NCBI GenBank assembly: GCA_963677945.1
Contig: OY782578.1
Location: forward strand, 2,011,258-2,075,257
Direction of reading: 5' to 3'
Length of the DNA stretch: 64,000 nucleotides
DNA from: an uncultured Bacteroides sp.
GTDB taxonomy: Bacteria > Bacteroidota > Bacteroidia > Bacteroidales > Bacteroidaceae
Shown: positions 1-64,000 of the stretch, in pieces
Layout: every line of letters starts with the position of its first letter
How positions within the stretch are numbered: the first letter of the stretch is position 1
Translations under genes and position numbers: made by a program
Notes under the pieces: model-generated
Seen by the model: only the letters and a program-made list of their open reading frames with translations
Told to the model about the DNA's origin: nothing
The model's database searches: none

Positions 1-3000
1 TTAGACAAACATACAATATTGGCCGGAACAATGCGGGGATTGATAAGGTATAATACTCTTAATAACACTTCTAAAAGATTTGAAAGAAAAATGCTGCCTT
101 ATCTACCTGTTTATTCTATTATTAAAAAAAACAAGGAAAATGTTTATATAAGCAGCTGTAATGGGATATACCAACTGAATGTTACAACGAATAAAATGAC
201 ATTTATTTCTCTTCCGGAAGCTGGTAAAAAGAAAAGGTTGATATTTTCTCTAGCTGAAGATATACACAATAATTGTATATGGATAGGCACAGAGGGAGAA
301 TTGTTTAAATACAACTTAAACACAAAATCTATTGAGTTGATACCTTTCTTCTCAAATAACTCCATAAAATCAATCTCCACCGATTATTCAGGACACTTAT
401 GGATGGGTACAGACAATGGTCTGTATATTTATAATCCTAAGAATAAAACTAATGAATACTTTGTACATACTATAAAGAATAACAAGTCTTTAATTAATAA
501 TATTATTTGGGCTGTATTCGAGGATAGAGAAAAAAATATGTGGCTTGGGACCGATTGTGGAATCTCTCTATACAGAACAAATACTAGTCTTAAGATTCAT
601 CGCTGGGACGAGATTACTGGCTCTGATGAAGGTAACAGGCTGACTTGTATTTTTAGGGATTCTCATAAAAACTATTGGTTGGGTGGAACTAATGGAATTG
701 CATGCTATAATCCTGATAAACAAAAAAGTGTATGGTATAAAATGAGAGGTGGCAATAACTACATTTCTCATAACCGGATCAGATCTATTTATGAAGATAG
801 AAATAAAGATATATGGGTAGCTACAGATGGTGGTGTAAATCATTACAATAACCAAACGGAACGTTTCAATCATTATAGTATCATGGATAAATCTGCAGCC
901 CGGAATGCAAATTGGGCGTATGGTATATTTGATGATAGTAAGAACAAACTCTGGATTGGAACCTATCTAGGTGGGTTGTTTATGGTTGATAAGCAAAAGC
1001 TGATAAGCAGTGGCGGTGATACATATTTGGCAGACAGAAATTATTATATGAATGGATGCAAAAATGGCTTGTTAGGTAATGATGTTTTAATTAATTTGAA
1101 AGATAAAAAAGAAAATCCCGTTTTGATTATTGGTAACAAAGGGATAAACAGAATCAATGTGATGAAAAATTCTGTTGAACGAATTCCCTATACGCCAAAG
1201 AGTTCGGTTGTTTGTGCTATATTTGATAAGGCCGGCTTCTTATGGCTTGGAATGAAAGGCTCTATTGACCGACTAAACGTAGAGACTGGAAAAGTTCAAT
1301 CGATAGATACCAAACTCTTACAGAATATGAATATATCTTCAATGACTGAAGAAAATAATCATATTTGGGTTACAGCTTCCGAAGGTGTTTTCCTTATTAA
1401 TAAAACAGACTTTACCGTAAAGCACGTAAATTTAGGTGAACAACTCTATTTTTCTGGCTTTTATGATGCTTTTACAAAAAAAATGCTGTTGGGAGGCATA
1501 GACCATTATATAGAATTCTCTCCTGATAAAATATTAAAGGAAACTAACGGGCACATTCATGCAATTCTCACTTCTGTATATGTAAACGATGAACGTATCA
1601 ATACTGGTCAGACCTATGATGGTAATGTGATTCTGAAAAACAGTATAGGATATACAAAGGATATAATACTCAATAATAATCAAAACAATCTGGTTTTTGA
1701 ATTCTCTGATTTATTATACGGCAAAGCTGTAAAATCACGCTATGTTTATAAACTTGATGGGAGTGATAAAGAATGGCGCAATCTTGATGCCTCACCCTAC
1801 AAAATATCTTATTCAAATCTCTCGCCCGGTGATTATACTCTTTATATCCAGAAAAACAATGATAATGGAGCCAACGAAACAGTTTTAACTTTAAGTATTG
1901 TTATTCTCCATCCATGGTATAGTACTATTCTTGCTAAGATTGTCTATTTTAGTATTATAGTGTGGCTTTTTATGTGGGCTTTGAATTATTATCGTGTTAG
2001 AAACAGATTAAAAATAGAACGGATTCAAAGAGAGAAAACGCTAGAACTATCTAACATGAAAATGGATTTCCTCACAAATATATCTCATGAATTAAAAACT
2101 CCTTTGAGCCTAATTCTGAGTCCCGTTAGTAAATTACTGGACGACACAAAGAATCCACAAGTAAGAAATCATCTTCAGATGATTCATAAGAATGTGATAC
2201 GGTTAAATAATCTTGTTCATCAGATGATTGATTTTCGCGATATTGATCCTTCACAATCGGATGTTGTTCTTTCAAACCTGGAAATTGTTGAATTTATTAA
2301 AAGTATCCTTGAAGTACATCGTGAAGCTTTTGATTCCAAACACATTGCATTGGCTTTTGAAACAAATGTTTCTGATTTATATATAGATACCGATATTCAG
2401 AAAATGGAATCAGTTATCAATAATCTGATTTCTAATGCCTACAAATTCTCAAAAGAAAATGGAACTGTAAAAGTTGAATTGTCAATCAGTGAGGATGATA
2501 ATCTGGCTAAGAAACTTCATATCAGTGTTATTGATAACGGATGTGGTATACCTGAACGAGATTTGCCTTATATTTTCAATAGATTTTATCAGTCTAAAGA
2601 GAATCTGAATATGAATAGTGAGGGTTCCGGTATAGGACTTTCCATCGTCAAGAATTATATTGAACTTCTTCATGGGCATATTAAAATATTATCTGTTGAA
2701 AGAGAAGGTACTACTGTTATAATTGAATTGCCAATTATAAACAGTGATTTAAATATTCAAAAAGAAGATACCCGGAAGAGCATTATACAAGATGAAATTC
2801 AAAAGTATAAAATACTCATTGTTGAGGATAATATTGAAATAGCACGATTTATTTCCGAAAATCTGATAAATAGTGTTTGTATGATTGCTCATAATGGTAA
2901 AATGGGAATAGAAATGGCTATAAAGAATCAACCGGATATAATTATTGCAGATGTGATGATGCCTATAATGGATGGCCTTGAAATGAGTCGTTTGTTAAAA

Positions 3001-3558
3001 CATAATATAGTAACTGCAACTATTCCTATAATTATGCTGACAGCAAAAGACGATAAAAGAACAGAAACACAGGCCTTTAATTCAGGTGTTGAGGCTTTTA
3101 TCTCAAAACCATTTGATATAAAGCAACTGACCACCCGTATTGAACAATTAATTAATAGCAAAAAGCTATTGATAAATAAGCTTCGTCAGGCTACTGTCTT
3201 GGAAGATAAGCCTGTTGATATTCAGTCGCAAGATGAGAAGTTTATTTTGAATATAACTCAGATAATTGAAGACAGACTTGCAGAGCCCGACCTTAATGTG
3301 CAATATCTCGCAGATAGCACCGGGATAAGTGCAAAGCAAGTGTATCGGAAAATTAAATTGCTTACCGGACATACGGCAGTAGACTATATTAAGTTCATTC
3401 GTCTGAAAAAAGCTGCAATACTTTTAGGACAGAAGAAGTTCACTATAGCAGAAGTTATGTATATGGTAGGGTTCTCTAATCATTCTTATTTTTCGAAGTG
3501 CTTCTCTGAAAAATATGGGAAAACGCCCAAAGAATTCATGGAATCAACTGATTCTTAG
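1..3558 (+). CDS. Hybrid two-component sensor kinase/response regulator (HTCS), 5'-truncated; likely PUL1 regulator
   Basis: Frame is open from base 1. Beta-propeller WIGT/WxGT repeats, Y_Y_Y-like region, TM helix, HisKA (FLTNISHELKTPL), HATPase (DNGCGI, GSGIGL), receiver (DVMMPIMDG), AraC HTH (YMVGFSNHSYFSKCF). Confidence 0.95.
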   Translation, partial: LDKHTILAGTMRGLIRYNTLNNTSKRFERKMLPYLPVYSIIKKNKENVYISSCNGIYQLNVTTNKMTFISLPEAGKKKRLIFSLAEDIHNNCIWIGTEGELFKYNLNTKSIELIPFFSNNSIKSISTDYSGHLWMGTDNGLYIYNPKNKTNEYFVHTIKNNKSLINNIIWAVFEDREKNMWLGTDCGISLYRTNTSLKIHRWDEITGSDEGNRLTCIFRDSHKNYWLGGTNGIACYNPDKQKSVWYKMRGGNNYISHNRIRSIYEDRNKDIWVATDGGVNHYNNQTERFNHYSIMDKSAARNANWAYGIFDDSKNKLWIGTYLGGLFMVDKQKLISSGGDTYLADRNYYMNGCKNGLLGNDVLINLKDKKENPVLIIGNKGINRINVMKNSVERIPYTPKSSVVCAIFDKAGFLWLGMKGSIDRLNVETGKVQSIDTKLLQNMNISSMTEENNHIWVTASEGVFLINKTDFTVKHVNLGEQLYFSGFYDAFTKKMLLGGIDHYIEFSPDKILKETNGHIHAILTSVYVNDERINTGQTYDGNVILKNSIGYTKDIILNNNQNNLVFEFSDLLYGKAVKSRYVYKLDGSDKEWRNLDASPYKISYSNLSPGDYTLYIQKNNDNGANETVLTLSIVILHPWYSTILAKIVYFSIIVWLFMWALNYYRVRNRLKIERIQREKTLELSNMKMDFLTNISHELKTPLSLILSPVSKLLDDTKNPQVRNHLQMIHKNVIRLNNLVHQMIDFRDIDPSQSDVVLSNLEIVEFIKSILEVHREAFDSKHIALAFETNVSDLYIDTDIQKMESVINNLISNAYKFSKENGTVKVELSISEDDNLAKKLHISVIDNGCGIPERDLPYIFNRFYQSKENLNMNSEGSGIGLSIVKNYIELLHGHIKILSVEREGTTVIIELPIINSDLNIQKEDTRKSIIQDEIQKYKILIVEDNIEIARFISENLINSVCMIAHNGKMGIEMAIKNQPDIIIADVMMPIMDGLEMSRLLKHNIVTATIPIIMLTAKDDKRTETQAFNSGVEAFISKPFDIKQLTTRIEQLINSKKLLINKLRQATVLEDKPVDIQSQDEKFILNITQIIEDRLAEPDLNVQYLADSTGISAKQVYRKIKLLTGHTAVDYIKFIRLKKAAILLGQKKFTIAEVMYMVGFSNHSYFSKCFSEKYGKTPKEFMESTDS

Positions 3559-3565
3559 TACTGTT

Positions 3566-3671
3566 GTCTGATTTTTATTCATATTCATCCGATTTGTTTC
3601 TATAATGTCTGATTTCTTTCTATCCAGGTCTGATATAATCTAACCTTAAAAATAGAAGGATATTACATTTG
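3566..3671 (+). promoter_or_regulatory. Four direct repeats (RTCYGATWT) at 20-21 bp period plus a Bacteroidetes -7 element; probable HTCS operator and susC promoter
   Basis: gtctgattt 3566, atccgattt 3587, gtctgattt 3607, gtctgatat 3628; TAcaTTTG at 3664-3671. Confidence 0.7.
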
Positions 3672-3698
3672 CACAGAAACTTTAAAATCGGTAAAAGT

Positions 3699-6600
3699 AT
3701 GAAAAAACACAATCTTGGACGCAGAGATTCCTATTATGAAATGAATCTGCTGAAAGTACCCAAATTCTTCTTTAAAGGGTTAATTACAGCTTTATTATTT
3801 TTTTGTATAACAACAGCTTTTGCTCAACAGAAGTCAGTTGTTGCAGGTACTGTTGTTGATGAAGGAAGCAATCCTATTATTGGTGCATCAGTAACTGTTT
3901 CGGGGCAAAAAGTCGGTACGGTAACCGATATAAACGGAAAGTTCTCTATTAATGTAGAGCCAAACAAAACTCTTGAAGTAACATTTATTGGTTTTGTATC
4001 ACAAAAAGTTCCGGTAAAAGGTCAGAAAACAATCAATATTGTTTTGCGAGAGGACAATCAGGTGCTTAACGAAGTAATTGTAACTGGTTATGGTGCTGTT
4101 TCAAAGAAAAACCTTACAACTTCTATTGTTAAAGTAAAAGCAGATGATGTTCCTAAGGCTGCCAATAGTAACATGTCTCAAATGTTGATGGGACGTGCTG
4201 CTGGTTTGCAGGCAACAGTTTCCAGTGCTCAACCGGGTGGAGGTATTGACATTACCATTCGTGGTGGAGGTGCACCTATTTATGTAGTTGATGGTGTTGT
4301 AATGCCTGGTTCTTCTTTGGAAGCGAATTCAGGAGGTAGTACAACTGTTATTCCATCGAATGTAAACCGTTCTGGCTTGGCTGGCTTGAATCCTGATGAC
4401 ATTGAGTCTATTGAAGTACTGAAAGATGCATCAGCTTCTATTTATGGTATTGGTGCCGCCAATGGTGTAGTTTTAATTACTACCAAAAAAGGTAAGGAAG
4501 GCAAAATGAGAGTTACCTATGATGGAAGTTTGTCATCTGTATCTAATTATAAATATATCCAATCTTTGGATGCTAAGGACTACATGAGTTATGTCAATGT
4601 ATTCAAAAAGGAACAGTATTTATATAATAATGGTCAGGGTGTGTATGGTAGTACTGCTTATGATGGTGGTAGTTCTGAAGTGTTTACAGCTTCGGATATA
4701 GCTTCTGCACAAACAACAAACTGGCGTAATATGATACTTCGTAACGGAAGCATATCTAATCATAATGTTACAGTTCAGGGAGGATCGAACGCTTTGCAAT
4801 ATTATTTATCTGGAAATTACTTCAACCAGGTAGGCACGGTAGAGAACTCAGCCATGGAGCGTTTTACTTTACGAAGTAATATAGCTTCTCAGCTTACAAG
4901 TTTCCTAAAATTAACGGCAGCTATCAACTTTAATAAAAACCGGAATAATAATGGTACGGTAGGTGGTTCATCTAATGGCCGTGGTGGACAGGCTTCCGGA
5001 TCTTTAGCTGCAGCGCTTTCTTATCCTACAAATATGTCGATAAAAGATGCAGATGGGAAATATACTACATTCCTTACTATTCCTAATCCTGTTGGAATGC
5101 TTGATATTGATGATGTCTCCGTTTCGGAAGGTTATAATATGAATTTCACAATGGATTTTGATATTATAAAGAATATGCTGGCGGCAAAAGTTCTGTATGG
5201 TTATAACCGTGAAACTTCTGATCGTAGTGTTTACATTCCATCAAACGTTTATTATGACCAGGTATTTCAGTCACGCGGTAGTTTGCAGAAAAATGTTCGT
5301 GATAACAGTACTATGGAGGCCACTATTTCCTTTAATAAGAGTTTCCTGGATAAGTTTACATTTGATGCAGTTGTAGGAATGGGACGTTATTTTAATAATT
5401 ATAACGGTCTGGGTGTTTCTTACACTGATATTAATGACGTTATTCAGAATTATAATATCTCTGCAGCTACAGGTAGTGTTGCACAGTCATCTTATAAAGC
5501 AGCAGATGAAAAACGTTCTCAGTTTGGTCGTTTTAGTCTGGATATTCTTGACCGCTATGTTATAGCTGGTAGCCTTCGTCGCGACGGAACCGATAAGTTC
5601 TTTAAAGATAAGAAATATGCATGGTTCCCATCTGTTTCTTTAGCATGGAAGATTTTTAACGAGAAGTTCATGAAGAACATTGAGTGGGTAAACTTGCTTA
5701 AATTAAGAGCTTCTTATGGTGTAACGGGTAATGACAATCTGGGAACCACATTGTATGGATCTTATGGAGCTTTTGGTCATTATGTAGAGTTTGATCAGAA
5801 TAGTACCAAGTATATACCATTTGTTTTGAACAGTCAGGATTACCCAAATGTAACATGGGAGAAAACAGTAATGAAAAATGTTGGTCTTGATTTCTCAATT
5901 TTTAAAGATCGTATTAGCGGCAGTTTTGATTATTTCTGGAATGATGTAACAGATATGCTGGGCACTGCAAATTCTAACGGACTATCTATGTTTGGAACAT
6001 ATCCAATTAATGGAGGACACATCCGTCGTTATGGATGGGATGCTACGATTAATACAAAGAATATAATAACAAAGAATTTCCGTTGGAACAGTATGCTTAC
6101 ATTGTCTCACTACAATGCTATCTGGAAAGAGAGAATGCCTAACTATGATTATGCAGAATATCAGGTACGTAAAGATGAACCGGTCAATGCACTCTATTTT
6201 TATCGCACCGATGGTCTTGTAAATGCAACAATGAGCAATTGCCCCGATTATCAGCCGGATGGATATAAGAAACCGGGTTGTCCTATTATCAAAGATTTGA
6301 ATGGTGATGGTGCAATTACTATTGGCGATGTTGATATGGTAAATGTAGTGCCTGATATTTACCTTGGTTTTGGAAATACATTCTACTACAAGAACTGGGA
6401 TTTGAACGTCTTTGTATACTCACAACTTGGTTTGAAGAAATATAATTATATATATTCATGGTGTAACGGAACTCAGTTAGCTAACCAAACCTTGAACCAA
6501 AGCACTTATATAAAAGATGCATGGACTTCTGATAATCAGAATGGTAACCTTCCTGGTATTGCATATTATTTATCTTCAGTATCTCTGCCTGGTGGCTGTG

Positions 6601-6863
6601 GTACAGATGTGGGATATCAGAATTCTTCATTCCTTAGAGTTCGTAATATAACCTTAGGTTATACTTTCAACGAAAAAAGTCTGGGAGCATTGAGCAAGTA
6701 TTTTAATACAGTACGTATTTATGCAGATGCTCAGAATCCATTAACAATAACAAACTTCAAAGGTTTTGATCCTGAAGTTTATACAGGAAACAATTATAAA
6801 GCTGGAAAAGCAGAGTATCCACAGATCCGTACTTTCTCAATGGGTGTAAAAGTTTCCTTCTAA
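3699..6863 (+). CDS. susC: SusC-like TonB-dependent transporter (PUL1)
   Basis: N-terminal CarboxypepD_reg-like domain, plug signature NPDDIESIEVLKDASASIYG..ANGVVLITTKKG, C-terminal YPQIRTFSMGVKVSF. The track's TTG at 3669 lies inside the -7 element, so ATG 3699 (or a later ATG) is the likely start. Confidence 0.95.
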   Translation: MKKHNLGRRDSYYEMNLLKVPKFFFKGLITALLFFCITTAFAQQKSVVAGTVVDEGSNPIIGASVTVSGQKVGTVTDINGKFSINVEPNKTLEVTFIGFVSQKVPVKGQKTINIVLREDNQVLNEVIVTGYGAVSKKNLTTSIVKVKADDVPKAANSNMSQMLMGRAAGLQATVSSAQPGGGIDITIRGGGAPIYVVDGVVMPGSSLEANSGGSTTVIPSNVNRSGLAGLNPDDIESIEVLKDASASIYGIGAANGVVLITTKKGKEGKMRVTYDGSLSSVSNYKYIQSLDAKDYMSYVNVFKKEQYLYNNGQGVYGSTAYDGGSSEVFTASDIASAQTTNWRNMILRNGSISNHNVTVQGGSNALQYYLSGNYFNQVGTVENSAMERFTLRSNIASQLTSFLKLTAAINFNKNRNNNGTVGGSSNGRGGQASGSLAAALSYPTNMSIKDADGKYTTFLTIPNPVGMLDIDDVSVSEGYNMNFTMDFDIIKNMLAAKVLYGYNRETSDRSVYIPSNVYYDQVFQSRGSLQKNVRDNSTMEATISFNKSFLDKFTFDAVVGMGRYFNNYNGLGVSYTDINDVIQNYNISAATGSVAQSSYKAADEKRSQFGRFSLDILDRYVIAGSLRRDGTDKFFKDKKYAWFPSVSLAWKIFNEKFMKNIEWVNLLKLRASYGVTGNDNLGTTLYGSYGAFGHYVEFDQNSTKYIPFVLNSQDYPNVTWEKTVMKNVGLDFSIFKDRISGSFDYFWNDVTDMLGTANSNGLSMFGTYPINGGHIRRYGWDATINTKNIITKNFRWNSMLTLSHYNAIWKERMPNYDYAEYQVRKDEPVNALYFYRTDGLVNATMSNCPDYQPDGYKKPGCPIIKDLNGDGAITIGDVDMVNVVPDIYLGFGNTFYYKNWDLNVFVYSQLGLKKYNYIYSWCNGTQLANQTLNQSTYIKDAWTSDNQNGNLPGIAYYLSSVSLPGGCGTDVGYQNSSFLRVRNITLGYTFNEKSLGALSKYFNTVRIYADAQNPLTITNFKGFDPEVYTGNNYKAGKAEYPQIRTFSMGVKVSF

Positions 6864-6884
6864 TCAATTAAAGACACAAATAAT

Positions 6885-8495
6885 ATGAAAAAGATAATAT
6901 TTGCTTTACTGGCATCAGGAGCTTTGCTCTTCTCCGGTTGTGAAAATGACTTTGATGCAAAAATCTATGGTTCTCTGTCAACGACTAACTATCCTTCATC
7001 CAAAGCCGACTATGAAAATTATATGATGGATTGTTATATCCCATTCTGTATTAACTGGGGATATACTTTCTCTTCCTGGCAGGAAGGATTTTATGTGGCA
7101 GAAGGTGGTACTATCCGTATGTTCGATTCTACTTCCGATTTATGTGCTCCCTGGACAATCTCAACATGGGGTGGTGATTTTCAGCGTATGACGCAGGGAA
7201 AGTTTGACGATCTTAAATATGCAGGTCGTGCTACAGGCGGTACTCCTTCTCATTTCGAAAAAGTACGTGATGTAACCCGTATGACAAAAGTGATTGCTAC
7301 ACTTCAAAATGCCCCATCCAGTGTTTTAAGTGATGAAAAGAAAAACGAATTTATTGGTGAGGCTCGTTTATGTCGGGGTATGGTTATGTATTACCTGCTT
7401 CATTTTTATGGACCAGTACCGGTGATATTGGATGATAATTATATAGGCGATGCAGATGCAGAGGCCAACTTAGTTCGTCCTTCATTGGATGATATGACTA
7501 AGTATATCACTGATGATCTTGAATATGCAGCAGAGAATTGCTCCGAAACACAGTCGGAAAAAGGACGCTATACTGCAGATTATGCTCGCTTTTGTCTGAT
7601 GCGTCATTATCTGAATGAAGGTGCTCACATGGCCGGTTATTATCAAAAGGCTTATGATATGTTCAGTAAGTTCACCGGAAGTTATTCGTTATATAATAAT
7701 GGAACCAACCCTTATGTCGATCAGTTTAAAATTGCCAACAAGTTCAATAGCGAGGTGATTATGGCTGTTTCTTGTAATAGCAATGCTACAGGTAACGGAA
7801 ATGAAGGAAACTTTAATCCTCTTTCCTGGTATGTTGTTCCAGGTAATGCAACCAAATATGACGGCAATGGCAAAGCTACTCCATTTGTTTATCAAGGAGG
7901 GGGCTGGGGACAGTGCTTCAATATTGATCCACAATTTTATGCAACATTTGAATCCGGAGACTTAAGAGCACAAACAATCCTGACTTCTTATTACAGTAAC
8001 AATTATGGTTTGGTAAAATCTTCCGATATTGGTGATAAATGGAATGGCTATATTATCAATAAATATCCTATTGAAACAGCAACTTCATTCCAGGGAACAG
8101 ATTTCCCTTTGGCTCGTTGGGCAGATGTTCTTTTAATGTATGCCGAAGCTGATGTTCGTTTGAAAAACGCAGTTTCTTCTTCAGCAATCAGTTGTGTAAA
8201 TCAGGTTCGTAATCGTGCTGGATTATCAAATCTTACTACCGACAAAACATCTTCACCAAGTGCATTCCTTGATGCTCTGCTTACAGAACGTGGACATGAA
8301 CTGATGTATGAAGGTGGACGAAAAGTAGATTTGATTCGTTTCAACAAGTATAATACAATAATGACAGCTTATGGACGTATGCCGTCTAGTCAGTATTTCC
8401 CGTTACCGAACTATGCTGTTGAACAGGCAGAAAAATCAGGATTTACTTTAACACAGTATTTCACTCGTACTGATTATGATGGATCTGCTAAATAA
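6885..8495 (+). CDS. susD: SusD/RagB family lipoprotein (PUL1)
   Basis: Lipobox LFSGC, GEARLCRG, RWADVLLMYAEA, ERGHELMYEGGRKVDLIRF; directly after susC. Confidence 0.93.
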   Translation: MKKIIFALLASGALLFSGCENDFDAKIYGSLSTTNYPSSKADYENYMMDCYIPFCINWGYTFSSWQEGFYVAEGGTIRMFDSTSDLCAPWTISTWGGDFQRMTQGKFDDLKYAGRATGGTPSHFEKVRDVTRMTKVIATLQNAPSSVLSDEKKNEFIGEARLCRGMVMYYLLHFYGPVPVILDDNYIGDADAEANLVRPSLDDMTKYITDDLEYAAENCSETQSEKGRYTADYARFCLMRHYLNEGAHMAGYYQKAYDMFSKFTGSYSLYNNGTNPYVDQFKIANKFNSEVIMAVSCNSNATGNGNEGNFNPLSWYVVPGNATKYDGNGKATPFVYQGGGWGQCFNIDPQFYATFESGDLRAQTILTSYYSNNYGLVKSSDIGDKWNGYIINKYPIETATSFQGTDFPLARWADVLLMYAEADVRLKNAVSSSAISCVNQVRNRAGLSNLTTDKTSSPSAFLDALLTERGHELMYEGGRKVDLIRFNKYNTIMTAYGRMPSSQYFPLPNYAVEQAEKSGFTLTQYFTRTDYDGSAK

Positions 8496-8516
8496 ATAGA
8501 CTTGGAAAATGATTAA

Positions 8517-8554
8517 TAAGGTAGTTATTTCAAATAGCTGAGATAACTACCTTA
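8517..8554 (+). terminator. 16-bp stem hairpin between susD and GH2 (intra-PUL terminator or stabiliser)
   Basis: taaggtagttatttca ... tgagataactacctta, with one G-U pair. Confidence 0.65.
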
Positions 8555-8591
8555 ATTAACTCTTATAAGTAAATTCAATATTAAAATAATT

Positions 8592-10931
8592 ATGAAAAGG
8601 CTCCTTACTATATTGTTTGTTCTCTTTTTAATAAGCATTCAATCGGAAACTGTTATAGCTCAAAATCTATTCAATAAAGGGTGGAAATTCTTTCGCTGTG
8701 ATTCACTTACTTCATCTGTAAAAGAACAGTTTTTTTCAAATGCGTTTGATGATACTGCATGGGAATCAGTAACTATTCCTCATACTCCCCGTATTGAGCC
8801 GTTAGTTGTGAACAATCAGTGGCAGGGAGATTGTCTGTATCGTAAAACATTTCAGTTGCCTGAAAACGATCGGGGAAAAATGCTGTTTATAAAGTTTGAT
8901 GCTGCAATGAATGCCGCAGAAGTATGGATAAATGGAATAAAGGCTGGGAGTCATTTAGGAGGATATTTACCATTTAGTATAGATATAACCTCTAAAGTTC
9001 ATTTCGGTGCATTAAACACAATTGCTGTAAAGCTTGACAATAGAGACAATGCTGTAACAGGTCCGAAGCCATTAAAACTTCTCGATTTTAATACCTATGG
9101 AGGTATCTACAGGAATGTGAGTCTGATAGTAAAATCTCCAGTCTATATTACTGATGCAAATTATGAAAATGAAACAGCCGGAGGAGGAGTTTTCTTTCAC
9201 GCATCAGATATTTCATCTGCTAATGCCACAATACACACAAAAACACACGTCAGAAATCAATCCGGGAAAAATGTAAAAGTAAAGGTTTACTATTCACTAT
9301 ATAATAATAAAAATACTAAAGTTGCCACTTTTCAATCTGCACAGAAAACTATTCCGTCAGGAGAAAGTAATTATTATGAATCCGACGCTAAAATAATGTC
9401 ACCAGCACTCTGGTCGCCCGATTCTCCATCGCTATATACACTACATGTAACCGTTTTGGCAGATAATAAGAAAGTTGACGAAGAACAAATAAAAGTTGGA
9501 ATACGGGATATTAAGATAACTAACGAAGGTTGCTGGATTAATGGTAAGAAAACATTTCTTAGGGGAGTCAATCGACATCAGGAGTATCCTTATATAGGAT
9601 ATGCACTTTCTGATAATGCCCAGTACAGAGATGCTTATATCATTAAACAAAGTGGCTTCGACTATGTTCGTTGTTCGCATTATCCACCTTCACCGGCTTT
9701 TCTTAAGGCTTGCGACGAACTGGGAATATTGGTTCTTGATGCAGTACTTGGATGGCAGTATTTTGGTGATGAGGCTTTTGCGCAACATGTGCTGAATTCT
9801 TCACGCCAATTAATTCGAAGAGATCGCAATCATCCTTGCGTTCTGGCATGGGAACTTTCCATCAATGAATCTCCAATGCCTGAAACTTTTATGAAGCAGG
9901 CACACCAGATTGTCAGTGAAGAATATCCCTATGGAAAACCTTATTCTGCAGGGTGGATAAATAAAATATATGATATTTATATTCAAGCTCGCCAACACCG
10001 TCATGGTGAGGATAAAACAAGACCTCTTATTGTATCTGAATATGGAGATTGGGAGTACTATGCACAGAATGCCGGATTTAATCAGGATAGCTGGGCTGAT
10101 TTAAAGAGTGAAGAAAGAAATAGTCGCCAGCCTCGTGATGCCGGAGAAATAAGATTGTTGCAACAAGCAAGAAATGTACAGGAAGCACATAACGACAATC
10201 TTTCCACGCATGCCTTTGCCGATGGTTACTGGGCTATGTTTGATTATAACAGAGGATATAGTAATGACCTGGAATATTCTGGTGCAATGGATATTTTCAG
10301 ACTTCCTAAGTATGCATCATACTTTTTCCAAAGTCAGTGTTCAGCGCAGGGAGAAGGATGTTTCTCAAAACCAATGATTTTTATTGCTTCAGGATGGACG
10401 CTGGGTGTATCAAAAAACGTGAGAGTATTTAGTAATTGCGATGAAGTGGAGTTATATGTAGATGGTAAATTGCTTGAAAAGCGCAAACCAGACACAGATT
10501 TATTGTCCTCAAACCTGAAGCATCCACCATTTACCTTTAACGTAAGTTGTTTAAAAGCTGGCAAACTGGAAGCTGTTGGTTATATTAAAAATAAAAGATC
10601 TGTCAGCCAGATTGTTGAAACAGCAGGGAAAGCAGATCATTTAGCTCTTTCATGCAATATTGCAGGGCGTAAGCCACAGGTTGGTTGCAATGACGTGATA
10701 TTTATTTATGCAAGTTTACAAGATAAGCAGGGTTTCACTGTTACTAATACAAAAATACCTGTTAGTTTTGTAGTGGAAGGTGATGCTCAAATTATCGGAA
10801 ATAATCAACCTGTAACAGAAGCTGGCATTGCACCTATTCTGCTTCGTTTAGGTAATAAGAAGGAAAGTCTAAAGATAAAAGCATTTTCTGATAAGTTGCA
10901 ATCTGCAGAATTATTGATAAAACCAGAATAA
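8592..10931 (+). CDS. Glycoside hydrolase family 2 (beta-galactosidase/beta-glycosidase), secreted
   Basis: Signal peptide, GSHLGGYLPF, YGGIYRNV, RGVNRHQEYP, RCSHYP, acid/base WELSINE, nucleophile VSEYG. Confidence 0.92.
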   Translation: MKRLLTILFVLFLISIQSETVIAQNLFNKGWKFFRCDSLTSSVKEQFFSNAFDDTAWESVTIPHTPRIEPLVVNNQWQGDCLYRKTFQLPENDRGKMLFIKFDAAMNAAEVWINGIKAGSHLGGYLPFSIDITSKVHFGALNTIAVKLDNRDNAVTGPKPLKLLDFNTYGGIYRNVSLIVKSPVYITDANYENETAGGGVFFHASDISSANATIHTKTHVRNQSGKNVKVKVYYSLYNNKNTKVATFQSAQKTIPSGESNYYESDAKIMSPALWSPDSPSLYTLHVTVLADNKKVDEEQIKVGIRDIKITNEGCWINGKKTFLRGVNRHQEYPYIGYALSDNAQYRDAYIIKQSGFDYVRCSHYPPSPAFLKACDELGILVLDAVLGWQYFGDEAFAQHVLNSSRQLIRRDRNHPCVLAWELSINESPMPETFMKQAHQIVSEEYPYGKPYSAGWINKIYDIYIQARQHRHGEDKTRPLIVSEYGDWEYYAQNAGFNQDSWADLKSEERNSRQPRDAGEIRLLQQARNVQEAHNDNLSTHAFADGYWAMFDYNRGYSNDLEYSGAMDIFRLPKYASYFFQSQCSAQGEGCFSKPMIFIASGWTLGVSKNVRVFSNCDEVELYVDGKLLEKRKPDTDLLSSNLKHPPFTFNVSCLKAGKLEAVGYIKNKRSVSQIVETAGKADHLALSCNIAGRKPQVGCNDVIFIYASLQDKQGFTVTNTKIPVSFVVEGDAQIIGNNQPVTEAGIAPILLRLGNKKESLKIKAFSDKLQSAELLIKPE

Positions 10932-10949
10932 CCTATTTAATTAAGTGCT

Positions 10950-13499
10950 ATGAAAATAAAGAATCTGTTCATTGTTTTATTATTGAGTAGCATCAACATA
11001 TACGCTCAAAAGAGTTTGTACTATGTAGATGGAAGTGGAGTTTTGCGTGAACGTTCCGGCAATAAGGAAGTAGCTTTTGCCGGAGTGAATTACACTTTGC
11101 CTTTTGCACATGCTTACCGTATGCACAAACAATTGGGTGTTGACTTAAAAGCTGCTATTGATAAAGATGTATATCATTTTGCCAGATTAGGCTTCAATGC
11201 CTTCAGATTGCATGTGTGGGATGTGGAGATATCCGATGCCGATGGAAATCTTCTGGATAATGAACATCTCAACCTGTTTGATTATTTACTTAGTAAGCTA
11301 AAGGAAAGAAAGATCAAAATAGTGCTTACTCCTATAGCATATTGGGGCAATGGATATCCGGAAATGGATGAGAAGTTACCCGGATTTTCTTCAAAAGGCG
11401 ATAAATGTGATATGACTCGCAATGAAACAGCGATAAAGGCTCAGGAACGCTATTTGCATCAGTTTATGAACCATGTGAATCCTTATACAGGAAAGGCTAT
11501 AAAAGCCGATCCGGATATTGTGGGAATTGAAATCAATAATGAACCTTGTCACGCTACCAGTCAGAAAGAGGCAAAAGCTTATGTAAACAGGATGACAAAT
11601 GCTATTCGCGGTACGGGATGTGATAAACCTGTATTCTACAACATTACCCAAAACACTGACCATACACAAGCTATTCTTGATTCAAAAATTGATGGATGCA
11701 CTTTCCAGTGGTATCCCACCGGACTGGTGTCAGGACATACACGTCAGGGTAACTTTCTTCCTGCAGTAGATCGCTATACAATACCTTTTGATAAGAACAA
11801 GAGCTTTAAAAATAAGTGCCGTATTATTTACGAGTTCGATGCAGCTGATGTTGCAGCACCCTATATATATCCGGCTATTGCAAGATCGTTTCGTAGTGCA
11901 GGTTTTCAGTGGGTTACCCAGTTTGCTTATGATCCTCTTGAAATGGCATGGGCAAATACAGAGTATCAGACTCACTACATGAATCTTGCCTATGCTCCGC
12001 AAAAAGCTATTAGCTATAAAATTGCGGCTGAGGCTGTTCGGAGTATACCACGATTTGCATCTTTCGGAAGTTATCCGATCGATACTATTTTCGGAGATTT
12101 CAGGGTGAGCTATAAAGAAAGTTTGAGTGAACTAAACTCTTCCGATAAGTTTTTCTATTCAAATAATACCAAAGCTATTCCGAAGGATATCAGTTCATTG
12201 AAAGAAGTTGCAGGATGTGGAACATCATCCGTTGTTTCTTATCAGGGAACAGGAGCTTACTTTCTCGATAAATTGTCCGATGGAGTATGGCGATTGGAAG
12301 TAATGCCTGATAATATCTGGACATCCGATCCTTTTGCCAAGACATCCATGAAAAAGGATGTTTCCACAATTCACTGGAGAGAGTGGCCAATTACTATTTT
12401 TCTTCCCGATTTGGGTGATACTTTTTCTTTCACAGCCATTAACGACGGCAATTCACGTAAGGGAAATGCACAACAATCCACAATCACCACCTATCCTGGA
12501 GTTTATTTACTCAAAAGACAAGGAGTATCCGATAGTAAATGGACAGCAGAATCAACCTATAAGCAAATTAGCCTGAAAGAATTTGTAGCACCGGCGGAGA
12601 GAGTCAAATCGTTTACTGTACTTCATAAATCGGCAATTGCTATTGACGAAAATAGTGCTTATAAAATAGATGCAACTGTTGTTGGTCCTACTATCCCCGA
12701 TTCGGTTATGTTATATGTGCATCACAAAGGTGAGGGGTGGTGGCGCAATCATCCTTTGAGAATGAATAATTCCTGTGGATATGGATATGAAGCTGTTGTT
12801 CCTGCAAAAAGGATAGGGGAGGGAACATTAGCCTATGTGATTACCGTTTATAAAGAATCAAAAAGTTACAGCTTTCCGGCTAATTGTGAGGGTAATCCTT
12901 CTGATTGGGATTACAATGCAGCAAACGAATGGACTACATTAATACAGAAACCTGATAAGTTTATAACTCTTTTCGATGCAAAAGAAGATTTCAATGCGTT
13001 GGAGACATATTATATAGATGGTAAGCAATATCAGAAAAAGGAAGTGGTAGGGGAGTTTCCCAGCGAACATCTCATCAGCATAAAGATTGATGAACCATCG
13101 GCCGAAGGCAATTTGTTGCTTCGCCAATATGTGAAAGATAAAATAGACGGCAGACGTCATAAGTTGGCAGACTGTAAATATCTGGCTATTCAGCTAAATA
13201 ATACTGAAAGAGTAGACTCGTTAAAGTTTGGTCTGATTTCAGATAAGGGACTAACTTACAGAACAACCGTCAATGTATCTGGTGGCAAGCAAGTATTACG
13301 CATACCGGTTACACAGCTTTCATTAGGCGAAACCATGATTCAGCCCGAAGGATATCCTTCATTTCTTCCCGATACTTTTCAACCCCAAAGCAACATACCT
13401 TTAAATATTCAGAATATTGAATTCTTTGAAATAATGACAGGTAAACACATTATGAAGAAAGATTTTAATATACAGCTAATGGGTGTTTGGTTTGAATAA
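10950..13499 (+). CDS. Clan GH-A (GH5-like) glycoside hydrolase with a long C-terminal extension
   Basis: Signal peptide; GFNAFRLH, acid/base EINNEP, putative nucleophile IYEFD; last gene of the PUL. Confidence 0.75.
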   Translation: MKIKNLFIVLLLSSINIYAQKSLYYVDGSGVLRERSGNKEVAFAGVNYTLPFAHAYRMHKQLGVDLKAAIDKDVYHFARLGFNAFRLHVWDVEISDADGNLLDNEHLNLFDYLLSKLKERKIKIVLTPIAYWGNGYPEMDEKLPGFSSKGDKCDMTRNETAIKAQERYLHQFMNHVNPYTGKAIKADPDIVGIEINNEPCHATSQKEAKAYVNRMTNAIRGTGCDKPVFYNITQNTDHTQAILDSKIDGCTFQWYPTGLVSGHTRQGNFLPAVDRYTIPFDKNKSFKNKCRIIYEFDAADVAAPYIYPAIARSFRSAGFQWVTQFAYDPLEMAWANTEYQTHYMNLAYAPQKAISYKIAAEAVRSIPRFASFGSYPIDTIFGDFRVSYKESLSELNSSDKFFYSNNTKAIPKDISSLKEVAGCGTSSVVSYQGTGAYFLDKLSDGVWRLEVMPDNIWTSDPFAKTSMKKDVSTIHWREWPITIFLPDLGDTFSFTAINDGNSRKGNAQQSTITTYPGVYLLKRQGVSDSKWTAESTYKQISLKEFVAPAERVKSFTVLHKSAIAIDENSAYKIDATVVGPTIPDSVMLYVHHKGEGWWRNHPLRMNNSCGYGYEAVVPAKRIGEGTLAYVITVYKESKSYSFPANCEGNPSDWDYNAANEWTTLIQKPDKFITLFDAKEDFNALETYYIDGKQYQKKEVVGEFPSEHLISIKIDEPSAEGNLLLRQYVKDKIDGRRHKLADCKYLAIQLNNTERVDSLKFGLISDKGLTYRTTVNVSGGKQVLRIPVTQLSLGETMIQPEGYPSFLPDTFQPQSNIPLNIQNIEFFEIMTGKHIMKKDFNIQLMGVWFE

Positions 13500-13515
13500 C
13501 AAGTAGATAGATTGT

Positions 13516-13565
13516 CCGTCGAACAGATTTTAAGTGTACATTTTATCTGTTCGACGGTTTTTTTT
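13516..13565 (+). terminator. Intrinsic terminator of PUL1
   Basis: ccgtcgaacagat / atctgttcgacgg 13-bp stem followed by a T-run. Confidence 0.85.
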
Positions 13566-13585
13566 ATATCTTAGTCAGAACAACT

Positions 13586-14206
13586 TTATTCCTTTTCGGC
13601 AACTAAAAGAAAGACAGGATATTCACGCAATATATCAGCTCTTCCTTTTTTCATCACAAAGCATTCCTCTGAAGTGATATTTGTAAATCCGACTTTTTCC
13701 ATCTTTTCTTTAAGTTGGTTCACATCAAAACCATTGTGCCCCGTAAATCCTTCTCCATGGAAAGAACCATCCTCTGAATATAAATCAGCTATAACCAGAT
13801 ATCCTCCGGGATTAAGCATTTTGTAGAATCGGTTAATTATTAATTCTGTATCAACCACGTGATGCAATGCCATTTGTGTGAATATGCAGTCAAAAGAATC
13901 ATTGCTTAACTCTTCCTGTTCGAGATTAAAAAGAATTGGTTTCAGATTTGTGGAATGATACGCAGTAATCTTCTCCTGAATAACCTTTATCATTTCTGTA
14001 GAGTTATCCATCAGTGTAATTTCTGCAAAAGTATCAGATAACATAAAGCTTAGAATTCCTGTTCCGGCTCCAAATTCCAACGCTTTCATAGTAGACTTGA
14101 ATGAAATTTTTGCAATCATTCTTTCCGCTATTGCTTTTGAACGTTCCCAATGAATGGCCTCTTTATCCCATTCACGCGCTCTATTATCAAATTCATTTAT
14201 TTTCAT
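13586..14206 (-). CDS. Class I SAM-dependent methyltransferase
   Basis: Motif I ALEFGAGTG, motif II LMDNS, FDCIF..MALHH, LNPGGYLVIAD. Confidence 0.9.
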   Translation of the reverse strand: MKINEFDNRAREWDKEAIHWERSKAIAERMIAKISFKSTMKALEFGAGTGILSFMLSDTFAEITLMDNSTEMIKVIQEKITAYHSTNLKPILFNLEQEELSNDSFDCIFTQMALHHVVDTELIINRFYKMLNPGGYLVIADLYSEDGSFHGEGFTGHNGFDVNQLKEKMEKVGFTNITSEECFVMKKGRADILREYPVFLLVAEKE

Positions 14207-14428
14207 ATTCTGTTTGTTTGCAAGTGATGACTATTTTTAAAGATTGTAATGTTAAGAAATAATTCATTAAGTGCATCTTCCTTTTACAGTTTTTACCTGA
14301 TATAAGCTTTTAATTATTCAATTAAAAGCTTATATTTCCTTTATAAATAAATGTCATATTTTTATTTGACGCGCTCATAAATCGAGATTTTTATGTAAGT
14401 TTGCCAATAACTAAAAAAAGAAAAGTGA

Positions 14429-14968
14429 ATGTATCAGATAATACTAGAAAAGGACGATTATTTAAGATTTATGCTTTTTACGGCTTCGAAATCCAAGCGA
14501 ATGAAAAATAAAAGGATTCGGAGTTGGATACTGACTACATTGGTCTTTTTAGGTCTTGGACTATTATTCTTTCAAAAAGAAGACAAGTTTCTGGCTTATT
14601 ACTTTTTCATATCTGGAGCAATTTGCCTCTTCTTTTATCCTCTTTATTATCGGTGGAGGTATAAGATATTTTATGAGAAATTTATTCAGCAAAACTACAA
14701 AAATAGGATTGGGGCTATAAGTGAAATTGGATTCGATGATGGATTTATAATCTCAAAAGACAAGTCTGGAGAAGAGAAAGTCAGGCTAACCGAGGTTGAA
14801 TTCATCTATGAAATAAAGGATAATCTGTTTATAAGAATGAAGAATGGTGAAACAATGGCTATTCCTTCTAAGATGACTGATTACACAGAATTCAAGAATG
14901 ATCTGAGCAAACTAATCAGCAATCTGGGTATTGCGTGGGAGGTGGAGCTGGATTGGAAATGGAAGTAA
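14429..14968 (+). CDS. YcxB-like membrane protein
   Basis: Two N-terminal TM helices plus a C-terminal soluble domain ending ETMAIP; TAagTTTG promoter at 14396-14403. Confidence 0.6.
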   Translation: MYQIILEKDDYLRFMLFTASKSKRMKNKRIRSWILTTLVFLGLGLLFFQKEDKFLAYYFFISGAICLFFYPLYYRWRYKIFYEKFIQQNYKNRIGAISEIGFDDGFIISKDKSGEEKVRLTEVEFIYEIKDNLFIRMKNGETMAIPSKMTDYTEFKNDLSKLISNLGIAWEVELDWKWK

Positions 14969-15018
14969 ATTATTAAGTAACTGCTCATAAAGAAAATACA
15001 TTATATTGTTATATAAAC

Positions 15019-15050
15019 GAAGGCTTCTTGCTCACAAACAAGGGGCCTTC
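15019..15050. terminator. Hairpin between convergent genes
   Basis: gaaggcttcttg / caaggggccttc stem (G-U pairs). Confidence 0.6.
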
Positions 15051-15071
15051 ATTTAATATAAATTTATTCTT

Positions 15072-16232
15072 TTACTTCAAATATTCCTCTGTTAGCGCTA
15101 CCCAATAGGCAGCACCAATAGGCAGAATATCTTGATTGAAAACGTATTGCGGATGGTGAACCATAAAAGTGTCTCCATTACCAAGCATACAGTAAGTGCC
15201 TTGTTTCTTTTCGAGCATAAAAGCAAAATCTTCGCTGCCCATATAAGGATGAACGGGGTATACCACCTGGTCGTTGCCAAATGTTTTCCGAGCTACGTCG
15301 GCAGCCCATTGAGTATTTTCCGGGGTGTTTACCAACACGGTTCCGGGTATTCCTTCACGGATTTCGTATTTACAGTTAAAGGCTTCGGCTTGTGCTTTAG
15401 TTATAGAACGAATTTTATTCAGCACCATTTCACGCAGTTTCGGTTCCATATTGCGGATGCTTAATCGCAAGATCGCAGTTTGTGGTACTACATTCCCAGC
15501 ATCTCCAGCAAGAAAAGCACCAACAGTTACTACCGAGTTTTGCCAGGGAGATACATTGCGGGATACTATGGTTTGCAATGCCATTACTAATGACGAACCA
15601 CACACTATCGGGTCTATACTTAGTTCGGGCATGGATCCGTGACTGCCTTTACCGGTAAGTTCAATTTCCCAATTGTCTACAGCTGCCATTGTTTCGTTTT
15701 CACGAAAGTGGAATTTTCCAAATGGCAAGCCCGGCATATTGTGCATTCCATATACGGCATCTACAGGAAAGCGTTCAAATAATCCGTCGGCAATCATAGC
15801 CGGACTGCCTTCCATCGTTTCTTCTGCAGGTTGAAAGATAAGGCGAACCGTTCCGTTGAAATTCTTTGTTTCCGATAAGTATTTAGCGGCTCCAAGCAAC
15901 ATAGTGCTGTGTCCGTCGTGTCCGCAAAGGTGTGATTTTCCTTCAATTTTGCTTTTATAGGGTAGGGTATTTACTTCCTGAATGGGCAGAGCGTCGAAGT
16001 CGGCACGTAGTCCAATGGAGTTTTTACCAGTGCCAACAGTCATCGAGGCTACGATTCCTGTTTTACCAACCCCTTCTTCCACATCATATCCCCACGATTT
16101 TAGTTTCCCGGCAAGATATTTTGCCGCTTCTGTTTCTTGAAGAGCCAATTCGGGGTATTGATGGAGATGGTCCATCCACTCCTTCATTTCGGAGTGAAGA
16201 GCTTTTACGCCTTCAATAATTTTACTGTTCAT
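15072..16232 (-). CDS. M20 family amidohydrolase (hippurate hydrolase/aminoacylase-like)
   Basis: LHQYPEL, GLRADFDALP, HLCGHDGH, FQPAEE, GKGSHGSMPE, MGSEDFAF, HHPQY. Confidence 0.93.
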   Translation of the reverse strand: MNSKIIEGVKALHSEMKEWMDHLHQYPELALQETEAAKYLAGKLKSWGYDVEEGVGKTGIVASMTVGTGKNSIGLRADFDALPIQEVNTLPYKSKIEGKSHLCGHDGHSTMLLGAAKYLSETKNFNGTVRLIFQPAEETMEGSPAMIADGLFERFPVDAVYGMHNMPGLPFGKFHFRENETMAAVDNWEIELTGKGSHGSMPELSIDPIVCGSSLVMALQTIVSRNVSPWQNSVVTVGAFLAGDAGNVVPQTAILRLSIRNMEPKLREMVLNKIRSITKAQAEAFNCKYEIREGIPGTVLVNTPENTQWAADVARKTFGNDQVVYPVHPYMGSEDFAFMLEKKQGTYCMLGNGDTFMVHHPQYVFNQDILPIGAAYWVALTEEYLK

Positions 16233-16335
16233 ATTCTTATGTTTTAGTACGCTTAGGGAAATCTCTTCGAAGCTTAATTAATTGCGAATATATTATTAAA
16301 ATTGAAACAATCGCTTTTTGGGGCATAGTATTCAT

Positions 16336-16367
16336 AAAAAAGGCAGAGGAATTATCTCCCTCTGCCT
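16336..16367 (-). terminator. Intrinsic terminator of PUL2
   Basis: aggcagagg / cctctgcct stem followed by a U-run on the minus strand. Confidence 0.75.
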
Positions 16368-16390
16368 CTTGTTTAGATTTTGTGTTAGTG

Positions 16391-18718
16391 TTAGTATTTA
16401 AAAGCTCCGGCTTTAACGTAAACTTTATAATCCTTAATCATTCCCGGACAACCTTTCTCTGCTCGTGGGAGGTATCTGAAACCAGTAACGACTGCATCCT
16501 TTCCAAGATCTATCACAACCTGATGAGGATAAGCTGCATTGTCTACCGCGCTCCAGAATGTAGATTCCTGAAGGTCGAATATCTTGTCGGCTGTGCGGTT
16601 ACCGCTTCTGGTCTCTTCACTATCTGCATAAAGGATTTTCCAGTTTTCACGGGATAGTGGCTGACCATCGGCTCCCAATACGTGCAGCTCTGCAACAGAA
16701 GCTATATTGCTGCCATCGAAGGAGGATAGTCCTTCCAGACAGAAATAGCGTCCTTGTACTTGCTTATCGAATTTCACTTCCTGCCAACCGTTACGGAAGG
16801 TAAATGTACCTTGTGCTGCTGCTGTTTCGTTCTGAAGTTCTAACTTCTGCCCATTCTTACGATGTGTTTCAGGAGCTTTTTCACGAAGCATATCCAGGAT
16901 TGGCTTTTTCAAACCTTTCACTATGGCTTGCTGAGGACCTTTCAGGTCGAGAACAATAATCTCGTTCTCACCTTTCTTCAGCCAGCAGCCGGGCATGTAA
17001 AGTGTTTGCTGTGGACCGATTTCCCAGATTCTGCCCATGGCATGTCCGTTTACCCAAACCATACCTTTACCCCAGGTCTGCATATCAAGGAACGTATCTC
17101 CTGTTTCTTTCAGATTGAACGTTGCACGGTAATAAGCAGGCATAGTCTGTTTGCCCTTTGCAGTATATTTCTTGTTCTGAACAAATTTATAATCAACCGG
17201 GAAGTTGTAGACTGTCCAGTTTTTCAGATTAACGGCATTGCCATTTAAAAGTAGCTCTACATTTTCGGTAATACCTTTACGGTCGTGGATAGACTTGTCG
17301 AAGTTTACACGTCCCATGGCTTCTACCAGGATATCCAGTCTGGCACCCGCTTTCAAGCCAGGAAGCGTTACGCTGTTCTCACCGTGACGGCGATCCAAGC
17401 GACCAATCAATTTACCATTCACAAAAACCTGTGCCCAGTCGTGCATTTCCGTAATCAACAATGTAGTTCCAGCTTTTACCTGAGGCAAAGTAGTGCGGTA
17501 CAGAATAGATCCCCATCCCTGGTTGAACTGTTCCATTGGTTTGATATCCACACTCTTCTTAGGAGCAGGAAGGTTTGCGAACAAAGGAGCAGCTGCTTCG
17601 AACTTGATTGCCGAAATCTCAATAACCGGATAAGCTGCAGGTACATCGGCAAGTTTTTCTCCCGGAGCAACATATTTGGAAAGAAGCTCGCGCAACTGCC
17701 AGAACTTGGGTGTTGTCCATCCGGCTTCACTGATTGGAGCATCGTAATCATAAGAACTACACATAGCAGAGTATGCCGGATTGTTGGCACCTCCCCAATG
17801 ACCGAAGGTGGTTCCTCCGTGAGTCATGTACAGACTGAAAGATATATTCTGGTCAAGCATATCCTTTAAGCCGGCAACCATAGTTGCACCATCGCGGGTT
17901 TCGTGCTTGCGTCCCCAGTGGTCGAACCATCCCGACCAGAACTCACTGCACATCAGTGGAGATTCCGGACGAAGGCTTTTTAGCTTCTTAAACTGGTTTT
18001 CAATGTTGGCACCGGTACCAAAGTTAACAGTCCACAACAAATCGTCCAATGCATTATTGGTAAAGTTAGAACTCCAGTCGCACTGGAACAAAGGAACCTC
18101 CGTAAAGCCCGATTCACGAACGATATCTCTGATTGCACTTACATAAGGCTTGTCTGTGCCATAAGAACCATATTCGTTTTCTACCTGAACCATGATGATG
18201 TTACCACCGCGAGTAATTTGCAGATCAGCCAGTTGCTTACCAATTTCCTTCATAAACTTACGCACACGTTCCATGTAATAAGTATCGAGCGTACGAAGTT
18301 TTACGTCCTTCTTAAGCAACCACCAGGGTAGTCCCCCCATTTCCCACTCAGCACATACATACGGACCGGGACGAACAATAACATACATGCCATGTTTTTG
18401 TGCTAAGCGGCAGAAACGGGCAATATCTTTGTTGCCTGTAAAATCAAACTCATCGGGATTCTGTTCGTGCAGATTCCAGAACACATACAGACAAAGGGTG
18501 TTCATTCCAAGTGATTTACACATTTCAATACGTTGTTCCCAATAGGCATCGGGAATACGCGGATAGTGTATCTCTGCTGCTTTAATAACAAAAGGCTTGT
18601 CGTTCAGCAGGAATGTATTCTTGCCTGCTTTGAATGTTCCTCCCGATTGAGATTGTACATTAGCTGCACAGGATATTAAAAGAATTACGGTGAGTATAAA
18701 AGATGTTATTCTATTCAT
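16391..18718 (-). CDS. GH35 beta-galactosidase with C-terminal F5/8 type C (CBM32-like) domain; BT0290-like
   Basis: AEIHYPRIP, RPGPYVCAEWEMGGLP, VQVENEYG (acid/base), CSEFWSGWFDHWG (nucleophile), YMTHGGT, SYDYDAP. Confidence 0.95.
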   Translation of the reverse strand: MNRITSFILTVILLISCAANVQSQSGGTFKAGKNTFLLNDKPFVIKAAEIHYPRIPDAYWEQRIEMCKSLGMNTLCLYVFWNLHEQNPDEFDFTGNKDIARFCRLAQKHGMYVIVRPGPYVCAEWEMGGLPWWLLKKDVKLRTLDTYYMERVRKFMKEIGKQLADLQITRGGNIIMVQVENEYGSYGTDKPYVSAIRDIVRESGFTEVPLFQCDWSSNFTNNALDDLLWTVNFGTGANIENQFKKLKSLRPESPLMCSEFWSGWFDHWGRKHETRDGATMVAGLKDMLDQNISFSLYMTHGGTTFGHWGGANNPAYSAMCSSYDYDAPISEAGWTTPKFWQLRELLSKYVAPGEKLADVPAAYPVIEISAIKFEAAAPLFANLPAPKKSVDIKPMEQFNQGWGSILYRTTLPQVKAGTTLLITEMHDWAQVFVNGKLIGRLDRRHGENSVTLPGLKAGARLDILVEAMGRVNFDKSIHDRKGITENVELLLNGNAVNLKNWTVYNFPVDYKFVQNKKYTAKGKQTMPAYYRATFNLKETGDTFLDMQTWGKGMVWVNGHAMGRIWEIGPQQTLYMPGCWLKKGENEIIVLDLKGPQQAIVKGLKKPILDMLREKAPETHRKNGQKLELQNETAAAQGTFTFRNGWQEVKFDKQVQGRYFCLEGLSSFDGSNIASVAELHVLGADGQPLSRENWKILYADSEETRSGNRTADKIFDLQESTFWSAVDNAAYPHQVVIDLGKDAVVTGFRYLPRAEKGCPGMIKDYKVYVKAGAFKY

Positions 18719-18726
18719 CGCATATA

Positions 18727-20316
18727 TTATTTAAAATCATAAACAACTGTTACAACAGATTTTGGCTGAATAGAGCTGTTACTAGAGCTTAATTCTTTTT
18801 CTGATAAATCAGATGAAGCATTAGTTGTGTATTGTTTCACACTTGAAGCCTTCTTTGATAATCCGTTCAACGAAAGATCTACTCCAATTATTTTAGTAGT
18901 AAGATTAGTGTATACTACTACCAATTTATCTTTTTGAGGTGAAAGGTAAGCAGAACCAAAGAATGAATTTGAGGCATTCTGTACTGTTAAGTTCACTCGC
19001 TGGTAACCAGGACGAATAAATAAACTGTAATTACCTAAAGTCCATAAAGTCTTTGTTGCCTCATGAGTACCGCTTTTTTCAATATCACCATACACTCCAT
19101 CGGCAGGAGTAGTCTTTATTAATAAGAATCTGTTTTTATGTCCCCAACGTTCCACATCCATGGAAGTCCAGTATGACCATGAAGATACATTTGCTGTAGC
19201 TAAATCGTGATGAATAACTTTAGCCATGCAGAGAGCAATGTCCATATAAGAAGCATTATCGTGTCCCGGATAATCTTCATAGTTATCACTCATCATACTC
19301 CATTCTGTTTGATAAACCTTCAGGTTTTTAGATTTAGCAGCTGTTGCCACCTGACTGCGAACATCATACATAGTAGCCCAGTTTGTATCAGTCCAATAGC
19401 TATGACCTGCAATAATAGGTGCTACATGAGTTAAATTTCCTACATAATTTACAGAACCTTCATTAAAGAAATTCTGTATAACGTCGCTACGCCCTGCATC
19501 AGTCTTTACTTTGTACAGATATTCCCAATCACCGGCTTCGGCCAATAAAATTTTTGTGTTTAGGTTCTTATCAGTAAGTGCTTTGTCCAACTCACCGGCC
19601 AGACGTTTAATTTCACTGTTTTGCCATCCGCTTCCTTCTTGTGAAGGAGAAGCCCAATTGTATTGAGGTTCATTTACCGGACTGATAAAATCAAAGTTGA
19701 TACCTTTTTGTTCTTTAAAGTAGGAGAGGGCATTTGCCATGTATTTGGCAAAATCGTCATAACAATCATCCTTTAAATTAGCAAAAGCTCCTTTTGCAGA
19801 ATATCCTTTACCATTTACAGTATAGTTCACTGGCGGAGTATTGCTGAACATAACAAAAGATTCGCATCCCAAACTCTTTGCTTTTTCTAAAAAGTATTGC
19901 TGTCCCTGATGATGGCTCCAGTCGAGCGTTCCATCTTGTTGCAGGAAGCATTCTGCTCTGCGAGATTTATCTGTAATGTCACTACTGCTACCTTGTTCTG
20001 CTGTTCCGCCACCTAGATTAAAGCGCCACATAGACAGACCAATTCCTTGCGGAGCCCCGTTTTTTATCTCCTTTGAAAAAAGAAGATTTGCAATTTCCTC
20101 CTTCTCGTCATTATTCCAATATTTTCCAATATAATTAGGAACCCAGCAATCAGAGGCTGCAAAACCATCTATTGTTTGATAAGTAACAGTGGCATCAATA
20201 GTCACATTTTTTGTTATATCTACATTAACATCTTCTTTCGGAGGTGAATCAACACCACTGTCTCCACATGAAGCTAATGAGAACATACCTATTAAAAGTA
20301 ATATATTCATTTTCAT
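18727..20316 (-). CDS. GH30 family lipoprotein glycoside hydrolase (candidate endo-beta-1,6-galactanase; subfamily inferred)
   Basis: Lipobox LASC; GIGLSMWRFNLGGG, acid/base SPVNEP, nucleophile YQTEWS, WSYWT. Confidence 0.85.
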   Translation of the reverse strand: MKMNILLLIGMFSLASCGDSGVDSPPKEDVNVDITKNVTIDATVTYQTIDGFAASDCWVPNYIGKYWNNDEKEEIANLLFSKEIKNGAPQGIGLSMWRFNLGGGTAEQGSSSDITDKSRRAECFLQQDGTLDWSHHQGQQYFLEKAKSLGCESFVMFSNTPPVNYTVNGKGYSAKGAFANLKDDCYDDFAKYMANALSYFKEQKGINFDFISPVNEPQYNWASPSQEGSGWQNSEIKRLAGELDKALTDKNLNTKILLAEAGDWEYLYKVKTDAGRSDVIQNFFNEGSVNYVGNLTHVAPIIAGHSYWTDTNWATMYDVRSQVATAAKSKNLKVYQTEWSMMSDNYEDYPGHDNASYMDIALCMAKVIHHDLATANVSSWSYWTSMDVERWGHKNRFLLIKTTPADGVYGDIEKSGTHEATKTLWTLGNYSLFIRPGYQRVNLTVQNASNSFFGSAYLSPQKDKLVVVYTNLTTKIIGVDLSLNGLSKKASSVKQYTTNASSDLSEKELSSSNSSIQPKSVVTVVYDFK

Positions 20317-20332
20317 ATTATTTCGTTAGTTT

Positions 20333-20368
20333 AAAAAGGCTCCTTTCTCCAGAGAAAGGAGCCTTTTT
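20333..20368 (-). terminator. 17-bp perfect inverted repeat between susD and GH30
   Basis: aaaaaggctcctttctc / gagaaaggagccttttt. Confidence 0.75.
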
Positions 20369-20404
20369 GTGAAAAAAACAATCTTTGTCTACCCTTATTA
20401 TTAA

Positions 20405-22036
20405 TTAATAACCCGGATTTTGTTCAATAGTTCCTTCAGACATAGTTACTTCTGAAATCGGAATTGGGAAAAGCAAGTCGCGCTTTTCATCGAAATAATA
20501 ACCTTTATTGCTATTTTCTTTCTGGTTAGCCCATTCAAACGGATCGGCAGTAGCCTGATTTGTATTAGCTTTTACAAAAGAACCGTTTGGTCCCATAATG
20601 CTGCATACCAAAGGTTTGTTATCATCACCTTTCCAACGACGGATATCATAAAGACGTTCACCTTCCAGTGCCAGTTCTAAACGGCGTTCAGTGCGAATAG
20701 CATCACGAAGTTTAGTTCCGGTAAGAGCCAGATCAGACAATTGTACACGATTACGCACTTTGTTCAGATAAATAAGTGCTTCACTATCTTTTCCAAGTGC
20801 ATTTTCTACTTCGGCATACATCAATAAGATATCAGCATAACGAAGCAAACGATGGTTTTGTGGAATATATCCTTTGTTAAATGTAGCAGGACGTTGATTT
20901 ACCGGAATATAAAATTTACGGCTTACACGAGCTGATTTATGGTTTCCCGGAGTAGCAACGAACATATTTGGATAAGTACTCTTTATAGCTTCAGAGTATC
21001 CTGCCAATAGTCCTGCGAAATTATCTTCACCGGCTATTTCTGTAGCACCATGCTTGATGATAGTCCATTTCAAACGAACATTATCGCCTGCATCAAGAAA
21101 TGCTTTTTCCAGATTAGCGGTGGGTAATCCCCATGACCATCCTGAGTCATCACGTGATCCACTGACAATTGGAAGAGAAGCTCCAAGACCATAAGTTGCA
21201 TCATATGTATACTGTACCTCAAAAAGTCCTTCTTTACTGTTGTTGGATTCAATTGCCCAAACTTTACCAAAATCACTTAATAACTCATATTCACCAGAAG
21301 CAATAATATCCTTCAACAAGGCTTCAGCCTCAGCATATTTCTCCTGATAAAGATAAACTTTTGCTAAATAGCCCTGAGCAGCACCTTTGGTAGCTCTACC
21401 CAAATCAGAAGAACTTAAAGCACTACGTTTTGGTAGAACTTCAATAGCATCTTTCAAATCTTTCTCCACCTGAGCATAAGTGTCAGCCAGGCTACTGCGG
21501 GTAATACCTTTAATATCAGAAGGCATTGCTTCATTCAATATAAGTGGCAATCCACCAAAGTTTCTTGCTAAATCAAAGTAAAAGTAACCACGAAGGAATT
21601 TAGCTTCGCCGATCAATCTCTTTTGTAGTTCTGTATTAGCAATAGGAGCATCAGGTATGTGGTTAATAGCTACATTGCAACGATAAATGCCTTTGTAACG
21701 AAATTGCCAGAAGTTCTGAGCAGCTCCGTTACTGGAACCACCGCTGGTGTAATGAGCCAATGAAAGATAGTCTCCCTGATCCTGTGAAGTGTTACCCATC
21801 CACATATCATCAGTACACATACTGCTAAGGTTCCAGAATTTTGCAATCTGCCACCAGTCATCATAAAATACAGACTGATAACAGCCGGTAATTGATTTTG
21901 TACAATCGTTCTCACTCTGGAAATATGTGTCCAGGTTTTCCTGGCCTAATACGGGTTGCTCTAAAAAATCGGAACAACTGCTAAAGCCTGCTGTCAGTAC
22001 TGCAGACAATGATAAAGCTATAATAGATCTTTTCAT
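20405..22036 (-). CDS. susD: SusD/RagB family lipoprotein (PUL2)
   Basis: Lipobox FSSC, GEAKFLRGYFYFDL, GRATKGAA, LRYADILLMYAE, ERRLELALEGERLYDIRRW. Confidence 0.95.
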   Translation of the reverse strand: MKRSIIALSLSAVLTAGFSSCSDFLEQPVLGQENLDTYFQSENDCTKSITGCYQSVFYDDWWQIAKFWNLSSMCTDDMWMGNTSQDQGDYLSLAHYTSGGSSNGAAQNFWQFRYKGIYRCNVAINHIPDAPIANTELQKRLIGEAKFLRGYFYFDLARNFGGLPLILNEAMPSDIKGITRSSLADTYAQVEKDLKDAIEVLPKRSALSSSDLGRATKGAAQGYLAKVYLYQEKYAEAEALLKDIIASGEYELLSDFGKVWAIESNNSKEGLFEVQYTYDATYGLGASLPIVSGSRDDSGWSWGLPTANLEKAFLDAGDNVRLKWTIIKHGATEIAGEDNFAGLLAGYSEAIKSTYPNMFVATPGNHKSARVSRKFYIPVNQRPATFNKGYIPQNHRLLRYADILLMYAEVENALGKDSEALIYLNKVRNRVQLSDLALTGTKLRDAIRTERRLELALEGERLYDIRRWKGDDNKPLVCSIMGPNGSFVKANTNQATADPFEWANQKENSNKGYYFDEKRDLLFPIPISEVTMSEGTIEQNPGY

Positions 22037-22047
22037 TTTAGTATCAA

Positions 22048-25000
22048 TTAAAAGTTCAAATTAACTCCAAGCAAAAATGTTCTTGGATTCGGATAACCGA
22101 TATTATCAACACCAGATTCTGTAACACCACCCATTGCAGCACGTTCAGGATCCATACCTGAGTAGTTTGTGATGGTAAACAAGTTCTGAGCAGAAAGAGA
22201 AACTCTTACACCAAGACCTTTTATCATGTTCTTAGGTAAAGTGTAACCAAGTTGCAGTAATTTGCAACGGAAATAAGAACCATCTTCTACAAAGAAACTG
22301 GATACAGTAGTGTAGTTGTTATTAAGGTCGTTAACAGAAAGACGTGGAATTGATGCTCCTGTATTGTCTTCGCGCCAAACCTTATCATAAGTTCCGGCAT
22401 ATACGTTTGAACCTGATGTACCTGCATAAAGTGATTTGGTTGTATTGAAGACGTCATTACCAAATGTACCATAGAAGTTAGCAACAAGATCAAAATTCTT
22501 ATATCCTAAACGAGTGTTGAAACCTAACATTAAATCTGGGAATGGATTACCAATGAAAGACTTATCATCTGCATTCAGCACACCATCATGATTCCGGTCT
22601 CTGAAGATAAGATCTCCCGGTTTTGCATAAGGCTGTATCAATGTACCATGTTCGTCGGTATGAGCATTTACCTCTGCTTTGTTCTGGAAAATACCGTCAC
22701 AAGTATATCCGTAGAAACCACTTAGATCTCCACCTTCTTCATTACGAATAATGTAGTTTCCTGAGTTCAGATCTTTTGTATAAAGAGGAGCATCTCCCGC
22801 AAGTTTAATAATCTTGTTTTTTACTGAAGACAGATTAACACCAAGGTCATAGCTGAAGTCGCCTTTCTTATCATTCCAGTTTAATGAAACTTCCCATCCG
22901 GTAGCTTTCATACTACCAACATTTGTCCATACACGGCTATTCCAGTCTGGGTAACCCAAAATCAATAAGTTTTCCTTTTGCAAAAGCATGTCGGTTGACT
23001 TCTTTTGGAAAAGATCAACTGTCATACTCAAACGGTTATTAAGAATACTCATATCAAGACCAATATTGTGATCTTCTACAGTTTCCCAGCGCAGAGAAGT
23101 ATTACCAACAGAGCTAACCGCACTACCAATAATACGATTGCCACCAAGTACATAATCAGCATTCCCCATCAATGTAAGATAAGCAGAGTTTGCAATATTT
23201 TGATTACCAACACGTCCCCATCCAAGACGGAACTTCAGGTTGTTGATAAATTCCTGATCTTTCATGAAATCTTCGCCTGAAACTCTCCATGCAGCAGATA
23301 CAGCAGGGAATGTAGCATATTTACTTCCTGCAGGGAAACGAGAAGATCCATCAACACGCATAGATGCTGTTAAATAGTACCTGTTGTCATAGTTATACAT
23401 TGCACGTCCAAGGTATGAAACTAATGTTGTGTATTCATCTGTACCGCTAGCCTTTTGACTTTGTGTACCGGCATTTACCTGTTGTAACTCAATGATGTTA
23501 CTTGCTGTGTTCTCACGAGAACCTTTTAACCAGTAGTTTGAGAATTTTTCCATTGTATAACCCACCATTGCATTAATATTATGCTTTTTATTAATGGTAG
23601 TCATATAATTGGCTGTATTTGTCCAGTTCCAGTCAACCTGAGTATTGAACTTGCGTTCTACATAACTTAGTTCCTGTTGTTCCAGATTATCAATATAGAA
23701 TTTAGGAATAAAGGTATCAGAGATACGGAATGTAGCGTTTACACCAAATTGTGAACGTAAAGTCAAACCTTTGATCGGTTCTACAGAAATATATGGAGTC
23801 ATTAACAAACCATATTCATCACTTGAATAGTTTTGTCTGGCAAGTGAACCGGCTGGGTTCCAAACCTGGTTGTTGTAAGAACGCTGATAGTTATTATATT
23901 TGTTATCTACCCATGCTTCCTCAGGACGGAATACTGGTGTAGTAGGGTCCATTCTCATTGCAGAACTAAATAATCCGGATGGAGTATCGTCCCAACGTTC
24001 TAATTTCGGAGCTAAATCAATACCTGTCTTAACTACATTATTGAATTTGTATTCAGTATTGAAACGAGCAGTCAGCTTATCCCAGAAACCAGTATCAAAC
24101 TGAGAGTTTTGTTTAAAATAACCTACACTACCGCTGAACGTATACTTATCAGTACCACCTTGAAAACTAATATTATAATTCTGGATTAAAGCAGTCTTAT
24201 TAACCACTTGGTTCCACCAGTCAGTTCCTGTTGATCCTTCCGGAGTGTTCCAGATAGGAGTACTGCCATCATTAGTGTAACGAGCCTTGAATACTTTTTC
24301 ATATTCACTGGCATTAGCCATTTTAGGATCAGCAATAGTCTGTAAACCTACAGAAGTATTTATCTGGAATTGAGTTTTACCGGCTTTTCCTTTTTTAGTA
24401 GTTACAAGTATAACACCATTAGAACCACGAGTACCATAGATTGCAGCAGCCGAAGCATCTTTCAAGACTTCAATACTTTCAATATCATTCTGACTTAAGA
24501 AATTAATGTTTGTACCTACCGGCATTCCGTCTACAACATATAGAGGGTCCGATCCATTTGTTGTGGTAACACCACGAATAATTACACGAGGAGCATCACC
24601 AGGACCACCGCTGCTTGAAATCTGTACACCATTAATCTTTCCCTGAAGGGAGTTCATGGCATTACCGCTCGACAAAGTCTTTATATCTTCACCTTTTACA
24701 GTTGAGATAGAACTGGTAAGGTCGCTCTTTTTAACGGCACCATAACCAACTACAACAACTTCATCAAGTACAGATACATCTTCGTCAAGACTAACATTGA
24801 TTACCGCTTTCCCATTTACATTGGCAGTCTGTTTTTTGAAACCTACCATCGAATAAATGATAGTAGCATTACCAGAAACATTTGATAAGGAATAATTTCC
24901 CTCCAAATCGGTCATTGTTCCCTGATTGGTTCCTTTCACTAAAACAGTAACTCCAATAATGGGCTCTTTATCTTTGACAGAAATAACCTTTCCTGTCAGT

Positions 25001-25065
25001 GTCACTTTCTGAGCGTAAACACTCATTGATATGACTGATAGTATGATAAATAAATACTTTTTCAT
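22048..25065 (-). CDS. susC: SusC-like TonB-dependent transporter (PUL2)
   Basis: VVVGYG, PLYVVDG, DIESIEVLKDASAAAIYGTRGSNGVILVTTKKG, C-terminal YPNPRTFLLGVNLNF. Confidence 0.97.
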   Translation of the reverse strand: MKKYLFIILSVISMSVYAQKVTLTGKVISVKDKEPIIGVTVLVKGTNQGTMTDLEGNYSLSNVSGNATIIYSMVGFKKQTANVNGKAVINVSLDEDVSVLDEVVVVGYGAVKKSDLTSSISTVKGEDIKTLSSGNAMNSLQGKINGVQISSSGGPGDAPRVIIRGVTTTNGSDPLYVVDGMPVGTNINFLSQNDIESIEVLKDASAAAIYGTRGSNGVILVTTKKGKAGKTQFQINTSVGLQTIADPKMANASEYEKVFKARYTNDGSTPIWNTPEGSTGTDWWNQVVNKTALIQNYNISFQGGTDKYTFSGSVGYFKQNSQFDTGFWDKLTARFNTEYKFNNVVKTGIDLAPKLERWDDTPSGLFSSAMRMDPTTPVFRPEEAWVDNKYNNYQRSYNNQVWNPAGSLARQNYSSDEYGLLMTPYISVEPIKGLTLRSQFGVNATFRISDTFIPKFYIDNLEQQELSYVERKFNTQVDWNWTNTANYMTTINKKHNINAMVGYTMEKFSNYWLKGSRENTASNIIELQQVNAGTQSQKASGTDEYTTLVSYLGRAMYNYDNRYYLTASMRVDGSSRFPAGSKYATFPAVSAAWRVSGEDFMKDQEFINNLKFRLGWGRVGNQNIANSAYLTLMGNADYVLGGNRIIGSAVSSVGNTSLRWETVEDHNIGLDMSILNNRLSMTVDLFQKKSTDMLLQKENLLILGYPDWNSRVWTNVGSMKATGWEVSLNWNDKKGDFSYDLGVNLSSVKNKIIKLAGDAPLYTKDLNSGNYIIRNEEGGDLSGFYGYTCDGIFQNKAEVNAHTDEHGTLIQPYAKPGDLIFRDRNHDGVLNADDKSFIGNPFPDLMLGFNTRLGYKNFDLVANFYGTFGNDVFNTTKSLYAGTSGSNVYAGTYDKVWREDNTGASIPRLSVNDLNNNYTTVSSFFVEDGSYFRCKLLQLGYTLPKNMIKGLGVRVSLSAQNLFTITNYSGMDPERAAMGGVTESGVDNIGYPNPRTFLLGVNLNF

Positions 25066-25082
25066 TTTAATTGTGTTTTCAA

Positions 25083-26519
25083 TTAGTTAATAGGATAAAA
25101 TTTTGCACGCTTCAAATGAGCATCAAACTTAAACATGTAATTACCTGTTGTTTTGATTGTAACGCTTGCATTATCTCCACCTTTCCATACACACTTTTCG
25201 ATATCAGTTTTGCTGTCGAATCTCCAGAAGCAATAATCCCACCAGCCCCAATCGTGTTTGTTGTGGATAATAAATTCCATCTTTGTACCGGCTGTTAAGC
25301 TCATTGTTGTAGAGAACAGATACGGATTATCCTTATCCTGATTTAGAGGAGTAATGTTAGAAGGACTCCATGAATCATTGCCAGGTAAACCTTTACCAAC
25401 CAAACCAATCTGGAATGGAATAATATACTGAGGTTGTGCAGGGTCCAGATAGTAATCAGATCCTATAGCCTGTGGTAATGGATTTGCTGGTACATAAGTT
25501 TTGTAACTATACTCTCCTGTTTTTACATTGAAAGTAATTTCGTAATACTCTTTTCCGGTAGGCAGAACAATCGGTTTAGATACGTCTGGATCATCAGTCA
25601 ACAGATTAGCGTTGTCAGGATCAATACCGAAACAGATAGGAGAGAAGTCTGTCTTTTGAGGAATGAAACGAACTTTACTTCCTGCAGCTTCGGAATAGTA
25701 ACGAGCTGTATAAGTATATGGTCCGGTATGATCAATTAAAACAGGAACACCGAATACATCACTGTTCAGTAAAGCAGCGTCTTCCACATCTGTCAGATAC
25801 ATCTTCTCAAAATCAGGCATTTCGGAAACATTGATAGTACAATTTTGAGTAGTAGTCAAATTGAACTTGTCTACTGCAGAAATTGATAATGCATAAGTTC
25901 CAACTTGCGATGGCATTACTACAACATCACTGTAATTGTAAGTTTTGCCGGTTACAGCTACTGTTTTAGAATAATTCAATGAAGGAATTGAAACACTAAT
26001 GTGATCCAAAGCCTTATCGTCTTGTACGCTGAAACGTAGATTAAGTTTTGTTTGACTCTTAATCAACACTGTAATGTTAGCATCAGGTACTGTAGTAAAT
26101 GTAGGATTTGTAAAATCGCCATCCATTGTAAGCAGGATAGTCTGTTCTGTACTACGACCTCCTAAATCTGTAACAGTAACTCTAATTGCAAAGTTATCCC
26201 CTGTTAAAGTAGAAGGAGTTTTAAATGAATAATCTAAATCATAGGAGGTAAGTGTTTTTTCATAAATATCAGATAAATCAATCGTTTTATCCAAATCTAA
26301 TTCTTCATTCTGTAAGCGAATGCTTTGAATACCATCATTGTCGGTAATCGTACCAGAGATTTTAAATGCTCTGCCTACTTCGCTCTGGATGTGATCAGTT
26401 ACTAATTCAATAGTAGGAGCCTTCCCATCTACATCTTTAAAATCGTCACTACTGCAACCCACCAAGAAGCAGGACAGCAAGAAAGATGACATTAAGCCAG
26501 TTAGCTGTTTTTTGTTCAT
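25083..26519 (-). CDS. Outer-membrane lipoprotein, probable surface glycan-binding protein; first gene of PUL2
   Basis: Lipobox LVGC then acidic SSDD; tandem Ig-like beta-rich domains; directly upstream of susC. Confidence 0.75.
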   Translation of the reverse strand: MNKKQLTGLMSSFLLSCFLVGCSSDDFKDVDGKAPTIELVTDHIQSEVGRAFKISGTITDNDGIQSIRLQNEELDLDKTIDLSDIYEKTLTSYDLDYSFKTPSTLTGDNFAIRVTVTDLGGRSTEQTILLTMDGDFTNPTFTTVPDANITVLIKSQTKLNLRFSVQDDKALDHISVSIPSLNYSKTVAVTGKTYNYSDVVVMPSQVGTYALSISAVDKFNLTTTQNCTINVSEMPDFEKMYLTDVEDAALLNSDVFGVPVLIDHTGPYTYTARYYSEAAGSKVRFIPQKTDFSPICFGIDPDNANLLTDDPDVSKPIVLPTGKEYYEITFNVKTGEYSYKTYVPANPLPQAIGSDYYLDPAQPQYIIPFQIGLVGKGLPGNDSWSPSNITPLNQDKDNPYLFSTTMSLTAGTKMEFIIHNKHDWGWWDYCFWRFDSKTDIEKCVWKGGDNASVTIKTTGNYMFKFDAHLKRAKFYPIN

Positions 26520-26559
26520 AATACATTAATTTAAGATTTAACTCTTAGTTGTTTTGCGG

Positions 26560-26673
26560 CAAATATAGATCAGGCGAATAAATCGATATATAAAAAATCG
26601 TGCATTGATAGATTGTAAATCGTGCAATGCACGATTTATTGTTCTATTTTGATAGATTTTATTGCTATTTTTG
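26560..26673. promoter_or_regulatory. Divergent promoter region with 22-bp-periodic AATC-based repeats
   Basis: Minus-strand -7 TAtaTTTG at 26560-26567; plus-strand -7 TAttTTTG at 26666-26673; aatcgtgca at 26596 and 26618; palindrome taaatcgtgca-a-tgcacgattta 26616-26638; ttgatagatt at 26605 and 26649. Confidence 0.65.
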
Positions 26674-26696
26674 TGAAGTCTAATGATTCGAAATAT

Positions 26697-29600
26697 ATGA
26701 AAAACAGACTGATACAAATTCTATATCTAATATTGGTAAGCTTGCCGACAATTTCTGCCGCTCAACCCTATTCTATTAAACGTTTGGGAGTTGAATTAGG
26801 CTTATCAAACAATAATGTGGTAAGTATTACCCAGGATAAATTAGGTTTTCTTTGGTTTGCCACAGAAGAGGGACTGAACAAGTTTAACGGTTCCCGCTTT
26901 ATTAATTATTATAAATACTCCACACAATCTCCAAGCATCAGTGGCAATGAATTAAATCGTGTTTATGCCGATAAGGTAGATAGCATAATCTGGATTGCAA
27001 CTCAACGCTCTGGTCTGAATGCTTATAATTATAATAATAACACATTTACAGTCTATAAAAAGAATCCGGCAGACAAGAGTAGTCTTATAACAAACGATGT
27101 AACTTCGGTAACCAACGCTGCCGATGGTAATTTATGGATCAGTACTTACTATCGTGGAGTAGATTATTTCGATAAGAAAACCAAAAAGTTTACTCATTAT
27201 AATAAATCCACATTGTCAGGGCTGACAAATGAAAATGTGTGGACCGTTATGGAAGACAATGACCGTAACCTCTTTATAGGTCATGTAAATGAAGGTTTAA
27301 GTATCCTGTCATTAAGAAATAAAAGAGTCCGGAATTTCAAGAATAATCCTCAGGACCCCACAAGTATTCCCGGCAATGAAGTAAGATGCATTTTCAGAGA
27401 TAGTAATAATAATATCTGGGTAGGTACAAATAGCGGATTGGCTTTATTTAATCCGGATAGGAACAATTTTACGGTCTTTAGAAATAACAATTCAGCATTC
27501 TTTGCCCCCAAACTAAGTTCCATCTACTCCATTCAGCAAATAAATAGTAACCAGTTATGGATAGCTACAGAATTTGAAGGCATCTTTATTCTCGATATTC
27601 GCCAACTCTCTATCATGTCGGCAGATAAGGTAAGCTTTAGGCATATATCTTCCGGAGATGATGAATACCAGCTATCCGCTTCAACAGTTCGCAGTATTTT
27701 TCAGGACTCGTTCCATAACATCTGGATTGGTACGTATGGCGGCGGCATTAATTTTATAAGCAATAATCCTCCTTTATTTAATACTTTAAGCTACAATCCT
27801 GTACTAGGTAAAAACAGTAAACTTAGCTATAAGGTAGCCTGGGGAATGTGCACTGATAAACAAGGCAAAACATGGATTGGAACCGATGGCGGAGGTATTA
27901 ATGTTTTTGAGAAAGGGAAACGTATAGCCATTTATAATAAAGAGAGCGGGCAACTGAGTGACAATGCCGTATTATCCATGTTCAATGATTCTCAGAATAA
28001 TATCTGGATTGGAACTTATCTTGGAGGCGTTAACTGCTATAACAACAAGAATAAGCAGTTCAAACAAATTGTTTTGGGAGGAAAAAACAAGCTGGATGTT
28101 CGTTGTTTCTTCGAAGACTTACATCATAATCTCTGGGTTGGAAGCAGTGAGGGGATTTATTGCTTCAATTTGCAAGATCAGCAGAAAATTACTGCTTATA
28201 ATTCGAAGAACAGCGGACTTCAGGGTGATTTGGTAAGAAGCATTTTTCAGGATTCTAAAGGACGGATGTGGATTGGTACGTTTGGAAACGGTCTTGGAAT
28301 TTATTCCCCAAAGATGAAACTTCTGAAGAAGTTCGATGATTATTCCGGTTTCTGCTCAAATACAATCAATTATATATTCAGAGATTCACGAAATAGAATC
28401 TGGGTAGCAACAGGAGATGGCTTGGTTCTGTTTCCGTCTATAAGCAATTATAATTATAGAACATTTAAAAGAAGTGACGGACTTGTCAATAGCCATATCA
28501 GAGCCATTACCGAAGATAATAAAAAGAATATCTGGATTAGTACCAATAAGGGACTCAGTAAATATTCCGAAGCAAAGAATAAATTCGAGAATTACGATAT
28601 TTCAGATGGCATTCCTGCCGGTAATTTCATGAGTGGATCTATTACAAAGGACAAAGACGGATTCATCTATTTTGGTTCTTTGGGTGGAGTCTGTTACTTC
28701 AATCCTGAACAGTTTACCGATAGCAGAGAATATCCTCATCCGGTTATATCCGAGTTGAAAATATACAATAAGCTTTCCACCCTGGAGCATGATGAAAAGG
28801 TAATCCCTTTGGGAGGCAATAAGCATATAGATCTAAACTATAAACAAAACAGTTTCAGCATTGCATTTAATGAACTGGACTATTCACTGAACAATCAGGT
28901 AGAGTACACTTACATACTTAAGGGGTTGAATGATTCATGGTATACCTTAGAGGACGGACACAACAGTGTTACTTTCCTAGATGTGGCTCCCGGAGATTAT
29001 GAATTCCAGATAAAAGCACGCCTTCATAATCAGGATTGGAGTAATGAGGCTATCTCTGTATTTATTCACATAGCACCTCCTTTCTGGCTTACCTGGTGGG
29101 CAAAGTCTCTCTATTTTATACTCTTTATCACATTGGTTTATATTTCCTTATATGCCTATAAAAGAAGAATTAGCTGGAGAAGTTCCTATCAGATGGAGAG
29201 AAAAAAGCATGAGCAAGAACAAGAACTGAATAACGAACGATTGCGTTTTTATACCAATATCACGCATGAATTGCGTACCCCGTTAACCCTTATTTTAGGT
29301 CCGCTTGAAGATCTGATGAAAGAAAAATCTCTTCAAACCAGGCAGCTTCGCAAGATTTCTGTGATACATCAAAGTGCTATTCGTCTGTTGAATCTGATCA
29401 ATCAGATACTAGAGTTCAGAAAGACAGAAACCCAGAACCGCAAACTATGTGTATCCAGAAATAACATAGCAAAACTAATTCAGGAGATTGGACTCAAATA
29501 TAAGGAACTGAATCGTAATCCAGATGTTGAGTTCAATGTCGTTATAGAGAAAGAGGATATGCAGTTGATGTTCGATAGGGAAGTTATTACCATTATCCTC

Positions 29601-30782
29601 GACAACTTTATATCGAATGCCATTAAATATACTGAAAAAGGCTCTATAACCATATCTTTATACTCAACAGTTAAAGATGAAGTGGAATATACCGAAATAA
29701 AGGTCAGCGATACCGGGCATGGAATAGAGGCTGAAGCCTTATCCCGTATTTTCGAAAGTTATTATCAGGTAAATAGTAAGCATCAAGCTTCGGGTACAGG
29801 AATCGGACTAGCTTTAGTGAAGAATCTTGCTACATTGCACCAGGGAGAAATATGGGTAGAAAGTACAGTGGGAAAAGGAAGCGACTTTTTTGTTAGACTC
29901 CAGACTAATAACACATATCCAAATGCCTTGCGTACAGATGAGCCCGAAGAAGTAGAAGAACCGGAAGTTACTGAAGTCGTGGAAGAAGCTGCAGAAGAAG
30001 ACTTTAATACAGAAAAACAAATACTCTTGGTAGTTGAAGATAATCAGGATATCCGTGAATACATAAGTGATACTTTCTCTGAAGATTTTGAAGTAGTAAC
30101 TGCCGAAGACGGAAGAAAAGGTTTGGAAAAAGCCCTTACTATTATTCCGGACCTTGTTATCAGTGATATTATGATGCCGGGAATGGATGGCGTTGAGTTA
30201 TGTAAGAAGCTGAAACAAGATGTGTGTACCAGTCATATCCCCATCATTTTACTTACAGCGAAAGATTCAATGCAGGATAAAGAATATGGTTACACCGTGG
30301 GAGCTGATTCTTATTTAACCAAACCTTTTAGTGCCAGTTTGTTGCGGAGTAGAGTTAATAACCTGTTGGAATCGAGAAAGCAACTGGCTGTGCTGTTTTC
30401 CGGAAATAAAAACATAGTTATAAAGCAAGAACCGGTAAGTAATACATTGAATAAATTAGATAATGAATTCATCAATAAAGTTACTCAATATATCGAGGCA
30501 GATCTTAGTTCCGATAAAATAGATGTAACTTACCTTTCCGATAAAATGTGTATGAGTACTTCTACACTCTATCGTAAAATGAAAGCATTAACTAACATGT
30601 CTACCAATGAATACATTCGCAAAGTGAAGTTGCAGAATGCTGTAAAATTGCTTTTGGAGGGAGAAAGCAAAATCTCCGAAATAGCATATAAAGTAGGATT
30701 CAATAATGTAGTGTACTTCAGACAATGCTTTAAAGATGAATATGGAGTATCTCCGTCAGAATATGTGAAGCGACAAAGGTGA
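26697..30782 (+). CDS. Hybrid two-component system (HTCS), PUL2 regulator
   Basis: Propeller repeats, Y_Y_Y-like region, TM, FYTNITHELRTPL, DTGHGI, GTGIGL, DIMMPGMDG, AraC HTH. ATG 26697 (MKNRLIQ) follows the -7 element; the track start of 26622 is probably too early. Confidence 0.96.
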   Translation: MKNRLIQILYLILVSLPTISAAQPYSIKRLGVELGLSNNNVVSITQDKLGFLWFATEEGLNKFNGSRFINYYKYSTQSPSISGNELNRVYADKVDSIIWIATQRSGLNAYNYNNNTFTVYKKNPADKSSLITNDVTSVTNAADGNLWISTYYRGVDYFDKKTKKFTHYNKSTLSGLTNENVWTVMEDNDRNLFIGHVNEGLSILSLRNKRVRNFKNNPQDPTSIPGNEVRCIFRDSNNNIWVGTNSGLALFNPDRNNFTVFRNNNSAFFAPKLSSIYSIQQINSNQLWIATEFEGIFILDIRQLSIMSADKVSFRHISSGDDEYQLSASTVRSIFQDSFHNIWIGTYGGGINFISNNPPLFNTLSYNPVLGKNSKLSYKVAWGMCTDKQGKTWIGTDGGGINVFEKGKRIAIYNKESGQLSDNAVLSMFNDSQNNIWIGTYLGGVNCYNNKNKQFKQIVLGGKNKLDVRCFFEDLHHNLWVGSSEGIYCFNLQDQQKITAYNSKNSGLQGDLVRSIFQDSKGRMWIGTFGNGLGIYSPKMKLLKKFDDYSGFCSNTINYIFRDSRNRIWVATGDGLVLFPSISNYNYRTFKRSDGLVNSHIRAITEDNKKNIWISTNKGLSKYSEAKNKFENYDISDGIPAGNFMSGSITKDKDGFIYFGSLGGVCYFNPEQFTDSREYPHPVISELKIYNKLSTLEHDEKVIPLGGNKHIDLNYKQNSFSIAFNELDYSLNNQVEYTYILKGLNDSWYTLEDGHNSVTFLDVAPGDYEFQIKARLHNQDWSNEAISVFIHIAPPFWLTWWAKSLYFILFITLVYISLYAYKRRISWRSSYQMERKKHEQEQELNNERLRFYTNITHELRTPLTLILGPLEDLMKEKSLQTRQLRKISVIHQSAIRLLNLINQILEFRKTETQNRKLCVSRNNIAKLIQEIGLKYKELNRNPDVEFNVVIEKEDMQLMFDREVITIILDNFISNAIKYTEKGSITISLYSTVKDEVEYTEIKVSDTGHGIEAEALSRIFESYYQVNSKHQASGTGIGLALVKNLATLHQGEIWVESTVGKGSDFFVRLQTNNTYPNALRTDEPEEVEEPEVTEVVEEAAEEDFNTEKQILLVVEDNQDIREYISDTFSEDFEVVTAEDGRKGLEKALTIIPDLVISDIMMPGMDGVELCKKLKQDVCTSHIPIILLTAKDSMQDKEYGYTVGADSYLTKPFSASLLRSRVNNLLESRKQLAVLFSGNKNIVIKQEPVSNTLNKLDNEFINKVTQYIEADLSSDKIDVTYLSDKMCMSTSTLYRKMKALTNMSTNEYIRKVKLQNAVKLLLEGESKISEIAYKVGFNNVVYFRQCFKDEYGVSPSEYVKRQR

Positions 30783-30899
30783 TGATATTCATCATCTTAT
30801 AAGCAGCGTCTATTGTGTTAAATGTGAAGAATTTTATTGCTTTTTGTATAATTATTCGTTACTTCGTATTTAAACACAATAGAAATAACACGCTGTATT

Positions 30900-32351
30900 A
30901 TGAAAAAGTCTATGAAAAACATATTGTCTAAGTGGCATGAGGCTGTACGCTCTAATCCGGTAGAATTACTTATAGCACTTATCTGCTACGTAATCAATGT
31001 TTTGTTGTTCGAAAAAGTAATAAAGCTGGGAGAATCACTTTATTACTATTTTCCAATGCTGATGATTATAGCGTATACGCTGAATAAATTTGCAGACAAA
31101 AAACAGATACGGTGGATTTATTACGGTTGTTTACTATTAATTGTTCCATTGTTATGGCTCCATAAGCCGGAAAGCGAAGAGTTCTTTTTGTGTGTAACTA
31201 TTGGAGTTCTCACCGGAACCTATCTGGCTTCAGCGTGGCAGAAAGAAAATGCTTCTTTCATGGATAGCGTCTTGCAATTGTTACGCTCTTTGCTTTATGC
31301 ATTTGTATTATCCGGAATAACCTATGCATTGCTTTCGTCTGTCTATTTTTCCATTCAATATATATTTGAAATATGGAAGTCCGGAGATTCCCGATACTTT
31401 CATTATTCGGGGTATTTTGTAAGTATGGTTATCTTTCCATCCTTATTTATCTATTTTCATTACGATAAATCAGATAAGATAATAGCTAACAAGCTTACAG
31501 ATATATTACTCAATTATGTATTATCTCCGGTATTACTAATCTACACAGTCATACTTTATCTCTATTTTATCAAGATAGCATTTGTGTGGTCGCTTCCAAA
31601 GGGAGGTGTTGCCGCCATTGTTCTGGCATTTTCTATCGGGCTGTTTTTCCTGAAAGGATGTGTGTTGCTAGCAAATAAATGTCCCTATAAATGGTTTTAT
31701 AACAAAGCCAGCTTTATTGTGTTTCCTGCATATATCATGTTCTGGATAGCTACCATATACAGAATTAATCAATACGGATTTACTGAAGAACGTGTGTACT
31801 TGCTGATAGCCGGACTAGTGATATCCTTAACTGCAATATTGTTTCTTACAAAACGAACAGGTCGTTATCTGTATGTAATGTTGCTTGCCATTCTGCTGTT
31901 TGGAGTAGTAACTTATATACCTGGCATAAGAGCGTTAGATATAGAGCGGATCTCTCAAAGTAACAGACCTCAGATAGAAGTAGCACCACCTGCTACCTAT
32001 TTGGATGTACAATTATTGGAACCAGTTTCACTGCAAGGATATCGTTCTCTGAATAAAATTTACGACTATAAAACCTCGGACGGTATGTATTTCATTAACG
32101 AAGATAACTCACTAGATTTATATTCAGAAAAAGGCGCTATGCTTTACAGCTTTAATCGGGACTCATTATTAGCTGTACAAATGAAGAAGGCAGGTCTTAC
32201 TCAGTCAGACACTATACCGAAATCCCGTTATTCTGCTTTGCTGAAAATAGAACTCAAATCTGCTTTGCTTATTTTAGGAGAGCTTAGTCTACGTCACGAT
32301 TCAGTTTATAAAGTATCAAATATAACACCAGAGTTCTATCTTAAGAAATAA
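30900..32351 (+). CDS. Polytopic membrane protein, DUF4153-like
   Basis: About 10 hydrophobic helices; motifs YVLSPVLLIYTVILYLYFIKI..WSLPKGG and RINQYGFTEERVY. Confidence 0.7.
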   Translation: MKKSMKNILSKWHEAVRSNPVELLIALICYVINVLLFEKVIKLGESLYYYFPMLMIIAYTLNKFADKKQIRWIYYGCLLLIVPLLWLHKPESEEFFLCVTIGVLTGTYLASAWQKENASFMDSVLQLLRSLLYAFVLSGITYALLSSVYFSIQYIFEIWKSGDSRYFHYSGYFVSMVIFPSLFIYFHYDKSDKIIANKLTDILLNYVLSPVLLIYTVILYLYFIKIAFVWSLPKGGVAAIVLAFSIGLFFLKGCVLLANKCPYKWFYNKASFIVFPAYIMFWIATIYRINQYGFTEERVYLLIAGLVISLTAILFLTKRTGRYLYVMLLAILLFGVVTYIPGIRALDIERISQSNRPQIEVAPPATYLDVQLLEPVSLQGYRSLNKIYDYKTSDGMYFINEDNSLDLYSEKGAMLYSFNRDSLLAVQMKKAGLTQSDTIPKSRYSALLKIELKSALLILGELSLRHDSVYKVSNITPEFYLKK

Positions 32352-32359
32352 GCCTGTTT

Positions 32360-32410
32360 GAAACATATTAGCCCTATATCCGAAACATAATAGCCTTTTT
32401 TATACCTTGC
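32360..32410 (+). promoter_or_regulatory. 14-bp direct repeat at 22-bp period upstream of GH43
   Basis: gaaacatattagcc 32360 and gaaacataatagcc 32382, then a -7-like taccttgc at 32403. Confidence 0.5.
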
Positions 32411-32434
32411 GACCTTTCTTTTTCAGATAAATAA

Positions 32435-34060
<1,626 letters not shown>

Positions 34061-34075
34061 TTTGTTATAGATTTG

Positions 34076-34109
34076 ATGTGTACCCAAAAGTTTGATTTTG
34101 GGTACACAT
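34076..34109 (+). terminator. Terminator hairpin after GH43
   Basis: atgtgtacccaaaa / ttttgggtacacat 14-bp stem. Confidence 0.8.
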
Positions 34110-34194
34110 TTCTTCATTGCTTTTCTTTCTTATTTTGCTTAAAGACACATAAAAAGTCTGTATTTTCTTGTGATTTATGAAAGAATATCAGTCT

Positions 34195-34362
34195 TTATAT
34201 CTTATCTCTTTGAATTAAGAATCTGAAAAATAAAGGTAGTAATACAAATAATATCGCAAATAAGTCATCGTATTTCTTTACGACTCCTATACTGAACATC
34301 ATTTTTATAAAGATGCAGTAAGCAATTACAATACAAATTCTTATAACCGTTTTCTTTTTCAT
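34195..34362 (-). CDS. Small 55-aa two-helix membrane protein (below the ORF-track cutoff)
   Basis: Manual translation MKKKTVIRICIVIAYCIFIKMMFSIGVVKKYDDLFAILFVLLPLFFRFLIQRDKI; MKK start typical of this genome. Confidence 0.5.
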   Translation of the reverse strand: MKKKTVIRICIVIAYCIFIKMMFSIGVVKKYDDLFAILFVLLPLFFRFLIQRDKI

Positions 34363-34940
34363 TTTTTATAAATCTTGTTAAGGCAAAAATATGTAATATT
34401 TTCTAAAGTGTAAAGGATAAATGGTAGATATTCAATCTTTTTATATCTTGATGCAAATATTTATTCTGTTTCGAAAATCCGAAAAAAATAATAAAAAGAT
34501 TTTCATCTTTCACTAGTTATAAATCTTGCTTCATTAATTACTCCCTATAATAATTAGGTTTATAGCTATTTCTTCTTTCAAATATTAGTCGTGGGTAGGA
34601 ATTGAGTCCGTTTTGCTATACAAGTTTGTGTAGTAAAAACGTATATATTGGTATTGCATTGTATATTAAAGGGATACTAGGGCGTTTTTATGTTATTATC
34701 TATGAAATCTTTTTATTGATTGATCTTGAATTAATTAGCATCCTTTATTACGCTGCTCTATTAGTATGATTTTATGTGATTGGATGTAATGTTGAAATTG
34801 TATATAATAAATAAATTATTACCTTGTTGTTTCTTGTTTTTGAAATGAAATAATTACTTTTGTTTAGAAACTAACGAGAAGATTAGAGAAATGATTTTTA
34901 GATGCTGATGATAAATTAATTATTAAATCGAAAAGAAACT

Positions 34941-35192
34941 ATGGAAGATAAAAACTCAAAGAAGGATATTCCAATATGTAAAAAATGCAAAAAGCCAATG
35001 AAATACAATTCTTTATCAGAAGATTTCGAGTGCTCTAACCCAATGTGCGATATAGAAGGTTTATCAATTTCTTCCCTTTCTAATTTGAATCAAGAGGGAG
35101 TTGTTTTTGGTGATTATATTTCTTTAAATAAGATTGATGGAGTCGAAGATATGCTAAATAAAGGATTTAAATTCATAAAAAAAGGTGAGTAA
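34941..35192 (+). CDS. Small Cys4 zinc-ribbon-like hypothetical protein
   Basis: C13-x2-C16-x14-C31-x4-C36; TActTTTG at 34855-34862; 8-bp overlap with the next ORF. Confidence 0.55.
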   Translation: MEDKNSKKDIPICKKCKKPMKYNSLSEDFECSNPMCDIEGLSISSLSNLNQEGVVFGDYISLNKIDGVEDMLNKGFKFIKKGE

Positions 35193-35601
35193 TAAAGATA
35201 TTATTGAAAAACAGTCTGTTGCGTGCTCAAATGTATGCAGACAAATAGTATTTGCTTTAGGTGCTATATCTTGGGGAACTATTTACAGCAGCAAAGACAA
35301 TAAAGCAACTTTTATCATATTGCCTTCTATATCTATGATCTTTATCATTATTTACTTCTGTTTGGATATATCTCAATACTCCTATTCAGCAATAAAGGCT
35401 AGAAAAATTGAAAAAGACTATAGAGTACGTTATAAATACGAGAATGATGGTAATAAATTATGTAAAATTGAACAGAACTATTTTCTTGCTAATGGAAAAG
35501 TAGAGAAAATTGTTTTTAGTTTATTTATAGCTAAAATTGTGATATTGACTATTATTATTATTTCTCTTATAACATATTTTGTTTCTGAAATGAAATTCTA
35601 G
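35185..35601 (+). CDS. Hypothetical 3-TM membrane protein
   Basis: Three hydrophobic segments (RQIVFALGAISW; ATFIILPSISMIFIIIYFCLD; IVFSLFIAKIVILTIIIISLITYFV); GTG start overlaps the upstream stop. Confidence 0.7.
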   Translation: MSNKDIIEKQSVACSNVCRQIVFALGAISWGTIYSSKDNKATFIILPSISMIFIIIYFCLDISQYSYSAIKARKIEKDYRVRYKYENDGNKLCKIEQNYFLANGKVEKIVFSLFIAKIVILTIIIISLITYFVSEMKF

Positions 35602-35738
35602 AGAAGATATTTAGTTCTTATTCAATTACTTGAAAATAAAGAAAATAAAAAAATGAAAGTCAGAAATAAAAAATTAAATTTATTTATGATGAATAGGAAA
35701 AGGATGAAGATGAATTATTTATAGAATCTATAGCTACT

Positions 35739-36086
35739 ATGAAAAAGAAATCTATAATATTTCTAGCCTTCATTCTTACTACTGTAAGCATAATAGCTCA
35801 GACTGTCTATGTAACAAGGACAGGTTCAAAGTACCACTCAGAAGGATGTAGGTATTTAAGCAGAAGCCAGATAGCAATCTCTTTATCTGATGCACTCTCC
35901 CAAGGATATAACGCATGTAGTGTCTGTGATCCTCCTACCTCAGTTGTGAGGAAGCATGCAAAACATCATACTAAACATCATGTATCAAGGAAGAATACTG
36001 TTCAGTGCTCAGCGTTTACCAAGTATGGGAAAAGATGCCGACGCATGACTACAAATGCCAATGGTCGGTGTTGGCAACATCAATAA
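35739..36086 (+). CDS. Exported small protein with two putative Zn-binding modules (Ada-metal-binding-like and DUF5763-like)
   Basis: Signal peptide; TVYVTRTGSKYH..GCRYL...GYNACSVC (H33,C37,C60,C63); QCSAFTKYGKRC...GRCWQH (C90,C100,C111,H114). Confidence 0.75.
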   Translation: MKKKSIIFLAFILTTVSIIAQTVYVTRTGSKYHSEGCRYLSRSQIAISLSDALSQGYNACSVCDPPTSVVRKHAKHHTKHHVSRKNTVQCSAFTKYGKRCRRMTTNANGRCWQHQ

Positions 36087-36120
36087 ATAAATTAATTAAG
36101 CACAAAACACACGTTAAAAT

Positions 36121-39069
36121 ATGGGAGAAGAATTTAAACCTGAGGTAGAAATTGAGAGATTAACAAAATTAATTGAAGAAAAACCTGAAAATGTCGAGGC
36201 ATATAATAGTAGAGGTGATGTTTTTTATACACTAGAAAAATATGATAAAGCAATTCAAGATTATGATAAAGCTATAGAATTAGATGTTAATTGTATTTAT
36301 GCTTATAATAGTAGAGGTAATTCCTTTTATGCACTAGAAGAATATAATAAAGCAATACAAGATTATGATAAAGCTATAGAATTAGATGCAAATTATATTT
36401 ATGCTTATGGTGGCAGAGGTGATGCCTTTTATGCACTAAAAGAATATGATAAAGCAATACAAGCTTATAATAAAGCTATAGAATTAGATGCTAATTATAT
36501 TTATGCTTATAATAGTAGAGGTAATTCCTTTTATGCACAAGAAGAATATAATAAAGCAATACAAGATTATGATAAAGTTATAGAATTAGATGCTAATTAT
36601 ATTTATGCTTATAATAGTAGAGGTAATGCCTTTTATGCACAAAAAGAATATGATAAAGCAATTCAAGATTATGATAAAGCCATTGAGTTAGATGCTAATT
36701 ATATTTTTGCTTATAATAGTAGAGGTAATGCCTTTTATACATTAAAAGAATATGATAAAGCAATTCAAGATTATGATAAAACTATAGAATTAGATCCAAG
36801 TTGGGCTCTAGCTTATGATAGCAGAGGTAATGTCTTTTATGCACAAGAAAAATATGATAAAGCAATTCAAGATTATGATAAAGCAATAGAATTAGATGCT
36901 AATTATATTTATGCTTATAATGCTAGAGGTAATGCCTTTTATGCACAAGAAAAATATGATAAAGCAATTCAAAATTATGGTAAAACTATAGAATTAGATG
37001 CTAATAATATCGATGCTTATATTCTTAGAGGTAATATCTTTTATGCACAAGAAGAATATGATAAAGCAATTCAAGATTATGATAAAGCAATAGAATTAGA
37101 TGCTAATTATATTTTTGCTTATAATAGTAGAGGTAATGCCTTTTATGCACAAAAAGAATATGATAAAGCAATTCAAGATTATGATAAAGCCATTGAGTTA
37201 GATGCTAATTATATTTTTGCTTATAATAGTAGAGGTAATGCCTTTTATACATTAAAAGAATATGATAAAGCAATTCAAGATTATGATAAAACTATTGAAT
37301 TGAATCCTAGTTGGGCTCTAGCTTATGATAGTAGAGGTGGTGTCTTTTATGCATTAAAAAAATATGATAAAGCAATACGAGATTATGATAAAGCCATTGA
37401 ATTAGATGCTAATTATATCTATGCATATAATGCTAGAGGTAATGCTTTCTATGCTCAAGAAGAATATGATAAAGCAATACAAGATTATAATAAAACTATA
37501 GAATTAGATGCTAATTATATTTTTGCTTATAATAACAGAGGTAATGCTTTCTATGCTCAAGAAGAATATAATAAAGCAATACAAGATTATAATAAAACTA
37601 TAGAATTAGATGCTAATTATATTTTTGCTTATAATAATAGAGGTAATGCCTTCTATGCACTAAAAAAATATGATAAAGCAATACAAGATTATAATAAAAC
37701 TATAGAGCTAGATTCTAGTTGGGATCTAGCTTATTATAATAGAGGTAATGTCTTTTATGCACAAGAAGAATATGATAAAGCAATTCAGGATTACAATAAA
37801 GCTATTGAGTTAAATCCTAATTACAAATATGCATATATTAATAAAGGTTATGCATCTTTTAACCTAAAAGATTGGGTAAATGCAGCTCAATCTTTTAATG
37901 CAGCAAAGAGTAGTATACTAGACATTTTGTCATGGTTTGGTGAAAACGAACAAATAGAAGAAGTCATTAGATTCATGATAGAGTATGACGACTTTTTTAA
38001 TAAAACAATTAGCTCTGAGGATATTTCTATAGATCATAAAGAACTATTAAAAAAAATATATATTAACGCGTTGCAAATAATAGCATCGTTACATGTTAAA
38101 AATGAATCTACAGCTGCTCACTATACCAAGAGAGCAACAGCAGCTACGCTGCTATTTTTTGAAGATTCTAAATATAGACTTAATTCTATAATGACAGCTA
38201 ATGATCCACAAGAAGGTGAAACACTTCTTAAATATTTTAAGCTAAAAGAATCAAAAAAAAGTAAAGGCGAAGATTCTAATAATAAAGAGCCAAAACATGA
38301 TTATCAAGCCTTTATTGGTTGTTTTACATTTAATCATGAGAGCTTAAATCAATTCAGACTTTATGGTAAAGCATCAGATAAAGAGGCAACAGGTATTAGT
38401 CTCGTTTTAAATAAAAATTTCTTTAACGAAAAGATGGATATTGGTTTATTGTCAAATTGCTTTTCAAAAGATGACAAAAAAGAATATGCAAACGTTAATA
38501 ATGATTTATCGAAAAAATATGCTTTGTATCGATGTATTTACGTTGATCCAGAAACATACAAAATAATCTCAATAGGGCACAAAGAAGAATATTCATTCTA
38601 TAGAGAATTTAAAGAAAAAAAGAGAATTGATGAAGAAAAAAATAAGGAAGTTATAGACAAATACAATGAGAGTCTTGATGAGATAAAAAATAAAGTGAAT
38701 AAATGTTTTTATAAATTATCCCAATGTATTGAAGATGCTATAAGTAAAGAGCTTGATCAAGATATTATCTGTGAATTGCTCCTTCCATTACGCTATTTAG
38801 TTAAACACGTTGCATTTAAAGAAGAACAAGAATGTAGGATCTTTGATATAAAGGATTTGCAAGAAGATAAACTTAAAGAGAAAGAAAAAAGAGAAATTAA
38901 ATTCACACCTGATTACGCACAAATGTTTATAGAATATCAGCCTATTATGGAATATGTTGAAAAAGTTATTTTTGCGCCAAAAACAGAGGGTGTAGATCTC
39001 TTTAAGAAAGCTGCGGAACAAAAAGGATTAAATGTAAAATGCGACGTTAGTAATCATCCATTTTCTTAG
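36121..39069 (+). CDS. TPR-repeat protein with C-terminal DUF2971-like (ADP-ribosyltransferase-like) domain
   Basis: 16 near-identical 34-aa TPRs plus one degenerate; C-terminal HYT..., NDPQEG, FIGCF, QFRLYG, LVKHVAFKEEQECRI. Confidence 0.85.
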   Translation: MGEEFKPEVEIERLTKLIEEKPENVEAYNSRGDVFYTLEKYDKAIQDYDKAIELDVNCIYAYNSRGNSFYALEEYNKAIQDYDKAIELDANYIYAYGGRGDAFYALKEYDKAIQAYNKAIELDANYIYAYNSRGNSFYAQEEYNKAIQDYDKVIELDANYIYAYNSRGNAFYAQKEYDKAIQDYDKAIELDANYIFAYNSRGNAFYTLKEYDKAIQDYDKTIELDPSWALAYDSRGNVFYAQEKYDKAIQDYDKAIELDANYIYAYNARGNAFYAQEKYDKAIQNYGKTIELDANNIDAYILRGNIFYAQEEYDKAIQDYDKAIELDANYIFAYNSRGNAFYAQKEYDKAIQDYDKAIELDANYIFAYNSRGNAFYTLKEYDKAIQDYDKTIELNPSWALAYDSRGGVFYALKKYDKAIRDYDKAIELDANYIYAYNARGNAFYAQEEYDKAIQDYNKTIELDANYIFAYNNRGNAFYAQEEYNKAIQDYNKTIELDANYIFAYNNRGNAFYALKKYDKAIQDYNKTIELDSSWDLAYYNRGNVFYAQEEYDKAIQDYNKAIELNPNYKYAYINKGYASFNLKDWVNAAQSFNAAKSSILDILSWFGENEQIEEVIRFMIEYDDFFNKTISSEDISIDHKELLKKIYINALQIIASLHVKNESTAAHYTKRATAATLLFFEDSKYRLNSIMTANDPQEGETLLKYFKLKESKKSKGEDSNNKEPKHDYQAFIGCFTFNHESLNQFRLYGKASDKEATGISLVLNKNFFNEKMDIGLLSNCFSKDDKKEYANVNNDLSKKYALYRCIYVDPETYKIISIGHKEEYSFYREFKEKKRIDEEKNKEVIDKYNESLDEIKNKVNKCFYKLSQCIEDAISKELDQDIICELLLPLRYLVKHVAFKEEQECRIFDIKDLQEDKLKEKEKREIKFTPDYAQMFIEYQPIMEYVEKVIFAPKTEGVDLFKKAAEQKGLNVKCDVSNHPFS
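36193..37824 (+). repeat. 16 x 102-bp in-frame tandem repeat (TPR coding)
   Basis: Consensus IYAYNSRGNAFYAQEEYDKAIQDYDKAIELDANY; exact 180-bp duplication 36606-36785 = 37116-37295. Confidence 0.97.
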
Positions 39070-39210
39070 ATTGAAACTTAAATTTTGATCTAATGAAATA
39101 ACTTGTTGCTCAAAATAATCTTATTAATATGTTTTTCTATTAACTGGTTCATATAATATCAATAACTAAAATTTAAAATGAAAATGCGAAAAATTAACCT
39201 TATATCTTTA

Positions 39211-39549
39211 ATGAAAAGGATCTTTATTATTCTATTTGTTTGTTGTTTAAATGCTGGTTGTGAAAAGGATGTATTATCATTACAAGGAAATCTGAAGATG
39301 ACTTTCTATAATCATCCCGCAGATCTGACGGTAACAATCTATTCTTTAGAGGATAAAGACACACCTATTTATGAAGTAACTCCTGAATGGGACGGCACTT
39401 TAGATATGCCTCTTAATGTCGGTAATTATTTAATAAAGCCTTACTCTACGCAACATTATTACCAAGAAATTGGGTTGCAAATTATGCAAGATAAAGCAAC
39501 TACAATAAAGTATAATGAATATAATAGAGTAGTGGAGAAAATAAATTAG
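39211..39549 (+). CDS. Small lipoprotein of unknown function
   Basis: MKRIFIILFVCCLNAGC lipobox, acidic EKD after the Cys, beta-rich body; the ORF track starts at 39178. Confidence 0.7.
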   Translation: MKRIFIILFVCCLNAGCEKDVLSLQGNLKMTFYNHPADLTVTIYSLEDKDTPIYEVTPEWDGTLDMPLNVGNYLIKPYSTQHYYQEIGLQIMQDKATTIKYNEYNRVVEKIN

Positions 39550-39556
39550 TTCTATT

Positions 39557-39593
39557 TTCAGGTGGCACCTTAGAAAAGAGTTTGCCACCTGAA
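39557..39593. terminator. Hairpin between the convergent lipoprotein and HU genes
   Basis: ttcaggtggca / tgccacctgaa. Confidence 0.65.
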
Positions 39594-39690
39594 TTATGTT
39601 ATTGAAATTTACTCGACACTGGTGAGAGAATTACAATGCTTTAATTTGATCAATAGAATTTTCGAATAACTGAGTTAAGATGAAAAGAAG

Positions 39691-40086
39691 TCACCTCTCA
39701 CTCTTCTCAAACCCAGCAGCACTAATCCGCTTCTTCATCTTGGAAGAAGCCCGGAAATTAACACTCTTCACCTCAATACTCTCGGCGCGATGAGTTTTTT
39801 CGGGATTAAAGTCTTCACGGAATTGTGCAGAGAGTTGGAAAGCACCATAGTCATTTAAGGCAACTGTGTAACCGTTTTTTAAAGCTTTCTCTATTGCACT
39901 AAATGTTTTTGTTATTGCTAGCTCCATTTCTGTACGTAGTAATGGGTCGTTTCCTGCAATGTATTCGGCTAATGCTTTTGTGTTTAGCTTTTCTCTGCTT
40001 TTTATTATTGGGTGAACACCGCCTTTTTTCTTTGTGTCTTTACTTAAATTATCGTTTATCTCTTTGAATTTATATGGTATGCCCAT
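39691..40086 (-). CDS. Bacteroidetes HU-like (HU-HIG type) DNA-binding protein
   Basis: KLNTKALAEYIA, KALKNGYTVALNDYGAFQLS, VKSVNFRASSKMK match the extended HU/IHF-like family common in Bacteroides. Confidence 0.8.
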   Translation of the reverse strand: MGIPYKFKEINDNLSKDTKKKGGVHPIIKSREKLNTKALAEYIAGNDPLLRTEMELAITKTFSAIEKALKNGYTVALNDYGAFQLSAQFREDFNPEKTHRAESIEVKSVNFRASSKMKKRISAAGFEKSER

Positions 40087-40120
40087 GGTAATTAATGTTT
40101 TATTGGTTTATGGTTTCTAC

Positions 40121-40183
40121 AAACATGTACAAGATTGAATTCGAACATGTACATGTTCGAATGTCGATCGTGTACATGATCGA
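40121..40183. repeat. Array of TGTACA-centred palindromes upstream of the HU-like gene
   Basis: Perfect 24-bp palindrome attcgaacatgtacatgttcgaat 40139-40162; near-perfect tcgatcgtgtacatgatcga 40164-40183; tgtac cores at 40126, 40148, 40171. Confidence 0.85.
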
Positions 40184-40283
40184 TATGATGTCTCGTTTTG
40201 TTTTTGCTAATTCGTTTAGTCATATTTGCTAATATGCCTATATGTTTGAATTATAGTATATTAGCTAATATGAATATATCTCT

Positions 40284-40422
40284 GGGTGTCAGAGGTGTCA
40301 GAGAAAAAGTCCTTTTTCTCTTTCTGAAAATAAAATTTTGAAAATTCCGCAATTTGCAGATTTTTCGTTTTTTTATTTTTGAAACGCTGAAAAACCTTTT
40401 TTTACTGACACCTCTGACACCC
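40284..40422. repeat. 139-bp fold-back element with perfect 18-bp terminal inverted repeats, each holding 2 x GGTGTCAG
   Basis: gggtgtcagaggtgtcag 40284-40301 and ctgacacctctgacaccc 40405-40422; AT-rich interior with degenerate symmetry; ends 4 bp from the VirE stop codon. Confidence 0.92.
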
Positions 40423-40426
40423 CTTG

Positions 40427-42508
40427 CTAATCTAACTCCTTGATAACTACGTTATAGACTGTTTTTCCTTTTACTCTTTTCCACTGATAATTAAGTGATT
40501 TCAAGTTCCTTCCCAGCTTAACGATCATCTTCTTACTAATAGCAATCCCCGTTTTACTTTTAATATATTCCGCTAGTTTTGCTGCAGAAAGGAAAATACC
40601 TTCCTCTTCACCTTCCGGTTTACGGTAATATTCATAGAAAAGTTCCATATCTGCATCAGTTTCCATGTAGTGTTGGTTGTGCTGCTCTACAATGCTATTT
40701 TCTTCTGAATTGAAGTAGTAACGGAATCCATTGAGAATCATGTTCCATGCCTGGGCATAGAGTTGCTTGTAATCTATGGTGAAATCGAAATTTATAGGAC
40801 CTGTTACTTCGTGGCATAGGTTACGACGGCTACCGGTGTAATCTCTCAGAATATCCATGTGATTGGTTGTTCCGAAGAAGGAAGCATGGCGCGTGAAATT
40901 TCGTGGGGGACGGTCCGGCGAGATGCGTATATTTATGTTGAACGTGGTGAACAACTCTTTTACCGTTTCCTGATCGTATCGCTGAATGGTATCCAGCTCG
41001 TCGATATTCAGGATGGCACTGGTGCTTAGCTTCATGCGGGTTGCATTGGCATTATTGGAAAATACGTTGGCATCGAAATGACTTTTGCGCCACTCGGGAG
41101 GTAACAGACGTTCCGGCCAGGTGGATTTTCCCATACCGTGTTTACCGCCAATCAATACCAGAATCTGATGATTAATTACTCGGTCGTTTATCAATGAAGC
41201 AACCAATGCCACGAACCATTTACGGAAGCACCATTCAAAATATTCGGGATCTTTGGTGGGTACGGTGGCTGCCACATCGGCAATATAGTCGTGCCCATCC
41301 CATTCGGTGAAGGGGACAAAGATAAAATCCTTGAAAGGGTGGTAGGAGGGGGTAAACTCGGAATCTACCATTGCCTTTACATCATTCAGGGTGCAGTTTA
41401 TTCCTTCTTTGTGTGCCCGGATATAAATGGTGTTGAGGTGATGATCGCGAAGCTCGGTCCACTCATGATTGGTATGATCGGCATAACGGAATTCAATGCC
41501 TTGTAGTATTACATTGCGGCGCAACATGAAGTTGCGTTTGATAAACTCTTCGAGCTGGTGTGTCTCTTTCTCCACTTTTGTCAGTCCGCTGTCAGTACCA
41601 AACGCATTTTCGTACTCTTTATATTTAATTCGGATGGTGCGGCGGAGGTCGTCGGCTGTAAAATTGTTTGTAATACAGCGTGGAAGTGCCAGTTTGGCTG
41701 TTTCGGCTTCAGGAAGTCCTGCCAGACAGCAAAAGTATGCCAAACCGTACACAAATTGTGACCGGTTTTCTTCCAGGAAAGATTCCTTGTTGAGTGTGTT
41801 AGAGTAAGCGCGGTCGAATGCTCTTTTTATTTCAAGATCCCGTGCTTCGCCAATTGGCAGATGTGCAAATGAAATGGGGTCTCCCTCCATGTTTCGGAGT
41901 AACTTTTCCGGTTTTTTCTCGTAATCCTTTTTGGTGGCTACCAGGAACACTTCTGCTTCAGAATTAAAGAATAATTGCGGATCGTAGGTGGCGGTGGTTA
42001 GTTGTGCCAGTGAGTGCGTACTTTTCTTAAAATCAGCGTATAAGCATGATTCGTAATAGATGCTGACAGTTGCAAATGCCTGCTCGTGAAACTGTGCAAT
42101 CTCTTCATTTGTCTGCGGTTGTGAATTATCCGGACGAGATACAGGAACAAGGATGATAATTTCTGTTCCGTCTGTATTTATGAAAGAGGCGAGGGTGTTG
42201 GGTTCTTTGGCTGCATTATCCCGAAGGGCTTCGGCTTGTTTCGGTTCCAGTTTTGTGCTGCAAAGCTGAACAATTCCGTTGTACTGCTCCATATTGGTTT
42301 TGGTACGTCCGCCATTGAAAGTGGCGCCAAATGTGAAAGAGGGGAGTTGCTCCCATGCTTTGGCTGTGTCTGTGCTGTTGTTTCGGATATCGTCAACGAG
42401 GCTTGCGTATTTTAAACTGCTGAAAGAGTTGATTACTTCTGTTATCGGACTGTTTTCAAGAAATGTAGGGCGGCCTTTATTTCCACCTTTGTAGTGTGAT
42501 ACATTCAT
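40427..42508 (-). CDS. BT4734-like N-terminal / VirE (VapE) P-loop ATPase / DUF3874-like protein (primase-helicase architecture)
   Basis: LPSFTFGATFNGGR...YNGIVQL (VirE_N), NRSQFVYGLA (PriCT-like), Walker A GKHGMGKST, Walker B ILNIDE, ASFFGTTN, TGSRR. Confidence 0.85.
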   Translation of the reverse strand: MNVSHYKGGNKGRPTFLENSPITEVINSFSSLKYASLVDDIRNNSTDTAKAWEQLPSFTFGATFNGGRTKTNMEQYNGIVQLCSTKLEPKQAEALRDNAAKEPNTLASFINTDGTEIIILVPVSRPDNSQPQTNEEIAQFHEQAFATVSIYYESCLYADFKKSTHSLAQLTTATYDPQLFFNSEAEVFLVATKKDYEKKPEKLLRNMEGDPISFAHLPIGEARDLEIKRAFDRAYSNTLNKESFLEENRSQFVYGLAYFCCLAGLPEAETAKLALPRCITNNFTADDLRRTIRIKYKEYENAFGTDSGLTKVEKETHQLEEFIKRNFMLRRNVILQGIEFRYADHTNHEWTELRDHHLNTIYIRAHKEGINCTLNDVKAMVDSEFTPSYHPFKDFIFVPFTEWDGHDYIADVAATVPTKDPEYFEWCFRKWFVALVASLINDRVINHQILVLIGGKHGMGKSTWPERLLPPEWRKSHFDANVFSNNANATRMKLSTSAILNIDELDTIQRYDQETVKELFTTFNINIRISPDRPPRNFTRHASFFGTTNHMDILRDYTGSRRNLCHEVTGPINFDFTIDYKQLYAQAWNMILNGFRYYFNSEENSIVEQHNQHYMETDADMELFYEYYRKPEGEEEGIFLSAAKLAEYIKSKTGIAISKKMIVKLGRNLKSLNYQWKRVKGKTVYNVVIKELD

Positions 42509-42551
42509 AGAGATTTGGTTTAAAATTTTGTATATATAGAATCTATTCTAT

Positions 42552-42567
42552 TACAAAAGTCGTGCCA
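42552..42567 (-). promoter_or_regulatory. Sigma54-like -24/-12 element upstream of the VirE gene
   Basis: Minus strand TGGCACGACTTTTGTA: the GG (42566) and the -13 G (42554) have canonical spacing, but -12 is T instead of C. Confidence 0.45.
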
Positions 42568-42712
42568 AACGTTTGAAAATTTAAAACTATATATTTAAAC
42601 AGATGTTGGATGGGTGAAATAGCGTGAAAATAAAAATCTTTCGATAAACAGTTGTTGTGAAACAACGTTTACCGAAAGATTTGCCTGGTTTGGTTAGGTA
42701 TAGTAAGTTCTT

Positions 42713-42958
42713 TTATTTTTTACCAGGTTTGTATTCTTCTATTTCGCCTTTAAAAACTTGATTCTGGCTATCTGTTCCGGAAGGTGCGCATCCACCTGCT
42801 CCACAACACGACAGGTTGAAGACTGCCTGCAGCAAAAATAATCCGGCTAGAAAAAAGAAACCGTAGTCTTTTGATACGATGGCGTATATGCTAAGTCCGA
42901 TACTTAGTATTAGACGGATGATACGACCGGAATTCCAATTCTTTAATAGATTATTCAT
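42713..42958 (-). CDS. Small membrane protein with a CC/GGC motif
   Basis: Likely start MNNLLKNW at 42958; two TM helices, LSCCGAGGC. Confidence 0.65.
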   Translation of the reverse strand: MNNLLKNWNSGRIIRLILSIGLSIYAIVSKDYGFFFLAGLFLLQAVFNLSCCGAGGCAPSGTDSQNQVFKGEIEEYKPGKK

Positions 42959-43160
42959 TGCTTTTCTCCTCTCTTTTAAAGATGCTAAACAATAGTCCTC
43001 CCATAACTGCACCCCACAATGAACTTAATAAGGGTGAGGAGGTGATAGGACAACTACCACTTGAACAGCCAATGTATAGCCAATACAGATAGCCTCCCAA
43101 AGCTCCGATTACCACTCCCAGCAATACGAGCCGATATTGTGTGAATATTTTTTTTATCAT
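42951..43160 (-). CDS. DUF6132-like small membrane protein
   Basis: GALGGYLYWLYIGCSSGSCPITSSP...GAVMGGL; overlaps the next gene. Confidence 0.75.
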   Translation of the reverse strand: MIKKIFTQYRLVLLGVVIGALGGYLYWLYIGCSSGSCPITSSPLLSSLWGAVMGGLLFSIFKREEKSNE

Positions 43161-43358
43161 TGTAAGCTGTATTAAGTTCTTTTGGTTTTAAATTTCCTAT
43201 GGAAATATATTCCTTAGGTGTTCGGCGCAAAGATATATATATTTTCTTATAAAACAAATTTCCTTTGGAAAATAATAGTGAAAAGATTTAAATTGAATAA
43301 AAAATAGTCTGGTAATATATATAATTGATGTGTGGAATATTGTTTGAGAGGTATGGGC

Positions 43359-43425
43359 AAAAAAAATGGTTGTCATCACGACAACCAATCTTTGTTAACC
43401 TTAAATCTAATACTATGAAAAACAC
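43359..43425 (-). ncRNA. Candidate trans-acting sRNA, FopS-like (anti-start-codon seed)
   Basis: TTTG (43457-43460)-N19-TAcaTTTG (43430-43437) promoter; body GUGUUUUUCAUAGUAUUAGAUUUAAGGUUAAC; terminator tggttgtc/gacaacca plus U8. Confidence 0.7.
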
Positions 43426-43530
43426 ATTACAAATGTACGACTTATAATTTAATTTGCAAACAAATGAAATAAAATCGGATGCTTTACAACATATTTTAAT
43501 AAATATTTGGTTCGGTTAAGTATATTGTCG

Positions 43531-43899
43531 TTATTTTTTCAATTTATTCTTTCCGTTACCCTCTTTATTTAAAATTATAGTGGTATTTTCGGTTGTGATC
43601 AGGCAGCCAGTGGGCAGGTAATCAAACCAGGGAAGTATTTTTTCGATAAAAGCATCAATCTTTTGAGATTCATCTATAATTTCCACTACAACAGGTAGTT
43701 TCTCTGTGATCTCCCAGAATTTAACCGAACGGATAATACTGCTTGATCCGTATCCCATAACTCCCTTTGTAACTGTTGCTCCGGCAAGTCCGTATCGTTT
43801 TGCTGCGAAAACAATTGTTTCGTAAAGAAGTGAATGCTTAAATTTATCTGTGTTGCTGGTAAATATCCGCAATAGCTTTGCTTCCCCTTTTATTTCCAT
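43531..43899 (-). CDS. DUF190 (PII-like) protein
   Basis: KLLRIF, LYETIV..A...GLAGATVTKGVMGYG, LPVVVEIID; directly downstream of crcB. Confidence 0.88.
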   Translation of the reverse strand: MEIKGEAKLLRIFTSNTDKFKHSLLYETIVFAAKRYGLAGATVTKGVMGYGSSSIIRSVKFWEITEKLPVVVEIIDESQKIDAFIEKILPWFDYLPTGCLITTENTTIILNKEGNGKNKLKK

Positions 43900-43901
43900 A
43901 T

Positions 43902-44279
43902 TCAAAATATTTTAGTGATTAGATTACCTAAATAGGTGGCTATTAATCCAAGGAAAATGCTGAGACTCGTGTAAAGTGCAAAATAGAAAAAGTTGCCATC
44001 TCTCAAAAGAGACATGTTTTCGCTGGCAAATGTTGAAAAGGTTGTAAACCCACCACAAAATCCGATAGTGAGAAATATCCGCAGTTCGTTATTTACCAGA
44101 TTGCCCCGTTCAAAAAGTCCATAAAACAGGCCAATAAGGAAACATCCTAATATATTCACAATAAATGTTCCGAATGGAAAGGATGAGAAGATGTTGTTTT
44201 GCATAGCTCTTGACAGGAGATAGCGTAATATTCCACCGATAAAACTTCCGGAACCAATGATGAATAATATTCTTATCAT
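43902..44279 (-). CDS. crcB: Fluoride efflux channel CrcB/FluC
   Basis: [35 protein letters not shown]. Confidence 0.96.
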
Positions 44280-44367
44280 TTTGACTTTAGATTTTTGGTC
44301 TTTACAAATGTAAGAATAAGGAGGAATAAAATATAGTTTGCGGAAAGATATTTATTACTGAAAGTAA

Positions 44368-44405
44368 AAAAGTAAGGCACCTCAATAATGAAGTGCCTTA
44401 CTTTT
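44368..44405 (-). terminator. Terminator of the ffs-tRNA transcript
   Basis: aaaagtaaggcac / gtgccttactttt 13-bp stem followed by a U-run on the minus strand. Confidence 0.75.
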
Positions 44406-44406
44406 G

Positions 44407-44480
44407 AGCCTCTTGTCGGATTCGAACCAACGACCCCGAGATTACAAATCACGTGCTCTGGCCAACTGAGCTAAAGAGGC
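44407..44480 (-). tRNA. tRNA-Thr(UGU), copy 1
   Basis: GCCTCTT acceptor stem, D arm, loop TTTGTAA, GTTCGAATC; CCA not encoded. Confidence 0.96.
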
Positions 44481-44545
44481 GAAGATATATTTTTTTTTAT
44501 TTTTCATTTTTTAGGCACCTCAATAATGAAGTGCCTAATTTTTTG

Positions 44546-44619
44546 AGCCTCTTGTCGGATTCGAACCAACGACCCCGAGATTACAAATCACGTGCTCTGG
44601 CCAACTGAGCTAAAGAGGC
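44546..44619 (-). tRNA. tRNA-Thr(UGU), copy 2 (identical)
   Basis: Identical 74-nt sequence 139 bp away. Confidence 0.96.
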
Positions 44620-44621
44620 GG

Positions 44622-44721
44622 GTGGGTAAGCTTACTATATCGCGCCGCTACAACCAACTACCTTTGCTGCGATCAAGCCCTGGAGGATTTGTAGGGAGCT
44701 AGCCGTATAGGACTTACCCGG
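44622..44721 (-). ncRNA. ffs: Small SRP RNA (4.5S)
   Basis: About 100-nt single long hairpin closed by gggtaag/cttaccc, with a helix-8-like CAGG...AGCA motif; TAccTTTG promoter at 44725-44732. Confidence 0.8.
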
Positions 44722-44958
44722 GTGCAAAGGTAGATATTTTATTTTACCTTGCAATACCTCTCTGAAACTTTTTTTGGGAGGGATGGACTAAGCAGCTACT
44801 TTTCAGTTACTTAAAAGGACGAAAAAAAATCATTTTTTTTTGTGACAGGTAAGAAAGTAGATGGAAAGCCGGAATCTTTATACCATTTTAATAATTTTCA
44901 TTTCATTTCGTACTACTTCTTGATGTAAAAATAGTATTTTTGTGCACAAATATAAAAG

Positions 44959-45558
44959 ATGATAATGGAGAACAGAAGCTTTATGAATAAGTATGCCATG
45001 CAGTATGGCACTTACATGGGGATTTTTTGGATTATAAAATTTACTTTATTTCCGCTTGGGTTTTCGGTGCCTTTTCTGGAGCTTTTCTTTCTTATACTGA
45101 CATTACTGGTTCCTTTTGTAGGATATTATTTCACGAAAATATACCGGGACAGAATTTGCGGTGGATTTATGAGCTTTGGTCATGCATGGGTATTTGCTAC
45201 TTTTATGTATATGTTTAGTGCATTGCTTACGGCTGTGGGACACTTCGTTTATTTCAGATTCATGGATAATGGCTTTATAGCAACTTCTTATCTTGACATG
45301 CTTCATTCAGTAGATAAGAATCAGGCTGTTGCTGCAGGATTGGGTAGCTCGCTTAAGCAATTCGAAGAAACCATAAATGCACTTGGTAGTCTTCGCCCGA
45401 TTGAAATTACTATGCAATTGCTTTCACAAAATGTAATATATGGATCTTTACTGGCTCTTCCAACTGCTCTTTTCGTGAAAAAGAAGGCTGCTTTTCCTAT
45501 AGAGGATAGCGAGGAGGATAGTAAAGACGATAATAATCAAGACGAAAATAAAGAATAG
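44959..45558 (+). CDS. DUF4199-like membrane protein
   Basis: KYAMQYGTYMG, four TM helices, YVYFRFMD-like motif; first gene of the operon. Confidence 0.75.
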   Translation: MIMENRSFMNKYAMQYGTYMGIFWIIKFTLFPLGFSVPFLELFFLILTLLVPFVGYYFTKIYRDRICGGFMSFGHAWVFATFMYMFSALLTAVGHFVYFRFMDNGFIATSYLDMLHSVDKNQAVAAGLGSSLKQFEETINALGSLRPIEITMQLLSQNVIYGSLLALPTALFVKKKAAFPIEDSEEDSKDDNNQDENKE

Positions 45559-45562
45559 AAAT

Positions 45563-46513
45563 ATGGATATATCTGTAATAGTTCCGTTGTATAACGAAGA
45601 AGAATCTCTTCCAGAACTTTATGCATGGATTGATAGGGTGATGAAAGAAAACGATTTTTCTTATGAGGTGATCTTTGTAAATGATGGCAGTACCGATCGT
45701 TCATGGGATGTAATTGAAGAACTTAGTGCAAAGTCGGAAACTGTAAAAGGTATTAAATTCCGTCGTAATTATGGTAAGTCTCCTGCTTTGTTTTGTGGAT
45801 TTAAAAAAGCACAAGGGGATGTGGTAATTACAATGGATGCTGATTTGCAGGACAGTCCGGATGAAATTCCAGAACTTTACAGAATGATTACAGAGGAGAA
45901 TTATGACCTTGTTTCCGGATGGAAAGAAAAGAGATATGATCCGCTTTCAAAAACATTACCTACTAAGTTGTTCAATGCTACAGCCCGTTCTGTTTCGGGA
46001 GTTAAGAATCTGCATGATTTTAATTGCGGACTAAAGGCTTATAAAAAAGATGTTGTGAAGAATGTTGAAGTATATGGCGAAATGCACCGTTATATACCTT
46101 ATCTGGCAAAAAGTGCCGGCTTTACAAAAATAGGGGAGAAGGTGGTTCAGCATCAGGCTCGTAAATATGGCTCTACTAAATTTGGTATGAGCAGATTTGT
46201 GAATGGATACCTGGATTTACTTTCTTTGTGGTTCCTTTCTAAATTCGGGAAAAAGCCAATGCATATTTTTGGATTGCTGGGTTCATTGATGTTCTTCCTG
46301 GGTTTTATATCTGTTATAGTTGTGGGTGCGTCTAAACTTTACTCTATGTATTCAGGGTTAGAATACAGACTGGTAACTGAATCTCCTTATTTTTATCTGG
46401 CTCTTACCTGCATGATTATTGGTACTCAATTGTTCCTGGCCGGATTTGTAGGTGAACTTGTTACACGGAACGCTCCGGAACGTAATAATTACAAAGTAGA
46501 AAAAGAACTGTAA
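45563..46513 (+). CDS. GT2 glycosyltransferase (ArnC/polyprenol-phosphate type)
   Basis: VIVPLYNEEESL, VNDGSTD, RNYGKS, TMDADLQD, HDFNCGLKAY, two C-terminal TM helices. Confidence 0.93.
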   Translation: MDISVIVPLYNEEESLPELYAWIDRVMKENDFSYEVIFVNDGSTDRSWDVIEELSAKSETVKGIKFRRNYGKSPALFCGFKKAQGDVVITMDADLQDSPDEIPELYRMITEENYDLVSGWKEKRYDPLSKTLPTKLFNATARSVSGVKNLHDFNCGLKAYKKDVVKNVEVYGEMHRYIPYLAKSAGFTKIGEKVVQHQARKYGSTKFGMSRFVNGYLDLLSLWFLSKFGKKPMHIFGLLGSLMFFLGFISVIVVGASKLYSMYSGLEYRLVTESPYFYLALTCMIIGTQLFLAGFVGELVTRNAPERNNYKVEKEL

Positions 46514-46520
46514 AAACTGT

Positions 46521-47012
46521 TTGGCAAAAATTATGAGACATCTATTGAAACTCTTGTTTTTTACAGTATTTACTTGCTGTGCTGTAAGCCTCTTTATGGC
46601 ATGTGGTGAGGCTTCTGAGTCCTCAGTTGGACGTCTTTCGCCGCTATTTAAATTTGTGACTAAAAGTACGCTGAAAGAAAAATCGTTTGATTCGCTGACT
46701 GTGGTTGCTCTTAATACTGTTCGGGGTGACTCGATAATTATTGATAACGAAAAGACAGTTACTTCTGCCACTCTTCCACTTAGTTATGTTGATTCCAAAA
46801 CAGCACTGGTCTTTAAATATTCAAAAGATACGATTGATACGGTTTGGGTTACTCATACTAATACTGAGCATTTTATTTCTATGGATCGTGGGGTAGCTAT
46901 GTTTTATCATATAGACAAAGTGGAACACACCAAACATTTAATAGATTCTATCGCAATAGTAAATTCGGAAGTTAATATCAATGAAAAAGAAAATATTCGC
47001 ATCTATTATTAG
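46521..47012 (+). CDS. DUF6452-like lipoprotein
   Basis: Lipobox LFMAC; motif FISMDRG..FYHI. Confidence 0.65.
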   Translation: MAKIMRHLLKLLFFTVFTCCAVSLFMACGEASESSVGRLSPLFKFVTKSTLKEKSFDSLTVVALNTVRGDSIIIDNEKTVTSATLPLSYVDSKTALVFKYSKDTIDTVWVTHTNTEHFISMDRGVAMFYHIDKVEHTKHLIDSIAIVNSEVNINEKENIRIYY

Positions 47013-47697
47013 TGCACTTGCTTTATTCGTGGTCTCTTTTCCTGTTCTTGCTCAACAACAACAACAACGCCAAGTGCTGAGGAAAGGACAGAAGAAAGTA
47101 ATTAGTAAAATTCCTAAAGAGGTGTTGCCATTGTATAATGGTACTTTTGTTGGGGTTGACTTGTACGGAATAGGAAGCAAAGCGTTTGGAGGTGATTTTT
47201 TGAGTTCGGAGGTTAGTGTTGATGTAAATCTGAAGAACCGCTTTTTCCCGGTTGTGGAATTAGGCTATGGTAAAGTAGATAAAAATAATAATAATATTTC
47301 CTATAAATCGTCGGCACCATATTTCAGAATAGGTATGGATTACAACTTAATGTTCAAGAAAAAGAGCTTAAGTCATATGTATATTGGAGCTCGGTATGGC
47401 TTTACTGCTTTGAGCTATGATGTGAAAAGCACCGGACTTGATGATGATATCTATCCGGGAGAAGTGCCTTTTGAATACACCGGAGAGAAAACTACTGCTC
47501 ATTGGATGGAATTGGTTGGTGGTATCAGGGCTGAAGTATTTAAAAACGTTTTAATGGGATGGTCTTTGAGATACAAAGCTAAGATTAGCGTGAAAGATAA
47601 TGTTCATTCAACACCTTGGTACATTCCGGGGTTTGGAGAAAATAAGTCTTCAACCTTTGGGATTACATACTCTTTGATTTATAAGTTACCTTTTTAA
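46981..47697 (+). CDS. DUF6048-like outer-membrane beta-barrel protein
   Basis: Signal peptide, alternating beta strands, WYIPGFG, C-terminal YKLPF. Confidence 0.7.
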   Translation: MKKKIFASIISALALFVVSFPVLAQQQQQRQVLRKGQKKVISKIPKEVLPLYNGTFVGVDLYGIGSKAFGGDFLSSEVSVDVNLKNRFFPVVELGYGKVDKNNNNISYKSSAPYFRIGMDYNLMFKKKSLSHMYIGARYGFTALSYDVKSTGLDDDIYPGEVPFEYTGEKTTAHWMELVGGIRAEVFKNVLMGWSLRYKAKISVKDNVHSTPWYIPGFGENKSSTFGITYSLIYKLPF

Positions 47698-47699
47698 TA

Positions 47700-48272
47700 A
47701 TGACAAATTTAGAAAACTGGCTGCTTGCTGTGGGGCTGGCAATGGATTGCCTGGCTGTGTCAATAGCAAGTGGCATTATTTTTAAGAAAGTTCACTGGGG
47801 CAATATCCTTACGATGGCTTTCTTCTTTGGTTTTTTTCAGGCTTTAATGCCTTTTTTGGGATGGTTCGGTGCAAGTAGGTTCAGTCATTTGATAGAGAAT
47901 GTAGACCATTGGCTGGTTTTCCTTATTCTTGCTTTTCTTGGTGGAAGAATGATATGGGAATCGTTTAAAGACGAAGAGTGCAGGAGTGACTTTAATCCGG
48001 CTTGCTTAAAGGTTGTTTTTACATTGGCCATAGCAACTAGTCTGGATGCTCTTGCTGTGGGTGTGTCTTTCGCCTTTATGGGGATGAGAACCGTTAATAG
48101 CATTATTTCACCGATATTGATTATTGGTCTTGTTTCTTTTGTAATGTCTGTCTTTGGTTTGCTTTTCGGGATATTCTTTGGGTGCAAACACAATATGAGA
48201 GTGGAACTGTGGGGTGGACTTATATTGATTGGTATTGGAACAAAAGTGCTGATAGAACATCTTTGTTTATAA
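47700..48272 (+). CDS. mntP: Manganese efflux pump MntP family
   Basis: GLAMDCLAVS, FGFFQALMP, ATSLDALAVG, GGLILIGIG. Confidence 0.9.
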   Translation: MTNLENWLLAVGLAMDCLAVSIASGIIFKKVHWGNILTMAFFFGFFQALMPFLGWFGASRFSHLIENVDHWLVFLILAFLGGRMIWESFKDEECRSDFNPACLKVVFTLAIATSLDALAVGVSFAFMGMRTVNSIISPILIIGLVSFVMSVFGLLFGIFFGCKHNMRVELWGGLILIGIGTKVLIEHLCL

Positions 48273-48281
48273 ATGATATAA

Positions 48282-48322
48282 AAAAAATCCTGCTATAGAG
48301 AATATCTGTAGCAGGATTTTTT
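48282..48322. terminator. Bidirectional terminator mntP/panD
   Basis: aaaaaatcctgctataga / tctgtagcaggatttttt. Confidence 0.85.
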
Positions 48323-48347
48323 ATGCTATATAAATCAGGAATGTAAT

Positions 48348-48701
48348 TTATTCAACTAATTTATTGGTCATGGTGTCGGGGAAAACCACTGTCGGTTTAA
48401 AGCTTTTAGCTTCTTCAAAATCCATCATGGCATAAGACATGATAATAATGATATCTCCAACTTGTACCTTCCGGGCAGCTGCACCATTCAGGCAAATCTT
48501 ACCTGTACCACGTTCGCCTTTTATAATATAAGTTGAGAAACGTTCACCGTTATTGTTATCTACGATATGTACTCTCTCATTGGCGATGAGGTTGGCCGCA
48601 TCCATTAAATCTTCGTCAATTGTAATACTACCCATGTAATTTAAATCAGCCTCTGTTACACGTACACGGTGTAGCTTTGACTTCATTACTTCAATCATCA
48701 T
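48348..48701 (-). CDS. panD: Aspartate 1-decarboxylase
   Basis: [15 protein letters not shown] cleavage site, [15 protein letters not shown]. Confidence 0.98.
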
Positions 48702-48718
48702 AAGGTTGGTCTTTTTAA

Positions 48719-49567
48719 TTAAATCTCTTTATATTTTATGTTATCAATCAGTCGGACTTGTCCACAGAATACTGTGATGCAGCCCACTGCATAATTTGTA
48801 TCTGCCCAGTCTTTCAAGTCCTGTAATGTGTAACCATCAACAATCTTAAAATACTCCAGGCGTAGCCCTTGCTCAGCGGCAATAGATTCTTCTACGAAAC
48901 GAATTGTTTCACTCACTGAGTGATCTGCTGCAAAGGTACGACTTTTAAATAATGTTTGAGATATTTTTAATGCTATTTCACGTTCTTCAGTAGATAATAG
49001 TGAATTGCGGCTGCTTAAAGCCAGTCCGTCGTCTTCACGAATAATTGGACAGCCTACAATTTCTATATCAAAATTCAGCTGTTTAGTCATCTCACGAATG
49101 ATGGCCAGTTGCTGGAAATCTTTTTCGCCGAAGTATGCGCGGTTTGGTTTTACTGCATCAAAAAGTTTACTTACAATTTGTGCTACACCGTTAAAGTGTC
49201 CGGGACGGAAAGCTCCCTCCATAACTGTATCTAGCGGTGCAAAGCTGAATTGACGAGTATCTGGTTGCGGATACATTTCTTCTGCTGATGGCGCAAAAAC
49301 AAAAGAGCAGCCATTAGCTTCCAATAGTTTGCAGTCGGCATCCAGAGTACGCGGATATTTTATTAAATCATTCTTATCGTTGAACTGAGTGGGATTTACA
49401 AATACACTCACTACGGTTACATCATTTTCTTTTACGCAACGCTTTACTAATGAGGCATGCCCTGCATGTAAAGCGCCCATAGTAGGGACTAACCCAACCT
49501 TTTTACCCTGAGCTTTAAGTGCAGATAACTCTGACTGCAACTCATTGATAGTGTGTACAATTTTCAT
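48719..49567 (-). CDS. panC: Pantoate--beta-alanine ligase
   Basis: [50 protein letters not shown]; start MKIVHTI. Confidence 0.98.
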
Positions 49568-49820
49568 TTTTAATTTTAATTGTTTAATCTGTTGTTTTAA
49601 AAAACGGTGCAAAATAAGCTAATATTTATCACATAACGAAGAATTATTTAAAATTTATATAATGAAAAGATCTTGCTTGTTTTAATTTGATTTTAATGCT
49701 TATGTGTTGATTAATAGAAACTTAATAATTAGCGAGATGTTATTGAAGGATAAAACTTGCATAAATGCGCTTTTTTTTTTATATCTTTGCAGAATATTTA
49801 TGAGAAAGATAATAAAAAGA

Positions 49821-50635
49821 TGAAGGCTAACAAGGTTTTATTTATTACACAAGAGATTACTCCTTACTTGCCCGAGTCCGAAATGGCTAACACTGGAAGA
49901 TATCTTCCTCAGGCTATTCAGGAGAAGGGGAGAGAAATTAGAACATTTATGCCTAAGTGGGGTAATATCAATGAGCGCAGAAATCAATTGCACGAAGTGA
50001 TTCGCCTTTCGGGAATGAACCTGATCATTGATGATACGGATCATCCATTGATTATAAAAGTGGCTTCGATTCAGGCTGCCAGAATGCAGGTATACTTCAT
50101 TGATAATGATGATTATTTTCAACACAGATTACAAGCTGCTGATGAAGATGGAAATGAATATGATGATAATGACAGCAGAGCTATATTTTATGCCCGCGGT
50201 GTAATTGAAACAGTAAAGAAACTCCGTTGGTGTCCTGATGTTATTCACTGTCATGGATGGATGTCGGCTTTGGCTCCATTATATATTAAGACTGTATACA
50301 AAGATGAACCATCGTTTCGTGATGTGAAGATAGTATTCTCTGTATATGAGGATGATTTTAAAAACAAACTATCTCAGGATTTTGCCTCTAAAATAATGAT
50401 GAAAGACTTAGCAGGCATTGATTTATCTTCTGTTCAGGGTGATGTTGATTATGCAGGGCTACTTAAGCTTGCTATTGATTATTCTGACGGAGTTATTCAA
50501 AACAGTGAGCATGTAAATGAAGATGTGATGAATTATGCTCGTAGTAAGAATATTCCGGTTCTTGATTTTCAGTCTCCGGATAATTACGTTGATGCTTTCA
50601 ATGAGTTTTACGATAAAGTTTATGATAACGAATAG
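49821..50635 (+). CDS. Glycogen/starch synthase N-terminal (Glyco_transf_5) domain-only protein
   Basis: FITQEITPYL, RTFMPKWG, VYFIDN, PDVIHCHGW; about 270 aa with no C-terminal GT domain; start MKANKV. Confidence 0.85.
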
Positions 50636-50657
50636 ATATTATAAAAAAAGATATTAT

Positions 50658-50689
50658 AAAAAAGCAGCTCAATTTGAGCTGCTTTTTTT
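50658..50689. terminator. Bidirectional terminator
   Basis: aaaaaagcagctca / tgagctgctttttt. Confidence 0.88.
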
Positions 50690-50701
50690 ATGATTGGTTT
50701 C

Positions 50702-52057
50702 CTAATCTTTCTTCGCTACTTTTTTAGTTTTCTTTTCTTTCGTTGTTTTGATAACTGCCTTTTCTTGATTCACCTTGCTGAGTTCCAGCATATCAATCTT
50801 CTTACGTAAGGTGTCAATCTCGTCTCCTTGATTTTTTATCGTTGTAAGTAGTGAGTTCAATTCTTCATTATCCAAATCTTCCGGATAAAGGGAGTTTACT
50901 CTGTTGATAAAGTCTGCCAGAACATTCATGTAATTTGAAAAAGCCTCATAGGCTGAGTCATAATTATCTCTGTCGATACCAAGACCGGTATGTTTAGTTG
51001 ACATGAAACGGAAGTTGTGACAAGCCTGTAAATAGTCCCAGTCTTGCTTGATTCTTTTATCATGGCACAGTCTGACACGTTCAGATAGTCCGTATAGCTT
51101 ATTAAAAGCTTCACGTTGAAGACTGTTTCCTAACCATGCACTTATGTCTCTTTCTTCGTCTAGCCAGGATATTGGATATAGAACCTCAATAGAAGAGATT
51201 GATTTAGATTTGGAAATAATCTCTGATGGTGTAGAGAATGTGATTCCTTTTTCACTGGCACAACCCGGTAACGCTTTCATAAATTCCAGAATGTTTGAAG
51301 ATAGAGGCTGTGCTATACCGATAGCATCTAAAGGCATGAAGATATTGATTACTTTTTCTTCTTTTGGCAGTGAATCAATCCAATTGATGTATTTATCAGC
51401 AAACAAAGGATACTCGCTCCATTCATGATTTGAGAACCGAAGACTAATGTCATCTGAAAGCTTAAAGTCTCTGAATAATATCTTAAGCTCGGGTGCCTGA
51501 TTACAATGGTATACATAATGAGGACTTTTCCATCCTAGAATATGTTTCGCTCCCTCAGTTAGCACTCCTTTAAATCCCATATCAGCTATGGTGCTGCCAA
51601 TCTCATCAGAATAAATAAGTCCTGTGTTTCTGAATACAGTTGGTGTCTGACCAAAAAGTTGCTTTGTTTTTCTGCATTGATGCTGAACTTCCTCACGGAA
51701 ACTTGTTTCATCGATCAATGAAGAGAGTCCGTTGGAGTATGTTTCGGCCAAAAACTCGCAGCAACCGGTTTTGCCCAGTTCTTTTAGTTTGTCGATAACG
51801 CAGGGAGCATGCATTTCCAATAATTCCATGGCTACTCCAGATAGAGAAATGGCTACTTTGAAAGCTCCGTTTGAGTTTTTAACCATCTCTATTAATGTGT
51901 CGATTGCCGGTTTATAAGAACGCTCTACAGTATCACTTAATTTAGTTTCGTTGGCGTAATCGTCATAATAATAGTGATCTGTTCCTATATCAAAGAATCG
52001 ATATCTTTTCAGATGAAAAATCTGGTGTATTTGAAAGTATAAACAGATTGTTTTCAT
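50702..52057 (-). CDS. GH57 alpha-amylase family protein
   Basis: LYFQIHQ, FLAETY, FRNTGLIYS, LSDDISLRFS, SWLDEERD. Confidence 0.9.
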   Translation of the reverse strand: MKTICLYFQIHQIFHLKRYRFFDIGTDHYYYDDYANETKLSDTVERSYKPAIDTLIEMVKNSNGAFKVAISLSGVAMELLEMHAPCVIDKLKELGKTGCCEFLAETYSNGLSSLIDETSFREEVQHQCRKTKQLFGQTPTVFRNTGLIYSDEIGSTIADMGFKGVLTEGAKHILGWKSPHYVYHCNQAPELKILFRDFKLSDDISLRFSNHEWSEYPLFADKYINWIDSLPKEEKVINIFMPLDAIGIAQPLSSNILEFMKALPGCASEKGITFSTPSEIISKSKSISSIEVLYPISWLDEERDISAWLGNSLQREAFNKLYGLSERVRLCHDKRIKQDWDYLQACHNFRFMSTKHTGLGIDRDNYDSAYEAFSNYMNVLADFINRVNSLYPEDLDNEELNSLLTTIKNQGDEIDTLRKKIDMLELSKVNQEKAVIKTTKEKKTKKVAKKD

Positions 52058-52075
52058 ATTGATTATATTTTTTTA

Positions 52076-53344
52076 TTATCTATAGTTCTGTAAAATATTG
52101 TCGTAAATGGAACGTACTTTATAGCCTACATTTTCCCATTTTATTGCATCAACTTCTTTTTTACCTTCTGTCTTTAAGTAATCATACATAGCAGGATAGG
52201 TACAAATGGAATAAATAGCATCGGCCATAGCATGAATATCCCAATAGTCGATTTTGATACAATTGTCTAAAATCTCAGCACACCCCGATTGTTTCGAGAT
52301 AATTGTAGGCACACTAACCTGCATTGCTTCCAACGGAGAGATACCGAATGGTTCCGAAACCGAAGGCATGATATATACATCGCTGGCTTTGAGTACTTCG
52401 TAAACTTGTTTTCCTTTCATAAATCCCGGGAAGTGAAAACGGTCGGCTATACCTCGTTCTGCTACCAGACTGATCATTTGGTTCATCATATCGCCATTGC
52501 CGGCCATCACAAAACGAATGTTTTTTGTTCTGTGAAGAACCATTGCCGCAGCTTCTACAAAGTATTCCGGACCTTTTTGCATGGTTATTCTTCCCAAAAA
52601 GGTTACAATCTTTTCTTTTTTACTTTTTTGAGGAACAATATTCATAATCTCCTGAGATAATGGAGATACGGCATTATGTACGGTAGTTACTTTTCGTGGA
52701 TCCTGATGGTATTTATGAATAACTGTCTGACGAGTCAGCTCACTAACACACATGATGTGATCAGCATGATCCATTCCGTTCTTTTCTATGGAGTAAACAG
52801 TGGGATTTACATTTCCACGGCTTCTGTCAAAATCAGTTGCATGTACATGGATAACCAGTGGCTTTCCTGAAATTTGTTTAGCATGAATACCGGCAGGATA
52901 TGTTAGCCAGTCATGCGAATGAATAATATCATATTGTTGCTGTCTGGCAATAACACCAGCTACTATGGAATAATTATTAATTTCTTCCTGTAAGTTATCC
53001 GGATAGCGACCGGAAAATTCGATGCAACCTAAATCGTTGGTATGAAGATAATTGAAGTCGGCATATATATGGTCTCGTAAATCATAGTAATCCTGAGGAT
53101 TCATATATCCACCGACACGGTTATTTACATAATCCCAATTCACATCCCTCCATACTACCGGAGTGCTGTTCATACCTATAATCTTTAAAAAACTCTGATC
53201 TTCATCTCCCCAAGGTTTGGGTATGCAAAAGGTAATTTCCATATCTTCCTGCATAGACATACCTTGTGTAAGCCCATAACTGGCTGTTCCTAAGCCTCCT
53301 AATATATGAGGGGGAAACTCCCATCCAAACATTAAAACTTTCAT
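52076..53344 (-). CDS. GT4 glycosyltransferase (glycogen synthase-like)
   Basis: MFGWEFPP..GGLG, IHSHDWLT, FLGRITMQKG, PSVSEPFGISPLEA. Confidence 0.92.
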   Translation of the reverse strand: MKVLMFGWEFPPHILGGLGTASYGLTQGMSMQEDMEITFCIPKPWGDEDQSFLKIIGMNSTPVVWRDVNWDYVNNRVGGYMNPQDYYDLRDHIYADFNYLHTNDLGCIEFSGRYPDNLQEEINNYSIVAGVIARQQQYDIIHSHDWLTYPAGIHAKQISGKPLVIHVHATDFDRSRGNVNPTVYSIEKNGMDHADHIMCVSELTRQTVIHKYHQDPRKVTTVHNAVSPLSQEIMNIVPQKSKKEKIVTFLGRITMQKGPEYFVEAAAMVLHRTKNIRFVMAGNGDMMNQMISLVAERGIADRFHFPGFMKGKQVYEVLKASDVYIMPSVSEPFGISPLEAMQVSVPTIISKQSGCAEILDNCIKIDYWDIHAMADAIYSICTYPAMYDYLKTEGKKEVDAIKWENVGYKVRSIYDNILQNYR

Positions 53345-53362
53345 CTTTATTTCCTCCTCTTA

Positions 53363-55306
53363 TTAATAGTATTTATTAAGTTGCTTTAATACGTGCAAGA
53401 TTAATGCAACATTCATAGCGAATGATACTGCTCCTCTTCCTTTAAAAGGAGGGTTGCCATCAAATAATTCTGGTATAGAACTAATGCAATGCTTTCTCAT
53501 TTCTTCCTCAAATCCTATTAGTTGGCGTTCAATAAAGGAAACTCCGCTTGTTTTATATATACGAAGGTATGCTTCCATATAGAATCCCATCAACCATGGC
53601 CATGCCGTGCCCTGGTGGTAAGCGTAATCTCTTAATATTTGTGGCCCTACATAATTGGGGTTATATCCGATACTTTTGGGACTTAACGAACGTAGTCCTT
53701 TGGGAGTAAGTAACTCTCTGGTTGTAATATCAAGAATCCTCTTTTTTTGCTCCGGTTTAAGTGGCGAGTATTCAAATGCCACGGTAAATATCATGTTGGG
53801 ACGTACACTCCAGTCGGATGGTTGTCCGTTAACATAATCAAGTAGATAACCATGCTCGTTTAGGAATACATTAATGAAAGATTGGGCTGTTGTTATTGCT
53901 AATTCATCTAGTGAATCGGCGAATATCGATTCGGCTTTATCTCCTTTATGCATCATTCCGGCTACAAAACGGAGTGCATTGAACCATAAAGAATTGACTT
54001 CAACAATATATCCGGTTCTTGGAGTTACAGGACGATCGTTGATTGTGGCATTCATCCATGTAATAGCTTTATTTTCTCCGTTTGAGTATAGCAATCCGTT
54101 ATCATGTAAGAACAGGTTCTCATGTTTGCCTTTATAGATAAACTCGATGATGTCTTTCAGAAGGTTGCCGTACTTTTGTTTACATTGTTCCGGCGATGTT
54201 GCATTTGCATATTGCTGTATAGCCCATATTGCCCAAAGTAACACATCCGGATCTTCAATTTCATATATCTTACAATCTAAAGGACGTCCATTTATATAAT
54301 TTTCTATAGCTTCCCGGGCGGTTTCCATAACAGACTCGAATTCTTCGATTTCATCAATAGCAAGTGTTAAACCCGGTAAGGAAACAAACATATCACGAGC
54401 ACGACATTTAAACCAGGGATATCCGGCTAAAAGATAGTGCTTGCCACCTTGTTTATTATGAAACTGGTGAGCTGAGTTTTTCAGACAGTTGAAGAAACTG
54501 TCACGTGGAGTACGTCTTGCTGCCTGTTCCTCGAATTTCTCAAAAAGCTTGTTTGTTGAAGCCTCAGATATACCGGCAGAGAAAATAATGCTTTCTCCTT
54601 TTTTAATATTAACTTCAAAATATCCAGGAACATAGAGGTCTTCGTTGGAATCGTATCCTCTTTCTTGTTCTTTGGTATATTCTATGCCTTTGTACCAATA
54701 TGGCTCAAAATGAAATTCGTTTTTCTTGTTTACCTGCATAAATAATTCAGGATACCCTGGGTACATACAGGTTTTTATACCATTTTCAACTTCCTGATAT
54801 TCTCTGCTTGCATGTGGGTTTTCATGAGTATACTGACGTACGCTTCTAAAGGCGAGAAGTGGACGAAAACGAAGAGTAGTAGCAGAATGTGCATCTACTA
54901 ATGTATATTTAATCAATATTCTATTCTCATAATGAACAAAGATTTTTTCTTTGGTAAGAATAACTCCACCTACACGGTAGGTTGTAATAGGGATTTTTTC
55001 ACAATCAAATTCACGGATGTATTTATGCCCCTTGGGACTATAGTTGTCTCCCTGATATTTATGCAAACCAAGGTTAAACTCAGCTCCGTGTTGAATAACT
55101 GTTTCATCTAAAGAAGAGAGTAAAACATGATTTTCGTCGTCCATTTCTGGAATAGGAATCACTAGTAATCCATGATATTTTCTTGTGTTGCAATCGACTA
55201 TTGTTGTACAATGATATGCTCCCGATTTATTGGTCCGAAGAATTTCTCTAGGTAAAGATTCTTCAAGATTAATCATGAGAGTTTTGTCAAATCGCAGATA
55301 ACTCAT
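53363..55306 (-). CDS. Glycogen debranching enzyme (amylo-alpha-1,6-glucosidase, GH133-like)
   Basis: NTRKYHGLL, AGYPWF..RARD, TWMNA, VRPNMI, YHQGTAWPWL, PELFDG. Confidence 0.92.
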   Translation of the reverse strand: MSYLRFDKTLMINLEESLPREILRTNKSGAYHCTTIVDCNTRKYHGLLVIPIPEMDDENHVLLSSLDETVIQHGAEFNLGLHKYQGDNYSPKGHKYIREFDCEKIPITTYRVGGVILTKEKIFVHYENRILIKYTLVDAHSATTLRFRPLLAFRSVRQYTHENPHASREYQEVENGIKTCMYPGYPELFMQVNKKNEFHFEPYWYKGIEYTKEQERGYDSNEDLYVPGYFEVNIKKGESIIFSAGISEASTNKLFEKFEEQAARRTPRDSFFNCLKNSAHQFHNKQGGKHYLLAGYPWFKCRARDMFVSLPGLTLAIDEIEEFESVMETAREAIENYINGRPLDCKIYEIEDPDVLLWAIWAIQQYANATSPEQCKQKYGNLLKDIIEFIYKGKHENLFLHDNGLLYSNGENKAITWMNATINDRPVTPRTGYIVEVNSLWFNALRFVAGMMHKGDKAESIFADSLDELAITTAQSFINVFLNEHGYLLDYVNGQPSDWSVRPNMIFTVAFEYSPLKPEQKKRILDITTRELLTPKGLRSLSPKSIGYNPNYVGPQILRDYAYHQGTAWPWLMGFYMEAYLRIYKTSGVSFIERQLIGFEEEMRKHCISSIPELFDGNPPFKGRGAVSFAMNVALILHVLKQLNKYY

Positions 55307-55530
55307 AGTTATATAGGCTTTTAAAAGGTTTATTATTAATTTAATGGTTACAATATAATGTTGCTATCTCCAAAAATAATGATTTTTGAGATAAAACAGT
55401 ATTGTTTACTCATTTTTTTTGCTTTTTGCTATAAAGTTTCTTATTGAATTTTTTTATTCAGCTATATCTTTGATAGGTTTATATTCCTGGGAAATTCTAT
55501 AAAGGTTCTCTTATAGAGGCTTATAATAAG

Positions 55531-55567
55531 AAAAAAATCCCGGCTTTTATCAATAAAAAGCCGGGAT
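55531..55567 (-). terminator. Terminator after marC
   Basis: atcccggctttt / aaaagccgggat followed by a U-run on the minus strand. Confidence 0.8.
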
Positions 55568-55588
55568 GAGCGATATTTTTGTTAGTTA

Positions 55589-56191
55589 CTATAAACCGCC
55601 TTGAAGAACTGTGATCAGGTTGGTAATGTTTGCTGTAAACAGTTTTACAGCAATAGCAAGCAAAATAATACCAAAGAATTTCCGGATAACATAAATGCCT
55701 CCTTTTCCCAGAAATTTCTCTACCTTTCCTGTTAGCTTTAAAACGATATATACCCAGATCATGTTGAGCACTAAGGCTATCATGATATTTACGCTGGCAT
55801 ATTCCGCACGTAGTGATAATAATGTTGTAAATGCACCAGCTCCCGCTAATAGAGGAAATACAAGAGGAACAAGTGTTGCTTCTTTAATAGGACCTGTGTT
55901 TTTAAATATTTCAACGTCAAGAATCATTTCCAGTGCCATAAAAAATATAATAAGTGCACCGGCTATTGCAAACGATTCTATATCTACCCGGAAGAGGCTT
56001 AACAATAAATGACCTGCATAGAAAAAGCCTACCATTAGAGTCCCTGAGTATAACGTTGCTTTAACGGCGTTAACTTCACGTCCCTTTTCTCTAAGGTTTA
56101 TGATAATTGGAATGGAACCAATAATATCTATTACTGCGAATAGTACAATAAATGCACTAATCATATCCTGAATATCAAATGCTGCAAACAT
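55589..56191 (-). CDS. MarC family membrane protein
   Basis: LFAVIDIIGSIP, FAIAGALIIF..ALEM, VPLVFPLLAGAG, RKFFGIILLAIAV. Confidence 0.92.
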   Translation of the reverse strand: MFAAFDIQDMISAFIVLFAVIDIIGSIPIIINLREKGREVNAVKATLYSGTLMVGFFYAGHLLLSLFRVDIESFAIAGALIIFFMALEMILDVEIFKNTGPIKEATLVPLVFPLLAGAGAFTTLLSLRAEYASVNIMIALVLNMIWVYIVLKLTGKVEKFLGKGGIYVIRKFFGIILLAIAVKLFTANITNLITVLQGGL

Positions 56192-56309
56192 ATCTAATTA
56201 TTTTTTAAATGCAAAGATATTATATTTTTATGCATTTTACAACATTTTACTATATAGAAAATAATCATGCTTAAGAAACAATAAAAAACAAAAAAAGAAG
56301 AGCGTGTAA

Positions 56310-57113
56310 ATGAATATAATCAAATTTTATCAATATATTTGTAAAGAACTAGAATTAGACTATTTTATAACTGTAATACCAAAAATGGTTGTTATGGAAA
56401 CTATGTACGAGACTTTGCTTAAAATGCCTCTCTTCCAAGGATTAGGCGAAGATGAAATCACAAAAATCGTTGGAAAAGTGAAATTACATTTTCAGAAATA
56501 TAAAGCTGGAAGTGTTATATTTAGGAGTGGTGATCCTTGTAATGAACTTACCTTTTTATTAAAAGGTGAAATAATGCTGGAATCTACCGATAAGGATAAT
56601 AATTTTGTGTTAAAAGAATTCCAGTCAGCTCCTGATCTCGTTGGATTCTATTCTCTTTTTGGAATTAAAACGTGTTACTTCTCTACTTATACTGCGGAAA
56701 CAGATGTTGATGTTGTTTCTATAGATAAGTCTTTTATTCTAACTGAGCTTGATAAACATGACATTTTCCGTTTGAATTTTCGTAATATTCTGTCAAATAG
56801 GTTACAACAGTTTCATGATAGATTGTGGCAATTTACCTATTCCTGTCTGGAAACAAAGATTGTTGATTTCTTGTTGGCACGATGTGAAAAACCTTATGGC
56901 AAAAAGCAGCTGAAGATTAAAATGGAAGATTTTGCTGCAATTATTGGTGAAACACGTTTATCAGTATCCAAATGCCTGAACCAATTAGAAAAAGATGGAT
57001 TGGTTATTCTTCGTAGAACGGAAGTAGAGATTCCTGATTTAAACTTATTAAAACTGTGGAAAGAAAAGTTTCTGATGACCTTTTCTCACAATAAAGAAAT
57101 AGTAAATGAGTAA
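56310..57113 (+). CDS. Crp/Fnr family transcriptional regulator
   Basis: PLFQGL, cNMP-binding barrel, C-terminal HTH MEDFAAIIGETRLSVSKCL; true start probably at the MVVMETM cluster. Confidence 0.88.
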   Translation: MNIIKFYQYICKELELDYFITVIPKMVVMETMYETLLKMPLFQGLGEDEITKIVGKVKLHFQKYKAGSVIFRSGDPCNELTFLLKGEIMLESTDKDNNFVLKEFQSAPDLVGFYSLFGIKTCYFSTYTAETDVDVVSIDKSFILTELDKHDIFRLNFRNILSNRLQQFHDRLWQFTYSCLETKIVDFLLARCEKPYGKKQLKIKMEDFAAIIGETRLSVSKCLNQLEKDGLVILRRTEVEIPDLNLLKLWKEKFLMTFSHNKEIVNE

Positions 57114-57119
57114 TAAATA

Positions 57120-57151
57120 AAGCCTCAAAATCGATTCGGATTTTGAGGCTT
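57120..57151. terminator. Bidirectional terminator crp/eno
   Basis: aagcctcaaaatc / gattttgaggctt. Confidence 0.8.
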
Positions 57152-57192
57152 ATTTGTTTTATGAAAGTTCTTTGACTTTCACCTTATTGCAT

Positions 57193-58485
<1,293 letters not shown>

Positions 58486-58800
58486 TTAAGTTGTTACTGC
58501 AAAGATAAAAGATTATATGACATTTTATCCTTTTAAAGAAAAAACATTGCTATTAAAATAAAGTTTTTATAAAAGAGGTCCTTTCTTGTACAGATTAAGC
58601 ATATTTAGTAATACAGCATGAAACTGTAATGCTTTGTTTATCAATATTTATATTTGTTATTTTGGTCTGTAACAAGTTGTTCTTCTTGTATTTAACAATA
58701 ACCATTCTGCTGGTTTATCTATTATCAGAACTTATTTACCAATAATTTGACCTCATTAAATTCTATTCTGCATATATTTGCGTAATCATTAAATCTATTT

Positions 58801-61800
58801 ATGCAGAATATCAACTATCCAATATTACAGAAAGTATCTTTATTTTTACTTTTATTGCTTTGTCCATTTTGGGCAAATTCTCAAAATGAAATTATTCAGC
58901 ATTTAAAGTTTAAACAGCTTTCTACGCTTAATGGCTTACCTACTGATGAAGTGCAGAAGGTTTTTCAGGATAAAGACGGTTATATATGGATTGCTACAAG
59001 AAGTGGCTTGTGCCTTTATGACGGTTATCAGGTAAAGACCTATAAGGCCAACCTATACACACCGGAATTGTTCACAAGTAATAATATCCTTTGCTTGGCC
59101 GATGACAATAACCACAATTTATGGATAGGTACACTTGACGGACTGAATATTCTGAATAAGAAGACTGGTGTAATACGTAAGATTTTTATTCCCGGAATTG
59201 CAAACAATGCAATTTCATGTTTACTGATTGGCAAAGATAATACTGTTTGGGTAGGTACGGATTCTGGCTTATGCAGATATATTCCTCAGAACGATTCTTT
59301 TGAAGTTCTGGTTAATTCGAAGACTAATGGGGTATTGAGTCCAACTGCTATTAAGTCTCTTATTGAAGATTCGAAAGGGAATATTTGGATTGGTACATGG
59401 TCGGCCGGACTTTATAGATATGATCCTAAGATTAAAAGATATTATGCATATCCTAAAATGAATAATCGTAATTCGGCTCATGTTATTTATGAAGATTACA
59501 AAAAAAGGATATGGGTTGGTACATGGAGTGAGGGACTGTTCTTATTAGAGAACCCTTATGATATGAAACATTTGCGTTGGAAGAAGTTCGTTCATCAGAA
59601 TGGAAATCCTAATAGCTTGTCGGATAATATTGTCTATTCAATATCTGAGGATCTGAATACTCACACTCTTTGGGTGGGTACGCGTAGCGGACTTAGTATA
59701 ACTCCCCAGGACGGATCGGGGTATTTTATTAATTATCTTCCTGAAAGTGAACGTTATCCATTGATTACTAATGAGGTAAACTCTATTATTAGAGACCATT
59801 TTGGAATGATGTGGATGGGAACTATTGGAGGTGGAGTGTGCTGGGTGAGCACTAGACAAACACATTTTAATAGATATAATATTGAATCGATAAAGAGTGA
59901 GCTACCTACAAACTCGGTGAAGAGTCTTTATGTAGATGATGACGGACTGGTTTGGATGGGAATAGGTACTTATGGATTGGCTGCATACAATCCAAAAAAT
60001 AATGTTTGCAACTATTATCCAAAGATTCCTGAATTCTCTAATATAAGTAGCATGCCAACAGTCAACACGATTGTTCGCATGAAGAGAACAAATGAATTGT
60101 GGATAGGTACTTATGATGGAGGTATCTATGTTTACAAGAAAGGACAGAAGGTAAAGGTGATGTTACCTGAGAATACTCCTTTTTTAAAAGAAGCTTGTGT
60201 TTCTGCTATAAAGGAAGACAGGAAGGGTAACTGCTGGATTGGTACCCGTAGTGGATTATGCGTTAGGTATAATAATGGTAAAGGTTATATTTTCAATACT
60301 CTTTTGGTTAACAATAAAGATCTTAGTCGTTGTACAATTCGTTCTCTCTGCGAAGATAACGACGGAACTATATGGTGTGGTACGGGGAATTATGGAGTAA
60401 TACGTCTTTCCGGAAATCTACAAAATCCTAAATTAACAAAGTTTGCCCAATATTCGTTGAGCAATAATAAACTGAATTGTCTGGATGCTCTATGTCTGTT
60501 TAAGGATAATATAGGAAGACTATGGCTTGGAACTGAAGGAGGAGGACTTAATTTATATGATAGAGAAAAAGATACTTTTATTTCTATTAATAAACTTATA
60601 AATCTTCCGGGGGATGTTGTAAGCAGTATACAACAAGATAAAAAAGGAAATCTTTGGCTTGGCACAAATTATGGTCTTGTAAGGTTACGTGTTGAAAAGA
60701 ACCTTAAAGAATCGAGTTTCCGTGTTTATACAACAGCCGATGGTTTGCAGGATAATTTCTTTATTCAGAACTCTTCTTTTAATAAGAACGGAGAACTGTT
60801 TTTTGGCGGATATAAAGGATATAATAGTTTCTTTCCTGGCAAAATGGAAGATAATGTGATGAAAGTACCTGTTGTTATAACAGATATAAAGATTCTTAAT
60901 CAAAGCTTCGGAACTCTGGATAATGAACTTAGAAATAGAATTTCTGAAGAGACTCCTGGATTTACAAAAAGAATAGAACTTCCTTATAAATATAAGAACT
61001 TTACAATTGAATTTGCTGCTCTGGTTTATAATAACTCCAGGGGAAATAAGTATGCATATAAGCTGGAAGGGTTTGATAAGGACTGGCAGTACACAGATGC
61101 ATTGCATCGATTTGCGAATTATAATAACCTGAAGAGTGGAACTTATACATTCAGACTAAAGGCTACGAATGAAAATGGTATGTGGAATGAAACAGAAACA
61201 GTATTGGAAGTTGTTATTCTTCCTCCTTTCTGGGCTACATGGTGGGCTTACCTATTATATATAATTGCCGGTGTTCTGATAGCTCGTTTCTCTTTGAGAG
61301 TTGCCAGGAACAGAATGCAGTTGAAAAATGATTTGAAATTGCAGCAGATAGAGCAGATAAAATCAGAGGAAGTAAACCATGCTAAATTGCAGTTCTTTAC
61401 AAATATTACTCATGAGCTTTTAACTCCGCTGACTATTATCTCAGCTTCGGTTGATGATTTGAAGATGATTTCTCCTCAATACCTCGAACATTATGGTGTG
61501 ATGCAGAATAATATATCTCGTCTGATTCGTTTGTTGCAACAGATTCTCGAATTCAGAAAAGCCGAAACAGGTAACCTTAAACTAAAGGTGTCTAATGATA
61601 ATCTGGCGGTGTTCTTAAGAAAAGAGGTAGAAAGTCTTCGTCCTTTGATGAAAAAGAAGAAGATTCATTTGTCGGTTGTTTGCGATCCGGAAAATATAAT
61701 GGGATATTTTGATCCTGACAAATTGGACAAGATAGCATATAACTTGCTGTCGAATGCTTCCAAATATAATAGTGAAGGCGGATTTGTTCTGGTAAATCTA

Positions 61801-62955
61801 AGTTGTGATTCAAATAAGGAATATGCAATACTTACTGTAAAAGACAATGGCAAGGGTATTCCTCCGGAGAAAATGAAGACTTTGTTTAAACGTTTTTATG
61901 AAGGAGATTATCGCCGCTTTAATACGATTGGCACGGGAATTGGACTTTCTCTGACTAAAGATCTGGTAGAACTGCATCAGGGAACTATTACTGCTGAAAG
62001 TGAAGTTGATAAAGGTACTACTTTCACTGTCAGGATACCAATAGATCGTTCATTCTATAGTGAAGATGAAATAGATGAAATGAAAGATGTATCTTCAGAA
62101 GGAACTATTTCGGATCTCGAACTTTCTGTTCCGGAACCGGAAAAAACAACTGAGGCAAAATCTCATTCTTTATTGGTTATTGAAGATAATGAGGAGCTGT
62201 TGCAGCTGATGACCCAATTATTAAGTAGAGAATATAATGTGCTTACAGCACAAAACGGCAAAGAGGGTGTTTCCATTGTTGAGAATGAAGATATTGATCT
62301 TATTGTATCTGATATTATGATGCCTGAGATGGATGGTATAGAGTTTTGTAAACACATAAAGAATAATTTCGAGACTTGCCATATTCCTTTGATTCTGCTT
62401 ACTGCAAAGAATAAAGAAGAGGATAGAATTGAAGCTTACGATTCCGGAGCCGACGGATTTATAAGCAAACCTTTCAAACTTACTGTATTGCATGCAAAAA
62501 TTAAGAATCTTCTGAAGAACAAAGAGAGGGTAGCAAAGGATTTCAAGAAACAATTGGTTTTTGAAATGAAAGAGCTAAGCTATACAAGTATGGATGAAGA
62601 CTTCTTGCAACGTGCTATTGACTGTGTTCACAGACATCTTGACGATTCAGAATTCGACCAGCAGCAGTTCATTGAAGAAATGGGTTCCAGTAAATCTACT
62701 TTATACAAGAAACTAAAATCGCTTACCGGACTCAATACATCGGCCTTTATACGTAACATTCGTCTGAAAGCTGCATGTAAAATTGTAGAAGAGAAAAAGA
62801 AAATCCGCATCTCGGAATTAGCTTATGCAGTTGGATTCAATGATCCTAAGTATTTTAGTGCATGTTTTAAAAAAGAATTCGGTATGCTGCCAAGTGAATA
62901 TATTGAAAGATATATGCCGGAATCATTTGTTCCGGAACCAGAGGACAACGAATAA
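58801..62955 (+). CDS. Hybrid two-component system (HTCS), regulator of PUL3
   Basis: Signal peptide, propeller repeats, Y_Y_Y-like region, TM, FFTNITHELLTPL, DNGKGI, GTGIGL, DIMMPEMDG, AraC HTH. Confidence 0.96.
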   Translation: MQNINYPILQKVSLFLLLLLCPFWANSQNEIIQHLKFKQLSTLNGLPTDEVQKVFQDKDGYIWIATRSGLCLYDGYQVKTYKANLYTPELFTSNNILCLADDNNHNLWIGTLDGLNILNKKTGVIRKIFIPGIANNAISCLLIGKDNTVWVGTDSGLCRYIPQNDSFEVLVNSKTNGVLSPTAIKSLIEDSKGNIWIGTWSAGLYRYDPKIKRYYAYPKMNNRNSAHVIYEDYKKRIWVGTWSEGLFLLENPYDMKHLRWKKFVHQNGNPNSLSDNIVYSISEDLNTHTLWVGTRSGLSITPQDGSGYFINYLPESERYPLITNEVNSIIRDHFGMMWMGTIGGGVCWVSTRQTHFNRYNIESIKSELPTNSVKSLYVDDDGLVWMGIGTYGLAAYNPKNNVCNYYPKIPEFSNISSMPTVNTIVRMKRTNELWIGTYDGGIYVYKKGQKVKVMLPENTPFLKEACVSAIKEDRKGNCWIGTRSGLCVRYNNGKGYIFNTLLVNNKDLSRCTIRSLCEDNDGTIWCGTGNYGVIRLSGNLQNPKLTKFAQYSLSNNKLNCLDALCLFKDNIGRLWLGTEGGGLNLYDREKDTFISINKLINLPGDVVSSIQQDKKGNLWLGTNYGLVRLRVEKNLKESSFRVYTTADGLQDNFFIQNSSFNKNGELFFGGYKGYNSFFPGKMEDNVMKVPVVITDIKILNQSFGTLDNELRNRISEETPGFTKRIELPYKYKNFTIEFAALVYNNSRGNKYAYKLEGFDKDWQYTDALHRFANYNNLKSGTYTFRLKATNENGMWNETETVLEVVILPPFWATWWAYLLYIIAGVLIARFSLRVARNRMQLKNDLKLQQIEQIKSEEVNHAKLQFFTNITHELLTPLTIISASVDDLKMISPQYLEHYGVMQNNISRLIRLLQQILEFRKAETGNLKLKVSNDNLAVFLRKEVESLRPLMKKKKIHLSVVCDPENIMGYFDPDKLDKIAYNLLSNASKYNSEGGFVLVNLSCDSNKEYAILTVKDNGKGIPPEKMKTLFKRFYEGDYRRFNTIGTGIGLSLTKDLVELHQGTITAESEVDKGTTFTVRIPIDRSFYSEDEIDEMKDVSSEGTISDLELSVPEPEKTTEAKSHSLLVIEDNEELLQLMTQLLSREYNVLTAQNGKEGVSIVENEDIDLIVSDIMMPEMDGIEFCKHIKNNFETCHIPLILLTAKNKEEDRIEAYDSGADGFISKPFKLTVLHAKIKNLLKNKERVAKDFKKQLVFEMKELSYTSMDEDFLQRAIDCVHRHLDDSEFDQQQFIEEMGSSKSTLYKKLKSLTGLNTSAFIRNIRLKAACKIVEEKKKIRISELAYAVGFNDPKYFSACFKKEFGMLPSEYIERYMPESFVPEPEDNE

Positions 62956-62977
62956 AAATATATAAGGTTTGCCCGAT

Positions 62978-63020
62978 AAACCATTGGCGAATAATTTTAG
63001 ATTATTCGCCAATGGTTTTT
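62978..63020 (+). terminator. Terminator after HTCS3
   Basis: 18-bp perfect stem aaaccattggcgaataat / attattcgccaatggttt followed by Ts. Confidence 0.88.
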
Positions 63021-63234
63021 ATTTATTGCCCAATAAATATCACCCTGTATTTTACGAGGTTCCAGTTTAATTCATCAATTCTTAGTTTTCTGGAGTTAAA
63101 TTATAGCTCAAAGTAGTAGAATATCCTATTTTCCTCTTAAAATAGCTATATTCAGACTTCTGTATTGTTAATGATTGATAAATTTGCTAAGTGATTATTA
63201 AGCAAAGATGTTTAATCTTAAAGTTTATAACTAA

Positions 63235-64000
63235 ATGAAAAAACAAAAAACTTTTCATGAGTGCAGAGGAAAACGGCAGCTTGTACCTGTTAAATGGGTA
63301 ATACGTTTGTCTGTTTTATTATTTGCACTTTATTCCCCTTTTCAACTAAGACTTTTTGCGGAAAATAACTCTCTGGAAATATCCCAGCAAAGTACGCAAA
63401 AGATATCTGGAGTTGTTAAAGATTCAAAAGGAGAAGCAATCATTGGTGCTAATGTGTTGATTGAAGGTACTAAGGTCAGTACCGTAACAGATTTAGATGG
63501 TGTTTTTACTCTCCAGCTACCTCAAGGAGCAGCAAGGCTTAAAATTTCTTTTATTGGATATAAAGATAAAATTGTTCCAATAAGAAAAGGTGCTCCCATG
63601 TCTATTGAATTAGATGAAGATACACATGTATTGGAGGAAGTTCAGGTTGTAGCTTATGGTGTTCAGAAGAAAGTATCAATTACAGGTGCTATCTCTTCTA
63701 TGAAGGGTGACGATCTGCTAAAAACACCTGTTGGTTCTATCTCTAATATACTTTCAGGACAGATTACTGGTGTTTCTTCTGTTCAGTATTCAGGAGAACC
63801 AGGTGCAGATGCTGCAGATATTTATGTTCGTGGTATTGCTACATGGAACGATGCTTCTCCAATTATTCAGGTTGATGGAGTAGACCGTGATTTCTCACAA
63901 ATCGACCCTAATGAAATTGAGAGTATCACAGTTCTTAAGGATGCTTCCGCTACGGCTGTATTTGGTGTAAGAGGTGCAAATGGTGTAATATTGATAACAA
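63235..64000 (+). CDS. susC: SusC-like TonB-dependent transporter, 3'-truncated (start of PUL3; absent from the ORF track)
   Basis: Manual translation MKKQKTFH...GVVKDSKGEAIIGANV...DPNEIESITVLKDASATAVFGVRGANGVILIT; TAaaTTTG promoter at 63179-63186. Confidence 0.93.
   Translation, partial: MKKQKTFHECRGKRQLVPVKWVIRLSVLLFALYSPFQLRLFAENNSLEISQQSTQKISGVVKDSKGEAIIGANVLIEGTKVSTVTDLDGVFTLQLPQGAARLKISFIGYKDKIVPIRKGAPMSIELDEDTHVLEEVQVVAYGVQKKVSITGAISSMKGDDLLKTPVGSISNILSGQITGVSSVQYSGEPGADAADIYVRGIATWNDASPIIQVDGVDRDFSQIDPNEIESITVLKDASATAVFGVRGANGVILIT

Follow-up and report, generated by a model that had tools for sequence, protein, structure and literature searches.

A TPR-array protein with a divergent DUF2971-type C-terminal module is a candidate single-chain sensor-effector in Bacteroides

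The locus

The window, by which we mean the whole 64-kb stretch of DNA from an uncultured Bacteroides sp. that was analyzed here, contains a gene for a repeat protein which, together with three small open reading frames (ORFs), makes up an AT-rich tract:

36121..39069, + strand: complete ORF with an ATG start, 982 aa, TPR array followed by a conserved C-terminal DUF2971-type module
34941-35192, 35185-35601 and 35739-36086, + strand (that of the gene): small upstream ORFs
34061..39069, no strand: AT-rich tract with the gene and the three small upstream ORFs, GC 0.26-0.29

The GC content is 0.26-0.29 in the gene and 0.28 in the tract upstream of it (34061-36120), compared with 0.37-0.44 in the neighboring genes. 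The original prediction had described an AT-rich accessory island; the composition bears this out, but in a related genome the gene is found at the corresponding chromosomal position, and no recognizable defense gene lies beside it within the 64-kb window when this is searched with Pfam and PADLOC. The syntenic orthologue encodes 708 aa as against the 982 aa of the window protein, and the two genes share 75% amino acid and 77% nucleotide identity, whereas their flanks share 89-93% and 91%, respectively; by these identities, the window gene has diverged more rapidly than the syntenic regions on either side. The small upstream ORFs were considered as partners and rejected, having no counterpart in the two closest relatives, where unrelated small secreted proteins are encoded instead; we treat them as context only. 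Pfam detects neither a macrodomain nor a NADAR antitoxin domain among the neighbors in the window. An invertible promoter was also considered and rejected, only imperfect AT-rich inverted repeats having been found, and scans of the locus for sigma-70 promoters and terminators gave results at chance level.

The 982-aa protein had been predicted to be cytoplasmic, and its hydropathy agrees: there is no transmembrane segment (maximum Kyte-Doolittle 19-residue mean 1.16) and, because the N-terminus is hydrophilic, no signal peptide. Pfam finds in it only TPR-type repeat families and a sub-threshold DUF2971 match, with no secretion-type domain. Beyond TPR families, the protein and its small neighbors have no NCBIfam match, and no PADLOC model matches any of them. 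An exact-match look-up returned no record of the protein. A P-loop NTPase family is likewise absent by Pfam and there is no Walker B motif, the sole Walker-A-like string (aa 282) lying inside a TPR. These properties bear on whether the protein could be a secreted toxin or host-directed effector delivered to other cells, as is predicted for some Legionella DUF2971 proteins; approximately 18% of DUF2971 proteins are predicted effectors, including L. pneumophila lpg1268 (PMC12522546). Such a role appears very improbable for the window protein, which has neither a signal peptide nor a transmembrane segment nor any Pfam match suggestive of secretion, for which no adjacent immunity gene is conserved in 80 family loci, and whose source looks like an environmental, polysaccharide-degrading member of the Bacteroidota.

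The TPR array

The N-terminal part of the protein is a TPR solenoid that continues straight into the compact C-terminal module:

36190..37821, + strand: 16 regular 34-aa TPRs of consensus type, nearly identical to one another, aa 24-567 (Pfam, Tandem Repeats Finder, by hand)
37822..37923, + strand: degenerate 17th (capping) TPR, aa 568-601, continuous with the first helices of the module

Pfam TPR_1 matches the protein with E = 6.6e-148 over 16 separate stretches, and Tandem Repeats Finder reports a 102-bp unit in 16.2 copies at 36202-37853 (85% matches, score 2206). The count of 17 TPRs made at the outset is right, and resolves by hand into 16 regular repeats and one degenerate one. At the nucleotide level, repeats 5 and 10, 6 and 11, and 7 and 12 are 99, 96 and 90% identical, respectively, and repeats 2 and 4 are 96% identical. 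These identities therefore indicate recent duplication of a repeat block, and on this evidence the array of the window gene has recently been expanded within the gene itself. Near-identical consensus TPRs are also more reminiscent of a scaffold than of a tuned receptor, which we counted against a sensor role. The locus was found in sequencing runs of isolates of two organisms, where k-mer contigs fragment within the repeats.

The C-terminal module

The conserved module of ~400 aa, which bears H667-Y-T, C734 and E902-Q-E904, was aligned across 121 homologues, to which all conservation counts given here refer, and was modeled with AlphaFold (pLDDT 89.7, pTM 0.90). Its parts are as follows:

37873..38088, + strand: N-terminal helical bundle, aa 585-656 (AlphaFold, pLDDT ~90)
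38098..38865, + strand: DUF2971 / ART-like core, aa 660-915 (Pfam, AlphaFold, Foldseek, PMC12522546)
38119..38127, + strand: motif I, H667-Y668-T669, closing the first core beta-strand (alignment, AlphaFold)
38200..38217, + strand: N694-D695-P-x-E698-G699 loop (alignment)
38311..38370, + strand: motif II region, aa 731-750 (alignment, AlphaFold)
38587..38793, + strand: large helical insert between core strands, aa 823-891 (AlphaFold)
38821..38838, + strand: motif III, E901-E902-Q903-E904-C905-R906 (alignment, AlphaFold)
38866..39066, + strand: C-terminal alpha/beta subdomain, aa 916-982

The region preceding the core had been called a helical linker. It is helical, with five helices in the model, but it is not a loose connection: it belongs to the conserved globular module, and F626, L657 and E662 in this region are conserved family-wide. 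The motifs themselves lie where they had been placed, with HYT at 667, FIGCFT at 731 (containing C734) and EQECR at 902, and to judge from the alignment of the 121 homologues they are far from chance.

In motif I, Y668 is present in 120 of 121 homologues, H667 in 101 (Y, T or S in the remaining 20) and T669 in 92. The motif closes strand 664-669 of the model, in agreement with the place of motif I in ARTs (H or R, typically H-x-T, on the first core strand). N694, D695, E698 and G699 of the loop are invariant, and R686, which lies upstream of it and is kept in 114 of 121 homologues, is a candidate counterpart of DarT R51. The motif II region consists of a strand, F-I-G-[C/S]734-F735-T-F, followed by a helix, N-Q-F-R746-L-Y748-G-K750. 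Across these two elements F735, R746, L747, Y748, G749 and K750 never vary, and position 734 is occupied by C (95/121) or S (26/121). The suggestion that this strand carries an S-x-S-like motif is not borne out, with T736 being poorly kept (T in 78 and I in 34 of 121); F735 and Y748, both invariant, are a better fit to a site of the H-Y-E type. In motif III the residues from E902 to R906 (E902, Q903, E904, C905, R906) are all invariant, and E904 opens strand 904-912 of the model, just as the catalytic [Q/E]-x-E of ART motif III opens a core strand. Further invariant residues are C805, K895 and H896, and the C-terminal subdomain ends in a tail, [S/C]-x-[H/N]-P-[F/L], that is conserved.

When the window protein is compared with PF11185 (DUF2971) it scores 17.7 bits at full length and 19.6-19.7 bits for the domain only (E = 0.002-0.009), below the Pfam gathering score of 22 bits. 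PF11185 is matched at E <= 0.01 by 25 of 26 diverse relatives (best E = 4.4e-6), at least 14 of the 120 homologues listed have precomputed PF11185 matches, and NCBI names two of them 'DUF2971 domain-containing protein'. By sequence, then, the module has a divergent DUF2971 domain at its core, and the original prediction of such a relationship is upheld through the family, with the window protein itself sub-threshold. A survey of sequences and structures assigns DUF2971 to the ART superfamily, within the H-Y-E clade and near DarT and AbiGi, in agreement with the ART-like clan membership given for it at the outset; the survey also describes the His motif as poorly conserved in DUF2971, and the insert at aa 823-891 agrees with the large helical inserts published for DUF2971 models (PMC12522546).

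The proposed comparison of the fold with ART structures gave a divided answer. Foldseek found no match for the module model in the PDB at E <= 0.001 (best E = 1.3, TM <= 0.38), but the list of weak matches is dominated by ARTs (22 of 32 overall and 19 of the top 20), and these come from seven different proteins, namely three Tpt1/KptA enzymes, two DarT, CteC and C3larvin. The long inserts are likely to disrupt the alignment. In BFVD, too, the model has no match at E <= 0.001, the trimmed-domain profile retrieved no ART and nothing significant from PDB sequences, and hhalign of the domain profile with a single E. coli KptA sequence returned a probability of 0.05%.

The absence of a significant match to solved ARTs in these fold and sequence comparisons (Foldseek, profile, BFVD and hhalign) could mean that the resemblance to ARTs is not real, that the module does not act as an NAD+-dependent transferase, and that the invariant C805, C905, K895, H896, N694-D695 and R746 serve some other chemistry (e.g. 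that of a hydrolase) or non-enzymatic binding. The score of the window protein under the DUF2971 cut-off, the replacement of H667 by Y, T or S in some homologues, and the presence of two invariant cysteines, which are unusual among ARTs, point in the same direction. We nevertheless consider this quite unlikely: the weak Foldseek matches are overwhelmingly ARTs and not a random mixture, the order of H-x-T, aromatic/Tyr and E-x-E and their placement on the secondary structure fit the ART pattern, and an independent survey puts DUF2971 in the H-Y-E clade and describes for DUF2971 both a poorly conserved His and helical inserts (PMC12522546). Based on published analyses and the weak structural evidence obtained here, DUF2971 appears to be an ART-like, DarT/Tpt1-related NAD+-binding fold, and the module is predicted to be an NAD+-using, DarT-like enzyme.

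Family and genomic context

A word-index search gave 1,175 matches, and the family comprises 2,231 clusters at a threshold of E <= 1e-3 and 496 when this is tightened to E <= 1e-30. The module is invariably C-terminal, behind an N-terminal region of 0 to 1,119 aa that may contain a TPR array of 2 to 30+ units (counted with Pfam, as a narrow custom HMM and a regular expression undercounted), an LRR array, TIR plus TPR, or AAA_5; examples include LRR (L063), TIR+TPR (P0133), LRR+TPR (P0194) and AAA_5 (L053) architectures. Some relatives match the TPR-S sensor model. Across 80 loci there is no conserved neighboring gene, no neighbor family being present in more than 5, and macrodomains are not among the top families of 136 proteins flanking family members. 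This genomic evidence agrees with the proposal of a single-gene system, and the sensor-plus-effector reading that accompanied it is strengthened because the same module is found behind interchangeable N-terminal regions (TPR, LRR, TIR+TPR and AAA_5) with no conserved partner.

Some family loci adjoin AbiEii, AbiU, type I/IV R-M, MADS or DUF3990 genes, and a type IV restriction-like HNH gene lies immediately downstream in the Bacteroides relative with 60% identity. The distribution is patchy over the Bacteroidota, Fibrobacterota, Spirochaetota and Pseudomonadota, with 211 matching stretches in a collection of 185,579 species genomes; a tblastn search of plasmids and phages with the module gave no match.

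Two groups of homologues have informative surroundings. In four Psychrobacter genomes the order is smc-zipA-ligA-[gene], with the homologue beginning 4 bp after ligA; at 92-93% amino acid identity, compared with 82-86% for LigA, it exceeds all its neighbors in conservation and behaves like a conserved member of the core genome, which is not typical of an immune gene with fast turnover. The Acinetobacter homologue comes after rpoC, is less conserved than any of its neighbors, and is split into three ORFs in one MAG.

The Psychrobacter arrangement, immediately behind the gene for an NAD+-dependent ligase, would suit a housekeeping or stress-related enzyme that uses NAD+ on DNA or RNA ends or bases, for example in Tpt1/KptA-like end modification or repair signaling, with the TPRs as no more than a scaffold bringing it to a cellular complex. 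The rpoC-linked position in Acinetobacter is compatible with this, as are the best weak structural matches, which are to nucleic-acid ARTs, the fixed site of the window gene in a related genome, its lack of defense neighbors, and the uniformity of its consensus TPRs. We regard this explanation as unlikely on balance. The gene is missing from the great majority of genomes and scattered over phyla, the Acinetobacter copy is poorly conserved locally and broken in one MAG, and the window gene outpaces its flanks in divergence while repeat number varies; fusions to TIR, LRR and McrB-type AAA_5 are typical of conflict systems, and the sole tested DUF2971 protein, Aristaios, is an Abi-like defense.

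Discussion

Our preferred reading, held at a little short of even confidence, is that the gene encodes a cytoplasmic single-chain sensor-effector of the biological-conflict type, most likely acting in anti-phage abortive infection. In favor of a conflict system we count the domain swapping, the partnerless loci, the defense-type neighbors at some loci and the patchy distribution, as well as the faster divergence than flanks, the recent repeat duplication and the AT-rich composition. Against it we count the lack of a significant ART match, the DUF2971 score below the cut-off, the lack of a PADLOC match and of defense genes in the window, the fixed site in a related genome, the conserved ligA-linked Psychrobacter homologue, and the absence of plasmid or phage copies.

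The single-chain arrangement is plausible, and we infer the mechanism as follows. H667-x-T669 would bind NAD+, Y748 and F735 would stack on the nicotinamide, and E902-x-E904 would be catalytic. In the resting state the enzyme may be kept inactive inside the chain formed with the 16+1 repeats; a trigger, for instance a protein or peptide of a phage, would release it by binding to the TPR superhelix. The released enzyme could then use NAD+ to ADP-ribosylate either a nucleic acid, in the manner of DarT and Tpt1/KptA, or a transcription or replication protein, and this would halt phage growth at the expense of the cell. Duplication of TPR units may allow the sensor to change rapidly.

The closest experimentally validated system by family is Aristaios, a lactococcal plasmid single-gene Abi-like system consisting of a DUF2971-only protein of 316 aa, which blocks phage transcription (PMC11381338, PMC13064643). 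By description, the window gene resembles it in belonging to the DUF2971 Pfam family, in being a partnerless single gene, and in encoding a cytoplasmic protein with a predicted ART-like fold. Aristaios is a stand-alone protein of Firmicutes plasmids, whereas the window gene is chromosomal and from the Bacteroidota, its product has an additional 600-aa TPR array, N-terminal helical bundle and C-terminal subdomain, and no PADLOC model matches it.

The module shares with DarT an H-x-T on the first strand (H13-x-T15 in DarT), a later Arg (R686), an aromatic/Tyr position and a Glu at the start of a strand, in the same order, and DarT is among its best, though weak, Foldseek matches. It differs in having E-x-E where DarT has a single Glu, in its helical insert of ~100 aa and its fused TPR array, and in matching no DarT HMM in Pfam or PADLOC at E <= 0.1. 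Unlike in DarTG, there is no gene for a DarG macrodomain or NADAR antitoxin and no conserved neighbor; since no antitoxin gene lies beside the module, control would have to lie within the chain. Tpt1/KptA enzymes (H-H-h clade), which are NAD+-dependent and act on nucleic-acid ends, stand at the top of the Foldseek list with the yeast, P. horikoshii and T. kodakarensis proteins, but they have no sequence or profile similarity to the module, and its invariant E-x-E is missing from Tpt1.

Two further systems join a repeat domain to an effector. Avs and other bacterial STAND proteins carry a toxic effector on the same chain as a repeat-type (TPR-like) sensor, as is predicted for the window protein, and some relatives of the latter match TPR-S and contain TIR domains; in contrast to them, the window protein lacks a STAND NTPase, has its predicted effector at the C-terminus rather than the N-terminus, and has regular canonical TPRs. 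DSR2 joins a SIR2 NADase to a helical-repeat sensor for phage tail tube protein. It is the closest analogue of the proposed mechanism, being one protein without an NTPase switch that pairs a helical-repeat sensor with an NAD+-consuming effector, although it has a SIR2 rather than an ART-like fold, the opposite domain order, and HEAT-like rather than TPR repeats.

A bolder form of our preferred reading, possible but doubtful, is that the gene is the founding example of a widespread NTPase-free class of bacterial pattern-recognition proteins (>2,000 clusters), in which a plug-in repeat sensor (TPR, LRR or TIR+TPR) would gate an antitoxin-free, DarT-like nucleic-acid ADP-ribosyltransferase, unequal recombination of the near-identical repeats would rapidly re-tune the sensor, and the highly conserved, ligA-linked Psychrobacter form would have been domesticated for DNA metabolism. 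Were the mechanism outlined above to fail, the gene would be that of an ordinary uncharacterized TPR protein. If it holds, it would show how a fused repeat sensor can keep an ART toxin safe without an antitoxin, the single validated DUF2971 defense, Aristaios, would be extended to a far larger, multi-phylum family with sensor swapping, and a tractable system would become available for the trigger and target of DUF2971 enzymes. The fast-evolving copies in the window and in Acinetobacter, set against the conserved ligA-linked copy in Psychrobacter, provide a natural test of immune gene versus domesticated enzyme.

Architecture of the TPR-DUF2971 protein

36121-39069, + strand: TPR-DUF2971 ORF, 982 aa

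Pfam TPR_1 matches this protein over 16 separate stretches (E=6.6e-148), and a 102-bp DNA unit recurs in 16.2 copies at 36202-37853 with 85% matches. When the protein is cut in register, 16 regular 34-aa repeats are obtained (aa 24-567, consensus YIYAYNSRGNAFYAQEEYDKAIQDYDKAIELDAN) with a degenerate 17th at aa 568-601, which bears out the 17 TPRs of the original prediction; its three motifs, HYT, FIGCFT and EQECR, are also all present at the residues it named. Repeats 5/10, 6/11 and 7/12 share 99, 96 and 90% nucleotide identity, and therefore a block of repeats has been duplicated recently. The C-terminal half of the gene is identical across four sequencing runs from two coded organisms. A sequence scan found no signal peptide and no TM segment (maximum 19-residue hydropathy 1.16), in agreement with the proposed cytoplasmic protein, and we consider it highly improbable that this is a secreted effector.

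In BLAST comparisons with 120 homologues, conservation runs at 35-45% identity from ~aa 580 through the C-terminus; the 340-aa domain first delimited is thus conserved, but the conserved stretch is longer. From an alignment of 121 sequences, AlphaFold2 predicts aa 580-982 with confidence (mean pLDDT 89.7, pTM 0.90); disorder is limited to aa 780-796, and the model has these elements in order:

aa 585-656: five-helix bundle, continuous with the last TPR
strand ending in H667-Y-T669
short strand with R686
invariant loop N694-D-P-x-E-G699
strand with [C/S]734-F735
helix with R746 and Y748
additional strands, with C805 and Y807
aa 823-891: long helical insert
K895-H896, between this insert and the next strand
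strand with E904 as its first residue
aa 916-982: small alpha/beta subdomain

The supposed linker is indeed helical, with five helices in the model, but is part of the conserved stretch and joined to the last TPR. Among the 121 sequences N694, D695, E698, G699, F735, R746-K750, C805, Y807, K895 and E902-R906 are invariant; Y668 occurs in 120/121, R686 in 114/121 and H667 in 101/121. Residue 734 is C or S and T736 varies, contrary to the S-x-S-like motif that had been read here. The extreme C-terminus is also conserved in the family, as [S/C]-x-[H/N]-P-[F/L]-x (39049-39066 in the window, aa 977-982). Because C-terminal peptides are frequent ligands of TPR domains, one could imagine, as pure speculation, that this tail docks into the TPR groove of the same protein and so latches it in an autoinhibited state.

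Probable relationship of the module to ADP-ribosyltransferases

Pfam DUF2971 scores 17.7-19.7 bits against the window protein (curated threshold 22). It matches 25 of 26 diverse relatives (best E=4.4e-6), and several database entries for homologues carry the DUF2971 label; on these profile matches we therefore assign the module to a divergent DUF2971 subfamily. The original prediction took DUF2971 to belong to the ART-like clan, and a 2025 survey indeed places it in the H-Y-E clade of ADP-ribosyltransferases (ARTs), near DarT, AbiGi and Tox-ART-HYD1 (PMC12522546). All four traits that the survey ascribes to DUF2971 recur in the module: the motif-I histidine is poorly conserved and the tyrosine conserved, there is an ExE motif, and the helical inserts are unusually large (PMC12522546). 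DarT, the toxin of DarTG, employs H13-x-T15 on strand 1, then R51, Y71 and E160 (PMC9967889), a pattern that the module appears to fit in the order H667-x-T669, R686, F735/Y748, E904 and in their modeled secondary-structure placement.

A Foldseek search of the module model against 350,542 PDB chains returned nothing at E<=0.001 (best E=1.3, TM<=0.38), yet ART-superfamily enzymes account for 22 of the 32 listed matches and 19 of the top 20, all weak. They represent seven proteins: Tpt1 from yeast and P. horikoshii, KptA from T. kodakarensis, DarT from Thermus and M. tuberculosis, CteC and C3larvin. Since the ART reading preceded the search and ARTs account, by our estimate, for something like 1% of PDB chains, we infer an E-value restricted to ARTs of roughly 0.01, our own figure rather than tool output, and regard the test as weak but coherent. 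No significant match was found for the model in BFVD, for a domain-only HMM against PDB sequences, or by hhalign of the domain against E. coli KptA. Taking the literature together with the weak evidence of the present analysis, the module is probably ART-like, and it seems unlikely that it is no NAD+ enzyme at all.

Proposed mechanism and comparison with known systems

The best-supported reading, which we advance tentatively, is that of a conflict protein with sensor and effector in a single chain. On binding a trigger, the TPR solenoid would free an autoinhibited DarT/Tpt1-like NAD+-dependent transferase; as in abortive infection, this enzyme would then modify either nucleic acid or a protein of transcription or replication. 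Its nearest counterparts in proposed working mode are DSR2-type proteins, in which a helical-repeat sensor is coupled straight to an NAD+-using effector without an NTPase. For the effector, the closest likenesses are DarT and Aristaios, a stand-alone DUF2971 protein. Membership of DarTG (no DarT HMM match, no antitoxin) and of Avs/STAND (no NTPase) was ruled out. The TPR-DUF2971 fusion is already apparent in database annotations; we found no description of it in the searched literature mentioning DUF2971, and the 2025 survey nowhere mentions TPRs (PMC12522546).

Distribution and evolution of the family

Searched exhaustively with HMMER, the domain profile recovers 2,231 clusters at E<=1e-3 (clustered at 50% identity), of which 1,140 reach E<=1e-10 and 496 reach E<=1e-30, and 211 stretches match among 185,579 species genomes. 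Members occur in Bacteroidota, Fibrobacterota, Spirochaetota (many of them termite-gut MAGs), Moraxellaceae, Neisseriaceae and Pasteurellaceae. The family is modular: the module takes the C-terminal position in all 80 loci and all 236 proteins compared, preceded by 0 to 1,119 aa. TPRs are the commonest N-terminal form, from two to about thirty, and the TPR-S 'sensor' model matches some members; in P0215, P0223, P0232 and P0236 the ~500-aa N-terminal regions have no Pfam match. Other N-terminal parts are:

locus L063, 3220-6990: LRR array, ~900 aa
protein P0194: LRR and TPR
protein P0133, 986 aa: TIR and TPR (TIR_2, E=8.9e-23)
locus L053, 116-2557: McrB-type AAA_5 ATPase

No neighbor gene is conserved (the biggest neighbor cluster covers 5/80 loci), and hence there is no DarG-like antitoxin. 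PADLOC models match roughly one in six of 136 immediately flanking genes, a raw fraction that is suggestive of a link to defense; the matches include DUF3990 (=PDC-M13/M10/M42), MADS mad2, AbiEii, AbiU and type I, II and IV R-M. DUF3990 lies directly beside the family gene at 4 of ~40 loci. The closest Bacteroides relative, from an uncultured Bacteroides (L002; 60% identical, 1,453 aa, ~30 TPRs), has an HNH gene beside it.

L002, 7227-8330: HNH gene directly downstream (PADLOC type IV methyl-directed restriction model, E=1.2e-9)
L011, 7143-7760, and three other loci: adjoining DUF3990 protein (PADLOC PDC-M13A/B, M10A, M42A)

The gene evolves fast in the window lineage. In a syntenic soil Bacteroidetes MAG (L001) the flanks are close to those of the window (GH43 93% aa, downstream lipoprotein ORF 89% aa, flank 91% nt), whereas the TPR-DUF2971 gene is about 75% aa/77% nt identical and encodes 708 rather than 982 aa; the small ORFs upstream are replaced by others. 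The pattern differs between two other clades:

Acinetobacter, just after rpoC: L060, 5035-7041; L061, 4513-6516; L068, 5617-7140; L079, 5116-7011
Psychrobacter, smc-zipA-ligA-[gene]: L064 and L077, 5548-6981; L080, 5548-6978; L073, 5092-6954

The Acinetobacter homologue is the least conserved gene of its neighborhood (46-47% aa), and in one MAG (L079) it is probably a pseudogene, as it is broken into three ORFs. In the four Psychrobacter genomes the homologue begins 4 bp downstream of ligA, which encodes the NAD+-dependent DNA ligase, and is the best conserved of its neighborhood between species (92-93% aa versus 82-86% for LigA), which suggests a domesticated or core role tied to DNA metabolism. 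This pattern, the main evidence against one uniform defense role, is consistent with a nucleic-acid enzyme that is domesticated or has a housekeeping role; that the window protein is itself a housekeeping enzyme of this kind with a TPR scaffold is rather unlikely, and ranks next after the conflict protein.

Genomic context in the window

22048-34060: upstream polysaccharide-utilization neighborhood (SusC-like TonB receptor, 1,386-aa hybrid two-component regulator, DUF4153, GH43 beta-xylosidase-like)
34075-34110: terminator-like stem-loop, perfect 14/15 bp, after the GH43 stop codon
34941-35192, +: 83-aa ORF, CxxC...C zinc-ribbon-like
35185-35601, +: 138-aa membrane protein, 8-bp overlap with the 83-aa ORF
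35739-36086, +: 115-aa ORF, signal peptide, Cys/His-rich
downstream of the TPR gene: small lipoprotein ORF
39691-40086, -: HU-HIG DNA-binding protein
40427-42508, -: adjoining BT4734-N/VapE/DUF3874 primase-like protein
43531-44279: crcB/DUF190 fluoride-resistance genes
44406-44480 and 44545-44619, -: adjoining tandem tRNA-Thr (TGT)

The gene lies in an AT-rich tract of ~5 kb (GC 0.26-0.29), and the stem-loop marks the border between this and the GC-normal polysaccharide-utilization genes. The accessory island originally proposed is thus AT-rich but only partly an island, as no integrase or recognized defense gene adjoins the gene. The HU-HIG and primase-like genes form a pair that is characteristic of mobile elements in Bacteroidota; as no integrase is nearby, they may be what is left of an integrated one. 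Within 200 bp upstream of the small ORFs and the TPR gene, the Bacteroidota-type promoter motif TAnnTTTG occurs only at 34855, so the three small ORFs may share a transcript with the TPR gene. None of the three is present in the relatives L001 and L002, where small secreted proteins of SH3b/DUF3761-like look by eye occupy the position; in sequencing runs X4 and X5 the depth is zero at 35146-35336. A match of the 83-aa ORF to CTD5 of ABC-3C conflict systems is weak and below threshold (E=0.014). The polysaccharide-utilization genes fit an environmental, plant-biomass-degrading Bacteroidota, and the metagenomes in which k-mers match the locus are from rhizosphere, retting, sludge and bioreactor samples.

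Follow-up and report, generated by a model that had tools for sequence, protein, structure and literature searches.

A fold-back at the stop codon of a Bacteroides VirE gene is a candidate cognate recognition site for the encoded primase-helicase

Directly after the gene for a BT4734-family primase-helicase ('VirE') in a Bacteroides chromosome, we find a near-palindromic DNA element whose terminal iterons change in step with the DNA-binding tip of the VirE protein, so that the element is most likely a docking or origin-like site for VirE. Comparison of related loci is the basis of this reading, namely the anatomy of the element, its constant position at the stop codon, its length of 135-137 bp and the joint switching of iteron and tip. 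We give about an even chance to the reading that the adjacent VirE recognises the fold-back as its cognate DNA and loads there, the layout being origin-like, and by analogy such a site would probably be used like a SaPI-type origin.

Few gene families of gut and environmental Bacteroidota have expanded as much, or are understood as poorly, as the BT4734/VirE primase-helicases, whose genes turn up repeatedly next to capsule loci, defence genes and CRISPR or reverse-transcriptase systems. In the literature searched, we found no DNA target for any BT4734/VirE protein and no description of a module made of VirE, fold-back and HU gene. The locus analysed here provides a concrete candidate protein-DNA pair, with at least six iteron types and matching tips as natural specificity controls. 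If the reading is true, it would extend the SaPI-type design of a self-loading helicase with an adjacent iteron origin into another phylum and into a chromosomal context without excision, would give DUF3874 a function, and would supply orthogonal small replicon parts for Bacteroides genetics. It would also raise the question of why a chromosome scatters loading sites for accessory initiators.

Anatomy of the fold-back

The window, that is, the whole 64-kb stretch of DNA that was analysed, contains at 40284-40422 a 139-bp near-palindromic fold-back with perfect 18-bp inverted ends. The HU-proximal arm, GGGTGTCAGAGGTGTCAG (40284..40301), is composed of a G and two tandem 9-bp iterons (GGTGTCAGA, GGTGTCAG) and is also present in loci L063, L065, L151 and L153. 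The VirE-proximal arm (40405..40422) is the exact reverse complement of GGGTGTCAGAGGTGTCAG and carries two inverted iterons. GGTGTCAG thus appears twice per arm at a 9-bp period, the iteron of the window element being GGTGTCAGA. Between the arms lies an A/T-rich spacer of 103 bp (40302..40404; 75.7% A+T versus 63.6% across the whole window), in which a conserved arm module of ~40 nt is present twice in inverted orientation; in each copy, an A-tract, a few bases and a T-tract are followed by CGTTCTGA..AATTTTGAAAA. A central 17-bp palindrome, TTCCGCAATTTGCAGAt (40345..40361), is centred on the element midpoint at 40353; its family consensus, TTCYGCAAWTTGCRGAA, is the best-conserved part of the element besides the GGTG of the iterons. 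The two 69-nt halves of the window element are 72% complementary, a local 10-bp hairpin lies inside it (40300-40309/40312-40321), and only 4 bp (CTTG) separate it from the TAG stop of the VirE gene. An exact Bacteroides -7-type box, TATTTTTG, is found at 40374-40381. A previous sequence-only reading of this DNA had described the perfect terminal repeats with their 9-bp internal period, an AT-rich core of roughly 100 bp, degenerate inverted halves, the 4-bp distance to VirE and a TAttTTTG motif at the position of the box, and all of these descriptions proved accurate.

Chance is excluded as the origin of the fold-back. The 17-mer of the arms occurs just twice in the window, both times within the element, where 0.06 occurrences are expected, and block-shuffled windows contained zero perfect 14-nt inverted repeats within 150 nt. 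The folding z-scores of the window element are -8.7 as DNA and -9.7 as RNA.

The perfect 18-bp inverted repeats, with TATTTTTG in the ~100-bp segment between them, would also befit an inverton, a promoter segment flipped between its repeats, which the sequence-only reading had listed as an alternative. Using orthologous copies from independent assemblies, we found that the orientation is constant in 22/22 cases (5/5 type C, 7/7 type B and 10/10 thrC-linked copies). No recombinase gene is adjacent to the element, and the segment is so nearly palindromic that a flip would change little. We consider inversion extremely improbable. A joint of 'opposite strands' within a single contig was discarded as an effect of the palindrome on the de Bruijn graph.

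The adjacent primase-helicase and its chromosomal setting

The VirE gene (40427..42508, minus strand) encodes a protein of 693 aa with an AEP primase, a VapE/SF3-type ATPase and DUF3874. Pfam searches recover BT4734-like_N (E-value 3.5e-24), the VirE/VapE-like ATPase (3.3e-31) and DUF3874 (1.2e-10), so that all three domains of the BT4734-like primase-helicase family, as defined in PMC11724360, are present. The protein also matches the PHROG DNA helicase and primase families. Its ATPase domain is homologous to SaPI1 Rep1 (E=9e-12 with a single sequence, 7e-19 with a profile), and the structure of SaPI1 Rep1 bound to DNA, 7PDS, is the sole solved structure related to VirE by sequence. An AlphaFold model of the last 120 VirE residues adopts a strand-helix-helix-hairpin order, with pLDDT values of 88-94 over the C-terminal 70 residues. 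The top Foldseek matches in the PDB, none of them significant (E>=0.16), are all winged-helix proteins or domains: RFX5, SSV1 F-93, RAP74, BlaI/MecI, Cdt1 and the MCM winged helix.

On the other side of the fold-back lies a gene for a DNA-binding protein of the HU-HIG family by Pfam (39691..40086, minus strand; 131 aa), which is the constant downstream partner of VirE and its fold-back. HU-HIG genes lack conserved linkages according to the paper that defined them. Three operator-like palindromes of the AACATGTACA type, spaced 22-23 bp apart (40119..40183), are located upstream of the HU-HIG gene and are kept in every VirE-HU locus regardless of iteron type.

The rest of the window reads as ordinary Bacteroides chromosome with polysaccharide-utilisation loci and housekeeping genes, among them panC/panD, enolase and crcB, and the module site next to crcB is syntenic among L065, L160, L180, L151 and L143. 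In the 64-kb window, where part of the ORFs were searched with Pfam, we recognised no integrase, excision or packaging genes near the module, and we found no att-like repeats at the cargo hot spot after HU. Among IMG/VR viral contigs, the core 20-mer gave seven matches, all of them chance matches and none with arms, and a protein-based scan of IMG/VR found no relative. Next to this hot spot, the VirE/fold-back module is a stable part of the chromosome. The label 'satellite-type', which the sequence-only reading had attached to the putative origin, is not borne out, given the syntenic crcB site, the lack of recognised integrase or excision genes nearby and the lack of IMG/VR relatives.

Iterons and the VirE tip change together

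We compared the window with loci that encode close VirE homologues. The sequence-only reading had suggested looking for analogous inverted iterons after other VirE genes, and we found them behind VirE at 16 distinct loci. The element is always at the stop there: its start either overlaps the ORF end or lies up to 13 bp past it. The encoded proteins are >94% identical up to ...KLGRNLKSLNY, and the last 16-19 residues switch with the iteron type. Wing QWKRVKGKTVYNVV accompanies iteron GGTGTCAGA (type C) at 5/5 loci, and wing [SK]FRKSRGITQYEV accompanies iteron GGTGTACAT at seven loci, among them B. sedimenti with its 72%-identical protein. The remaining pairings join wing KFRTYKGTTQYKV to iteron GGTGGAGAG (L160/L161), wing KFRKYKGTTQYMV to iterons GGTGTAGAG/GGTGGAGAG with both arms changed (L180), wing QWKRINGYTVYHIY to iterons GGTGGCAGG/AGTGGCAGG (L169), and wing QWKRVMGRTVYCVV to iterons GTGGCAGT/GTGGCAGA (L172). 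At least five wing/iteron pairings therefore co-vary, as the same reading had proposed to examine for the C-terminal domain, and they do so apart from overall protein similarity: VirE proteins that are 95% identical differ in tip and iteron, whereas a 72%-identical protein keeps both.

The specificity-switching codons of the window gene (40442..40534, minus strand) cover a predicted recognition helix, SKKMIVKLGRNLK (residues 659-671), and a predicted beta-hairpin wing, QWKRVKGKTVYNVV (residues 676-689). A residue in the preceding helix, MI[V/W]KLG, likewise switches with iteron type. In the AlphaFold model, the switching residues map to the second helix and the hairpin. Taken over the predicted winged helix, it is the final ~35 residues of VirE with which the iteron variant agrees.

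DNA alignment shows a specificity cassette of ~270 bp (40256..40523) that is swapped as a block between loci that are otherwise ~95% identical. It takes in ~33 codons at the end of VirE, the whole fold-back and a further ~30 bp. The cassette edges are sharp. Synonymous divergence sets in from the MI[V/W]KLG codon on, extending to synonymous sites under conserved peptide, and similarity resumes at TATAATTCAAACATATAG. At the crcB-side chromosomal locus alone, different strains have type C (window, L065, L151), D (L160), D' (L180) or B (L143), and HU alleles and VirE-body alleles assort freely relative to the cassette and its iteron type. HU-HIG was considered as the specificity determinant and rejected, as the two HU alleles, 79% and 94% identical to that of the window, are combined with several iteron types. 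Between the wing codons and the iterons there are 4-100 bp, so part of the co-variation is accounted for by simple linkage in a shared recombination block. In these alignments, linkage alone fails to explain the double dissociation from overall protein similarity, and it likewise fails to explain the two-by-two iteron geometry that is kept in every variant.

The co-variation of wing and iteron fits equally well with a VirE-bound operator, roadblock or titration locus that is not a replication site. The winged helix on the iterons would then regulate read-through from VirE into HU-HIG or outward transcription from the arm modules, and the element copies that lie far from any VirE (below) would be additional sites of regulation or titration, like the iteron clusters that occur apart from plasmid origins. 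The position of the element between VirE and the HU promoter/operator region agrees with this, as do the location of the distant copies in ordinary intergenic regions and the metatranscriptome contigs that run through the element. The promoter-like box speaks both ways: TATTTTTG is kept in the VirE-proximal half of all type C copies, but it is exact in one half of that one type only. Head-to-head iterons around a length-conserved AT-rich spacer form the classic layout for helicase loading, which a roadblock does not need, and VirE is a primase-helicase with no known regulatory role. We regard a purely regulatory site as unlikely.

Iterons after distant homologues

BT4734 homologues that are ~30% identical come from plasmid records of Bacteroides and from small contigs of human-gut viromes. 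Of six virome homologues examined, two have iterons around an AT-rich gap directly after the stop, beginning 7 nt (L174) and 1 nt (L178) past it, in favour of the cognate-site reading. In both contigs, three 9-mers are direct repeats and one or two are inverted; the 9-mer is ATCTGCAAC in MT838091.1 and ATCGACACC in MT836775.1, the latter being the reverse complement of GGTGTCGAT, a GGTGT-type word. The other four virome homologues have ordinary terminators or convergent genes and no iterons after the gene, and no iterons follow the plasmid homologue L175. In a clade 53-55% identical to the window VirE, one arm only is present, consisting of two iterons and the A/T-tract module and located 130-150 bp past the stop. 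Homologues at 60% and 29% identity show nothing comparable to the iterons; they and the four virome homologues speak against the cognate-site reading. A search with the last 120 VirE residues returned eight fragments, which are truncated VirE remnants.

A different arrangement is found in a horse-gut MAG (L052), where exact type C 18-mer arms, facing outward, flank a GC-rich VapE-HU gene pair next to hsdM. The VapE protein is primase-less, 28% identical and equipped with an unrelated wing, and its partner is an HU-HIG protein. This combination of the 18-mer with an unrelated wing counts against the cognate-site reading.

A family of fold-backs with one plan and many iterons

With an nhmmer model built from the elements, we recovered a family of 62 elements in 41 loci, counts that are indicative only, as the search patterns demanded GGTGT words plus the core and many of the counted loci are one site seen in different samples. 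The family hosts are all relatives of Bacteroides luti and B. sedimenti. A scan of a genome collection with the 17-mer gave mostly chance matches in high-GC genomes, 10 of 120 loci being from Bacteroidales. Paired 17-mer matches at an equal 120-bp spacing were found in Bacteroides luti and a Bacteroidaceae MAG (three chromosomal places). A structured pattern search of metagenome contigs added 32 further loci.

Nearly all full-length elements measure 135-137 bp; the exceptions seen are the collapsed copy at L170 and matches shortened by the model or by a contig end. All follow a common plan of two tandem 9-mers, the ~40-nt arm module and the central palindrome TTCYGCAAWTTGCRGAA, followed by the mirror image. 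At least six iteron variants occur on this plan (GGTGTCAGA, GGTGTACAT, GGTGTAGAT, GGTGGAGAG, GGTGGCAGA and GGTGGCAGG/AGTGGCAGG), and in every one the tandem duplication of the 9-mer is retained and both arms change jointly, a further point for the cognate-site reading.

The same variation bears on whether the element acts as a structured RNA, that is, as a long 3'-UTR hairpin, a terminator or an sRNA, the further alternative that the sequence-only reading had raised. As RNA, either strand can form a hairpin of ~55 bp (z=-9.7; -56 to -61 kcal/mol), metatranscriptome contigs cover the element, and some orphan copies have a short T-run behind them. However, neither strand folds better than the other (-58.0 versus -57.7 kcal/mol; 2.46 versus 2.54 G-U pairs), indicating that there is no strand-specific RNA signature. 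Only the iterons co-vary between the arms, with 7-25 sequences showing double changes per pair and broken pairs almost nil, and the RNAalifold consensus recovers just the iteron stem and the central palindrome. Inner-arm complementarity is 0.686 within an element and 0.705 between unrelated elements, so that pairing there is not under selection. Since inner arms are no more complementary within than between elements, the fold-back is, on this comparison, an inverted dimer of a conserved half-unit and not a hairpin maintained by compensatory change. A hairpin also has no need of a tandem 9-bp repeat in each arm, and the 53-55% clade keeps a single arm without a partner. No Rfam 15 family matches; the one miRNA model that aligns to the element does so at chance level (21.6 bits, where the gathering score is 95). 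Neither strand asymmetry nor inner-stem covariation thus lends support to an RNA hairpin, which we consider very unlikely. The metatranscriptome contigs across the element are of low depth and fit read-through transcription or contaminating DNA.

Orphan copies and arrays

About two-thirds of the recovered loci are orphans, far from any VirE. They sit in intergenic gaps of 600-750 bp, for example after thrC or between SusC/D-type genes, and are arranged in tandem, with two or three fold-backs to an array that differ in iteron type and lie ~195-205 bp apart, each fold-back being preceded by a CTGATWATCAG palindrome. The order is fixed, with an A/B-type element always first and a C/E/F-type element second, and each array position has its own inner-arm subtype, so that the two-element pair looks like a dispersed unit in these alignments. 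Some orphans are decayed VirE modules: L138 follows a VirE 3' pseudogene remnant, and the L170 element, located after a truncated VirE, has collapsed to two arms and a 17-nt spacer. Inspection by eye of the conserved flank of orphans for a TTTG / TAnnTTTG promoter gave near-misses only.

The dispersal raises a further explanation, in which the fold-backs are non-autonomous repeats of the MITE or REP/BIME kind and the VirE-adjacent copy is one insertion or a 'home' copy. The arms would then be terminal repeats for a trans-acting protein, possibly VirE in a RAYT-like role, and the elements would be selfish or structural DNA. A multi-copy MITE unlinked to VirE was one of the outcomes that the sequence-only reading had named as speaking against it, and this holds in part, the orphan loci being multi-copy elements without linkage to VirE. 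That most of the 62 elements lie away from VirE accords with a dispersed repeat, and in isolate-like runs the element core is covered 4-6 times as deeply as its flanks. The perfect 18-bp inverted ends on a short non-coding element are a MITE trait, the mosaic arrays of different types after the CTGATWATCAG palindrome resemble BIMEs, the VapE-HU genes of L052 lie between inverted arms in the way that RAYT genes lie between REPs, and several copies are located at synteny breakpoints. However, no transposase or HUH nuclease gene was seen next to any copy, no target-site duplication was recognised and no consistent direct repeat abuts the ends. The inner arms are ~70% alike across loci, which does not fit products of recent transposition, and the copy number per genome seems low, roughly 5-10. 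A passive repeat also predicts neither the retained tandem 9-bp repeat nor its switching with the protein tip. We judge a dispersed repeat unlikely.

A model for VirE loading

In the cognate-site reading, each arm would offer two tandem 9-bp iterons to VirE, whose C-terminal winged helix (DUF3874) would touch them via its recognition helix and wing. Because the arms are oppositely directed, two VirE assemblies would sit head to head on either side of the A/T-rich spacer, whose ~100-bp length is fixed. The spacer, with its A-/T-tracts and central 17-bp palindrome, would then melt, opening the way for DNA synthesis by the SF3-type helicase with its fused AEP primase. VirE binding, melting, priming and a replicated unit are steps that we infer from the sequence comparison, and any firing would be in situ and not on an excised satellite.

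A model of one replicon with one origin does not predict orphan arrays of mixed type. Together with the horse-gut arrangement, the arrays lower our confidence in a simple origin and keep the REP/BIME- or MITE-like reading alive. The arrays also hint at a role beyond that of a private origin. In a broader scheme, the fold-backs would be genome-wide, specificity-coded loading sites for paralogous chromosomal primase-helicases that fire in situ. Each VirE paralogue would read an iteron 'address' of its own, next to the gene as well as within orphan arrays; the arrays occupy hot spots of variable cargo, frequently with defence genes, such as the one at thrC and the one after HU. When triggered, for example by stress or a phage, VirE would carry out in-situ 'onion-skin' synthesis that amplifies or mobilises the neighbouring cargo, and the swappable wing-plus-iteron cassette of ~270 bp would insulate VirE paralogues from one another. 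We regard this scheme as doubtful.

Comparison with known systems

The closest parallel in layout is the replication origin of SaPI and PICI satellites with their self-loading Rep or Pri-Rep helicases (Ubeda et al. 2007, 2012, summarised in PMC9371898). According to PMC9371898, the SaPI origin lies immediately downstream of rep and has an AT-rich centre with at least two iterons per side in opposite directions, which are recognised by a C-terminal winged helix, and Rep requires no separate helicase loader. The fold-back likewise lies directly 3' of a primase-helicase gene, at a distance of 4 bp here, with at least two oppositely directed iterons per side around an AT-rich centre. VirE, like the SaPI initiator, has an SF3-like ATPase, homologous to Rep1, and a C-terminal winged helix, predicted here with Foldseek matches at E>=0.16, and related elements differ in specificity there, as they would here. 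The differences are that the iterons here are 9-mers, exactly two per arm, within a near-palindrome of 135-137 bp that has a conserved central 17-bp palindrome, and that the host belongs to the Bacteroidota and the protein to the BT4734 family. Furthermore, no island genes were recognised here, the locus is syntenic, and orphan copies and arrays occur elsewhere in the chromosome. The SaPI-like origin anatomy suggested by the sequence-only reading thus stands in each anatomical rule given in PMC9371898, as does the kinship of the ATPase, whereas the island context is missing; for this reason, the fold-back is not a member of the SaPI/PICI family.

REP/BIME sequences of enterobacteria and pseudomonads and their RAYT proteins share with the present family the short palindromic units of several types, the mosaic intergenic arrays with accessory motifs and a protein gene flanked by units, as at L052 here; RAYT is thought to recognise REPs. 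RAYT, however, is an HUH Y1 transposase, whereas VirE combines an AEP primase, an SF3 helicase and a predicted winged helix; Pfam searches of VirE found BT4734_N, VapE-like and DUF3874 domains only, and no HUH domain. The copies here also number in the tens, not hundreds, and carry tandem 9-bp repeats.

In the core origins of SV40 and papillomaviruses, inverted recognition words place two SF3 hexamers (large T antigen, E1) head to head. There the words are central and the melted A/T-rich regions flank them, whereas in the window element the words lie outside and the AT-rich DNA inside, and the DNA-binding domain of the viral initiators differs from that of VirE in fold and position.

Neisseria Correia elements and other bacterial MITEs resemble the fold-backs in length (~100-150 bp), in their terminal inverted repeats and intergenic location, in their occurrence at rearrangement points and in a possible internal protein-binding site. 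The present copies differ in that no target-site duplication or cognate transposase was recognised, in being old (~70% alike), and in having at least six terminal-repeat variants that track the DNA-binding tip of the neighbouring protein.

Copy number and organisation of the VirE-HU region

In isolate-like public runs, word depth in two places, the HU operator region (window 40089-40209) and the core of the fold-back element (40331-40451), is higher than in the flanks by a factor of 4-6. In the same runs, many short contigs of 90-99% identity stand in place of a continuous VirE-HU region. The raised depth and the fragmentation together indicate that each genome carries several paralogous VirE-HU modules.

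Upstream of the HU-HIG gene are three operator-like palindromes, AACATGTACAAGATTGA, TCGAACATGTACATGTTCGA and TCGATCGTGTACATGATCGA (window 40119-40183), with a spacing of 22-23 bp. These palindromes are kept at all VirE-HU loci, independent of the type of the 9-bp iteron, and B. sedimenti has four copies of them. One palindrome contains GTGTACATG, which is similar to the type B iteron.

Immediately past the HU-HIG stop lies a hot spot for cargo genes (window 39658-39693, and compared loci L065, L143, L151, L160, L162 and L180). The window has no cargo there. At the same site, other strains carry KilA-N genes, a pair of SNF2/ResIII helicases, or HigB together with an HTH/M78 peptidase, and in B. 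sedimenti ThsB_TIR and caspase genes lie downstream of HU. No att-like repeats were seen flanking this hot spot. The variable stretch past the HU gene also includes a gene (36121-39069, plus strand) for a 982-aa protein with at least 16 near-identical TPR units of 34 residues each, followed by about 400 C-terminal residues without a domain match. On the other side of VirE, Rfam matches the Bacteroidetes sRNA family FopS (RF04319; 82.7 bits, gathering score 56) at 43356-43425 on the minus strand, between the DUF190/crcB genes and a small ORF upstream of VirE.

Fold-back elements and iterons at other loci

At one compared locus (L170, 1558-1612), the element is collapsed, with only 17 nt between its two arms. 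It sits after a truncated VirE remnant of 85 aa whose ORF runs into the iterons. Several VirE ORFs (P0001, P0002, P0005 and P0022) also terminate within the iterons; GGEGGEK and GVHGVHK are examples of the resulting tails.

Orphan fold-backs, located far from any VirE gene, are arranged in tandem, two or three to an array, and differ in iteron type within it (A/B, then C, E or F); examples include the arrays at loci L018 (1221-1549), L092 (2417-2745), L131 (3378-3717) and L148 (2161-2684). Each orphan fold-back of the arrays is preceded by a CTGATWATCAG palindrome, and the arrays often coincide with breaks in gene order between strains, such as the one that follows thrC, beside restriction genes. 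A Bacteroidaceae MAG from horse gut has exact copies of the type C 18-mer, present as single, outward-facing arms (L052, 491-508 and 2742-2759; L078, 5619-5635). These arms bracket a GC-rich gene pair, a VapE lacking the primase domain and HU-HIG, which adjoins type I restriction hsdM genes and is found in at least two places in the genome.

Full-length members of the BT4734 family, with about 30% identity to the VirE protein of the window, are also encoded on small virome contigs from the human gut. Immediately 3' of the stop codon of these genes, 9-mers in direct and inverted orientation cluster around an AT-rich gap (MT838091.1, 4939-5050, locus L174; MT836775.1, about 2812-2905, locus L178), and the two contigs may be small VirE-driven replicons.
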